64,000 nt of DNA, taken from Marsupella aquatica. Its lineage: Eukaryota; Plantae; Marchantiophyta. Positions 1 to 64,000 of this stretch are shown here, piece by piece (the stretch's first letter is position 1; the number at the start of each line of letters is the position of its first letter). The notes beneath the pieces were generated by a model. The model saw only the letters and a program-made list of their open reading frames with translations. It was not told the origin of the DNA and did not search any database. The stretch lies in the NCBI GenBank assembly GCA_973895155.1, contig OZ316896.1, forward strand, positions 17,472,754 to 17,536,753, in the 5' to 3' direction. A program made the position numbers and the translations under genes.

Positions 1-2619
1 TAAGGCTTGTAATAATTACATATTAAACACAACCAATATGGTATAATTTGCAATTGTTGCCTTCATGTCCTACTTTCTTTGGCAAGAGAAACTATTATGT
101 ATATAATGTGTAGAATATGCTTGTGAATAGAGGCATTTGAAGTTTGGGTGCAGGGGGCCCATCCTGTGTGTATATGCATGGAGATTTGAGAGGCTACTTT
201 ACTTAAGAGGGCTAAAACAAATTACAATGGAATAAAAGCAACATTAAAAGGTCCAGAGTAGACAAACACAGAACTCAAATATAAGGAGGGAAAATGCAAA
301 CCCAAAGATCTATAACTGCAATATTGTATATATTGGGTGATGATTTAAGAGTCCCTATCTATGGTCATAACTAAGTCTACAAGTGGGACATGATAAGGGC
401 ATGGATATGGTCCTGTAAGGGGCCCAAGCCTTTCTTTAGGTACCTTGGTAAGTACTACTCATTGTTAGAGATTTTTAAAAGATAGATATCTCGGGCTTTG
501 AGCACACTCTAGCATCACCAAAGTCTGCTGACAGAAGCCCGTCGTCAAAAACAGATAGTGATGGGCCTCTGGAACCGGCCCAAGCTTAAATGTCTTGACT
601 AGAGCTGCCTCTTGGAAGAGCCCATCAAACGATTACAAAGTAAGGGTGGTTTTGAAAAGAATTGAGACAACTTGTGTTTCCCAACCTTTATTGGATTTTT
701 GGCTGAGTGTGGTATCCTGTCTTCCAGTATCTATTTGTGTTTTTCGGCAGTGATGTGTATCTTCTTTACTTCGTTATTTTGCTTAGATAGATTAGAGCAA
801 CCCAAAATCGAGAAGCATAATTCGAAACCCGTGGCGAAGCGGTCAAGGTTTGCATTGACATCAGATGGGACCTTGATTGATGTCCATTATATTTTGTTTC
901 TCAATCAATGACTGCTCCTCGCGGATCTGACTCAAGTAGTGCCCATGGACATCGATCATTTCGCCCACTCTCGGGATTTCACGAAGAAGATTTGATGCTG
1001 GCTGGATGCTGAAAACATTATCTAATTCAGACGGTCTCGCACTCGAGTCTATATCATGGATTCATAATCCACTGTAGCCGGAAAAGCTGGGTTCTGGTAC
1101 CAGCCATTTGGGAGTGAGGGAGGTAGCTAGCTAGCAGGTACTTGACTATTGTAGTCACTACGGTAGTCAGCGTCAAAGCTGACAAGTTTTTTTAACTGCT
1201 ACAAGCTTAAATGTGACGGAGATGATGATCTTGCACGTAACTGAGAAGATCGGGTTGTGTGCTTCAGTTGGGTGAAATGTGAGCGAGGTACCATGGATGC
1301 CGTAGCGGGCATCGACTCTGCAATCAAGTGGTCGTGGACTGTGAATAATATGGGTCGTACTTCACTGCAATTACTTAAGGCCAGGGAGCGAATGCAATAT
1401 GTTGTACTCAAACAGCTACCGTAGCAATGTGGCTGGGCTGGGGCACGTGTAGGCCCCGCCCAGCCTGTCATCAACCACACCCTAGGACCCCACAATACCA
1501 GCAAGCTCTGGGCCTCTCTGCTTCGCTCGATCAGGGAAAAGTCTGAGGAGCTCAGGCTGCCTGAACACCAAATTGCTAGCCACTGAGCTACTCGTGTAGC
1601 ATATGCATAATTTCTGTGTACTGCGAGGAGACATTCTACAATAACAACTTCTTGTTGCATGGGGCTTAGCTAGGATTAGCTCAAGACACTGACCTCTGCT
1701 GCTTTTGCTCTGGGCTGGTTGTTCTTAGAGCCGCATTAGCTAGATGGAATTGGATTTAGCACGGTGACTCTTAATTTTTACACCTCAAACCTATCCTAAA
1801 CTTAAATAATCTTATTCTCTGGTGCTTCCAAGCGATGTTACACAGGCTTTCTTAGAAATTCGTCAGAAGTGATGCCGGTGAGTGAGTGCACGGCAACCAG
1901 TGTGGTTTCAAGTTTGGAATGGACTGACAGCATTGCCGTACATGGAGAGTACGACTGGACTGGCGCTCTACATTTTTGCAGCTCGATCAGTGATGAAGCT
2001 AATGACAGAGTTTAAATATGCGGAAATCCTCCAGTTCAGTCGAATTGAGGATGTGAATGGTAGTTGAGCTGATACGCGGACCTGGATGCTATTGCATTTG
2101 TTGACGAATGAGCTGCAGCGTGAGGTGTTGATGCTTAGAAGGCGATCCAAACTTCGTAGTACAGTGAGCCTTCTTTGTTCAAAGACCGTTTCGCTGCGGC
2201 TAACTAGCTCACGTGAGGCACGGTCGTATATGGGTTCTGGATTCGACCTGCACACAATGCATTGCGCTCTCACACAGCCTCTTAACGGTCTCTGTTCTCT
2301 GTTTGTTTCTTCTCTACGACTACGTTTGTTAACAATCCTGGACAACGCAGTGATTACGAAATAGAGTTTCCGGCTTCCTTGAAAGTAGAAGGCTTCCCTG
2401 CTAAGACGCATACAAGTCGCAGACAGTCTAATTTGGTACAGGCCAGGATACTCTCATTTACATTTAAATGATAGACACTTCCCGATTGCGGCTCATTTAA
2501 TTTGGTACCAACTCTGATCTAGCTACAATGACCATCTGATCGTCATTACCCGTCGCGAACTGTACGAGGGTACGTAGCTGAGCGGAGCTGAGCGCAGTGT
2601 TGGTGCTGAAGCTGCTTCC

Positions 2620-3977
2620 ATGATATCGACAGAAGAAATGCAATCTTGTCACACATACAGATTTATGATTTTATTCCTTAGCCTCCATGCGTCTATGACG
2701 GTGCGAGCGTCAAGGTCTCTAGATTTCGCTTCTGGTAAGCATCCGACCGCACCCAATCTCGATTTGTTGCAACAACGACAGTGCATCGATCGGACTCAAA
2801 TCCTTCGATGTTGCAATAAAGTTTTCGATGAAAAATGCTACCATGCTTTTAGTAATGAATTCAGAAATCAATGCAGAACAATGGCTTGAAAATTTCTCGT
2901 TGGCAGTTATTCGAACCCATTGAAAGAATTGTGAGCATTGCTCTTTGAACTCGGAAGATCGTTGCCTCTCGAAATAGAGCCCGCTTACGTACACATCATC
3001 GACCTTCTGGAGAACTGCCTTTTCTCTCGACATACGCGCGGGTTGCTGATTCAAGAGATTAATTCACGAGAATCCGCGGAAGAAATAAATGGGTCGGGGC
3101 AAGGCACAGTCGGTGGGAAATTCATAGAACATTCAGCAGGTAGTTTGAAAACTTCTATTGGGCTGTGAACAGGTGTTCCGTTAGGACCATCACTCAAGAT
3201 AAGATCACTCCTGGACCTGCAAGACGACTCCACAGCAACGGCAGAGGTGAAAACTGAAAAGGTATGTAACATTTGGAACTTACAAGATTTGATCGAATCA
3301 CGTGATGTTGGTACTGGAGCCTGCACCGAATGTATTGTACGTACTCTCACTTCAGGATCCGGAGAGCCTGAGACTACTGATCCAATAGGTGCTGCAGCCC
3401 TTTAATAGACTCGTGAAATTGTAACTCCAAAATTCGATCTGATCGAGATCCTTAAGCTCGAGTGCAGTTCAAAAGACTCTGGCACCATACTGGGTTGCGA
3501 AGGGATCGAAGCGCCATCACCCGGCCACGATCCATATATGGCTACCATGGCCTGGTGATCATGTGCGTTGGAATACTATTAGTAGTAGAGCCTCTTGGCC
3601 GGTGATTATGTGCGTTGGAATACTATTAGTAGTAGAGACTCTTAACACTCAATGTACGTGTACCAGGCTGCTGAAGTGATTGATTTTATTTTTGCATGCA
3701 GCCGCACCACAAGGATCGGTTCAGTGGAGCCAATTGGAGAGAGTTTTCCGAAAAGCTGCTGGCGAGGCAGATGGGTTCCAAGCCTCCGGACTGCAACGGG
3801 AAGTGTGACTTGTGTCGACCTTGTGAGGCTGTGGAGGTGCCCATTTCGAACCGCGCAGTTAAAAAAGTCCAAGAAGATTCTCAAGACCCCAGCACTCTCG
3901 CCGCTGAGCCAGACGACACCAATTACATGCCCGAAAGTTGGAGATGCGCTTGTGGAAATGAATACTACAACCCCTAG
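2620..3977 (+). CDS. EPFL: EPIDERMAL PATTERNING FACTOR-like secreted Cys-rich peptide (EPFL1/2-type); exons 2620-2734, 3173-3261, 3702-3977
   Basis: The last exon encodes GSKPPDCNGKCDLCRPCEAVEVP...NYMPESWRCACGNEYYNP (6-Cys EPFL pattern). Exon 1 has a hydrophobic, signal-peptide-like stretch (FMILFLSLHASMTVRA). GT-AG junctions at 2735/3172 and 3262/3701 join in phase. Confidence 0.9.
3553..3643. repeat. Tandem duplication of ~47 bp in EPFL intron 2
   Basis: ggtgat(c/t)atgtgcgttggaatactattagtagtagag occurs twice in tandem. Confidence 0.8.
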
Positions 3978-4317
3978 CGTTCCACCCAGACAACTGACCT
4001 TGATCAACCATCCATACACTTATATCTCGAGCGTTATATCGTGTGCACAAGTGTCCAACCTCTTCGTTATATACTACATATATATACTTAGGTCAAAGGA
4101 TCACCGTACATTGATCGACCACGGCTCCGACTTCGATCAAGTGGCTTCATCGATGAGCTGGAAACTAGAACGATGATTGTTGGGATCCGACCTGGACATT
4201 CGAATGTGCCTCCCGTCCGGCCACTGCAGATCGATCATTGCCGTCATCGATCTGCATATATCTTGAGGCTCTGGGTGTAAGCTTATATACCCAGCTCCAG
4301 TTTCTTACCGGTCAAAA

Positions 4318-4424
4318 GCCATGGACAGAGATCGATGTCTACGAATCTAGGTTTCACAATTCCAGGTGCTCAAAATCCATGGACAGCGATCGATGTCTAC
4401 GAGTCTAGCTTCACAATTCCAGGT
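4318..4424. repeat. Tandem duplication of ~58 bp downstream of EPFL
   Basis: ccatggacag(a/c)gatcgatgtctacga..tctag..ttcacaattccaggt occurs twice. Confidence 0.75.
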
Positions 4425-7173
4425 TAACTATTACTGGTGCCTTAGTTTCGGTTCCAGCTCATTCGATTAGATTTAATTTGAGCATTTACAGTCTCATCAA
4501 TTTCGGGGTTCAGCTAGAGTTTCAGATAAACCCTATTTTCGGTCTGATGGGGATGAAGTCTACGGTGGAATTGTTCATTGTACGTAGAATGTATCGATCA
4601 AAGTTAAGGTGAGAAATTTGAGCTAGCAAAGGGACGATCATGGGGCATATCGAGAACACATCATGCATGCTGGTGATCCTGATATCTTCAAAGCTTCCTT
4701 AAGGAATCCTGTCCTCGCTAGCTTGACTGCTGCGCGCGAACACCATGGTAGCAGTGTGGGTTTTATGCCCCTTACAGATCATGAGAATTGACAGACACAG
4801 AATCCCGAGAGGCAGTTCTTCAAATGTAGCGTCTCTAGTCGCGGCCAGTGAAGTAATGATGATCGGTCGTCCAGTGAAGTGATGAACATGTCTTGAAATC
4901 AATCAATTACATCATGTACAGAATTAGTTAGTCTGTAGCGAGGTCTACTGTACACCGTTAACTTTATAGTTACTTTTAATAATAACAATCCTTGCAGGGA
5001 TACCAGCAGGCATGAGCTTACAGTACGACTGACCGACTCGTCGTGGTTGGTAGCCGATGAAGGATTTGAATTGATCGATTAGTTTGGTCCCTAGCCATAT
5101 GTACCTGTGCTGTATAGTACTTGCTTGTGCAGAACCTACAGTACCTTCAATAAAACCATGAAGTCCGATCTCGCAATTGATATATGTTGACTGACAACAT
5201 CTCCTGACTGTCCATACTTAATATGATTTTCGTAGAGCAAGTAACTTATTTCACCTCGCAATTCCAACCCTGCCATTTCAGTTAGTACGTACTGTAGAGG
5301 TCTGCAATTATATGTGAGTTCTGTGCGCATGCGGAAAAAACATGTGAGAGGGTTTGAGCCTAAACTGAAGTATGTTATATAGACTGTGAAGGTTTATGTT
5401 CAAAATGCCATGAATGTCATCTCATATGATCATCGCCAATTTACTCACTCACAGTTAATTGCAACTATCTTTTTATTCATATCTATATATGCTTTATACG
5501 ATCTTTGAAGAATCCATCGTTGGGAGGCAATATATCATGTTGGATATTTAGTCAGCAAATTCATTGGATCATCTTCAAGGCTAGGACTAACATAATAAGT
5601 GATATGTCCTATAGCTAGGGAGGTGTTGACTGACGTCTAAGAAGGTACTGCCTAAAGTAATTAAGTGATGTCAGTACATTTATTGATTGTGTTAGGAAGT
5701 TCGTTCAGACAGTTTGTGGTTTATGGTTTGGTAAATCTTCCAGTCTGATCTGATGCCCAGGGACCTGCTCATCAAAAAATTAAGGATTGAAGGGGACATG
5801 CATGGATCCTTAGTCACCTAGCCTTTACCATTTTAACAACTGAAAGTAACATAAGATACTGCGCGCGGTGATAATAGAAATGTAATATGAATGCTAGAAA
5901 ATGGATAGTTAAAGTTGACTATTAATCTAGCAAGGTCATGACTCGGTGAAGCGCAGGCAGTACAAGTTTCTAAAGTAGAATATCCGTGCTGCTCAGGCTG
6001 TAGTCACTCCAAGTCATTCCATTCTGCTTTAATCTCGATGATCTTTTCATTTCAGTACACAACCCAAGTCTGCAGGTAGAGCTGTCCATATTCTCCCACG
6101 GTTTAAACTAGCTCCATCGCTGAGGTAACACAGATATCATGATGAGAAGTTGCTGACTAGCTAGGGAAACAATTTGACGTACAACTGAGGCGCTGTATGA
6201 GTCATGCCTGAATCGACTCGTGATCTTTTCTTTCTCGATCTGGAGAAGATGCTTTAGGCAAAGTACACCTGCATGCAACTGAAATGGCAGTACTTCTGTG
6301 GATCGATCGTCTACAGAGCTGGTTAAAAATGTAAAGCTTTCAATCATCATACCAAGTACTGTGTTCATGCATGCATGTCTGATCGGTAGATTTCCGTTCA
6401 TTCAGTGCACGCCAATTAAGTTTTTAGCATAATTATGTTTCTTGCTGAGTAATGAGTAGTGGGTCACGGACTCGGAATATGGGGCCTAAAGAGCATGGGG
6501 GACGGTACAACTTACTACTGCTGACTAAAAGAGTTACTAACGTGTGACTAATCTGATCTAAGATTTCTGCTGTAGTTGTGACGGGAAGATGATATCGAGG
6601 TTTTGAATTGGAAGATCATTGTGGCAACAACTACGACAACTTTCCATATCTAACACTGACCTTGCACCAGAATCCATATCATGCAATTCCAGAATAAAAA
6701 GTTATTTTTTGAGTTATTTTGTGTTCAGGGAGCAGCATTCATTGACACAAGTTTGAGTTAGTACCACTCAGGCACATCTCAGGGCACCCCGCTACTGAAC
6801 ATCAGGGATAATTGACACAGGAATATATATACTCCCTTCGCCCCCACAATAATAGTAACATTTCTGAAACTAAATCTCCCTTCTGAAGCATTGTCATTGA
6901 AAGGAGTTTCAATGGAGAATGAAAACTTAAAGTAAAATGACTTGGGTGTTCTTTCCATGTGGATGACTCGAATCTACAAATTCAGATGTGATCAATATCT
7001 AACACTACAAGGTGTGATCTTCACAATAGGGTAGGAGTGATCTGTTTACAAAAGTTTGTAAAAAAACTGGAAAGATTCCCCTGCCATCGGATGTATCTTT
7101 TGGTTTTTCTAAACCATCAGATTGATTTCTCCAGATAGAACACTACAACAAGTTCTGGACACATTTGAATTGA

Positions 7174-7403
7174 TCCCTACCTACAACTCGTGAATTGATT
7201 TCTTTTTTTATTTCAATACTTCAACTTTGACCATACACAATGTTATACTAACATTGTCCACCCTTGTCTTCACTTTGCACTCTCTCCCCATCCTAACAAC
7301 TTTTGACTTTCTTCCCTACCTACAACTCATGAATTGATTTCTCTTTTGGTTTCAATACTTCAACTTTGACCATACACAATGTTACACTACCATTGTCCAC
7401 CCC
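7174..7403. repeat. Direct repeat of ~90 bp (7174-7263, 7314-7403)
   Basis: tccctacctacaactc.tgaattgatttc...caatacttcaactttgaccatacacaatgtta...cattgtccaccc occurs twice. Confidence 0.8.
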
Positions 7404-8008
7404 AAAATAATCTTGGTAACACAACTTTTAATTAAATAAACATTGCCCACTGCAAACAGTATTGTTAACACCTATTCCAAATAAATGTCAAATCGAGACT
7501 TCACATACTCTGAAATTTTCCTGCCATTAAAAAATTTAAGAATGCCTTTTTCAAATTCGCGTGCTGTTCGTTGGGAAAGCTTTGCCTTGCATTTTACATT
7601 TTTCAAGCTTATGAACCCAGAAAGCCTGTCCAGCGCAATGTTCACATTCTAAATTTGATCTGCATAAATTGCTCCTTCCAAAATTCTCCAAAATACAAAC
7701 CTGTATAATCGGGCAGGGCTTTAAGTTCTCTTAATTTCAGAATATCTCTGGATAGTTTCTGATATAACCTGTTCAGTCATTCCCAGAGCAACCTGTCGTA
7801 AGAATTTTGAGCCGTAGTGACCGCGACTCAAATATTGCAACAGTGGCCGTTCAATACCCCCAAAATTGTGGGGGAGTCTACTTTCAGCTGGGATCCTATG
7901 GTCTGCATATCTGTATCTTGCATAAGATCTCAGCCGTTTTCACAAATAAACCGATCAAGGTACTTCCTTCCTTGATCATGGAGAACGCTAAAAAGTTCAG
8001 AACAATGA

Positions 8009-11000
8009 TTATGAAACTGGTAGAAACAACCATCCGAGAACAACGGCTGTAAACGGAACTGTAAAATTGTCGTCTAATCGTGTGCTTATAGGCAGAGACT
8101 CCACCAGCGCTGTGAAAAATGAAACTAGGAACACACCCAGAAACGTTCTCGGCAAGATCTTCACGAGGCCAAAAGCTGAGAAATAGCCCAAGTACCTGCA
8201 TCACGTGTAACAGAATAAGCAGGCACATATTATTAGCCATTACTCTTCTCCCTTCCACAAGACCTCGACGCAGCATTCTCAACTTAACCTTTCTAGAGAC
8301 TACATTGATTCTGCCAGTCAATTCTGTCTGAGTTATCTTTCCAGCGAAATTACCCTGTCTTGACATAGACTTGAACACATTACTGCATCTCAATCAGTGG
8401 AAAACCACCTACTCAAAAACGGAATTGGTCCGATTGCGTAAACTATGCACCTATAAAGATGTCGCCAGGCAGGGAAACAAATCAACTCTGCATTCGTAAA
8501 GACTAAGGAAACAATTATTCTGTCTTGGCACCAGAGATAGGCCAGCAGAACAGACTCATCTACATGAAGCCAGAAGTGGGGAAGTTCTTACAGCATAGAT
8601 ATAAGGGAGCTCATAACGAAGAAGGCCATAGTGCCAGCAATTGACTTGTACTCGTTGTACGGCAGCTTACTTGTGCCAAAATTCCTTCCTACAATATCAG
8701 CGAAACCTGCCATCATGAAATCTATTTGTTAGGTGTCACATGATCAACTGGTTTGACTCCCAATGTCTACTTCAAGCAAGTACGTCCGTGGCGACAGAGT
8801 GTTATGACAGCAGCTACAGATCGAAAGGTATGGGTAACTCTTTGATTGGCCAGCAAGTTGAACGTACGAGTTGCATTCCAAATCCACCCGAACAAGCAAT
8901 CGCATTGTCAAATGGATTTGGGAAGAAATTCACAGTTCCATGTGGCACCCTTCCAACAGACATTTAGGTTAATTGCTGGAAAGATGTATGCCCAAGGAGG
9001 TCGTTATGATACTCGAATCAACATTCAATAATATGCCATTGTACTTAAAGTTAACCTAAGTAACTACCGAAGGTCTTTATCAAGTAGAGCACATTTGCAG
9101 AACTCAAGTTGGACAAAAGCCACAAGATAACCAGCAATTCGAAGCTTGGTTCCCGGGATTATTGAATAGGTGGAACCCGTCAGTGCCCTGAATTGTACCA
9201 ACCTTCAAGTCTAACTGGAAAGTACTTCCAAAATTTGTGTAGGTAAGCTGATGTTACTTGCCAGAGATCCGCAACTAGCCATAACTAAGCAGCGTCGGAG
9301 CCAGTGCTGAGATCAAAGTACCCTCTTGCCGCAAGTCTCAAGGGAGCCGACTACCATTTTCTCAATGAATTGGACGACGTGGCAACTGAACAAACTATAG
9401 CATAAATCGTAAGGATCTCGGGCGTACCATCTCCTGCACACAGATTGACAAGAGCAACTATGCCAATAGGGGAAGTCCGCCAGAATCCAATAGTGGTGAC
9501 CACCACAGCAAGAGCATAGTAGAACGGTCCTCTTAAAAGTTCCCTGTAGCATTCCAAACCACGGATCATTCCAGACCACAACAGAAACGCCTAGTCCAGT
9601 CCACTGGTTTGTTGACTGAACCAGTAGCTATAGAAACTGCCGACACTCCTTTTTGAAAGGTATTTGTATTCCATACAAGAGTCTCTCTTCTTGGGGTTAA
9701 TTAGTGCAAATTGATTCTCAACTTTGCTCGGCAGTCTGCCAATGAGATTTGCTAGCAAAACCACTTCAGTGAACCTCAAGGTATTTTCTTAAGACCCTGT
9801 TGCAATGTGACCATCATGTGTCTCAATCCTTTTGGGCCACATGATTTTCGATCTCGAAAATATTAAAAAATTTAAACGCCTTCAGTGACTATCATGAGTG
9901 CATATGCAAAACAGTTACACTTCTCAACTGTTCAATTATCTTCATCAACTCCTACCTTTAGCTATTTGAACAAGTTCGTCCTCTCGTTAACTGTTCATTC
10001 ATTCTCAGGAAAAAAGCCATGGCACAACATGCAATTCTATCCAAAGTGGACTGTCCTCGACCAAATGGTTTTCTAAGCAAATTAAGTTTTCTTTGTATAG
10101 AACTTCAGCTCCGACCATCCGCAATGGTGTATTCCAAAAAAGGATGCTAAACCTTCACTATTTATCTTGTCTATCCCTGGCAGCCGTCATAGAAGGATCA
10201 ATGGCAGTATCACCACAAGACTTGCACCAACAGGACAAGTTTTTCACTTTTGTGATTTACTTAACAATTCTTAGAGTATTCTCGTACGTCAATGTGGTAT
10301 CTCTAGCCAGGAGAACTCTTTCACTTTAATGTTTTATCAAGCTTACCTCCGATCACCGTCTCGGGTCATTGACTTGATGATGGCTTCATTGTCCATCAAT
10401 CCAGATCCGATTAACAACATCCGTACACCATTCATGGCTGGTGCAAATGCTGCCAAATAGGGGGCTATTGCTGATGGCCTGTCCAATTCGCCATATTCAC
10501 GACAGCAGAACAGGAATGAGGCACTGGTCAAAAATTGAACACAAAGGTTGGGCTCAAGCTTTTTCCTCCCCATTTCACTCGTAACTAAATATGAACGAGG
10601 AGAAAGCCCTAGTCTGGCTTAACAGCTCCACGCAACATTTTACAATCATAACATCTCCCTGAAAGTAGTAACAAGATGCCACAATGCAACCAAATTTTCA
10701 AGACATACCCATTGAAGACCAAAGATGAGAGTGGAAGCTGATACCAATCGGTAGAGAGGATACACATGTCTTTGGTATATACATCCGATTTGTGCAAAAC
10801 TTGACTTGAGAGAGGGATTTTACACTCACGTGAATAGAGGCCAAAACAGCATGAATCCAAGCCCCACTCCTATATGCACCAACTTCCTGCTCAACTTCTG
10901 CGGACAAGGACTCGCGCCGGGCTCACATTTGAGAACTTCATTCAATCTGCTGAATGCTCCGCAAACTAAGAAATGTTTGAAGTAAATTTGTAGATTGCGA

Positions 11001-11786
11001 GGGCACGATCGAGGGCACGAGAGGGTAGAAGACCGACTAGCGAAGACATTATCGAACCGACTTTCAATTCCAAAGATTCCAGATCAATCGCAGAGAGAAA
11101 CACACCTTTTCCAGAACATCCCGCTTCGCCAACTCGTTGAAGACTTGCAGGAATGCCAAAGCTCCCGCCAGAGTCGCGACGCCAGCGAAAATGTCTTGCA
11201 TTGCAGGAAAGTACTCCGGCCACCAGAACCCAGAGGAGGCGGCAGTGGTGCCAACGCCAGCAGGAGTGACAATCGCACCACAACCAAGCCGTAACAAATC
11301 GGTCACAGCGCCAACCTTCTCTTCTCCCTGGACATCACTTCCTCCTCCTGTCTGGATGTCTCCTCTACCCGAGTCCCCTGCGGATCCCAACAGTCCCCCT
11401 GCAAGAGTTATGAGGGAGGCTATGAACCCACCCAGCACCCGTGCTGGGGCAGAAACTTGCCCCGCTAGCGGCTCCATCTCAGAGGAGCAGTTTGCTTCTG
11501 CCATGCTGATCAACTCGCCGGCTGAACGGCTTGCAGCCGTCTTAGCAGTAATTTCTTTAGTAGGAGTGCCCGTGAGTTGCGCAAGCTCACCGAAGTTTCT
11601 TCGAATCAAGCGAAGGGGAATCCCAGTAGCGCTAGGGCAGAAGCGACTGCATTGGACAGGAGCAGTGATCCTGCAGTAACGAGAGTAACTGTCTTGTAGA
11701 GAGCTAACGCTGCTGCCTTTGCTGCTGATGCTGTTCGGAAGCCTGGTTGGATGTAAGGCCACCGTTCTGAAATCCAAGAGAGCCAT
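8009..11786 (-). CDS. FOLK: Farnesol/phytol kinase (CTP-dependent polyprenol kinase, FOLK/VTE5 family), probably plastid-targeted; exons 11786-11106, 10897-10830, 10478-10347, 9543-9428, 8706-8592, 8195-8009
   Basis: The spliced translation gives KLSRKLVHIG, SMTRDGDRRELLRGPFYY, NLCAGDGFADIVGRNFG, KLPYNEYKSIAG and ALVESLPISTRLDDNFTVP. All junctions are GT-AG and in phase. The N-terminus is Ser/Arg-rich like a transit peptide. NLCAGDG and GDRRELL resemble FOLK more than VTE5 (recalled, not searched). Confidence 0.9.
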
Positions 11787-13152
11787 CAGTCCCTGTTGCC
11801 GATTGACCGACTGCCCAGCAGCTCAGCTACAGTAGATTCGGCACACACACGAGATATTAGGAATTTAAATGCAAAGCAGAGCCCCGGACAGACTCTACCA
11901 CATTTTGTTGAAGCAACTGACTAGAGACGACCTCACTAAAATGACCCAGGTGCACATTGTAGTGGCTGGTGTTTGAGTGCACGCCAAAAGCAGCAAAAAT
12001 GGAGGCTCGATACAAAAGACATTTAAAATTCAGGAAAAGACGACAAAACAAGAGGCAGGGGAGTTCAGACCATCAAATCAATCAACCCAGCTGCTCACGA
12101 CGACCACAAATCGATCCGCTCACTCTGCGGTGCGGTCTGCTGAGATCAAAATAGTGCAATAGAAGAACGATTTGATTGAGCTTTGTGAAAACTCGACTCC
12201 TTAGTTACGGTTACAGTGGTCACACACTTCTCTCCTCAGGAACTGAAAAGCTTTGGAATGCGACGGAATTCAGCTCCTACCTTCTTCAGATTCCACGCCA
12301 AAGTCCAACAACAATTCCCAGCTCCAAAATCACTCATTTATTCATGATTCCATGAGATCATAGCTGGTTGTCCACAGACCCAATTGGCAGCAAACGTCCA
12401 GAGAGAGTCTCAACTTCTCTCACAGGCGCACGCACAGTAATATTCAGAGTGCAGAAGTGTGTGACTTGCAGGACTGTCGGTATTCCCGAGTACTTTTCTG
12501 GAGCAGAATACTGATCAGCTTCCTACAAAGATTCACAGAGAGAGAGGTATCCCCAAAGTACGTCACGACAACATCTCCTGTGTTTTTCACGAGTTCAATC
12601 TTCAGTTTTTAGTTGTGAGGGATATTCTTGCCGTCTAGGCTGAGACTACGGAATATAAACACTCTGTAGTGAACGATTGACCTCACAAAACCATACTCGT
12701 CATGGGGAACAAAGTTCGCCTCTTCACGCAAGTCTGTCTACTTCTCCAAAGGAGTCGTAACTACCACCACACCCTCCCGTCCACCTCTGCCTTTCTCGCC
12801 AAAAGCAAGCCTACCACGACCACATTGGACGTAATTTGCTGACCGCGTGCACACGCATCAAAAGGGCATGAACATCCGACCTGCCCCCTTCTTATAAATA
12901 ATATATGAGTGCGATAAAGTTCCTTAGATCATTGGGTCAAAGACTCATCAATGGATAGAATGATAAATTATAGGCTTGCACAAATTCCGTGTCCAGCGGC
13001 AGTACCGTATACGTTCTGACTAGCACCGTTTCCAGAACTCGTGGCAGGTCAGGCGGATTTTTTTTCCTTGACTACAGGAGCATCTTGTTGTGATCTGACA
13101 GACTAAAAGTGATACAAAGCACGGATACTCAGTATCCTGACGCGCGACTACT

Positions 13153-13176
13153 CCGCGCCAAAACCCCGCGCCAAAA
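13153..13176. promoter_or_regulatory. Two tandem E2F-type sites (TTTTGGCGCGG on - strand)
   Basis: ccgcgccaaaaccccgcgccaaaa matches the TTTSSCGC consensus twice; the target gene is unclear. Confidence 0.35.
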
Positions 13177-13754
13177 CCCCGATAGATTCTGCTCGGCACC
13201 TGCCGAGATTCTCCTATTTCCGGGCCCGTGAAACTAAAAACCTCACTCCCCTTTTATTCCACAATGCCCCATGCCCTCGACAAATCTTGCTCCTGTTCCA
13301 CGATCATGGATTACTGGAAGTTCAACCGAATCCGGGTTCAGATGATTTTCAAAGTTCAAACGATACTTAGACAAGTAAGGTGTGATGCGAAGGGATTGCA
13401 GGAGAGACACATAAACTTCTTGCCAACTTCGGTAACTGATTAGGACAATCAGTGAAGGGACTAGGTCGTGCACAACACGGGACGGGACTGCCTTAGTGGA
13501 CAAGGGGAGAGTCTACTTCGCAGCACTTCGCAGCTTCGGCATTTGTTTATAAAGAGATTGAAGAATTAGAGGCGGATTAGGAAGAATGAGCTATAGTTCC
13601 AGATGGGGAAGGCGTCACTGACGACGTACGCTGTCATATGTGCTGCTCTGTTGTGGGACCAAACTTCTCGTTTGGGCAAGTGGACTTTAAAGCCTCGCAC
13701 CAAAGTGGGTCGGCTGGATGGCGATTTTCAATGTTCACCCAGAGATGCATTACT

Positions 13755-13898
13755 TCAGATCGTATCAACGTATTTCATAGCTCCTTTCTGTGGTGAAGTG
13801 TCTGAAGATTGCTTATGTACTAGCACATCAGATCGTATCACGTATTCGTAGCTCCTCTCTGTGGGGAAGTGTGTGAAGATTGCTTATGCACTAGCACT
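13755..13898. repeat. Tandem duplication of ~72 bp
   Basis: tcagatcgtatca..gtatt..tagctcct.tctgtgg.gaagtgt.tgaagattgcttatg.actagcac occurs twice. Confidence 0.75.
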
Positions 13899-14394
13899 CG
13901 ATATGTTTCTGTTCTTGCAATCTCTTTCTTGCAATTTCTTTCTCTATCAAGTTCTCTTGGCTGCATGTCACTCGCCGGGTTGGGGACTCGAGTAGCATGG
14001 AAGTCACGAGTGCACTGAAAAAAAGCAACTCAGGAGTGGAGAACAACATTTCTACATTCTTTCTGATTCAGTGCTGCCTTTTCGAACACGAAGAAAAAGA
14101 GATGGCGAGCCTTACCCACATCGAGAGTATCCATACCCCGGGAACAAGGAGTTGAGCTCAGAGGAAGCCAGAGCACCTGAAAATTAGCAGGAGGCGGCCT
14201 TTCATCGGATTTGCAAAAGGAAAAAAGTTCAAGAGCGACTCAGAAACGGTGGCTTCCGATGCAAAGAGGAGTGATTCAAGATTTCGAGGAACGAGGCTAC
14301 AATCCCACAGCAAGCGACTTCGAATCAGTGAAGGGAGGAATGCCGGAACGAATTGGCTTTTCAAACGTGGACAGATCCCAGGGAGGGGGGCATT

Positions 14395-15190
14395 TGAGGA
14401 TAAGTATAGGATAATGACCGTCTCGGCAGGGGGTTAGTTGGTACACTCTAAACCTGAAAGGGTTACTAGGCTCTAAACGTGTCACCTGAAAGTGAAGAAA
14501 AGTGGACCCGGGTACACTCGGATGAAGTGTTTGAGGGTAACTATGGAAGTCAAGAAATGCTAGTTGACCCGGGTACACTGGGATGAAATGTTTGAGGTGC
14601 TTGAGGGTCCCTGTAACTGCACATCAAAATATGACATATAAGTGTATGACATCGATTCATACCAGTGATCGATTCATACCAGTGTATTTTTTAAGGTGTT
14701 TCATTTTTAGCCAGTGTGGCCATGTTTGCTTCTCTAAGGGAGGAGATTCTAGAAATATTCTCTGTCTGTTTTACTGAAAATTGTGACCGTCAGATATCCC
14801 TAGATTTAAGGAGGACCGTTACATTCTGGCTAATGAGGTCCATGATTTGGTGGAAGAGTGGCTAATGGTGTCATAAAAACATAGCTAATATTAGCCAAAA
14901 GTGGCCAAAGTTTTTTGGGGAGGTGGAATTTGGCTAAAATTTGCACTTAAAAAATATGGTGCTCCATACAATTATAAAGCTCATTATTTTCTTTAAATCA
15001 ATGAGTGCACAATGTTTATTATCACATTTTGATGTGTGATTACTCGCGTGCTTGAGGGTAACTATGCAAGTTAGCATCTGAGGATAAATATAGGATACTA
15101 ACAGTCTGGGTAGGGGTTACTAGACTCTAAACCTGTCATTTGAAAGTGAAGAAAAGTTGACTGGGTACACTTGGATGAAGTGTTTGAGAT
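14395..15190. repeat. Diverged direct repeats (~14395-14600 and ~15080-15190), likely a TE remnant
   Basis: Shared blocks: tgaggataa.tataggata, ctctaaac.tgtca..tgaaagtgaagaaaagt.gac, and gggtacact.ggatgaagtgtttgag. Confidence 0.55.
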
Positions 15191-15440
15191 GAAAGTTATC
15201 CTCAACCTAGCTTCAGACTAGAATCCTAGCCCAAAAGGTAGATATATTATGTACACTATGTAGGTTACCCGCATGTAACCATTTGGGGAGGCACATGCTA
15301 TTCCCATATTGTGTTGTCTGGAAAAAAAAAAAAATTGTGCAGAAATTGTATAAGATGAAGGAGGTCTGGTTTGAGGTTCTAGCCTGAACCCTCTCCAAGA
15401 AAGCTCAGAAAATCTTGTCAATTGATGCCGAGCAGGTTCC

Positions 15441-15784
15441 TGTTGAGCATAGACGACATTTGTAACGGCAAGCCCATGAACCATCCAACGCACAATAGTT
15501 GACACAGAGAGATACGTGGTTCACCTCCACATGAGGCTACGTCCACGGGAACACACAAGAGCTTTACTGCACTCTAGGCCGACCAGCCATACCAAGTATC
15601 CACAGCACAAGCTCTCTCTATCTCTCAACTAGCTCTGTAACAATGAGCCTAAGTTTCACCAGGGTCTGGCATCAGCCTTGGCTATATACACAACAGCACT
15701 ACCGCTAACATTAGCTAAGTCCTAACCCGAGTTAGCCTAACTATAGTTAGCTCATGAGTCACAAGACTAGAGCAATATCTAACA
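15441..15784 (-). mobile_element. Copia solo LTR, same family as the element at 39900-61402
   Basis: TG...CA termini, collinear high similarity to the LTRs at 39900 and 61058, perfect 5-bp TSD GTTCC (15436-15440 / 15785-15789), no internal region. Confidence 0.95.
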
Positions 15785-18700
15785 GTTCCTTCACTTTTTG
15801 GTCAGGGTTACAGTCTAATAAACTCAAACCAGACCTACATTATCCTATATGTAAATGTAAATGTGGTACCAAAAAAAGTGCCCTACAGAAAAAAAGTTAC
15901 CTAATCATGAGTCCCCGGGCAAAAGATTATGGCAATAGCAAGGACCTCCAGAAATGGTAACTCTCCACTATTCCATACAACATTTAATTGAGTTCTCACT
16001 TATGTTTGTCTTCATTTCTTTCTCAATCTTCCGTGCCCTCCATAATTTTCCCTGTCATCTTAGGGAAAAGTGCTAGGGGTAGGCTTCAAACCTGCAAGTC
16101 CCAATAGAATGTTCCCACCACTACACTACATACACATTGATTTTGTCATATTCAGACCTCTCATTATATTTATTTTTGAGCTTTGTGGCCCACATGAGCT
16201 TTGTGGCCCACACACCTGATCCGCTTCTCTGTGTCTTACGCAAGTCCAAGACTTGCTGCACCTGCATTTATTCATAATAAATTCATTTTCATTATTTTAT
16301 CTTAAATTGTTACTATAATAAGTTTAAAATAAGATACCATAAAATGATTTTTATATATTTTTTGAATAAGTTCAGATAGGAGGGTATTAGAATTGAATGA
16401 GGTAGCTATATGACTCATACTGGTGGTTTAAACCCTAAACCCTAAACTCATCCAAGGAGTACCACAAAGCCAGGAGTACCACAAAGCCCACTAAAAAGCA
16501 AGGGGGGTGGGGAAAGAGAATAAAAAAGGGAAAGGGGAGGGAAACAATTAATTGGGTGGTAAAATGGAGGTCATCTAATTTACGTGAATTTTTGGGTGGC
16601 CATTAGATCACCAAAACCAGGGAGAGAATATTAGACCAGTGGGAGAAGGAAGCCCTGAGCAAGGCCAGAAGGGGACTTGGTTGATTTTTGTGTTGCCCAA
16701 CACACTTGTTTGACCTGCCCTTGTGTCTAGATTAGCCTTTCCTTGGCTGTCACCTCAACTCTTGTCCGACTCTCACTTTAACTCTCTCTACCCATTTCCA
16801 TCTTTCATCCCCTACTTCTTTGTTTACTTCTGCATTGTTTGGCTACACAAATGTTTGCAACACTAACATTGTTGCAATTTGTGCAGGCATGGCCGCACTA
16901 CTCTAAGCCAAGCCCGCCCCAACCATTGTCACCTGTCTTGTGCTCACCCCCATCACTTTTGCAACAATAGCTTGCCTTGGCCATGATGACATCGTAGCTG
17001 CATTAACCACTTGACCGCAATATCATGAATGCAATTATTATAACATGGACATAATCATGACAATTTTGCAACAATAACATGGCCACAACAACCACATTCA
17101 TGACCAGAGTAACAACATGCCTGCAATGACAATTGTTCAATGCAGGTTAATTGGGCTATCAAAAAGAATAAAAAACAATTAGTCTCATTTTTCCATGATC
17201 ATCTTACAAAATTTGACACTATCTATGCCAAGGAAAGATTGAGTCATCTAGTTATTATCTAACAAAGATCCTACCAAATAATATCTAGAGGAGGTTACCA
17301 CCCAACTGAAAGTTATGATGAGTCATGTGTTTGACATGGAGCCAGATTTCCAAGATAGACCAAGACCAGTACACCACAAGGCACAGATCATCTCATTTAT
17401 GCTTTAATTATTTCCTTACCCCAAAATTGGCTTCATGGTTCCTCAAAGCTCATTTACTATATCCTCTTTGCTTACACTCTACAAACTCCTCAAAAACTAT
17501 TATAAACAGTAGTGGGGGTTTATATAATTGTGGTTGTCTTATAAAATTTGTTGTGCCAAGGGAAGACTAGGAAGCAAAATAGGGAGTTTTGCGGCATGAC
17601 AAAACTAGAAAGGGGGAGGGGCGAGGATTGAGGCCAGGAGAAGGGAGGGAGAGGCACCTGGATGGGAAAATGGAGAGGAAAAGGAGGATCCTTACCTCCC
17701 CGTGGTGCTTGGCCCTGTCACCTCCCACGCGAGTACTCCCCCCTCCCATGCAAGTATGATAGTTTTCTATTGAAATGAATAAAAACTTGATCATCTATAT
17801 CTCTTCACTTTTTTGATGTTGAATATGTTCTTTTCCACTTTGTCCATTGTAACCTCTTCCCTAGAAATATATTATTTACTAAACTAGACACAAGTTTTGC
17901 ACAATGAAAACTTTTATGTAGTGATATCTTCTACGCAATGAAACCCAAAACACAACAATCTCTTTTGTGGGATGACCTCTTTCATGCAACATCTTTACAC
18001 TGTAACTATTTTGTTTACACAACAACTGCTTTTGCATACTTAGTGATATATCTTTTCTTTGACAACATCTTTTGCACAATGACATTATCTTTGCAACTCC
18101 ATCATTCTCAATCAACTTACGATGATATCTTTCGTGCATGCAGTAGGTATTGAGGCAGTGTGGTATACTATGCTTGATGGGCCCCGTAGCTAGAAAAGCC
18201 CGATTGAGGGGTCCCATGAAAGTTTAGTTGCAGTTCCGACAGTGCCACTCAAGCTTGGCATACTGACCTTTGCCTAATCCCATGAAAATTGCCATCATCT
18301 CCACCTACACCCATGAGAAAAGAGTGATGCCCTCAAGCAGAAAACAATGCATCATGCTTTGCTGAGCCCTAAAATTGAAAACTATTGGAAGACATGTTCT
18401 ATTATAACTTTGGTAAAGGTAGTAGGAAACTGTATCTAGTACACCCCAAATTACAGTGCAACATGGTAACGCACTGTTACAAATCTATCTACTGTACCCA
18501 TGCCACCAAATTTTCATTCATTTGATTCTTTAGTGTGGCAAATGGCATTTAATCAAATGCTCTGTTTGTTCGAGTTGTACTAGACTGTCCAATACTTGTG
18601 GGTTGCATAGAAGGTGACTATCAACAGGAGGGAAAGAAGTGTAGGCAAGGCAAGGAATTGATGCATGTTGAGTCCAGAAAGTGTTGTCAAAGCAAGGAGG

Positions 18701-19658
18701 AAGCTCAATACATTCCATGATTGTATTCTTTACCTTATTCTTTACATTTCCCCTCCCTAAAAACCCAAACCAAGCAAGGATTAAAAAACTAAAACAAATG
18801 ATCAATAGATCTTAAAAAGAAATGGTTTGAAAATGCCTATTCCTTGTTTGTCACTAGGGTTTGTAATTCACCCCTTCCCTTCCCTTTCTTTCCTCCCATC
18901 GCACCCGCTCCCCTCCCCTCGCCCTCCCCATCACCCCAGTTTTGTTTTCCCTTGTTCCCCTTTTATCTCCCCTCCTTTATCATTGCTTGCTTCTTCATGC
19001 CCTACATCTGTCCCCTATACTTGGGCCATGCCCCGAGCATGCCCCTCTAGCACATGTCCCCATGGCTGCATATCCCACAAGCCTCATGGAAGCATCTCAT
19101 CCCCACAAAAAGTTATTTCTCTTGTGCTGTTCACACCCTCAGTATCCAAAATATAGTAGGATAGACACGAGCATATCCTGCCAGTTCCCATTTTGTATAT
19201 AGTAAACAATGCTCTGGTAACATGGCACCCAGCAGGGCACTTTGGACCATAACACTCCCAAAATTATGAAGGCTATTATTGCCCATAATGCCCTTGTAAC
19301 AGGGCACTACTGCACTCAAAGGCCCCTATTTCCATTTTCAAAATCTTTAGTAGAAATAGAGGACAGATTTTAGAACGCTGTTCTTCTCGATAAAGGATGG
19401 AAAATTAAAATAGAAAGAAAAACATAAATGACATCAAGTATCCACATGATGATCCCACTTACGCCCCAAGTTCTAAAGTCACGGTTTGGAGGCTTTAGTT
19501 TAGACCATTAGCCTTGGAGAGTAAGTTTTCGATCACTAGGATATACTTAGATAGCTCAAGATGATGTCTCCCAATGGGAATACTCTAACCCTTACTCATA
19601 AAGGGCTATCCTCTAGAGTGAAGCCTCTAGACACTAATTCTTAAGAGGACAAAACTGA

Positions 19659-20030
19659 AAAGGGAAGGTGTACCAAAAAAAAATGTGATAACAAAATTGA
19701 CACTCTAAGAAGGACAAGATTATTTTTTGTCTTCAAAGAATGGGTAATCACGCTAGTAAATATTAAATACTTAGATAGCTAGACATGATGTACTCAACTG
19801 CACTCTACATAAAGAGGATGGAGACTAATCCAATCAAAAGTGAAGGTGTACCAAAAAACAGATGTGATAACAAAATTAACTAACACTCTAGAAAGGACAA
19901 GATTATTTTTTGTCTTGAAAGAACGCGGGTAATCATGCTAGTTAAGATTAAATACTTAGATAGCTAATGTAGATATGATGTACTCAAAAGCCGGGAGACT
20001 CTACATAAAGAGGAAGGAGGCTAATCTAAT
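19659..20030. repeat. Tandem duplication of ~175-190 bp upstream of PRMT5
   Basis: gaaggtgtaccaaaaaa..atgtgataacaaaatt...gacaagattattttttgtctt...taaatacttagatagcta...ctctacataaagagga occurs twice. Confidence 0.8.
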
Positions 20031-20121
20031 CAACGTTTGGTACACCTTTAACAACCACGTAGTACAGGGTACTATGTAAACCAGACGAGAGGTGCTCCCA
20101 AAACGCCGGCGACACACAAAG

Positions 20122-20151
20122 AGGGCCATAACTCTCCCTAAACCCTAAACC
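20122..20151 (+). promoter_or_regulatory. PRMT5 promoter: site II-like GGGCC plus telo-box AAACCCTAA
   Basis: agggccata...taaaccctaaacc lies just upstream of a GC-rich putative 5' UTR exon, which ends at donor gaag|gtgagt (20545); the acceptor is near 21378. Confidence 0.5.
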
Positions 20152-21417
20152 TTACCGGTAACGTGCCGGTAACAATCCTCCCCCCAAAACTCAACCCACA
20201 CAATAACACGGACTAGAGTTCTAATCTGAACCGTCGACGAAATAACGGTCGATGCAGATGCAACGATGAGAAAGTTACGCGGAAGGATAAATTGGTTTCG
20301 TATTCCCGGCTACCGGCTACCGGCAACCGGCTACACGACCGCGAAGACCGCGTGGATTGCAAATCGAAGCGTGTCTTCGGCGAACGAGTCTGAAGTGAGG
20401 TTCTTTCGAGGTTGTCGTGGAGGTGATTTGAAAAGCTCTCCTCAATTGGATCACTTCAAGCTTTTAGTCGCGGAATTCCTCTTCGCGAGTGGATGTCGTC
20501 TTCCTTTCGAGCCGCTCGTTTTTTTCGCCTGCTGGCGTTCGAAGGTGAGTGAGTTATAACGCATCGGCTTTGCTCTTCTGCTCTTCTGGTTTGCTCTGGT
20601 TTGCTCTGGTTTGCTAGAATTTGTTGAGACAGAATATTTTTTTTCGTGAGCACTCTGACGTTGTCCATGAATCGATCCTGTGCTTGATGGTGAAATTCTG
20701 CTCTAGTAATCCGAGGGATGGATGCTTGAACGATTGCGAATAGTCTGAGGCGTCGACTCTGATATCATATCATTGCGGAACAGCGAGGGCAGGAATTTGG
20801 TCGCGCAATTAGTCTTGTAGGTCAGGGAGTGGACCTACAGTAGAGTGGCTTGGGGGAGTCAGAGAGGTTGTTCTACGAAGTTACGAGCTGTGATGCAAAT
20901 TCTCTTCTCTCGTAATGGAAACTACGCATTTTAAGCTACAGCAAGACGGAATAGGAGAGATTTTTTTCTAGGAAGGAAGGGAGAGATGCTGTGAGTTGAC
21001 GAGTTGTATGTTCATGGTGAACTTGGAAGACGGGACGGGGCTTGGTTACTGTATGTAGGAGAGCTTACTGGAATCAGAGGACATGCTTCAAAAACGAACA
21101 GACTCTGTGGATGGGCGAATTGTGTGAAATCAGACTGAAAGAAATTACTCAGAAAGTAAATTTGTTTTGCTTCCTCATCATACTCTGTGTTTCAGAAAAG
21201 ATAATTACGATGAATGCGGTGTCTGGTGTGGTGTGCAGGATTTTCAATGTCAGGGTACGGTAGATAACCCTCGGACCGGGGTTTAAGTCTGTTCTTCTCG
21301 TCTGACCAAAATAGGAGGCGATTGGTGAGGGGCGCGCATTGTAATTGCTTGTGGCCCGAAAGAGAGGCTTTAACAAGCTGGAGCGCTCCAGTGTGAAGGC
21401 GGAAAGCAGCTGGAAAT

Positions 21418-24400
21418 ATGCCGCTGGGGCAAAGGCAAGGCGACAACAGTGAGGCTCGATATTGTGGCGCGGAAACGTCGTTCTCCAATGCTATCCAGCA
21501 GTCTCTAGCATTCGCGGTCGCTGGCTCGTTCGATTTCATCGTAGCTCCGTTGGTACGAACGAACCTCTCGTTGTTATCAGTCCTCAGAATTTTCCTGTTC
21601 TTCCAAACCTCCTTGGTACTGCTTCTCACCGTGTCCTTCGATATCTGCTTATGTTATTTTGATGCAGACTGATCCGGAATACAGACCTAGCAATGTGAGG
21701 GAGACGGATGGGGGTGCCCCGGTGCCTCCGTTTTCCGGTTCAGACTTGGTACTAAGCCCGTCACAGTGGAGTAGCCATATTGTCGGTACGTCCTCTCCTA
21801 CTTTCAGTTCCCTTCTCATTCGGCCTGCACTCTTTCTTGGGGTATGGAAACCAGTTTGCAAAAATGAGAATCCTAAAAAACTAAGCAATGAATTAAATAG
21901 AAGGCATGACTTGGACAGGACGGCGCATTCTTGTTTCTTCACGTTGGGATGCCTATGAGTTGATGGTATTTGTTTAAAAACAATTTAACGATAATATGAG
22001 CGATGAGGAAAGCCAATCTTGGCAGCAAGCTCTTGGCTTCACACAGATTGTGATCGCCTTCGGTGGGTTTTTCCTGTAATCAGGGTCAAAGCGCTGGTTT
22101 AACGATCTCAGAGGACCAGAGTTCTTAGAAGGCGTCACGTTCTATTTGTGTTGAGTTGCCGTAAATCTTCCAGGACTCAGAAGAGGTGACAAACTACTTC
22201 GTGTTCATTGTGGTCTGGCTGCAGGTAAAGTAAGTGCATGGCTCGACCTGGATTCTCCCGAGAGTCTGCAGAGGTCAGATGCTGAAATTACGCTCAAACA
22301 GGAGATTGGATGGGCAACTCATCTCTCTCTGCAGGTCTGCTCTCAGACGTCTTCTGGTGTTCCTTTGAGTGTTTTAAGTTTAATTTATTTGAAGTTTCTT
22401 AAACTCTACTGGTCATTGAATGATCCATTGGCGGTGTCCACAGGCTTGTCTACTGCCAACTCCAAAACCATTAGATTGCGGCAACTATGCACGGTGTGTC
22501 AACCAGGTTTTGCAAGGATTGACCAATATGCAGGTAATGATTGGGACCGATGATGAATTGTTTGAGCAGTATAAGAACTTGGGAAAGCCATTTTAGCACA
22601 GTTGATCAATGGAGCACAGATGTAGGCGTCTACACTATTTTGTAGTGTCTTGTTTATATCGGAATATAAATGTTCTTGTCACTTGACTGTATTTCTTGAG
22701 AAGGTGGGCGTTTAGTCCTTCTCCTATCTGATATTCGTGGCAGAGAGATCTCTTACGCTTAGCTGTTCAAGGTTGAGATAAAATGGTCGGGAGTGAGCGA
22801 GTAGCCAATCTTTGTTGCTGATACACTGCAGCTATGGCTACGGATACCTCTCGTCAGCCCTGAGATGGAAGAAGCACAAGGAACTGAAAATGAGGACGCC
22901 CTCTTCTTGGTACGCATTCTACAGTAGTTGTTGGCCTATTCCGGCAGAAGTTGTGTTTTGGCTTCTGAACGTTACCAAAAGGTTTTCTGATTAGCAGTAA
23001 AATCCTTTCCTTACCACGGGTTGGTTGCCTACACGCAGAAAAGGGACCCAATTTCTGGGCGGCTTGTTGGGGATACTTGGGAATGGTGGAACACGTTTCG
23101 CACTCTTTGCGAGCATCACAGCCAGTTGTCTGTCGCTTTGGACATAACGTTAGTGCTCTGTACTCTGGATTTTGTAGTCTGCACGGGATGTTTCTGCTAA
23201 GGTCCCAAACATAGAGCCCTACACTTCACGCCTTCGAGAATAGTATCTAGATGGCGAAATTTGGGATCGGGCATGTTGACCTTTAGGTTGGTACTTGCAT
23301 GCCTGAACACAGCGTTGCACGCATCTCCAGGGACTCTGGCAATAGCTCTGCCGCCACCAACAGGCCTCTGTTTTTGAGACAGTTTATCCAGTCTCTAGTC
23401 GTGGCTGCCAATGGCAATCGCTAGCGGGTCCTGCTAAATCATCGCAGAGCCGCCATATATGGCAAAATGCCGGATCGTTAAGTCGGCCCCATACTCTTAC
23501 TGTCCATCATAGATGTACCTAGACTGATTGTTATTCTAAGTTGGTCTCCCAAGTTAAGAAAGTCATGCTGGAGGTGACAGCTTCAATTTGGATATGCCTG
23601 ACGAGCAGAATTTTATGTGATTTTTGTATCTGGGAGGAAAGGGGATAATTGGACTACATTTCTGGATGATTATGTCATTTTTGATCTTGCGTGGGTGCCT
23701 TGTACTGACAGGTCTATGTTACCTTCCAAGACTTCAGTGCAGCGGTGGTTGGGAGAGCCCCTGCGAGCAGCAATTATTCATACTAGTGTAAGTTTTGCTC
23801 CAGTCAGTTCGGTACATTAGAACTCTTCGTGACGTTGTTTGTTAGATTCTTCAGTGCGGAATGCTCTCTCACTGGTGATAAAGTCTGGTATTTGGCTTGC
23901 CCCAAGTAAATGCTGACGTTTTACTGTTTCAATACGCAGGCATTCTTGACAAACAAGCGGGGCTACCCATGTCTCTCCAAGCAGCACCAAAACTTAATAA
24001 CAACACTTTTCAATCACAACGTGCAAGTACGTAACGGCAGGAATTTCACTTGTTGTCTTGTCACAGGGCGATGAAAAGGCACTTACTTAAACTTGATTCT
24101 CAATCTCGAAGTACTAAAACATGGACGAATTTAAGTAAGATTTTTGAGTTGTCTTCGTTGTTGATGTAAACGAAGTATCTTGGGAATTGTTCATGATGGC
24201 CAATGCTTACCATTTTAAGCATTCAAGTTCCGTTTTCCTGGCAGATCGTGATTTCGGGGGAATCTTTTCACTCTCTTGACCCGGAGGCACCCGCGGCCAT
24301 TGACTCAAGTAGCAATGGCTCAGAGGGTATTGCTCAGATCCAGCTTAATGAACTAAGCCTGCATGAAGGTCGATCAATGGTTCATCCTGTGACTGACTTC

Positions 24401-27400
24401 CATGGGGACTGAGACGTTCAATACTTAGGCACAATGATGTCAGTCCTCCTGCATGTTTGTTTTGCTTTCCCCATGGATAGAGTTCCTTTCTTCGATAGAG
24501 AGCAACATCTTGTTTCTATTGTGTTTGGGTTCAATTCGGCTGAAGAGATATATTTCTTTCTGTAGATGGACTTCTTCCAAAGCATCCTCTACGATCGTAC
24601 TTGGAGTATATCTCTCATCTTTATCGTAAGATGGAACCACCAAGTGACCAAGAGCGATTTGAAGTAAGATGTTTATCGCTTGTTTTGTTATGGTAGTGGA
24701 GGAGTTCATGTCTGAATAGGAGATTTCATATTAGCCTTCCCTATTTGCTGTTTGGTTCACCACCTATTGCTCGTATACAACATGTTACTCCAGAACAGGA
24801 ACAGTACTATTTATTCAAATTGTTCTTTGGATTATACAGTTTGATGTTTACCATTACATGTACATCATGTTGATGTCCAAGTGAGTGCCTGGTGAGTGCT
24901 CATAGATCTCACTTTTGGCCGGTAAATCAAATGTATTTGTGATGATCTCAGATTGGCTACAGAGACTTTTTACAAGCTCCGTTACAGGTACAGATATGAA
25001 ACTCGCTGTTTCCAGTTCTGGCTATTGAATGGCACATGGTACTATTGGTCGTCTACTTTCAAGAAGATTGGAACTTAGCAGTTCAATTCCTTCATATGCC
25101 TGAGTGAGATGCTCTGTCGATCCATAATTACCGATACGACGATGCGAATGCATTTTTCTTTGCTTCTTGGTAGGCTCTCCAAATTCTGTTGGTCGGCATT
25201 GTGCTCTGTCCTGCATACTTGTTAATGACTGCTATCAGAGCCTTTAAAAATCGATATCAAACTTATAACGAAGTCGTGTTGCAGCCATTAATGGACAATT
25301 TAGAAGCTCAGACATACGAGACATTTGAGAAGGATGCCACCAAGTATATTCAGGTACTACATACAAGTAACCCTTTGATGTGGACCCTAATGTCTAATGC
25401 CACGTACCACCACCCACTGATGCGAGGGTAAAGTTTCTGATTGTATGTTTGCTCCCAGCTGTCTGCAATTGGTCTGTTGCATTTGGGGCAACACCCTGCC
25501 TTGGCAAAGATTTGCTTGTGAATGATATTTGGAAATCAAAATTTTGATTTGAGAGCATGTTAGGAGCTACCTGTCTCATTTTGTTTGCATGCCATGAAAA
25601 CAGTACCAGAAGGCGGTGCATGCGGCATTACTTGATCGGGTTCCTGACAGACTGGCCTCTACAACTACTACAGTAAGCAAATGGGCCGCCGTAGCGTCTG
25701 CACTTTGACATGGCCCTGTGGAGAGATTGAAGTTCTTGGATTTGGTCAAAGATCTTTGCTTGGCAGGATAGTGTGCATAATGTTTATACATTTTGGTTTG
25801 TAAGCCTCAGCAACGAGTAGAAGGTCTGAATGTTTCACTTTCTAAGTTATCAGTCGTTCAATTCAAATACAGTGTAATGTCGTTTCATGTATATAATTTA
25901 AATTGTCTGCTCAACATGGAAACGTTTGCACGGAATCTATTGCAACAGCTTTGAAGTTGTTAAACTGTACCTCAGGTCCTTATGGTTGTTGGAGCTGGTC
26001 GTGGGCCACTCGTTAGAGCCTCCCTTCAGGTAATGATCATCTCATAGTCGGAGTGGGTCCAACAAATTAAGAAGAACCATTGTAATCCTCTGCTTAATGA
26101 GTCTGTGTTTCCTGGATTGTTTATTTGGAAAGATAACTTCTCTCTACTTGACAGTCGAGAAGGATTTCTGGCATACTTATTTTGTTCTGTACTCTTGACT
26201 GTAAACAGGCGGCAGGGGATACACAAAGACGATTAAAGGTCTATGCAGTCGAAAAGAATCCCAATGCGGTTGTCACGTTGCATGTAATTTGTTACCTTCG
26301 ATCCCCTACTTATTTGCCTGATCTGTATGATTCCGACGCCTTGAAAGTAAATTGTCTGTTAGATTAAAGGTGGTCTTCTGGTCTCTTGCGAGAATGATTC
26401 TATCGCTTAGAGATGACCCACAGAGGAGTGTACGTTTTGATTTATTATTCTCGCATTTCTGGCTTATTGTTGGGGGTGGGTGGGGGACAAGAGTGATCCA
26501 ATGCATGAGTTACTTGAGCTTGATTCAACTTAATTATACACACCATAGATTGCATGTTCCTTGTCATTATCTGGTCAGACTCGTTTCGTGGCGACATTTT
26601 TAGGATGGGATCGTATCTCATTTCAGACCATTGGAATTTCAGAGCTTGATTAAACTGGAGGGCTGGGAAGACATTGTCACAATTATATCATGCGACATGC
26701 GTCAATGGAATGCACCTGAACAGGCTGACATTTTGGTACTATCCTCTCTTGCAATCGTTCCACAGGAGGGTACAGGGTCAACTTGTTGGGGATATTAACT
26801 CGTTTGTGCTATAACTAGTTTTAGGGTGGTCGTTGGATTTCCTTGAGATGTAGGCTACAGCTCGATCTTGATCTGCTGTGGGCCACTTGTCGAATGTGGC
26901 TCTCAAGCTGTAGCCCAACTATGAGTGTCCATCGCTGTCTTTCAAGAACAAGATTTGCCAATCTGTGACGATTGAGCAAGATGGTTTCAATGAATTTTGG
27001 ATCCGTTGTAACCTAAATAGTGGATTGTCTTCGTAGTGGACAGCATCCCTGTCCTTGACTTTTCCTTCCTTCTGTTTAATTGTTTTGAGGTTCTGATAGA
27101 TAGTATTGATCGCAAGGTTCGGTTCTGACTTGACATTGGTCTTGTGAGGAGCCTTAGTTGCATGTTCCTCTCTGGATACTCAGTACGAGAGGGTATTCGT
27201 CCAGCTTCATCGTGGTCAACATGTGATCCAGCGTTCTTTAACTGCAGGTGAGTGAGTTGTTGGGATCATTTGGGGACAATGAATTGTCGCCGGAGTGTTT
27301 GGATGGGGCTCAGCGGTTTCTCAAGAAGGATGGCATCTCTATTCCTAGCTCGTAAGCACCTACCTTTGATGACACCATCTTTGGGGCTTAATTACAGTGC

Positions 27401-28995
27401 ATTTTCTTTGGAATCTACGAACTGCTATGTGGTTGCTAACTCGACGATATCCTGACGCATTGAGAAGATGAGAAGGTTAGAAGTTGAAAGGTTCTGTTGA
27501 TCTCTTGATCATTCCAGGCTTAAGTGGTTGGACTTTTTGGCAGGTATACGAGCTTCCTGGGTCCAATTACGGCATCAAAGCTTTACAATGATGTATGTTC
27601 ACGTTCCACCCTCTTGTGATGTGATATCTACAACGATATTTTAGTATGTACATGATGCCAATTGTAATATTTGATAGACATGCTGATCGTGTATTCCTCG
27701 ATCATTACAAGGACTTGTACATGGAAATTTCCCATTCCTATTTTCATTCTAATCTACCCCTGTTTTGGCAAAAGGTATTGTCTTTGGACTTGCATTTGGT
27801 TTGGTCCTTGCACTGACTGGAATCTTGATATATCTGATCAGGTGAAATCCTATTCTGATTTAGCTCACTTCGAGACTGCATATGTGGTGAAGCTCCACAG
27901 TGTGGCGAAGCTTGCTCCTCCACAACCTGTTGGTCATTCATACCTCTCTTTTCAATGCTCCAGTAGAGTGATAAGTCAGAAGTAGTTTTTCAGACCGTTC
28001 CCTCGACACCCACGGAATCGTGCATGTGATCTCTGTTCTGGTTTTTTTGGTTTCCCATCTCTTCATGCGAATTTGTGAAATGAAATAATTTTACAAGTCG
28101 CTGATGTCAGTCTCTTGTGCTTGCCGCTACAGGTATTTACTTTTGAACATCCGAATACAAAACATCGAGATAATAAGCGCTATAAAAAGCTTCTTTTTGA
28201 ACTACCACCAGACACGGGGTCTGCCACAGTTCACGGTCGGTGCCCATAACTGTTTACTGTTTTGTGAGAGTCTCCATTCTAGTGTATTAAGTTTCATTTC
28301 TACACTCTTGACTCTCTACTCACTGCAAAGTTAAGAGTTCCTACATAGAGAGGGGACCAATTCATTCTGATTATTGCGTGTAGGTTTTGGAGGGTATTTT
28401 GACGCAGTTCTTTATAAGGATATTCATCTGGGGATTGAACCGTCCACTGCGACACCTGACATGTTCAGCTGGTAAGCTTCCTCATCTTTGCCTTTGTTCT
28501 TTAGCTTTGTGTGTTCCTTTGCATATTGTTGAAGCAGGCATGACGAAACTGCTGGTTTCAATGCAGGTTTGCCATATTTTTTCCTCTTCGAAAGCCAATT
28601 TATATACCTGCAGGAGCTGTCCTGGAAGTTCATTTTTGGCGTTGTGTAGGGCCGGCCAAGGTATGTGTTGAGACGCGGAACAAAATTTTGTTCTGCGAGG
28701 CTTCTATCTCTACGCTTGTACATATTTGTAACGGAAAAGGCTCCATTCTGCTTTCTTTTCCTTGCAAATGTTGAGAAGTGATTCAATTTGTCACTCAAAA
28801 GCAAGATTGTGCGTATTCAATTTAAAAAAGGTCTATGCAGTCTTTAGGCGTGGCATGGAGAGCTTTGCTAATTCCTGAATAAAACTCACACGGATGAACT
28901 ATGTGGATCAGGTATGGTATGAGTGGGCCGTGACTGCGCCTTCTGTATCACCCGTTCACAACGTTAATGGCCGATCCTACTGGGTCGGTCTATAG
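21418..28995 (+). CDS. PRMT5: Protein arginine N-methyltransferase 5 (SKB1/PRMT5), 23 coding exons
   Basis: Starts [17 protein letters not shown]. Exons encode [41 protein letters not shown] (SAM motif I), [30 protein letters not shown] (double-E loop) and PDMFSW. Ends [14 protein letters not shown] traced 23 GT-AG-bounded exons. Confidence 0.97.
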
Positions 28996-30681
28996 TATCA
29001 TTCTGGATTCGACCACATAAGTCACTTGATGGATCGATGGATGAAAGGAATCACTGTCAGTGGGAATCTTCCTTAGCTGTTCGAGCTCTTAAGATCGTAG
29101 ATTTCTCACGAAGGTGATGTGGATAACAAGGTTTCTTGGGTTCGTCTCAAAACTGGCCATATACTTCACTTGAGGACCAAAAGATGCCTAAACGTCTACA
29201 ATCTACGTGCATATTGCTGAAAGGTGAAGATGTGCTGTTAGTGTTGTCCGTATTTCAGGGACATTGTTGGCAGTTCGGCAAGATGCTGAGGAGCTGCGTT
29301 GGTTTGCTTGGTCATGGGCTGAGCATTTGTTATTGCCTCGGGCTGTAAATTGAGCGTGAAATCGGTCGTGATTGGAATTCCTGTTTCCGATAATGTCTGG
29401 ATGTTTTGAACAGATGAATTCTGTACAGTGTAATAATTTCATTTCGTATTCGAGATCGAGATAGAATCTACACAAAACCTGCTCCCAGGAAAAATACGTC
29501 GAAATTCATTGGTATCGCCGATTTGAGTACTCAGATCCGAATTTGAAACGTAATACTGTACTGATTGAGGTTATCAGTATTACGACCAAAAAATAATCAG
29601 TGTGCCATCGTGCCACGATGGATTCAGTTGGGGTTCTAGAAGCGATCAGATATTGCTCATTTTATTGTTCGAGACACTCAGGACCGAATCCATCAAAATG
29701 TCATAAGTGGGTATAATCGCACTAATTATCTATCACATCAAATGAACAGATCGTGCCAAACCGGGAGGGATGGCAGAAAAGGATGTAAAACCAGTAAAAC
29801 AAATAATCCAAAAAGTCCAGCATACCCAAGAGCCAAGAAACCCAGCATCCCATTGAGTCTACAATATTTGAGTTTTACCAGATTGGTAAATTGGTAAAAA
29901 CAGAGCTAACGATCTCACAAAAATTGCAAAGTCCAACATACCAATTAAAGGCCCCCAATGAGCCACACAATCCAACATCCTAAAGGCTCATGGGTTACAC
30001 CATTTTTGCTTTGTAAATGGACCAATGTTTTCACAAAAATTTCAAAAGGTCCAATCAAACAGGCAACTAATAAGCCAAAACATTTAGCATCCCAATTGGT
30101 TTTACCATTCATGCGCACGTACAAAAGTAGAGCAAATGTTCTCATAAACATCTCCAAATTGGTGAGTTCATAGATTGGGCATTGTAGAATATGGTGGAAA
30201 AATTTCATTCAACAGAGATCTACAAATTATCCAAATAAATGCACAAGTGAGCCAACAACCATAAGTGTGCAATTGGTTAGGTGACCTGGAAATTACTTGG
30301 GGCATCCTTCTCAAAAGCACTTGTAGCTTCCTTCCAAATGCAAAACTAAACCCTAAACCCGAGCAAAACTTTTATGAGCAATTGACAGTGTTTGTATCGC
30401 AAGACTAGGTCCTGCCACATCTAAGATCAAACTTTGTCTTCTACATCCTCAGCCGATTTCTGAAAGATCGCACAAGGGTGATGAACATGATAAACTCTAT
30501 GGTATCTACATACTGAAAAAACGATTCCATATTGTATCCTTAAGACCCTCCTATGCATATCATATCATATCATATCATATTCGATAAAACCACATTTGAA
30601 CAAATCTCTTTAGCACGGGATGTGAAGCTTCAAGCTAATAGGCGGCCCGAGAAACAAAGTGGAGTTTTCCTGTAGTGTAGC

Positions 30682-31661
30682 TCAAAGCTGAATGGGGCAC
30701 ATAGCAAAAGTAGTGTGACCATTAAGGAAAGAAGTAGGGTGTGGTACTCTCTCCCACACAATCTCTCTGCTCGCAGACCCAAACCCTCTACTTTGTATCA
30801 TACAATATCCACCGTTGAGTGCATCGTCTCTCCAATGTGCAATTGCGAGAAGCTCGTTGTTCAGCTGAAGGATATACAACGGTTCAACGTGAATGGGGTC
30901 GCTGATGGTTCCTACTGCAGGTTCAATTCGCCTTGGGATCGCATGGAGATGTGTGTGTATTTTTGTAAGACGGTCATTGTAACACACGTAATGATAGTTG
31001 CGAAAACGTAATGATAGTCGGCAGAAAACGAATACGGAGAAAGTTTGTCCAGTTCGAGCCGAGAAGCGGCTGTAGCTAGTAACCGTTCCCATCGATCTTC
31101 TGCTGCACAATATTTAAGCAAACCAGACAGGCACCAGTGGCTGCTTCCCTCTCGCCTGAAAGTGTCATCTCCCTTTTTGAAAAAAATAGTATAAGTACAT
31201 GTCTCCCCATCACTCGGTGGAGGTTCTGGTGAACTCTGGTCTTCGGGGCACTCTTCCCACTGTCCCTGCCCCGCCAGATCCAACCTATATGACACAAGGA
31301 CACCCCTTGCCCTTGTGAGCACGTACAGAGTGCCATTTGATGTGAGTAAATTGGAGAATCGACACATTTCACCAAGACTAGGGGGAATTGGAGGAAGCGG
31401 ATAGAAAGTTTTCTCTCTCACGGAATAGAGAGAAGCCACGGGTTTGTTGACATCATCAAGGTGTTTGACAACGACTAGCGTCTCCGTTGCCTTAGAGCGA
31501 ATTCTTTCATTGTAGACCATCCGGCTCTGAATTGCTTTTTGCCAAGTTCTGCTCACTGACGCTAGTGGATTAAAAATTCTCCATGACAACTTTGGAGCAA
31601 TGTGGGTCAATGTCACGTCGTCAGTTATCCCTGGAAGAAGTTGCTCCTCAACGTCAGTCAT
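30682..31661 (-). pseudogene. F-box/kelch-like gene copy 1, frameshifted by a 20-bp tandem duplication
   Basis: N-terminus MTDVEEQLLPGITDDVTLTHIAPKLSW (F-box-like). ORFs 30912-31712 and 30682-31110 are in different frames. acgtaatgatagt is repeated at 30986 and 31006; removing 20 nt restores a 319-aa ORF collinear with copy 2. Confidence 0.8.
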
Positions 31662-32570
31662 TTTGCGCTTGATTTGCAGTCTTGAGACACCTGAGGAGGT
31701 CTCCAGGAACAACCAGGGAATTGTATCAGAATTTTGGTTGTGTTTACAACAGGTCAGAAACGCACGTTAAACAAATGCCCTGGACTACTTAATTATGAGA
31801 GAGCTAAACCTGAGATGGGCAAGAAACTCACGTTGAGAATAAAGGTTTGGAGGGAGGGAGCTAGGTATGGGTCAAGGAAAAGGATGGAAATTGAGCTGAA
31901 GTACTAAGCCCCGGCCGAACCAAGCAAATGATAGAAAGTGGACAACACAATTCTGGACAAACGATGGCACCTAGGTGGCCTGTGCTAGCAGCACCAACGA
32001 GAAAGAAAGAAGAATCGTAAATAAATGTACAGTAAGAGCTGATGCCTCCAGGTCAAGCTAGTGTTTAAAGAACAAAACATCATTCCGAACGGTCACTACC
32101 AAAAAAGAGAGAGTCAGATGATTGCTACGGAAGGAAGACAATCCAAAGAGAGATTCAAATGATTGCTATAACGGAAGACAATCCAAAGAGAACGCATAAC
32201 AGTAGGGGAAGCACATCGAATGGAAACGAGAGACAGCACGGACCTGCTGAAAAAGGGAGTTCTGAGATCCCAACGTCGCGAGCTCAGACTGAAAATTTCC
32301 TGCCTGTTTGCAGCTCTAACTCAACAGCAGCTTCTGATGCACAATGTCTCCAAACCTTTCTATCTGTAGCAGGTCCAAGACCTCGAACAGCACGAGCAGA
32401 TCCTCACTCACGGTCAGAAGCTTCGAGCTGTATATATAGTGTCTACACCATCACGCTGAATGCTATATAGCTGAAAGGTCGAAATTAACGGAGAGACGGG
32501 GAGCTCAGAGAAGAGAGAAATGTAGGCAAGGAAGAGAGTTCGGAATGAGGAGGAATCGGGCCAGGACTTC

Positions 32571-32580
32571 CTTATATACC
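32571..32580 (-). promoter_or_regulatory. TATA box of F-box copy 1 (paralogous box at ~38876-38885)
   Basis: GGTATATAAG on the - strand is followed by a CT-rich leader and is conserved in both duplicate copies. Confidence 0.55.
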
Positions 32581-32921
32581 CCTTTCCAGCAAATTGGATG
32601 CAAAACTAATCAATGACGGAAACCAAATGTGACTCTTTGGCCCGCTGAATATTCTGATTGTTGTGCGGTCCTGAGACACATGTGTTACAGATACACTAAT
32701 TCTATCCAAACATTATGCCTGCCTCACATCCAAACTTCAGACCTTAAGTTGCATGCATCCGCGATATCACCATGCCTTATTGCATGTGCTGTATCACCAT
32801 ATATGGCACCTGTTGGGTCACCATATAGCATGCTCATCCTGGAACATGCTTTACTTTTTGTCTTGTAGTGATATTAAGTGGACAAAATTAAAGAGTAAGA
32901 CTAGAATACATATTAAATGTG

Positions 32922-33241
32922 AATGAAATCAAATAATATAAATAAAGTACATGTAATAAAAGCACATAGTGACCCATGGAAAATACAATTTTATTATTAC
33001 ACAAAGTTGCTACGAGTTGTGCACAATGAAATCAAATAATATAAATAAAGCACATGCAATAAAAACACATAGTGACCAATGGAAAGTATAATTTTATTAC
33101 ACAAAGTTGTGCACGTATTTCAGTGTGTCTTATTAATGACTCTTATTCAATAAAAACCATAAACTTAGGAAAGAAAGCCAAAGGGGAGCTACTCTTATTC
33201 AATAAAAACCATAAACTTAGGAAAGAAAGCCAAAGGGGAGC
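32922..33241. repeat. Local tandem duplications (~103-bp and 51-bp units), present only upstream of copy 1
   Basis: aatgaaatcaaataatataaataaag.acatg occurs twice; actcttattcaataaaaaccataaacttaggaaagaaagccaaaggggagct occurs twice. Confidence 0.8.
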
Positions 33242-35851
33242 TTAAGACAGGATGTGCTGACATTTCTTAGAATCATTCCTCTCACTCATGAACTTAAAAG
33301 CGGTAGAAAATGAAGCTCTTAGTTTCTCTCTAGGACTTAACAAAGTTTGCAAATTATACAAATTAAGGGGGCTGCCAAAATAAATTCAAAACACTATAAA
33401 ATACCAAAAATTTAAAGGGGTCCAAAAATGAATTAAAAGTCTATGTGATACAAAGGATGCCCCTTGTTAAGGTACATTCAAATAAAAATTCATGATACAC
33501 AAATATGAATAAGACAAAACATGAGAGTTGGGTCACCATATCACATCCAAACATTAAGCCTTATGACATGTGCTGTATTTCCATGGAACCTACTGACATG
33601 GTGCTAAATCACCATGGCACCTACTGGGTCACCACTTCACGTACATCCAAACGTTATGCCTAAGTTATTGCATGTACCATATTAGTGTGGCACATATTGG
33701 GTCACCCCATGCAGGCCATGTATATTTGTTGGTGTGGATATATATCCGACTAGTATGCCTTGTAACATATCCTATATTTGCATGGCACTCTTTGTTTCCC
33801 TTGGTCACTAATAGGTATTTCCCCTTATAGAGAGACAGATAGCTGGAAGGGATAAAATAAGAACTGTTTGTTTTCCTATATAATTATGATCTCTGACTAG
33901 CCGAGTGACTAGCCCTGATGAACTCGTGAATATTGAGTCCCAGCAAATGCAGGCCAGTGGGAAATGGAGAGTGAGTCATTTGAGTGTTAAATTTGATGCT
34001 GTTGATAATTGTCCTGGTGATTGCCATCTATATATATGCTATGGAATATTGGTCAGGTTTAAAGTAACAGTATGTGTTAGTTATCACATTTGCTATGAAG
34101 TCAGACCTTGTAGCCACTTGAGAACCCAATTGTAGTCCTTGGCAGCTCCTCACCAGGCGCCATAAGAAAGACCATGGATAAAATTCATCCCATTTGGAGT
34201 ACGTAATGCAGACATCTTTATTGGAAAATTAATTGGTGACACCCATAGAACCCGCCCCATAACCTCCTACAAAAATGCTAACACAATTTTAGCCATACAT
34301 AGTGTACTCTTGAAGGTTGTGCACCTTGTAACTTTCTCAAATTGCTTGGTATCAAGCAAAACTGGGATTTTCAAAAGTTGATTTGATTACCCGTTTGATT
34401 ATCTTTCTAAGTAACAAGCTCAAATGGGGTTTCAGATACTAAATCATTGGAGAGATATCCAATTTGCAAACTTTGCTAATATCCACCCCCAGGTATGCAA
34501 CTCCCCTTTTTATAAGTCAAGTTTTTTATTTTTTATAATTGCCTTATATCCAATTGACCATGTTAGGTTTCATTTTAGTCTACTATACACTCTTGTTTTT
34601 CTCAACTCAAGCAATCAAATCTGGATCATATGGTTTTTATTTAATATAGGGCTACAACCAAACTTGCCAACATTTAAGGATTTTTATAGAATCTATAAAT
34701 CTTTTAATAAATTTAATTTACAAAAAATTTATCAACATTTTTAAATTAATTTTATGTGGAAAAACTAAGAATAAAACCAAACCTAGTTTTGGCATGACAC
34801 AAGAAAATTTTAAAGTGAAAAACCTAGATTTTTCTTATTTTAATTTTTCTTACAGCCAACTTTTTAGTCCATATAAAAATGTAGACCTCTGCCTATTATA
34901 CAAGAGTTGTATATCAGGGATTGTCCATGGCTGCCACTGTCTTACATGTTACTCTAAATGTTGCTCCATTATTTACCCGCTCCATTATAGTTCTTTGTAA
35001 GGTTTTTTTCTCTAATTTGTATGTGGTTTCTTAGCCTAAATTCATTTGGGAACAAACATTCAAAAGGAAATTAAGTTGACCCTAATTGGATAGGAGGAAC
35101 CTTGGATAGCCTGTCCTCAATCACCATCCATGGAGACAGTTGGACCCTGCTTAAACAGACCAAAGGACTGAATATTTTGAGTTGACCTTGACCATGATCT
35201 CTAAGAAACACAGTTGGTAACTAGCTAGCTAAGGGGTTAATTTACTTAGTTTGCAAGACAAGAACTCTTTAAGTCACCATGATTATGCAGTTTAAGCAGT
35301 TTTGCTTTCAGTACAACTAAGATTTGAAGACAAAGTAATAATGTATTATTAAATACTTCACTCAGCAGTATACCATATCTGTTTGGGCTGAAAGCTTGAA
35401 TGTGCGCCCTCGTGGATGTCACCATTAGGATTTTTTTGTTTGGTTCAAGAATTTCACGCATTCAACTAAACATGTTTGTAGAACATTATTTGGAAGAAAT
35501 GAAATAAAGGCGGGAATAAAGGTGTAGGAATTTGTATAATTGGGGCTGACTGCCGTGGGCATGAATGTATGTACAAGCTGGCCGTATTGGCTGGCGGAAA
35601 ACAACAGATAGCAAGCACCACACACCTCTATAAGCGCTTCAATCCACAAGGGCTTCAATTAATCTACAACCGATTTTAGGGCGTGCAGTAAGTTGGCATT
35701 GTTTTCCTAACTTGGGGCAGATCTCTACACCGCCCAATTCTCAGGGCCACTAAAGAAATGTGTAAGAAGGGCCGAACCCGTTGGTTGGTTGGGAGGGGGA
35801 GGGGGGTTTGGCTCAACCCCCTGCCCTCTTCTTGGTCTCGGGTTCAGAACC

Positions 35852-35920
35852 CAATGGATCAAAGGTACGCTGGGGATAACAGGCTGATGACTCCCAAGAG
35901 CTCTTATTGGCGGGGTTGTT
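35852..35920 (+). other. NUMT: ~70-bp fragment of mitochondrial 26S rRNA (rrn26, domain V region)
   Basis: caatggatcaaaggtacgctggggataacaggctgatgactcccaagagctcttattggcggggttgtt contains the universal LSU motif GGGATAACAGGCTGAT with flanks as I recall them from plant mitochondrial rrn26. The sequence on either side is not rRNA. Confidence 0.8.
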
Positions 35921-36968
35921 GCTTTCTTAGTCTAAAACCCTTCACTATTCTCCTTATTACAGAAAAATCTCAAGTTATAGATTGGACATATTCCGAGAAC
36001 CCACTGGAATTTTCTGAGCTAAAACAGAAATACAATTAAAGTTGTCTAAATATATGCACAATCTGCCAAACCTATCTTTTCAGAGTACGTTGGAGGGGAA
36101 GCCTGGAAAAACTACTCCATCAGGGCCCCCCTCAAAAGTGAAGCATACCCCTTAAAGCAACTGGTCACTTTTTTGCCAGTGTAAGTTTACTCATGTCTGA
36201 CTGAAGTGCATAACAAACCCTTCAATCCATACTGGCTTAATTTTTAAGAAACATATATATTAACCACCTGAGCAAGCCAGGTGTGACTAGCCGTAAAGGA
36301 TAATCGGGTGAAAATGTACTAGTCTTTTCAGGAAGCACGATTTGACAAGTCTCTCTGACTAGCTAATAGTTAGACTCCTGGGCTTCAGACCTTTGAATTT
36401 GCAAAGCTCTAAGGTTGCAAATGAATCCGTACAAAAGAAGGTAGTGAGAGTTCATTTCACATACTTGACAACCCAATAGTTTTCTTGCGCAGCTCAAAGC
36501 TTGACCTTGCTGAGATGTAAGCCCCTTTTGAGAATTTATGCAGCAGAATTGTAGATCAGTCTACATGACTTGAGTCTCTCCAAACCATCATTTTCTTATT
36601 TCCAAAACACCCATCTCATGAGCAATCAGATAATTCAAAAGAGGCGAGCAAAACATTTATGAGCAATTGACAATGTTTGTATTGTTTGCAAAATTTGGTC
36701 CTTCCACGTCTTAGAGAAAACGCATCTTAGAAAACGTTGTCTTCTACATTCGCAGCTGATATCTGGAAGACCGCATGCACAATGATGATGAACACGATAA
36801 ACTCTACATACTGAAAACTAATTCCATATTGTACTGATAGATCCTGAAGACCCTCCTTTGCGGTAACATATAATTCCATATTCTGAAAAAATCTCCTTAG
36901 CACGGGATGTGAAGTTTCAAGCTAATAGGCGGCCCGAGAAACAAAGTGGAGTTTTCCTGTAGTGTAGC

Positions 36969-37985
36969 TCAAAGCTGAATGGGGCACATCGCAAAAGTAG
37001 TGTGCCCATTAAGGAAAGAAGCAGGGTGCGGTACTCTCTCCCATACAATCTCTCTGCTCGCAGACCTGAACCCTCTGGTTTGTATCATACAATAACCATC
37101 GTTGAGTGCGTGGTCTCTCCAATGTGCAATTGCAAGAAGCTCGTTGTTCAGCTGAAGGATATACAACGGTTCAACGTCAATGGGGTCCCTGATGGTTCCC
37201 ACTGCAGGTTCAATTCGCCTTGAGATGGCATGCAAATGTGTAAAAACCTCTGAACCAAGATCATAGTAATCCACATGATGATACTTGCCGACAGCTCGGA
37301 TAGAGAGATTGCCTTTTCTGTCACACGAAAACCAATTCTGGGGAATTTTGTCCACTTCAAGGTGAAATTTCCGACTGCATTTATGTGATACTGGTACCAC
37401 TGTCGTTCTATTTCCGACTGCATTTATATGATATTTCCACGCATGAGACAAGCACCAGTGGGTGCATCCCTCCCGCACGAAAGTGTCATCTCCCTTTCTG
37501 GCGTAAGACACATAACTACTTGTCTCCGCATCACTCAGTTCAAGTTTTGGAGGACTCCTTTCTGTGCGGAACTCTTCCCACTGTCCCTGCCCAGCCAGAT
37601 CCAACATAAATACCTGACTGGCATCCCGGCTTCCGTTTATGACGTATAAAGTGCCATTTGATGTGAGGAATGGGCAGAGTGGAGAAATTTCACCAAGACT
37701 ACGGGGAATTGGAGGAAGCCGATAGAATTTTTTCTCTCTCACGGAATAGAGAGAAGCCACGGGCTTGTCGGCATCATCGTCAAGGTGTTTGACAACGACC
37801 AGCGTCTCCGTTGCTTTAGAGCGAATTCTTTCATTGTAGACCATCCGGCTCTGAATTGCTTTTTGCCAAGTTCTGCTCACTGACGCTAGTGCATGAAAAT
37901 CTTTCCATGACAACTTTGGAGCAATGTGGGTCAATGTCACGTCTTCAGTTATCCCCGGAAGAAGTTGCTCCTCAACGTCAGTCAT
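36969..37985 (-). CDS. F-box/kelch-like protein copy 2 (338 aa, intronless CDS, intact)
   Basis: LLPGITEDVTLTHIAPKLSWKDFHALASVSRTWQKAI (F-box-like), followed by RLPPIP...NGTLYVING, a kelch-like beta segment. C-terminus WERVPHP...AMCPIQL. A splice acceptor lies just upstream of the ATG. Confidence 0.8.
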   Translation of the reverse strand: MTDVEEQLLPGITEDVTLTHIAPKLSWKDFHALASVSRTWQKAIQSRMVYNERIRSKATETLVVVKHLDDDADKPVASLYSVREKKFYRLPPIPRSLGEISPLCPFLTSNGTLYVINGSRDASQVFMLDLAGQGQWEEFRTERSPPKLELSDAETSSYVSYARKGDDTFVREGCTHWCLSHAWKYHINAVGNRTTVVPVSHKCSRKFHLEVDKIPQNWFSCDRKGNLSIRAVGKYHHVDYYDLGSEVFTHLHAISRRIEPAVGTIRDPIDVEPLYILQLNNELLAIAHWRDHALNDGYCMIQTRGFRSASREIVWERVPHPASFLNGHTTFAMCPIQL

Positions 37986-40463
37986 TTTGCGCTTGATTTG
38001 CAGTCTTGGGACACCTGAGGAGGTCTCCAGGAACAACCAGGGAATATATTGTATCAGAATTTTGGTTGTGTTCACAACAGATCAGAAACGTACGTTAATC
38101 AAATGCCCTGGACTGCTTAATTATGAGAGAGCGAAACCTGATGGGCAAGAAACTCACGTTGAGAATGAAGGCTTGGACGGAGGGAGGTATGGGTCAAGGA
38201 AAAGGATGCAAAACGAGCTGAAGGACCAAGCCCCGGCCGAACTAAGCAAATGATAGAAAATTTAGGGTGGACAACACAATTCTGGACAAACAACGAGATC
38301 GAAGTGAAACAGGCCTGTGCTAGCAGCACCGATGAGAAAGAAAGTAGAGTTGCAATTAAATGTACATTCAGAGCTGATGACTCCAGGACAAGTGTTTAAA
38401 GAATAAAACAACATTCGGAACAATAACTACCAAAAAAGAGACAGTCAAATGATTGGTATGGAAGCAAGACAATCCAAAAACAGCAAGATTACAGTGAACG
38501 TACGTATAATAGTAGGCAAATCACGTCGAATGAAGACAAAACAAGAGACGGCACCTGCTGAAAAAGAGAGTTGTGAGATCCCAACGTTGCTAGCTCAGAC
38601 TGAAAAATTCTTGCTTGTTTGCAGCTCTAACTCCAACACAACTTTCTGGTACACAATGTCTCCAACCTTCCTCTCTGTAGCAGGTCCAAGACCTCGAACA
38701 GCACGAGCAGACCCTCACTCACACGATCAGGTGCTTCGAGCTGTATAGTGTCTACACCATCATGCTGAATGCTAGCTCAAAGGTGGAAAGGGAGAGACGG
38801 GGAGCTCAGAGAAGAGAGAAATTAACGTAGGCGAGGAAGAGAGTTCGGAATGAGGAGGAATAGGGCCAGTACTTCCTTATATACCAGTTTCAGCAAATTG
38901 GATGCAGAACTAATCAATGACGGAAACCAAATGTGACTCCTTGGCCCCCTGCTAATTCTGATTTTTGTGCGTTCAGACACATATGTGACACCTACCCTTC
39001 ATTCTATCCAAACATTATGCCTGTCTCACATCCAACCTTTATCCCTTATTGCATGTGCTATGTCATGGTGGCAGCTATTGGGTCACCACGTCACATGCAG
39101 ACGTTACGCCTTATCATATGTGCTATGTCCCTTCAGTTCATCACTAGACATTCATTACTTAGGTATTTGCCATTGTCGATAGACCAATAGCTGGAAGGAA
39201 TAAAGAAACTATTTCTTGTCTATCTCTACTAAAGAAGTGACTAGCCCTGATGAACTTCTGAATATTCAGTCCCAGCAAACTCAGACCAGTGGGGAAATGG
39301 ACTCTCATTTAAGTCTTAATTTTTACCACGTAATATGCTGTGGAATAAATCATGTCATATTAAAATGAACATTATGTCTTATCACATTAGTTTGCTCTCT
39401 AATCAGACCCTACGTACAGCCACTTGAGAACCCAAGCGTAGTACTTGGCTCCCCCAACCTGGCGCCATCACCCTGGGCCATCGCAAAGACTATGGAGAAA
39501 ATTCCCACATGGTGTAATTTGGAAAAAACTAGGACACCCATAAAACATGAAAGTACTCACACAATTTGAGCCATACTTAGACTCCTGAGGGTTGTGGAGC
39601 TTGTAACTTTCTCAAATCTGAGGATATCAAGTAAAACTCAATCTCTAGCTCAAAAGTTGATTTGATTATCTGTCTAAGTGATTTATCATGTATTTAATCA
39701 TTATATTGGAGAAATATCCAGCTTGCAAAATTAGTTAATAATATGGGTAATGCATAGGCCACTTACATGATCCTAGCTCTACATATTACTCCATTGTAAT
39801 TCATGTTTTTGCTATATTGTATGTGGTAGTTCTATCAAAAACTAGCTAGCCCATTATTTGCCAATGCGTTGCGCAAACATGTTAAGGTGGGGTGAGGCAT
39901 GTCAAGCATAGACGACATTCGTAACGGCAAGCCCATGAACCATCCAACGCACAAGAGTTGACACAGAGAGATACGTGGTTCACCTCCACATGAGGTTACG
40001 TCCACGGGAACACACAAGAGCTTTACTGCACTCTAGGCCGACCGACCATACCAAGCTTCCACAGCACATGCAAGCTCTCCCTATCTCTCAACTAGCTCCG
40101 TAACAATGAGCCTAAGTTCCACCCAGGGTCTGGCATCAGCCCTGGCTATATGCACAACAACACTAGCGCTAACATTAGCTAAGTCCTAACCCGAGTTAGA
40201 CTAACTGTAGTTAGCTCATGAGTCACAAGACTAGAGCAATATCTAACAAACTCCCCCTTGACTCTTGTCTTGGGGACTGGACTAAATGCTACTATATGGA
40301 TTCCTCAGCAGGAAGTTCTAGACAATCACCAAACCAGGTCTCGATCCCCCTAAAAACCACAAGGGTTAACTAGAACTAAGTCGTAGCCTAACAGGAATGA
40401 GTAATCCATATACAAATAGTCACACATTGCTAAATAACTCTACTTGCACTACAACTGCAAAAC

Positions 40464-43400
40464 CTACAAAGTAGCACGGTGTCTTGAGAAACTCTCCAAA
40501 GGAATCACTTTGGTAAAGGCATCAGCGGGATTGAGCTTTCCATCAATCTTGACTAGCTCAAAAGTTTTATCAGACACTGCTTGCCTGATAAAATGGTACC
40601 TGATATCAATGTGCTTCACCCTGCTATCCATCACCTGGTTAGCAGCCAAGTGAAGAGCACTCTGACTATCACAGTTTAGAGTCATTTTGCCATGCTCTAA
40701 ACCCATCTCCGCGATCAACTTGTCCAACCAAATTGCTTCCTTTGTTGCTTCTGCTGCTGCAACATACTCTGCTTTTGTAGTAGACTGAGATATACACTTC
40801 TGCAAGGTAGATTTCCAACTGATACATCCTCCTCCAAGAGTAAATACAAACCCAGTTGTAGATCTCCTTGTATCTAGACAGCCTCCATAGTCAGAATCTA
40901 CACTCGGGGGTTTCACTTCCACAAAAATGGCATATCACGTGCGACGAAGGATAGGGTCATTTTATTGGTTGTAAGGGAAGACTTAAGAATTTTTGTAGAA
41001 GAACAATAGGGTCTTTTAAATTCAATTTTGAGACTTATAAGAACATTAGGGCATTTTTAATCCAAATTTTGGAATATTCCAAGAATATTCCAACTTTATA
41101 GGGGTTAAAAAACAATATTTTTTTCTTACATTTTAGGGGGTCCAAGGCCTAAAAACGTCGCAGGTGATGGGGAGGTCCCCATGTAGTGAGACCCCCGAGA
41201 ATCTACATAGCCAACTAACGTTCTATCTGATCTGGCATCAAATAGTAATCCATAGTCCTGTGTTCCCTTCAGATACCTGAGAATCCACTTCACAGCTTCC
41301 CAATGTACCTTCCCTGGATTTGACTTGAATCTGCTGAGATTGCCCATCGCTAGGGCCAAGTCAGGCCTAGTACAAGTCATCAAATACATCAGACTGCCTA
41401 CTGCCTTCTCATAAGGAATCTTAGTCATCAGACCTTTCTCCACAGCATCCGTAGGAGAGAAAGCCGATGATAACTTGAAATGTGAAGCTAAAGGAATACT
41501 CACTGGCTTACTGTTCTTCATGTTGAATCGTGCAAGTACTTTCCTCGCATACTGGCCTTGACTCAAGCACAACTGTCCAGTATCAGAGTTCCTAAAAATC
41601 TCCATCCCTAAGATTCTCTTGGCCTTACCAAGATCCTTCATCCTGAATTCAGCACTCAATTTTGCCTTGAGACTGTCAACCTCAGATTGATCTTTAGCCA
41701 CAATTAGCATGTCATCCACATAGATCACTAGAATGATGAAACCAACCACATCATTCTTGACTGATTTTATATACACACAAGGATCATACACCATCCTTGT
41801 AAAACCTTGAGCAAGCATGAAATCATCAAACCGCTTGTTCCACTGTCTAGGAGACTGCTTCAATCCATACAAGGACTTGAGCAATCTGCAAACTAAGTTC
41901 TCTTGGACCTTCTTCATAAAGCCTAGTGGCTGTCTCATGAAGATCAACTCTTCCAAGTTGCCATAGAGAAAAGCAGTAACAACATCCATTTGATCCATCA
42001 CCAGACCAAAAAACACAACAAGCTGACATAAGATCTGAATAGTGGAATACTTAGCCACCGGTGAAAAGACCTCATTGTAGTCCACTCCTTTCTCCTGAGT
42101 GAACCCCTTGGCAACAAGCCTTGCCTTGTAGATCTTGTCTCCACCCTCTGAAGGACTGTCCTTCAACTTGCTGTCCACCACTTGTTGACCTCTTGGAAGC
42201 TCCACCAGCTCCCATGTCTTGTTGTCACTCAAAGATTGCAACTCCCTCTGCATTGCTGCATTCCACTCATGCTTCTGCTCTGAAGCACAAGCCTCACTGA
42301 ACGAAGAAGGCTCTCCTTCTTCCAAGATCAAAGCCATATCATCTTCATCAGGTGCAAGTCAATATCATCTAGCTTAGATGAGTCTGTCCATTGACCGTAC
42401 CTGGTAGGAGCTCTAGTAGAACGACTAGAAGTTCTTCCAGTAGATGACTCAGGCTGATTTGATGCTGCTGTTGGCTGAATTTGAGGTACCCCAGCAACAA
42501 TCTGCTCCTCTTGTTCCATCACAGGAACCAGCTCCAAGCCTAGAGCTTCCATCTCTCCTGTCATGAACTGCATCATGACTAATCTCCCCCTCAACCCGGT
42601 CCGGGATGGGAGATTTTCCCTTATCAGTATGGGAGTCCTGAGAACTCTCCCCCTCCTTTGATGATCTGGACTCATTAAAGGACACATCTCTACTGACAAT
42701 TAGTTTATAGGTTACTGGATCCCATAACCTATAACCCTTCACACCTTTCTGATAGCCAAGGAATATGCACTTCTTCAACTTGGACTCCAGCTTGGATCGA
42801 ATCTGGGAAGGTGTAAGCACATAAGCATCACATCCAAAATTCCTCAGATGTGAATAATCTACTGGACGCCCGTACCTAATTTCATATGGCGTCTTGAATC
42901 CAATAGAACTTGATGGAGAAAAATTTACCAAATAAGCTGCAGTGTTGACAGCTTCAGCCCAAAACTCATGTGGTAAACATGATTGACTCAACATACTCCT
43001 CGAGCGGTCCAATAGTGTTCGGTTGAGTCTCTCAGAAACACCATTCTGCTGAGGAGTATAACTTGTTGTGAGATGGAGGGTAATCCCCTGCTCCTTACAA
43101 TACGTTCCAAATTCTCTAGAACTGTATTCACCGCCATTATCCGATCGAAGATATCTCACCTTGTTACCAGTCTGATTCTCAACTTGGGCTCTCCACTCCT
43201 TAAAAGTGGCAAAAACATCAGACTTACTGTGTAGAAAGTATATCCACACATACCTTGAGTAATCGTCTATGAATGTGACATAGTATAACCGTCCAGAATG
43301 TGAGGGAGTAGGGGCTGGACCCCACACATCACTATGTACATACTCAAGTACCTCCTTGTTGGTGTGAGTTCCAACTTCGAAGGGTTTCCTGTGCTGTTTC

Positions 43401-44818
43401 CCAAGCACACAATGCTCACAAAATTCCAACTTACAAGACTACAAATTAGAAAGTAATCCTTTCTTCTGAAGAATAACCAAACCTTTTTCACTCATGTGGC
43501 CCAAACGGAAGTGCCACAGCCGGGCCGTCTCCTCATGAGATAAGGTTATATTGGCTTCATCACAAACTACACTGCCTTCCAAAACGTATAGATTGCTATG
43601 TCTTTTTCCCTTCAATACAACTTCAGTACCAGTTGAAACCTGAAGGACACCATTAGCAGAACTCCACTGATGGCCATTTGCTTATAAAACTCCAAGTGAA
43701 ATGAGATTTTTCATCATGCTGGGAATATGTCTCACATTCCTCAACGTTCTTACAGCATCATCAAACATCTGAAATCTTACAGATCCAAGTCCAACCACTT
43801 GACATGGGATTCCATTTCCCATCAACACTGAACCGTTGGAATCCGTGTAAGAACTGAAAAAATCTCTCCTAGAGCAAATGTGAAAAGTACATGCACTATC
43901 TAGAATCCAGTCATCACTACCTGGATTTGACACAACGTTGAGAGCAAAACCTTGGCATCACAATATGTCATCATCGTCAAGTAAATCTACCTCATGCGAG
44001 CTTGATGCCACGTTGGCAGATGCAGTAGGGTCCTTTACTTGACAATCCCTCTTCATGTGGCCAGGCTTGCCACATTTCCAACACGCAAGAGGCTTCCTCT
44101 CTTGCGATTTCCCTCTGGATTTAGATCTCCCCTGTGATGTAGATCTAAACCTGTTCTGCCCATTTGTGTGCTGCGCTGCTCTCCCACGGTTCACGTTCAG
44201 CGCAGTGCCAGAAGAAGATGTTGTTTGTGATTGACCCCGCTTCTTCTGAGCATCATCAAACAGTAAAGAGCTCACCACCTCATTATACGAAATGGACTTC
44301 AGATTTCTATACAAGAGCACCTGTTTCAAGCCCTGATATGACGGCGGTAAGGAGCTTAGCAGAAGCAAGGCCTTATCCTCATCTTCAACTCCTTTTCCCA
44401 GGTTTGACAGATCCACCGTAAGACTGTCAAATTCATCCAGATGATCCTGCATCTTGCTCCCTTCTTTGAGCCTGAGGCTCATCAAGAGAAACTTCTTGTA
44501 CAGCCGGTCTGACGCATCTTCCCGGTAGTACTTCTCCCTTAGAGCCTTGAATAGTGACGCGTAATCCGCATAATCATCCAGTTGCTTGATGATGTGCGGC
44601 TTGAGATATAGCATCACTGCATTGACAGCAATCACCTGCTCCTGTCTCCATTGATTCTCCGACATCTCCTCCTCTCCATCATACTGCTCTCGTGAAGAAA
44701 GCAAATAAGCTAAGCCCATGGCCCGTAGAACACCCTTCACTTGCTTCTCCTAGAGCAAGTAATCAGTACGACCATCGTACTTCTCCACCTCAAACTTTAC
44801 CCCTCCAAATCTAGCCAT
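40464..44818 (-). pseudogene. Copia gag-PR-INT-RT-RH polyprotein, disrupted by stops, frameshifts and a MITE
   Basis: Gag with CWKCGKPGHMKRDC; protease WILDSACTFH; integrase VHSDVWGP...LRSDNGGEY...PQQNGVSER; RT YKARLVAKGF, LYGLKQSPRQW, IYVDDML; RNase [16 protein letters not shown]. An in-frame TAG lies near 44750. Confidence 0.95.
40903..41199. mobile_element. 297-bp MITE with 15-bp TIRs and 8-bp TSD, inserted in the Copia RNase H
   Basis: TIRs ctcgggggtttcact / agtgagacccccgag (14/15 match). TSD AATCTACA at 40895-40902 / 41200-41207. Removing it restores GYVDSDYGG. Confidence 0.92.
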
Positions 44819-46220
44819 CTCCCTCTTCTTTCCAACTATCGACAGCTCTGGTAGTAACACAACTTCCTCCATTGCACGCCGCACCGGTGATTATACCGGT
44901 GACACTTGTTTCTCCTCAAACGGTAGCAGCTCCTCCTCAGACTCTCTGTCTGACCGTCGCGATGCTGAAGCTCCACCGACGCCAATTCTTCCAGTATCCT
45001 CCGAGTCACTCATATGAAACAATCACAAAAAAAACGTCTTTTTTTGAAACTTCTCACAAAACTCAAAACTCAACACCGGCGCGTAGCCCACGAAGCTAGG
45101 AGTCCAATACTGAAAGCCGAAATCAAAATCAAAATTCGATGGAAAAGTTATTCAAATTTTGGTCGGGGTGGGTAAAACCTTGGGAAACTCCCCCGTTTTG
45201 ACCACCTCGGAGAATAACCAAACTACCAAGTACAACCCGTCATCGGAATCACGATGTGATCGATGCGTCGTGTTGCTAGTTACTTCAGTGGCAACGTCCT
45301 CGCCGAAAAAGAACCAAAATAGTTACCATTCGGCGGACGGAATCTTTGTCGGACGGCCGAAAACCAGCTCTCTATTTTTTGGGAATATTCCCACATAGTT
45401 CGACAGGTCTCACAAGGGGCCGTTCCCCCTGTCCAAGCGGTTAAAATTCTGGGTCACCGGTCTTGGGAAAGCCAAAATTAAGAGTCGGGGAAAAAGGGTT
45501 AAAAAATAGGGCCCTAGAGGGGGTGCAAAGCCCCTTATGACCCAAAAATACCCTGTATAAAGGTCGGTAGTACGCGGGCAGGGCGTATGAAGGGGCGAAC
45601 AAGGAATGGCAGCGGAGCAGCTATGGCTGCATACGCAGCCTGATACAGGGTCGGGGGGGCGAAACGGCGCCGTGCGCCGGGGAGGGGCGCCGGCGCTCCC
45701 GAGTATCGCTGTCGTGGGGATTCCTTTTAGAAGGCAAGAATCCATATTATATTATTTGAGTTTATGTGAAGAGGGTTTTACTTAAAAGCTTCATAGTAGT
45801 ACTATTAGAGCATATATGTTACATTCTATATGTAGTATGTACATTTTACAATGGTACATAGTAGTTCCATCATTTACGCATAGTAGTTTTACAAACTAGA
45901 TGCATAGTAATTCCACCAACTACGCACAGTAGTTCCACCAACTATGAATAGTACTAGCACACTTATAGGTGCTTGATGCTTGCCCTCTTGGAAAACACAA
46001 AGGGGCACTATAAATAAAGTGAAGAGGAGCACACTCCCCTCATTCGCATTTGTTTGATTTATCGTGTCGGACTCGCAACATTGTAAGGAACTCTTTCCCT
46101 CTTGTGCATATGTCTTGTTTATTATTTACCTCCATGCTTGGGTACTAACTTGATTGTTAGCCTTAGAACTATTTTATGTTTTATGTTTATTAGTCTTGAG
46201 ATCAATTTAGTGTGCTTGTA

Positions 46221-46454
46221 ATGAATAATATGATAAATGGAGTACCTAGAGTTTATCCCCCACCTGCTGTGCCATTTGTCAATCTTTTCTTTATTAGAAT
46301 TCATTGTCTTAGCAAGCATACCATGAGAATGCATCTTCTTTATCATTTTGGGTTTGAGTTAATGGAAACAGTTATGAATAGCGATGCACCATTTGTATAC
46401 CCGATTGTTGTTTATGGAAATGAATGGAATGTAACTATTTTTATTTTATATTAG
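46221..46454 (+). CDS. LTR-encoded small ORF-A (77 aa from the first ATG; copy at 59536-59769), unknown function
   Basis: Open in both LTRs, downstream of TATAAATA (46009-46016). Aligns without gaps to the neighbouring ORF-B (IRxxCxxKxxxRxxLxxx[FY]GxE). Confidence 0.5.
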   Translation: MNNMINGVPRVYPPPAVPFVNLFFIRIHCLSKHTMRMHLLYHFGFELMETVMNSDAPFVYPIVVYGNEWNVTIFILY

Positions 46455-46700
46455 ATGGATTTTAATAGACAATCCGTAAATGTACCGGAGTTAGATTTGA
46501 ATAGGCTTCCTAATAATGTGTCTGATTTTCCTTCATCTATTGACATTAGAGTGGTATGCCGTAAGAAGGTTGATTGTAGAGATGTTTTAGTTAGAAAGTA
46601 TGGAGATGAAAGATACAATGTTATGCTTAGGATGCCAGAGCCTATGATTATATCATCTATGGTAAATCTTAAGATCATAGTCTTTGTTTTCTATAATTGA
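46455..46700 (+). CDS. LTR-encoded small ORF-B (81 aa; copy at 59770-60015) with a DLNxxP EAR-like motif
   Basis: ATG directly follows the ORF-A stop (TAGATG). Open in both LTRs. Contains ELDLNRLP. Appears homologous to ORF-A. Confidence 0.55.
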   Translation: MDFNRQSVNVPELDLNRLPNNVSDFPSSIDIRVVCRKKVDCRDVLVRKYGDERYNVMLRMPEPMIISSMVNLKIIVFVFYN

Positions 46701-47159
46701 CTTATCTAATTGTAGGATTCGTTGGAAATTTCAATCTATGACTTGACTTGGGAAGTAAGTTATGTGGAAAGAAGATAGGCCGATTCGAGACTTAGTGTGA
46801 GGAAGCCGCTCATCGTAGAGTGGGACAAAGGCTGTGAGAGATATTTTAGAGGATAACGATGAGAGAAATTGATCGACAAAGGGGATCGCAAGGGTAATGT
46901 GAGGTGAGAAAAAACGTATTTTGGAAAGGTTTCTTCCAAGATAGGAAAAACAAGAGCTCGGTGCTTCCCAAGAACTAAAGATTCCCCCGACATAAGTGGC
47001 GACCATACTGGGGAACTCTTGGGGCCTATTTTTGGAAGAAAAAAGGAAGTATTGTATTACTAGAAGAGGCTAACTTGCTTTACTAGACAATTGGTCTAGG
47101 GACACCTAGGTGGTGGGCGCCTATTCATTGCGAGAGAGTAAACAAGTTGATATATAGCA

Positions 47160-49333
47160 ATGCCTAACAGTACTGACATGGGAGACTCAAGTATGTCCCC
47201 CAACACTATGGACATGGATACCATGTCTAGAATGTTGTTAACTTTGATGCAGAGTATGAAACAAACCGATACAGCAGAAAATCAAAAGAGAGAGCAAGCA
47301 CATTGTGCAACAAGGTGCTTGAGGAAGGTTCTTGAGAAGAATGGGCAATTTGATGGTCGTAATGTAACTCGTTACATGAAGACCTATTGGCAAGAGGCTA
47401 CTATTGAGCAACTTTCAGAAGAGGTTGCAATTCGTCAATTTTCAACATTGGTGGAGCCAGAATTAAAAGGGATCGTTGATGCTATAGTTCTTGAGGCATC
47501 AAAAGACAAGACATGGAGGTGTTTTGAGAAATGCATGAAGGAGGAATTCCAATTGGAGGATGCTGATCGAATTACACAAGTGACATTTTGTGATTGGGTC
47601 CATGAGAGGAACAAGAAATTGGGGCCACAAGAACTATTGCGAGAGTTCAACAAGAAGTTCAATCAACTTCCAGATTCAGAGGCACAAGTCATCCGGATGC
47701 AGAGGTGTACTCTATTTCTTAGAGCTGCAGATGAGAAGCTAAGGGATGAGTTGGAGAATGCTTTGGATCTAATTGATCCAGATCGTACTGACTCTTCTAC
47801 AAATTGGGAGAACATTGAGAAGGCAGTGATGAAGGTAAGTCATCGACATAGAAGAAGAGACTTGGATCAAGAGGCTATCAGTGGAGTTCCAAGTCAAACC
47901 AAGACATCAATCACTACAAGGATGGATAACACTACTAGTGGGGGTGAGAAGAAGGAGATCAAGTCCACAGCACAAGAAGGCAAAGGAGGAGCAGTTGAAG
48001 AGCTTGCTAATTTGATGAGGAACTTGACCATTCTTACAACCCAAGTTCTAAACCAGACGCAAGCAACCAAGACTACAACAACAACAAATCGCACATGGAA
48101 TTGCATGTGGTGTGACAGCAAGGAGCATAGAAGAAATGATTGCACTGAACTTTCTGCAGCACTTCGAAATCGACTTGTGAAGTTTGTTGGTGAGCAAGGA
48201 CAAAAGAAGCTTGCATACTACAACACTGAGGAACTTATATCACTCAACAATAATCGTGGAGGGATGAGAGCCTTAGTGGAGAAAAAGTTGGCAACAGAAG
48301 GAGTAGACACAGCAGCAACTGTAATCGAGCCTAATGTTTTTGCTGCAACAAGTTGTTTTTCAAAAAAGGTACTTGATGAGACAGGAAAGAAAAAGCTTGC
48401 TGACTACATTCGTCAACAAACTGGATGGGATGCTCCTGTGTTAATAGCCCCAATTACTGTAGAAGTTGGAGCTACATGGGAAGCAAGAGTGGAGGACAAG
48501 CGCAAAACTCCTTCAAGTGATGAGCCAAGAGGAAAGATGCCAATAAGAGAAACTTCAGATTCACCAATGGAGGAAGAGAAGAAGAATGAGAAGTCAACCA
48601 AAAAGGGACCTGGGTGGATACTAGGCCGTGATGTGGAACAAACAATTGAACTAGAGAGAATTGCTGATAAGTTTTGGAAGCAAGAAGCCCGTGGTTTTAC
48701 AAATGAGGAGTTTTTTGGGAGTTTGAGGAAAGACATACAAGAAGCAATTCTTACAAGATCAAAGAAGAAACGTTTTTACAAAGAGGGTCCTCATGCTCTA
48801 GCTGGGGAGATGGAGGATTCAGACAATGAAGGAGAAACTAAGAGTGTGAGCATTTGTGCAGTACAAGTTGAAGACAACAAAGTTGAGGTAGATTCCTATC
48901 ATGCTAAATCTATAAAAGAAATGGAGTCATATTGGGCAAGAGCTTGTGATGAAGTTGAGGTGGAGCTGATTGGAGTCAAAGGTCCTATCAAGGCACTTAT
49001 TGATTCAGGATCAGAGGTGAATCTAATGTCAAGGGAGCTCTACAACCAAGGAAGGTGGAAGGTGGATCGAGACATCCAATGGAAGGTGAAATCAGTGAAT
49101 GCAAATCACAATTCTTTGTGGGGAGCTTGACCTGATGTGAAGCTTAAGGTAGGAAATGTGCTTGAAGACATCAATGTCTTTGTTCATGATTCCTTACCTT
49201 ATCCACTTCTTCTAGGACAACCTTTCATTACAGAATGGAGACTAGAGACTAAGGTTCTTGATGATGGCACTCATATGGCCAAAGTCAAGAGTAAGGATAA
49301 TCTTCGTGTTATCCAATTTCCAACAGTTCGCCC
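47160..49333 (+). pseudogene. Gypsy gag-protease ORF, interrupted by the nested element; the frame resumes at 55462 and ends at 55528
   Basis: FDGRNVTRYM gag N-terminus, zinc knuckle CMWCDSKEHRRNDC, protease ALIDSGSEVNLM...LLLGQPF. Premature TGA at 49128-49130. Confidence 0.9.
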
Positions 49334-49502
49334 TGTGGTATGGGTGTCCCTGCAATTTTTTCTGGAAACTTGTTTATTTTTAGCATATCACAAGATTTAC
49401 TTACACTTTAGACACCTTCCGGCCAACATTTACTTGTTCTGGACACTTATAGAAATATTTGACAACTCCGGCTTTCCTGACGATTCCTAGTGTACTTTGC
49501 CC

Positions 49503-49768
49503 GACGCTGTGACCAGCGCCCGTTTCTTTTACTCAAGACGCTGCGGAAGCGTCCAACCTCCTCATGACGCTTTTGGCAGTGCCCGACCGCCACCAAGACT
49601 CTATGAGGATTTCGACCGACGCTGTGGAAAGCGTCAGCTTCAACACACGACGCTGTGAGCAGCGTCCACCCTAGTATTGACGCTGTGAGCAGTGTGAGCA
49701 GCGTCCGTTGGTTTTACTTAAGACGCTTCTAGCAGCGTCCAGATTCTCCCGACGCTTCTAGCAGCGTC
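49503..49768. repeat. Array of 8-9 GACGCT-N6-AGCGTC palindromes with variable spacers (copy at 54239-54504)
   Basis: Units start at 49503, 49537, 49566, 49597 (degenerate), 49618, 49649, 49679, 49722 and 49751. Confidence 0.9.
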
Positions 49769-51938
49769 CGCTCAACACTTAGTTTTTGAAGTAGATTACT
49801 AGTAAAGTAGTATTCTACCACCCTTGTTGAAGTACTTATGCTGTGCTTCTCCCTTGTTTAGTTTTAAGCTTGGAAAGGCACGACTGTTCTTACCTCCTCC
49901 ATTTTAGGATTCCAGCACTTATAAGACAGAGTAGAATGCTCATTTGAAGTAGAGAGAAATAGAGTTAATACTGTATTCAGAATTGAGTCTTCTGAATAGT
50001 TTTCTCCTCCTTCCATTGTAACAAGGCATGCTGTGAGTGTTTTGTATGGAAGTAAAGCTATATTGATTGAAGTTAAGATTGAATTCAAGAGATTCCTGTG
50101 GTGATTGAATTCAGTTGCAGATTTCTGAAACTCGTATTGAATTCACTGCTAGGCTTGCTTGCAGAGTCGGGATTCGCTAGCCAATTCAAGAATAGTTAAT
50201 GATAAATGAGAAGTAAATTCTGATTCTCAGAGTAGTTAGTACTGTTGCTTTGATTCTGGAATATGGTTTAGAGTTTGACTGAATTGCGTATCGCTGATGT
50301 CAAACCATGTTGACGGCATTTTAAATCATATCATTCATTTGCAATCAGAAAGCTTCTGCTTCATCAGATTGAGAATTCCATTATCATTAACCTTTGTGTT
50401 TTGAAGAGTGAGATGGATGAATTATGAGATAGATTTCATGTCTATACTGAGCCCAAATCCTTTCTGAAGGAGTGGCAGTAGCTTGTAGTCTCTAAATCCT
50501 TACTCATTTCTTCTCTAATTCATAAATCAGAAGTTCAGTTACTTTGTTGTTTGTTTATTCGATTTTTTTATTGAGAAGTGAAGTCAACATAGAGCTCAAG
50601 ACTCTAAATCACTCGGAGTGATAAAAGTTATACAATTCATTTTGAAATCTGTTCTTAAAGGGATCGAAACCCTGGTTTTAGGTGAGGAGAGTCACTTTTG
50701 ATACTTAGCACTATACGACATCTTTTTGGCGCCGCTGCCGGGGAACGAATTTAAGATTGAATTGACGTACAGGCAGTGTATGCCAGAAGGAGCTAGACGG
50801 GAGAGGAATTCACGTTCTACTATAATTGTGAAGATGCGTCATCACTCCAGTTAAAAAGATGAAGAGCTTCCATTTCGAGGTGATGCCGTACTCTATCCAA
50901 AGCGCCCCGGAAGCTCTCTTAAGAGTATTGGAAAAATTTGTGGTGCCAAACTTAAGAGAAGAAACCGCCCTCCCACCAGAAAAGGCCTCACAGAGAGGAG
51001 CTGCTGCTCGTCAAGTTGCTTTGGAGATAGTCGAAGACACCAAAGACACTTTGAGTGACAAGTGAAGTTATTCTAACGTTGCTCGGGACGTATGATTTGT
51101 AAAATTGTCCAACCATCCTGGTTCGTGTGACCGATGCCACCTATCTGATCTTTGGGAACATTAAGAATTAGGAATTTGAGGAATCGTTATGTTAATTCTT
51201 GGGTTCTGAGCCTGAGAGGGAGGAATGGCATACATTGGTTAACTATCACCTGGTGGGAAGATGAAAGTTTGCATTTAGTAATATTAAGGCTGAATGGTAG
51301 GATCACACAGGAGTGATATTTAGTCATTTCCATTCGGGAGTTAGCGGAAAGAATCATGCACCAGGAATTGCGTAGAAGATTAGGAAGGAGTTAGACGTCT
51401 GATTAGTAGGATGGCCTAGTGTAGCGTACCATGTGGTAAAGAAATTTCAGGGTGAAGGAAGTCGGAGATTATGGGGAACGCCCGGTTCCAGTAATCGCCA
51501 CCGTAAAGGAGATAAGGAAGGACGCCGCGAAGAGCGTCCAATGCGATTCGTCCCAGAAGATTCCGCAAGTCAGGACGCTTCGAGTAGCGTCCGATCCCAG
51601 TGGACGCTGTGAGCAGCGTCCGGTGGAATCTGTGACGAACCAACGTGCGCGACGCTTCTGGTGTGCCTTTCCGCGTCTCAACCTGAAGGACGCACCAGAG
51701 AAAACGAGGTTTTAGAATCTCGGCTGGTCACTGAAGGGAAGTATTAGCTACGGGATAGCAAGGGGGAGGAATCATGCAAGGGATGTTGAACGACGCTACG
51801 GGAAGTCACTTTGAGGAAGCAGGTTCATATCTCCCGGAGTGGGGTGATAACGTCGCACCTAAATGGTGACTCCTTGCATAAAGACTCCTGAGGAGCGGGT
51901 CTGGTGTCTCAAAATCACCCGTGCTTGGAGAATGAGGG

Positions 51939-53992
51939 ATGTCTGAGGGAGATCCACCGAATAAAAGAAAACCTACCAAGACCTCCAGTAATTCGGATGC
52001 TGCAAAATTAGTAGTGACCCCTCGCACATTGTTACCCGAATTCCAGTCACCAGGAGCACCTGCACCGGGTAGTGTGTGGAAACAAGTGGGATCTATTCAA
52101 GAGGCAAGTGGCTCTTTGGAAAGGCCCACGTCGACCCGACCCCTGTTTGTAAATCTTCGTTCAGGTCCAAAACTTATTGGTTCTCAAAAGACCAAGCTCC
52201 GCCAGCAGACAGTACGTTCGGTGAACCAAATTGACTCTGGTGTGGATAGTACCACTGAGAGGGCCTTATCTCATACCGAAGGAAGAAATTTGGGTTTGCC
52301 CGAGAATACAGTTGCAGAATCGCTGGCCCAAGATAATTCTGTCGATCTTTCACAATTGGATAATCCAGAACCACTGAGTGAAGCCGGTGGTTCGTCTTCT
52401 AGTGAGACAAGCAGCAGTTCAGGCTTGGGCAGCCCAAACCCATATTGGTACCCGAGACACCCGCTTCGACAACCAGCTCAGCACCAGTTTCATTGGCTAC
52501 AAACGAGGATAAAAACATTCGGGAGGAGTTTTCAGTGACGTATACTCGAAAATCTTGGAAACGGTTGCGCCATGCTATCAGTCGACAGATCTTTCCTGAA
52601 GCATCTTCCCAGGATTTTGAACAGGGAGAAGCACCTATCGGAACAGACGAGCTACCCCTTCCTGTACTTTTGACAGATCGAACTAACCAGGAAGTCTCTT
52701 TACCTAGCGATAATTTTAAAGAAGAACTTCCTGTTTTAGTACCAATGCATCCCATTGCAGATCAACCAGCTACTGTTGCAAGAGAAGAATTTGAACCACT
52801 GGAGCCCGAACCTTCTGCTCCTTCGTCTCCTGTTACATTGCCAATTCGACCAGTTAAGGAGTCAGTGATTCCTTCCGCTATGCCAGATGTAATTTTCCGT
52901 TGGATAGGAGCACCAAGTGATGGAGAAGAAGACGAAGACCCTCGCATTATCAGAGTACCTCCTCGACTTCGGCATACAGTGGATTTGCCACCCCGAAATC
53001 CTATCCCTAATTTGGCTTCAATTCACAGGTGGGAGAAGAAACATTTTCGAGTAGCTTTTCGACATCTGGAGATGGAGAGCATTTTGCAGCAGCAGCAGAT
53101 TTTGCCAATGACATCCCATCCGAGGATTCGTAGTTTGATTCGCACATATGAACCTGGGAAGGCGGTTCCTCCCATTGATAAGGACAGACGACATAAGTTT
53201 TCGGAGTTCGAAATTTGGTGTTGGGTGTATATGCTTCGACGAGCTCAAGCTCCATTTCCGCCCCTTGTGCCGGAAATTCCATGGCCCTATCCATACTATG
53301 TTTGGGTTTGTCCTGGTGGGTTTGCTATTCCAATTAAATATGAGAAGAAGCTTGTTAAGCTAAGGGAGCAGTTGATTACAAAACAATGTATGCTACCGGC
53401 TTCCCAAGGGTTCAAGTCGCTTAGGTGTTTAGCGTTCCTACCTATTATTCCTTCTTATCCGGATGTGATTATTCAAGGTGTTTTATCTAGGACACAGATT
53501 TGAAGGACACCATTTATGAGAGATATCAAACGGTGTTGTCATTTATATGTATATAAGCCGTTACTTTTGCAGCATCCTGCAATTGTTTCCTTCTTTCTCC
53601 TTCGAATTGATATTTATCTGCTCATGTGGGACATCAAAGCTACTATGGATTGTTGGAATTCTTTACCCCGTGCTTTCCAACATTCCTTTGAAGGCAAGAT
53701 CAAACTGGGAGGACATGCTATTCAACACTTTGTTATTGATCCAGGCTCTCGAATTAATTTCCTCTCCCACAGACTGTGCCAGCAATTTGTTCATCAAGAA
53801 GTACAACCGATATCTGCTCAGATATCAATCGATGGACGAATCATTAATCTTTGGGGAAGAGTTAAAGGAGTCCCAATACAGATCGGAGAAGAATTCCATG
53901 ACCTCGATTTTTATATTCTGGATTCGGATATCTCCCAACTCCCGTCAATGATTTTGAGCACTACTTGGATTATTAAGCCAGAATATTATTAA
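51939..53992 (+). CDS. Unknown ~680-aa Pro/Ser/Glu-rich protein ending in a retropepsin-like domain, split by a -1 frameshift (~52435) and an in-frame TGA (53501-53503)
   Basis: ORFs 51939-52538, 52445-53503 and 53516-53992; the last two share a frame. FVIDPGSRINFL...MILSTTWI resembles the retropepsin D[ST]G / ILG motifs but is degenerate. Confidence 0.55.
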
Positions 53993-55518
53993 TGAAGAAC
54001 ATGTCACTCGCTTCTGATTCAATTCGGTCATGTCTTGTGGGGACACGGCGAAATTTAAGTGGAGGGCTATGTGGTATGGGTGTCCCTGCAATTTTTTCTG
54101 GAAACTTGTTTATTTTTAGCATATCACAAGATTTACTTACACTTTAGACACCTTCCGGCCAACATTTACTTGTTCTGGACACTTATAGAAATATTTGACA
54201 ACTCCGGCTTTCCTGACGATTCCTAGTGTACTTTGCCCGACGCTGTGACCAGCGCCCGTTTCTTTTACTCAAGACGCTGCGGAAGCGTCCAACCTCCTCA
54301 TGACGCTTTTGGCAGTGCCCGACCGCCACCAAGACTCTATGAGGATTTCGACCGACGCTGTGGAAAGCGTCAGCTTCAACACACGACGCTGTGAGCAGCG
54401 TCCACCCTAGTATTGACGCTGTGAGCAGTGTGAGCAGCGTCCGTTGGTTTTACTTAAGACGCTTCTAGCAGCGTCCAGATTCTCCCGACGCTTCTAGCAG
54501 CGTCCGCTCAACACTTAGTTTTTGAAGTAGATTACTAGTAAAGTAGTATTCTACCACCCTTGTTGAAGTACTTATGCTGTGCTTCTCCCTTGTTTAGTTT
54601 TAAGCTTGGAAAGGCACGACTGTTCTTACCTCCTCCATTTTAGGATTCCAGCACTTATAAGACAGAGTAGAATGCTCATTTGAAGTAGAGAGAAATAGAG
54701 TTAATACTGTATTCAGAATTGAGTCTTCTGAATAGTTTTCTCCTCCTTCCATTGTAACAAGGCATGCTGTGAGTGTTTTGTATGGAAGTAAAGCTATATT
54801 GATTGAAGTTAAGATTGAATTCAAGAGATTCCTGTGGTGATTGAATTCAGTTGCAGATTTCTGAAACTCGTATTGAATTCACTGCTAGGCTTGCTTGCAG
54901 AGTCGGGATTCGCTAGCCAATTCAAGAATAGTTAATGATAAATGAGAAGTAAATTCTGATTCTCAGAGTAGTTAGTACTGTTGCTTTGATTCTGGAATAT
55001 GGTTTAGAGTTTGACTGAATTGCGTATCGCTGATGTCAAACCATGTTGACGGCATTTTAAATCATATCATTCATTTGCAATCAGAAAGCTTCTGCTTCAT
55101 CAGATTGAGAATTCCATTATCATTAACCTTTGTGTTTTGAAGAGTGAGATGGATGAATTATGAGATAGATTTCATGTCTATACTGAGCCCAAATCCTTTC
55201 TGAAGGAGTGGCAGTAGCTTGTAGTCTCTAAATCCTTACTCATTTCTTCTCTAATTCATAAATCAGAAGTTCAGTTACTTTGTTGTTTGTTTATTCGATT
55301 TTTTTATTGAGAAGTGAAGTCAACATAGAGCTCAAGACTCTAAATCACTCGGAGTGATAAAAGTTATACAATTCATTCTGAAATCTGTTCTTAAAGGGAT
55401 CGAAACCCTGGTTTTAGGTGAGGAGAGTCACTTTTGATACTTAGCACTATACGACACGCCCGGATCATGTGAGAAATAGGAAGGAGCTGAGAGCAAGTGA
55501 AGAGATGAAGGACCAAGA

Positions 55519-55583
55519 AAATTTCTGATTGGCATCCCGTTAATGAGGGTGAGCAGGCAGGATGCCAATGTGAGTGACTCACC
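55519..55583 (+). promoter_or_regulatory. Putative -1 programmed ribosomal frameshift signal between gag-pro and pol
   Basis: A_AAT_TTC (55519-55525) is in the gag frame directly before TGA, and pol is in the -1 frame. Stem attggcatcc/ggatgccaat (55528-37 / 55560-69); loop ggtgag can pair with ctcacc (55578-83). Confidence 0.7.
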
Positions 55584-58500
55584 AAACATAAGATTTTCCT
55601 CGTCTTCGTTTATAGCTATAGGGAGAGATAGAGAGGTTTCATATATGCAAGTTAGAGAGGCATCAAGAAAATTGAAAAAGAGAATTGAAAGAAGTAAGGC
55701 TATGTTAGTTAGTCAACGTGTTATGGATTTAAGTGATAATATAGAGGGTGTGCTAGATGAACAAGGTTGTTGTCCCACTTTGCAGCAAGTTATAGTAGAT
55801 TTGAATGATGGAAAGGGTGAGATAGAAGTAGGCCCATTGCTATATCAGCATATAGAAGAGTTGGTTGAGGTGAACACAAAGTACAAGACAATAGATAAGA
55901 AGGTTAGACCAGCAGCCACACCTCTACCAGCTGATGCAAGAGATATTTTAAGAAGTGCTAGCAAGGAGCCTAGTTTGAGAGATAAAAGAAAAATTGGACA
56001 TACATTCACAGAAGATACTTTGAACCAATTGCAAATTGGTGATGATGGACTACTTACCATGATCGAGAAGGAGGCATTCAAAAAGATGATCAAAGAGCAT
56101 GGGAGGGCATTTTCCTTTTCTATGGAGGAGATAGGATGTGTGGATCCACAGAAGGTAACACCAATGGTTATTTTTACAGTTCCACACATACCATGGGATT
56201 TGAAGCCAATTTCAGTTCCAAGAGCACTAACACCAAAGTTGATAGCATTGTTGAAAGAGAAGTTAGATGCTAAGATACTTGAGAGATCGGATGCACCATA
56301 CTCCAATCGGTGGTTCACAGTGCAGAAGAAGAATGGGAAGCTACGTTTCATTCAAGACATGCAGCCACCAAACAAAGTCACAATTCGGAATGTTGGAGTT
56401 GGACCTGTGGTAGACGAGTATGCTGAAGACTTTGCTGGGAGGGCCATCTATTCCATTGGAGACTTGTACTCAGGGTATGATCAATTCCAACTTTCTCAAA
56501 GTAGTAGGGATATCACCACCATGAGAACTCCACTTGGACTTTTGCGTATGTGCACCTTGCCACAAGGTGCTACTAATTCTGTTGCACATATGCAAAATGC
56601 TATGAACAAGATTTTGGAGTCTTTCATTCCACAGAAAACTAGACCATTCCTTGATGATATGCCAATCAAAGGATGTTTGGAAGAACTCAAGGATGAGACA
56701 CTTCGAAAGGATGGGATACGTCAATTTGTTTGGGAACACATGAAGGATGTAGGGGCTATACTAAAGAAGTTGATTGAGGTGGGAGTTACACTCTCAGGAG
56801 AAAAATCAGCATTTGGCTTGAGAGAAGTCAAAGTGGTTGGGCAGATGTGTGGGCCCTATGGAAGAAAGCCAAGTAAGGAGAAGGTGGAAGCAATCAGCCA
56901 AATGGAGGATTGTCAAACAACTTCAGAGGTATGAAGGTTTTTAGGAGGTTGTATCTTCTACAGAATATGGATACCACATTTTTCACATGTTTCACATCCA
57001 TTATATGGCTTGCTTAAGAAGAATGTAAGATTTATATGGAAAAGTGAACATGTAGAAGCAATGCAGCACTTGAAAGAAGCTTTGTTAAGTCCACCCGTGC
57101 TTCGCCCATTGAAGTATGATGGTGTACATCCAATAGTAATTACAATAGATGCGAGTCCATATGGAGCAGGATGGGCATTGGGACAAGATGATGATGATGG
57201 GCATAGAACATCTGCTCGTTTTGGAGCAAAGATCTTTAACGAAAGACAACGGAAGTATCTGCAGATAAAGAGAGAGCTTTGAGGAGCAAAACTAGCACTT
57301 AGGCAAGAGAGAGATTACTTGATAGGAGCTAACATGATTCTAGAAACTGATTGCTTACCCTTACTTGGGATGATTATAAACTGTGATACTCCCAACATTG
57401 CTATGCTTAGGTGGATAGCTTTTATCCGAATGTTTAATCCAGAACTGAAGCACATAACTGGAAAAGATAATCCAGTGGCTGATATGTTGTCAAGAGCTAG
57501 ATATAAATCAGGCAAGCATAGTATTGAGTGTTCACATGGTGAGATTGAGGGACAAATTAAGGAGTTGTTATTCTATGAAGATCTATATTCAGGAGAGTTG
57601 CTAGTTATAGGACGTTATTTGAGTACATTGGAGAGAGACACTAGATGGAGTGATGAAGAATTCAGCAAGATTCGAAAGAAGGCTTACAAGTTCTTGGTTC
57701 GAGATGGATACTTATGGAGGCGTCCAAAGGCAAGGAGTCAAGTACCTCTGAGAGTGCTTGATACTGAGGGAGAGAAAGTTCAAGTATTACAAGAGGCACA
57801 TGATCTTGAAGCAGCAGGGCATCGTGGAGTTCAGGCTACATATGAAAAGTTAAGAAGATTCTACTGGTGGGCTGGAATGTATGTGGATGTTCGAGAATAT
57901 GTTGGATCTTGTGAGATTTGCCAATACTACTCAAAGATTCAACATAGAGATGGCTTGAACCCTACACATCCTCTATCTTTACATTTTCAATGGGGTATAG
58001 ATATCGTTCATATGCCACCAGGGATTAGAGGTGCAAAATATTTAGTGTTAGCTAGAGAAGACTTGTCTTCGTATGTGGAAGGGAGGGCATTATCTTCTAA
58101 CAAGACTGAAGCCGTATGCAGGTTTGTGTTAGAAGATATCATTGCTAGACATGGATGTTTTAGGCGCATGAGAGCTGACCGTGGAGAGTTAGATAGCAAA
58201 GAGGCAAAGGCATTCTTCAAGAAATTTCATATCCGCTTAAAACTAACTACATCTTACAATCCAGAAGCAAACGGCAAGAGTGAGAGAGGTCATCCACCAA
58301 TTGTTAATGCCTTAGTCAAATCATGCAAGGGAAAGGCATCAAGGTGGCCAAACTTACTACCTTTAGCTCTATTAGCAGATAGAATGACTTGTAGTTCGGT
58401 GATAGGATATGCACCGGCAGAATTAGTGAGTGGGCATCTACCTTTAATGCCATTAGAGGAGAATGTTTTTAGTTGGAGGACAGTTGACTGGGAAGATCAG

Positions 58501-58905
58501 ATATCACATGAAGAGCTACTTGCAAGGAGGATGGAACATTTCCAAACAACTCCAGAAAAGATTGACATTGCAATGGAGAAAGTGAAGCAAGCACGAGAGA
58601 AGAATAAGGTCAGATTTGATAAGACTCATCGATTGAGACCTATTCAAATCAAAGAAGGAGATTGGGTTCTTATTGCAGAAGGAGGGTTGGAGCAACAACA
58701 TTCGACAAAAGCTAAGTTTATGAGAAGATGAAGAGGGCCATTTGTGGTTGTTACTATTCACCCAAATGCAACATACACAGTTCGAGAGTTAGATGGAGCA
58801 ATTCATCAAGTTCCTTATGCAGGCAAGAGGGTTAAGCTTTTCAAACAACGTTTGAAATTTCATTTACAAGATGTGTATGATTTGAGTGATGTAGAGGACT
58901 TTTGA
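55543..58905 (+). pseudogene. Gypsy pol (RT-RNase H-integrase) with three in-frame TGA stops; no chromodomain seen
   Basis: RT KLRFIQD, DLYSGYDQF, LPQGATNS, PFLDD; RNase H IDASPYGAG, ETDC, NPVADMLSR; integrase HDLEAAGH..CEIC, WGIDIVH, ADRGE, YNPEANGKSER. Stops at 56932, 57280 and 58729. Confidence 0.95.
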
Positions 58906-61900
58906 AGCTGGGTCATAAGGTTGGTGCAGACCGGAGGCTGCACAGGTTTAGTGGGGGTGATATGTCGTGGGGATTCCTTTTAGAAGGCAAGAATCCATAT
59001 TATGTTATTTGAGTTTATGTGAAGAGGGTTTTACTTAAAAGCTTCATAGTAGTACTATTAGAGCATATATGTTACATTCTATATGTAGTATGTACATTTT
59101 ACAATGGTACACAGTAGTTCCACCATTTACGCATAGTAGTTTTACAAACTAGATGCATAGTAATTCCACCAACTACGCACGGTAGTTCCACCAACTACGC
59201 ACGGTAGTTCCACCAACTATGAATAGTACTAGCACACTTATAGGTGCTTGATGCTTGCCACTTGGCTTCCATCCAAGGGTCAAGGCATCGATCCATGCCC
59301 TCTTGGAAAACACAAAGGGGCACTATAAATAAAGTAAAGAGGAGCACACTCTCCTTATTCGCATTTGTTTGATCTATCGTGTCAGACTCGCAACATTATA
59401 AGGAACTCTTTCCCTCTTGTGCACATGTCTTGTTTATTATTTACCTCCATGTTTGGGTACTAACTTGATTGTTAGCCTTAGAACTATTTTATGTTTTATG
59501 TTTATTAGTCTTGAGATCAATTTAGTGTGCTTGTAATGAATAATATGATAAATGGAGTACCTAGAGTTTATCCCCCACCTGCTGTGCCATTTGTCAATCC
59601 TTTCTTAATTAGAATTCATTGTCTTAGCAAGCATACCATGAGAATGCATCTTCTTTATCATTTTGGGTTTGAGTTAATGGAAACAGTTATGAATAGCGAT
59701 GCACCATTTGTATACCCGATTGTTGTTTATGGAAATGAATGGAATGTAACTATTTTTATTTTATATTAGATGGATTTTAATAGACAATCCGTAAATGTAC
59801 CGGAGTTAGATTTGAATAGGCTTCCTAACAATGTGTCTGATTTTCCTTCATCTATTGACATTAGAGTGGTATGCCGTAAGAAGGTTGATTGTAGAGATGT
59901 TTTAGTTAGAAAGTATGGAGATGAAAGATACAATGTTATGCTTAGGATGCCAGAGCCTGTGATTATATCATCTATGGTAAATCTTAAGATCATAGTCTTT
60001 GTTTTCTATAATTGACTTATCTAATTGTAGGATTTGTTGGAAATTGCAATCTATGACTTGACTTGGGAAATAAGTTATGTGGAAAGAGGATAGGCCGATT
60101 CGAGGCTTAGTGTGAGGAAGCCGCTCATCGTAGAGTGGGACAAAGGCTGTGAGAGATATTTTAGAGGATAACGGTGAGAGAAATTGATCGACAAAGGGGA
60201 TCGCAAGGGTAATGTGAGGTGAGAAAAGACGTATTTTGGAAAGGTTTCTTCCAAGATAGGAAAAACAAGAGTTCGGTGCTTCCCAAGAACTAAAGATTCC
60301 CCCGACATCACGAAAGCTTTAAGGGGGAAAAAAATCACCTTATAGTAACCAAAAAAAAATGTCACTCAAAGCAAAAAATGACATTCTTGCCTTGCCGTTT
60401 GCTTGAGGAAAGTGACCATCGCCGACGTGTAAAAGTTTCCAAATTGCACCGGCACAGTCTGCAACTCCAACACTGCAAAAACTTTCCGCCGCGGCGCCTT
60501 CACTCCGCGTCAAGTGCCAATCCCGGGCTCAAAACGGCCGCCTTGCCGCAATCAAACTATTGAGCCGTAGCACTTCGCGTTTCTGCCACCGAGTCGGACG
60601 TCACGAAGAGAAACCCGGTTCAGATGAGAACAAGCTCCATAGCTTGTAAAAAAACCTGAACGTCTCCTTCACTCATCACGTCGCACTCGGTAACAACTCG
60701 ACAATAATCAAGCTACCAAAACGACCAGCTCGCATAAACCTTCAACTTGAGCTATAATGTGCAATCCCTCCCGCACCGCACAGCTCACACCGTTGAAGAA
60801 TGCAAATTCTGGTCTCTTCCCCGAAAACCCGTCGAACACGAATAAACCCTGAACGACGTAAACTTCAATTCCTCCGCACCACGGATACCGATTAGCAAGT
60901 TCTAACCACCGTTAGAATGCCCTCTCACTAACCTATCCGCACAGCCACACACATTCGAGTTTCATGATGAAATTCCGAATGTACCATCGACAATGAACGT
61001 TGGAAAAACCTATCACGAAAAAACCTCGTCACCTCCCAGGCATGCTCTGATACCACTTGTTAAACATAGACGATATTCGTAATGACAAGCCCATGAACCA
61101 TCCAACGCACAAGAGTCAACACAGAGAGATACGTGGTTCACCTCCACATGAGGCTACGTCCACGGGAACACACAAGAGCTTTACTGCACTCTAGGCCGAC
61201 CGACCATACCAAGCTTCCACAGCACAAGCTCTCCCTATCTCTCAACTAGCTCCGTAACAATGAGCCTAAGTTCCACCCAGGGTCTGGCATCAGCCCTAGC
61301 TATATGCACAACAACACTACCGCTAACATTAGCTAAGTCCTAACCCAAGTTAGACTAACTGTAGTTAGCTCATGAGTCACAAGACTAGATCAATATCTAA
61401 CAAGGCAAAGATATTGAGGCGAGTTTAGATGTTGATTTGAGGCAAAACATTTGGGGTGATGCAAGGCAAGGCAAAGAAATGGAGGGGAGGCTAGGAAATG
61501 CGTGCAAGACATAAATGTAAGCAAGACAAAAAAATTGAAAGTGAGGCAAGGAAGTTGTTGAGGCATCTTAGATGTATTAATTGCAATCATGTTGTTTTTA
61601 CAGCAATGTGGTCATTGGCGGTCATGGCGTTGTTGTGTTTATCCAGTCATTGTGGCCATGTTGTCATTGCCAAGCCCAATAGGCAAGCATTGCACAAAAA
61701 TATTGAGGTCACAAAGTGCAGTAGGAACAACGGTACACACGTGGATTGACCTATTTTTCGTCAGAGTCCCATTGCACCGCCGGAAAATAGACAAGGCAAG
61801 GACGTGTTGTCATATTAATCACTCTATGCAGTGATGCTATGGTTGCTATCGTGCCATTGTTCAGTTTGAAAGGTTAATTCTTGCTGCCAAAATGTTGTCA

Positions 61901-62661
61901 TATTAGTCGCTGTAACTTGTTCCGAACCTACAAATCTAGTTTTGGGAGGTACCGCATGAGAGGGGCAGAGGAGGGCAAGATGGGCAATGATCGATGGTGG
62001 CGGGGAATTGCAGGTCTACACACCAGTCAATGCTTAGTCTTGCACTGCTACATGGAAAGATGATTTCTCTCTTTTTCCCTCCCCTTTTTAATCTTTAGTT
62101 CCCTCCCCAGTTCCCTCCCCACACTTTTTGGCACCCTTGCCCAACCTTTGATGTCACCACCCTCTTCTCTTGCTCACCACATGCTTGATTGGGCCTCAAG
62201 GAGGGCACTTCAAGGAGGGAGGAGGCACAGATGTGAGCCAATGCGTGCAAGGTATTGTTGTAACCATATATGGTATTACAGCAAAAAATGTAATTTTGGG
62301 CGCCACCACTAGTGGAAAATAGTGTCCTTAATGACTAGAATGAGGACTGAAAAACGAGTCATATGTACCAATATATGACTAGAGTTTTTCTGTCATACCT
62401 GCCTCGTCTTTTAGGACAGTCAATTATATAAGACAAATGACTAAAACTCTCACCAGTCATTTATGGTAGTCCTAAATGACATAATATTTCTGAAATGACA
62501 TGTTGTCCTAAATGACTGAATGAACGGCCGTCAGTCATTTAGGCATGTCTTTAATGACACATATTTAAACAAATCATATTACAACATGTGGCAACTACGC
62601 ACGGTTGTCATTATATGTCATTTCAGACATGTCATAAATGACACAATAATAAATCATTTAA

Positions 62662-62930
62662 GGTGTCATTTAGTGTGTCATTGAAGGTGTCGTACATGGT
62701 GTCATTAAAAATGTCATACAAGGTGTCATACAAGGTGTCATTGAAGGTGTCATACAGGGTGTCATTGAGGATGTCATACATAGTGTCATACATGGTATCA
62801 TTGAGGGTGTCATTGAGGGTGTCATACATGGTGTCATTGAGGGTGTCATATATGGTGTCATTGAGGGTATCATACATGGTGTCATTGAGGGTATCATACA
62901 TGGTGTCATTGAGGATATCATACAGGGTGT
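62662..62930. repeat. 12-bp subterminal tandem array (~22 units; GTGTCATTGAGG and GTGTCATACATG variants)
   Basis: Clear 12-bp periodicity that produces the low-complexity NDTMYDTL ORFs. Confidence 0.9.
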
Positions 62931-63039
62931 TTTTAAGTAATGTCATTTGGGATGTATCTAAGAAGAGCTCATAGTTATATTCAAAATCACATACAATGAA
63001 TCCACTTAAAACCCTAAACAAAGACATCACTTTGTGCAT

Positions 63040-63184
63040 CATCATTGTATTCAGAAATTCACACTCCAACATTCACAAGCTCTAATATAGAATAATTGAA
63101 AAAATAGAAGTCATCATTGTATTCAGAAATTCACATTCCAACATTCACAAGCTCTAGTATAGAATAATTGAAAAAACAGAAGTC
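63040..63184. repeat. Tandem duplication of ~72 bp within the CACTA element
   Basis: catcattgtattcagaaattcaca.tccaacattcacaagctcta.tatagaataattgaaaaaa.agaagtc occurs twice. Confidence 0.85.
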
Positions 63185-63271
63185 TTTATGATGAAGTGAT
63201 AGAAAGTAGATAGAAACAATGGTAACCAAAATATTCAAAAATTCTCTGTTCTACATGATCAGAGAAAATGT

Positions 63272-63977
63272 TCAACACTTCCGAAGAAACCTAGCATTCC
63301 ACAATGTATTCATTCCTAACACATTCCGTAAGTAGAGTTGTTTCTCTTCTTTGTTGGGCATTGGCAATGCTGCATCACCACAATACACTGCCTTAACTAA
63401 TACTCGTACCCAAGGACTCTCAATCATGACACAATGAAATTTATCCTCTCCTGGTAACCTTGTCACTTCACCTCTAGCAAGAACTGTAGAGTGATCCACA
63501 ACACTTTGTACTTCTACAGCATCTCCTTTTGAAAACTGCCACACAAAATTGTTAGGACAAATACTGTCTTGTAGTACTGATTTGGGCATATCATCAATTT
63601 AAGAACATAAGCCAACTGAAAACAAATTCACCTTTGCTGCTGGATTTGGGGAGAGAACTGGTCCTCGTTCACTAGGTGAGATAGTGATAGGGGTTGATTT
63701 CTTGAATCTCTTTGAAGGCCTAGGTGGTGTAGACTCTTGTTCCTGAATTGCATTTGACACTATCTGTTCATCTATGACAGCAATCTCATCACTATCACCA
63801 TTACCAATGCTGCTTTGTACAACGTAAGGTTCCTGCAGTGCTCCCAAATTTGCTTCTCCCATACTTGGCTTTGGCTTCTGCCTTGTTAAAGTATCTGATT
63901 TCTCTCGCTGTGATACAGGATTCTTCCCTGAAGAAGCTACCACAAAACCAAACAATGAATGCTTAGAAAACTTCATT
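63272..63977 (-). pseudogene. Last exon of a CACTA TnpA-like accessory protein, with an in-frame TAA at 63599-63601
   Basis: VLARGEV...KFHCVMIESPWVRVLV...DAALPMP...LGMNTLW resembles the C-terminal domain of CACTA TnpA/Tnp2-type proteins (recalled pattern). ORFs 63599-63976 and 63272-63589 share a frame. An acceptor ttttcaatttag precedes the exon. Confidence 0.65.
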
Positions 63978-64000
63978 CTAAATTGAAAAATAAACTATTG

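Follow-up and report, generated by a model that had tools for sequence, protein, structure and literature searches.

Paralogous small genes, one with an EAR-like motif, inside the long terminal repeats of a gypsy retrotransposon from Marsupella aquatica

The element and its LTR-borne ORF pair

The window analyzed here, the whole stretch of 64,000 nucleotides, contains a Ty3/gypsy element whose LTRs each carry two small ORFs (Table 1). The original prediction placed ORF-A and ORF-B next to each other, in a single frame, 3' of the TATA box at 46009 and open in both LTRs. The coordinates confirmed this arrangement. Several relatives of ORF-A begin at a Met equivalent to position 46230. In ORF-B, the sequence DLNRLP occupies residues 14–19 (46494–46511), and the domain shared with ORF-A spans residues 30–80. 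Two ATG-initiated ORFs of at least 74 codons were obtained in 0.15% of 2000 LTR shuffles. The caution that openness in both LTRs is not independent evidence was justified: the LTR copies are 24 substitutions apart, 4 of which fall within the ORF pair.

Table 1. Positions of the element, its ORF pair and associated features in the window
Feature	Position	Strand	Description
5' LTR	45710..46992	+	1283 bp, TG..CA
22-bp tandem repeats	45857..45953	+	5' of the TATA box; 4.3 copies here, with an additional copy in the 3' LTR
TATA box with overlapping AATAAA	46009..46018	+	kept in L001 and L002
Putative 5' leader intron	46083..46210	+	T-rich, indel-rich; several candidate acceptors before ORF-A
ORF-A	46221..46454	+	77 aa, TAG; proline-rich N-terminus and shared domain, no EAR motif
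ORF-B	46455..46700	+	81 aa; 13-codon extension with decayed first motif, then DLNRLP, then shared domain
Putative primer-binding-site-like stretch	46997..47014	+	begins TGG, 4 nt past the 5' LTR
gag-protease and RT-RNaseH-integrase region	47160..58962	+	interrupted by in-frame stops and the nested element
Nested unrelated LTR element	49334..55456	+	1387-bp LTRs, 5-bp TSD, 6.1 kb
3' LTR	58963..60307	+	TG..CA; carries ORF-A copy (59536-59769) and ORF-B copy (59770-60015)

In the scanned pieces of the internal region, Pfam detected RVT_1, RT_RNaseH, Integrase_H2C2 and rve in the gypsy order, and no chromodomain, extra RNase H or other family. Read by eye, the integrase tail ends 57 codons past the last stop, and a purine-rich tract precedes the 3' LTR. 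This gypsy copy is defective, due to in-frame stops in the polyprotein (49130, 56934, 57282 and 58731) and the nested insertion. The primer-binding-site-like stretch is presumably not Trp-like. The target-site flanks, TCGC and TCAC, are one CpG-type change apart, and ACGG follows the related copy on the metagenome contig L001. Without the nested element, the length is 8,475 bp. Among the matches listed, the LTR family occurred in four sequencing runs from two organisms.

Phygy is described in the survey of Neumann et al. (2019, PMC6317226) as a non-chromovirus Ty3/gypsy lineage with a 4-bp NCGN duplication, a length of 7,656–9,968 bp and a primer-binding site that is mostly tRNA-Trp (81%). The window element shares with it the 4-bp NCGN target-site duplication, the length range, a polyprotein that fills the internal region and the lack of a detected chromodomain. 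On the strength of the duplication type and the length, we labeled the element Phygy-like. The survey's description of Phygy gives no extra ORFs, but its floor was 250 codons. The lineage is known there from a moss (PMC6317226), and its occurrence in a liverwort is reported by PMC12885004. The words "ORF" and "splic" are absent from the main text of PMC7466625.

Upstream of the promoter, the 22-bp tandem repeats are candidate regulatory sites. The TATA box overlaps AATAAA in all four LTR copies at hand (the two window LTRs, L001 and the second metagenome contig, L002). If this AATAAA also served polyadenylation, R would be very short and both ORFs would lie in a U5 of ~950 nt. A GTRAG donor is found 69–74 nt 3' of the TATA box in three of the four copies and is lost in the 3' LTR. 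Judged from the sequence, removal of the putative leader intron would take out most upstream ATGs in the window. Two bases upstream of the gag ATG there is an AG, and gag may be made from a spliced message. A 54-nt intron inside ORF-B (46662-46715) was considered and rejected, since its removal gave no gain in the A/B alignment score (40 vs 42), its acceptor region is lost in L001 and L002, and relatives keep the unspliced C-terminus. An Rfam search returned nothing close to threshold.

Selection on the ORFs and their common origin

Protein searches yielded eight relatives of ORF-A (74–87% identity) and eight of ORF-B (62–74%). The outside DNA available for dN/dS consisted of two metagenome contigs, L001 and L002. 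Both have the order TATA box, ORF-A, TAG, ATG, ORF-B, and L001 also includes the LTR end. L001 and L002 are the only relatives whose DNA places the ORFs in an LTR, the distant ones being known as proteins. For ORF-A, dN/dS was 0.064–0.091 in all five cross-family pairs, with bootstrap upper bounds of 0.14–0.19. Its differences were concentrated at third codon positions (22–31, vs 1–5 at second positions), and the region contains stops in all five other frames. ORF-B was looser, having dN/dS values of 0.38–0.83 over five pairs, with an interval that reached or passed ~1 in three of them (upper bounds 0.98, 1.13 and 1.66). Its frame of 68–69 codons is still open in 4/4 DNA copies.

The window copy is 80% identical to L001 and L002 in ORF-A and 67–71% in ORF-B, while the leader from the TATA region to ORF-A drops to 53–60% and is gapped. 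In three linked pairs, identity was 82, 82 and 49% for A and 49, 60 and 31% for B, respectively, A being higher every time. By these comparisons, ORF-B changes much faster than ORF-A. We also examined the 40 best-supported of ~200 variants from two runs. Within this set, 9 of 19 variants in ORF-A were synonymous (4.2 expected) and 10 of 21 in ORF-B (5.5 expected); pooled, there were 19 synonymous changes against 9.7 expected, and no stops. Frameshifting indels were present in single contigs, as dead copies would show. Taken together, the dN/dS and third-position bias of ORF-A, the open frame of ORF-B and the excess of synonymous variants indicate that the LTR ORFs are kept by protein-level selection, as had been proposed. 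The coding status of both ORFs is near certain.

The proposed kinship of A and B started from a gapless match of 33 residues with 9 identities. A recount gave the same nine. Taken alone, this pairwise match is modest (BLASTP E 0.028), and it beats shuffled controls (p = 0.0028 over 5000 shuffles). Profile comparison strengthened it considerably. An alignment of A matched the deep B alignment with an hhalign probability of 95.6% (E 1.2e-8, 59 columns). A profile of the B core scored the window ORF-A at 27.1 bits, and none of 3000 shuffles exceeded 8.1. The same profile gave 20–26 bits for seven of the eight A relatives, and 7.6 for the truncated P0016. On this profile evidence, A and B are almost certainly paralogues.

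These results bear directly on the possibility that no functional protein is made and that the ORFs arise incidentally from splice sites or from DNA or RNA signals conserved in the LTR. The T-rich ORF ends do look like 3' splice sites, and dN/dS of ORF-B comes near 1 in one pair (0.83). Such an origin leaves several observations unexplained, namely an ORF-A dN/dS below 0.1 with third-position bias, non-coding flanks that are more diverged and gapped, the confident fold prediction for B (see below), and B relatives which at about 21–45% identity retain length, hydrophobic pattern and motif. We consider it highly implausible; it is largely refuted already by the ORF-A dN/dS, the A/B profile match and the B alignment.

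Motif, fold and junction of the A–B pair

A profile search with B gave 31 representatives at 50% clustering, and a second round gave 45 proteins. There were no informative names among the B relatives listed. In an alignment of 59 members, in which identity goes as low as 21%, K38 is invariant (59/59), and D14, L15, N16 and G50 are nearly so. DLNxxP occurs in 50/59 members and DLN in 55/59, as compared with DLNxxP in 28 of 17,700 shuffles; the members include many close relatives, so these counts are not independent. In the representative matches, DLNxxP was present in 22/31 and DLN in 27/31, with a search profile that itself contained the motif. When the motif was cut from the profile, 23/31 were still significant; DLN is present in 19 of these and DLNxxP in 14. 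This core-only rescoring is a partial control for the motif in the search profile. The EAR-like motif predicted for ORF-B is thus kept across the family and, along with the invariant K38, is its most strongly conserved feature. Neither DLN nor LxLxL was found in any of the eight ORF-A relatives.

The motif is short and fits the plant consensus exactly. It is joined to the folded domain through a variable linker and is unstructured in the predicted model. In the window subfamily, the N-terminus is duplicated; in six of the seven long forms examined, the inner copy reads DLNRLP and the one ahead of it is mostly decayed. The Leu codon of DLNRLP varies synonymously. Retention of the inner motif, decay of the first copy and synonymous change at Leu argue that the peptide, rather than the start-codon context, is under constraint. 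From its consensus match, its position outside the fold, the variable linker and the duplication, we read DLNxxP as a short linear docking motif.

AlphaFold modeling of B with 59 sequences resulted in a pLDDT of 85.9 (84.6–85.9 over five models) and a pTM of only 0.58. The predicted fold is beta-alpha-alpha-beta-beta, with a strand at residues 30–37, helices at 38–49 and 51–59, and strands at 64–70 and 73–80, preceded by an unstructured N-terminus. A model from a shallow alignment agreed with the deep one. Pfam gave no family for A or B; when 37 aligned B members were searched, its best match appeared in two members and was to an unrelated family. The best hit in a PDB sequence search had an E of 0.63. 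Foldseek returned no match at E 0.001 or better from the PDB (both B models) or from BFVD (first model only). VIA-align gave a best Z of 4.1–4.2, for cell-wall proteins that are unrelated (51 residues aligned at rmsd 3.6). In the ESM Atlas, B and P0052 had no usable match, and recognition scores were low. These failed searches do not establish the fold as new, but the modeled B fold is possibly new. When the B profile was run in HMMER without restriction, no match exceeded 169 aa. Locus scans gave no hit in metagenomes (B alone as the query), viral contigs or prokaryote genomes.

The B core has a median net charge of +3 and the A core of −1. The basic face of B is modest, and its conserved basic residues are R36, K38, R42, R47 and K48. 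The fold searches gave no link of the B domain to DNA binding or transcription factors. This last result, the small domain with conserved basic residues and the position of the genes in the genomic-RNA leader, ahead of gag, would all suit a function of A and B in the RNA or particle cycle, through RNA binding, packaging or control of gag translation. DLNxxP would then be a structural or other binding peptide and not an EAR motif. We judge such a function improbable in view of a motif that is an exact plant consensus, lies outside the fold on a variable linker and is duplicated in one subfamily.

At the A–B junction, stop and start adjoin, with a gap of 0 nt, in L001 and L002 as in the window. 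For 22 distant B relatives, N-terminal extensions in the database gene calls were read in shifted frames in search of the end of A. An A-like C-terminus with a stop fitted a shifted frame in 13 of the 22 extensions, each with a score of at least 34 and above all 150 shuffles; the method chooses codons for best fit, and the 13 include several closely related proteins. One of the remaining nine passed weakly and eight failed. In-frame A–B fusions were found in P0018, P0022 (with Gln at the junction) and the distant P0052, and P0026 is a two-domain protein. The fusions may have arisen by mutation in dead copies, or they may be forms that are tolerated. The A-like ends upstream of distant B relatives, together with the natural fusions, bear out the idea of an old duplicated pair.

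Junction duplications and long forms were seen as well. At positions 761-778 of L002, there is an 18-nt tandem duplication of the ORF-A end including the TAG-ATG junction, and P0022 has the same 18-nt duplication, read through as Gln. P0026 and P0056 are 138–144 aa long, with two domain copies and an altered N-terminal motif, on contigs of up to 8.4 kb.

The inferred A stop lies 1–8 nt before the B ATG in the 12 relatives measured (P0053 was left out). The stops were TAG in seven cases, TGA in three and TAA in one, P0034 being dropped by the last-residue filter. Distant relatives are therefore out of frame, and the in-frame TAG-ATG junction is a feature of the window subfamily only. General stop-codon readthrough as a source of B was rejected, since none of the 12 inferred spacers is a multiple of 3. 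A universal splice acceptor at the A stop was weakened, because four of the 12 relatives (three TGA, one TAA) have no suitable AG, a fifth, P0034, having been removed by the filter; the preference for TAG agrees with an acceptor there. The 18S-complementary TURBS motif was found 5' of the A stop in one of three copies and is not conserved, so the pair was not classed as TURBS. In termination-reinitiation, the stop and start typically lie within about 20 nt of each other, in any frame (PMC10275272). The spacing in the A–B pairs, including the distant ones, falls within this range.

Proposed function and relation to known systems

Our preferred explanation, which we hold tentatively at close to an even chance, is that B would be a TOPLESS/TPR-binding subunit and, together with A, would make up a transcription regulator encoded by the element, whose target is probably the element's own LTR. 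The LTR promoter would give a capped RNA; once its short leader intron has been spliced out, A would be translated first. For B, we lean toward reinitiation just after the A stop. Splicing of the transcript to the AG at the A stop is a more doubtful route to the same product. The DLNxxP motif of B is predicted from its sequence to bind TPL/TPR, which we find quite likely. The folded domain of B is predicted to pair with the matching domain of A. Residues R36, K38, R42, R47 and K48 could aim the pair at DNA or at a chromatin protein, with the element's own LTR as the likeliest destination. The choice between this LTR and host genes as the target is a guess. Transcription of the element family would be adjusted through the A:B ratio. 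3' and solo LTRs retain the promoter and the genes, and they would provide extra doses of the regulator as copies build up.

Instead of regulating its own family, B could bind TOPLESS as a decoy or hijacker at host genes. It would compete with host DLNxxP repressors or bridge TPL to a defence or silencing factor, in favor of the element. By analogy, the fungal effector Jsi1 is described as binding TPL through DLNxxP and turning on repressed genes (PMC8126959). The conservation of the motif in the B family serves this explanation equally, and the faster divergence of B relative to A is what host conflict would produce. Such fast change would also be consistent, however, with B recognizing the DNA of its own element in a family-specific way. 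Moreover, a pure decoy could do without the conserved folded domain and its invariant K38, and also without a linked, motif-free paralogue such as A. We regard a decoy role as rather unlikely. For EAR-motif repressors in general, repression of a reporter by the tethered protein is an established bench assay (PMC6479872). If B binds TOPLESS, the way in which plant retrotransposons control themselves would become directly testable, and so would the view of solo LTRs as active genes.

Accessory genes that overlap an LTR are familiar from retroviruses, where MMTV sag and HIV nef are located in U3, with expression from the 3' end. A and B differ in being located 3' of the TATA box, which means that their expression could come from any LTR copy. 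The proteins HaRxL21, RolB and Naked1 are reportedly EAR-motif mimics of plant pathogens. B, known from sequence, comes in contrast from the terminal repeat of a genomic parasite, with a folded domain as the partner of the motif and with a motif-free paralogue. The Ustilago protein Jsi1 resembles B in that a non-host protein carries the TOPLESS-engaging motif DLNxxP, as far as its description goes (PMC8126959).

Plant retrotransposons such as Athila, Ogre, Retand and SIRE carry extra ORFs, which the survey in PMC6317226 treats as lineage-specific accessory genes of unknown or debated function. Those ORFs have at least 250 codons and are classed there as located either upstream of the polyprotein or downstream of it, whereas the products here are 65–81 aa long, encoded inside the LTR and paralogous, with a host repressor motif. 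A small ORF pair ahead of gag, of unknown role, is described in the Ty3/gypsy elements 412/mdg1 of Drosophila (10.1101/2020.09.24.311225). By that description, it differs from A and B in that the ORFs follow the LTR in the internal region, belong to animals and have no EAR motif; homology to A and B is not expected. Extra ORFs of plant retrotransposons, small ORF pairs of 412/mdg1 and pathogen EAR mimicry are thus each known separately. Our literature search covered titles and abstract openings, with subscription journals mostly missing; within this scope, it returned neither a plant retrotransposon whose LTR contains small paralogous genes nor a transposon protein with an EAR motif.

Judged from their sequences, A and B form an undescribed protein family and would be retrotransposon accessory genes. 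LTRs are treated as non-coding, and the 250-codon floor of the survey in PMC6317226 left genes this small uncounted. In the window, an LTR contains a conserved protein family with no match found in Pfam or in solved structures. The broader picture, for which the sequence evidence makes a case somewhat short of even, is of a bryophyte-type retrotransposon lineage that carries an LTR-borne two-gene regulatory module of undescribed fold, with one subunit capturing TOPLESS by motif mimicry. If true, each full-length copy and each solo LTR would be a self-contained expression cassette for the module. The family would own a copy-sensing switch, and many copies of a trans-acting repressor gene would be spread over the host genome. 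If B binds TOPLESS, a transposon would be using the motif mimicry of plant pathogens. As a putative repressor of ~70 residues with a possibly new fold, B is an easy structural target.

The window contains several other repeats. The nested element is young: its LTRs differ by one mismatch, it is flanked by the duplication CGCCC and it has a primer-binding-site-like site. A run of the B profile on it gave no match. Its ORFs at 51936-53992 yielded a weak protease match only, no RT was found, and it is likely non-autonomous. On the minus strand at 40464-44719, a broken Ty1/copia element (RVT_2, E 6e-63) stands head to head with the gypsy element. The segments 30597-33000 and 36884-39000 form a tandem duplication with copies ~6.3 kb apart. 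The related ORFs at 30912-31766 and 36969-38081 (minus strand) are F-box-like by eye, with no Pfam match at E 0.1. A 12-bp tandem array of ~30 units lies at 62593-62966, and three dispersed copies of a ~350-bp repeat are located at 15441-15785, 39900-40249 and 61058-61403.
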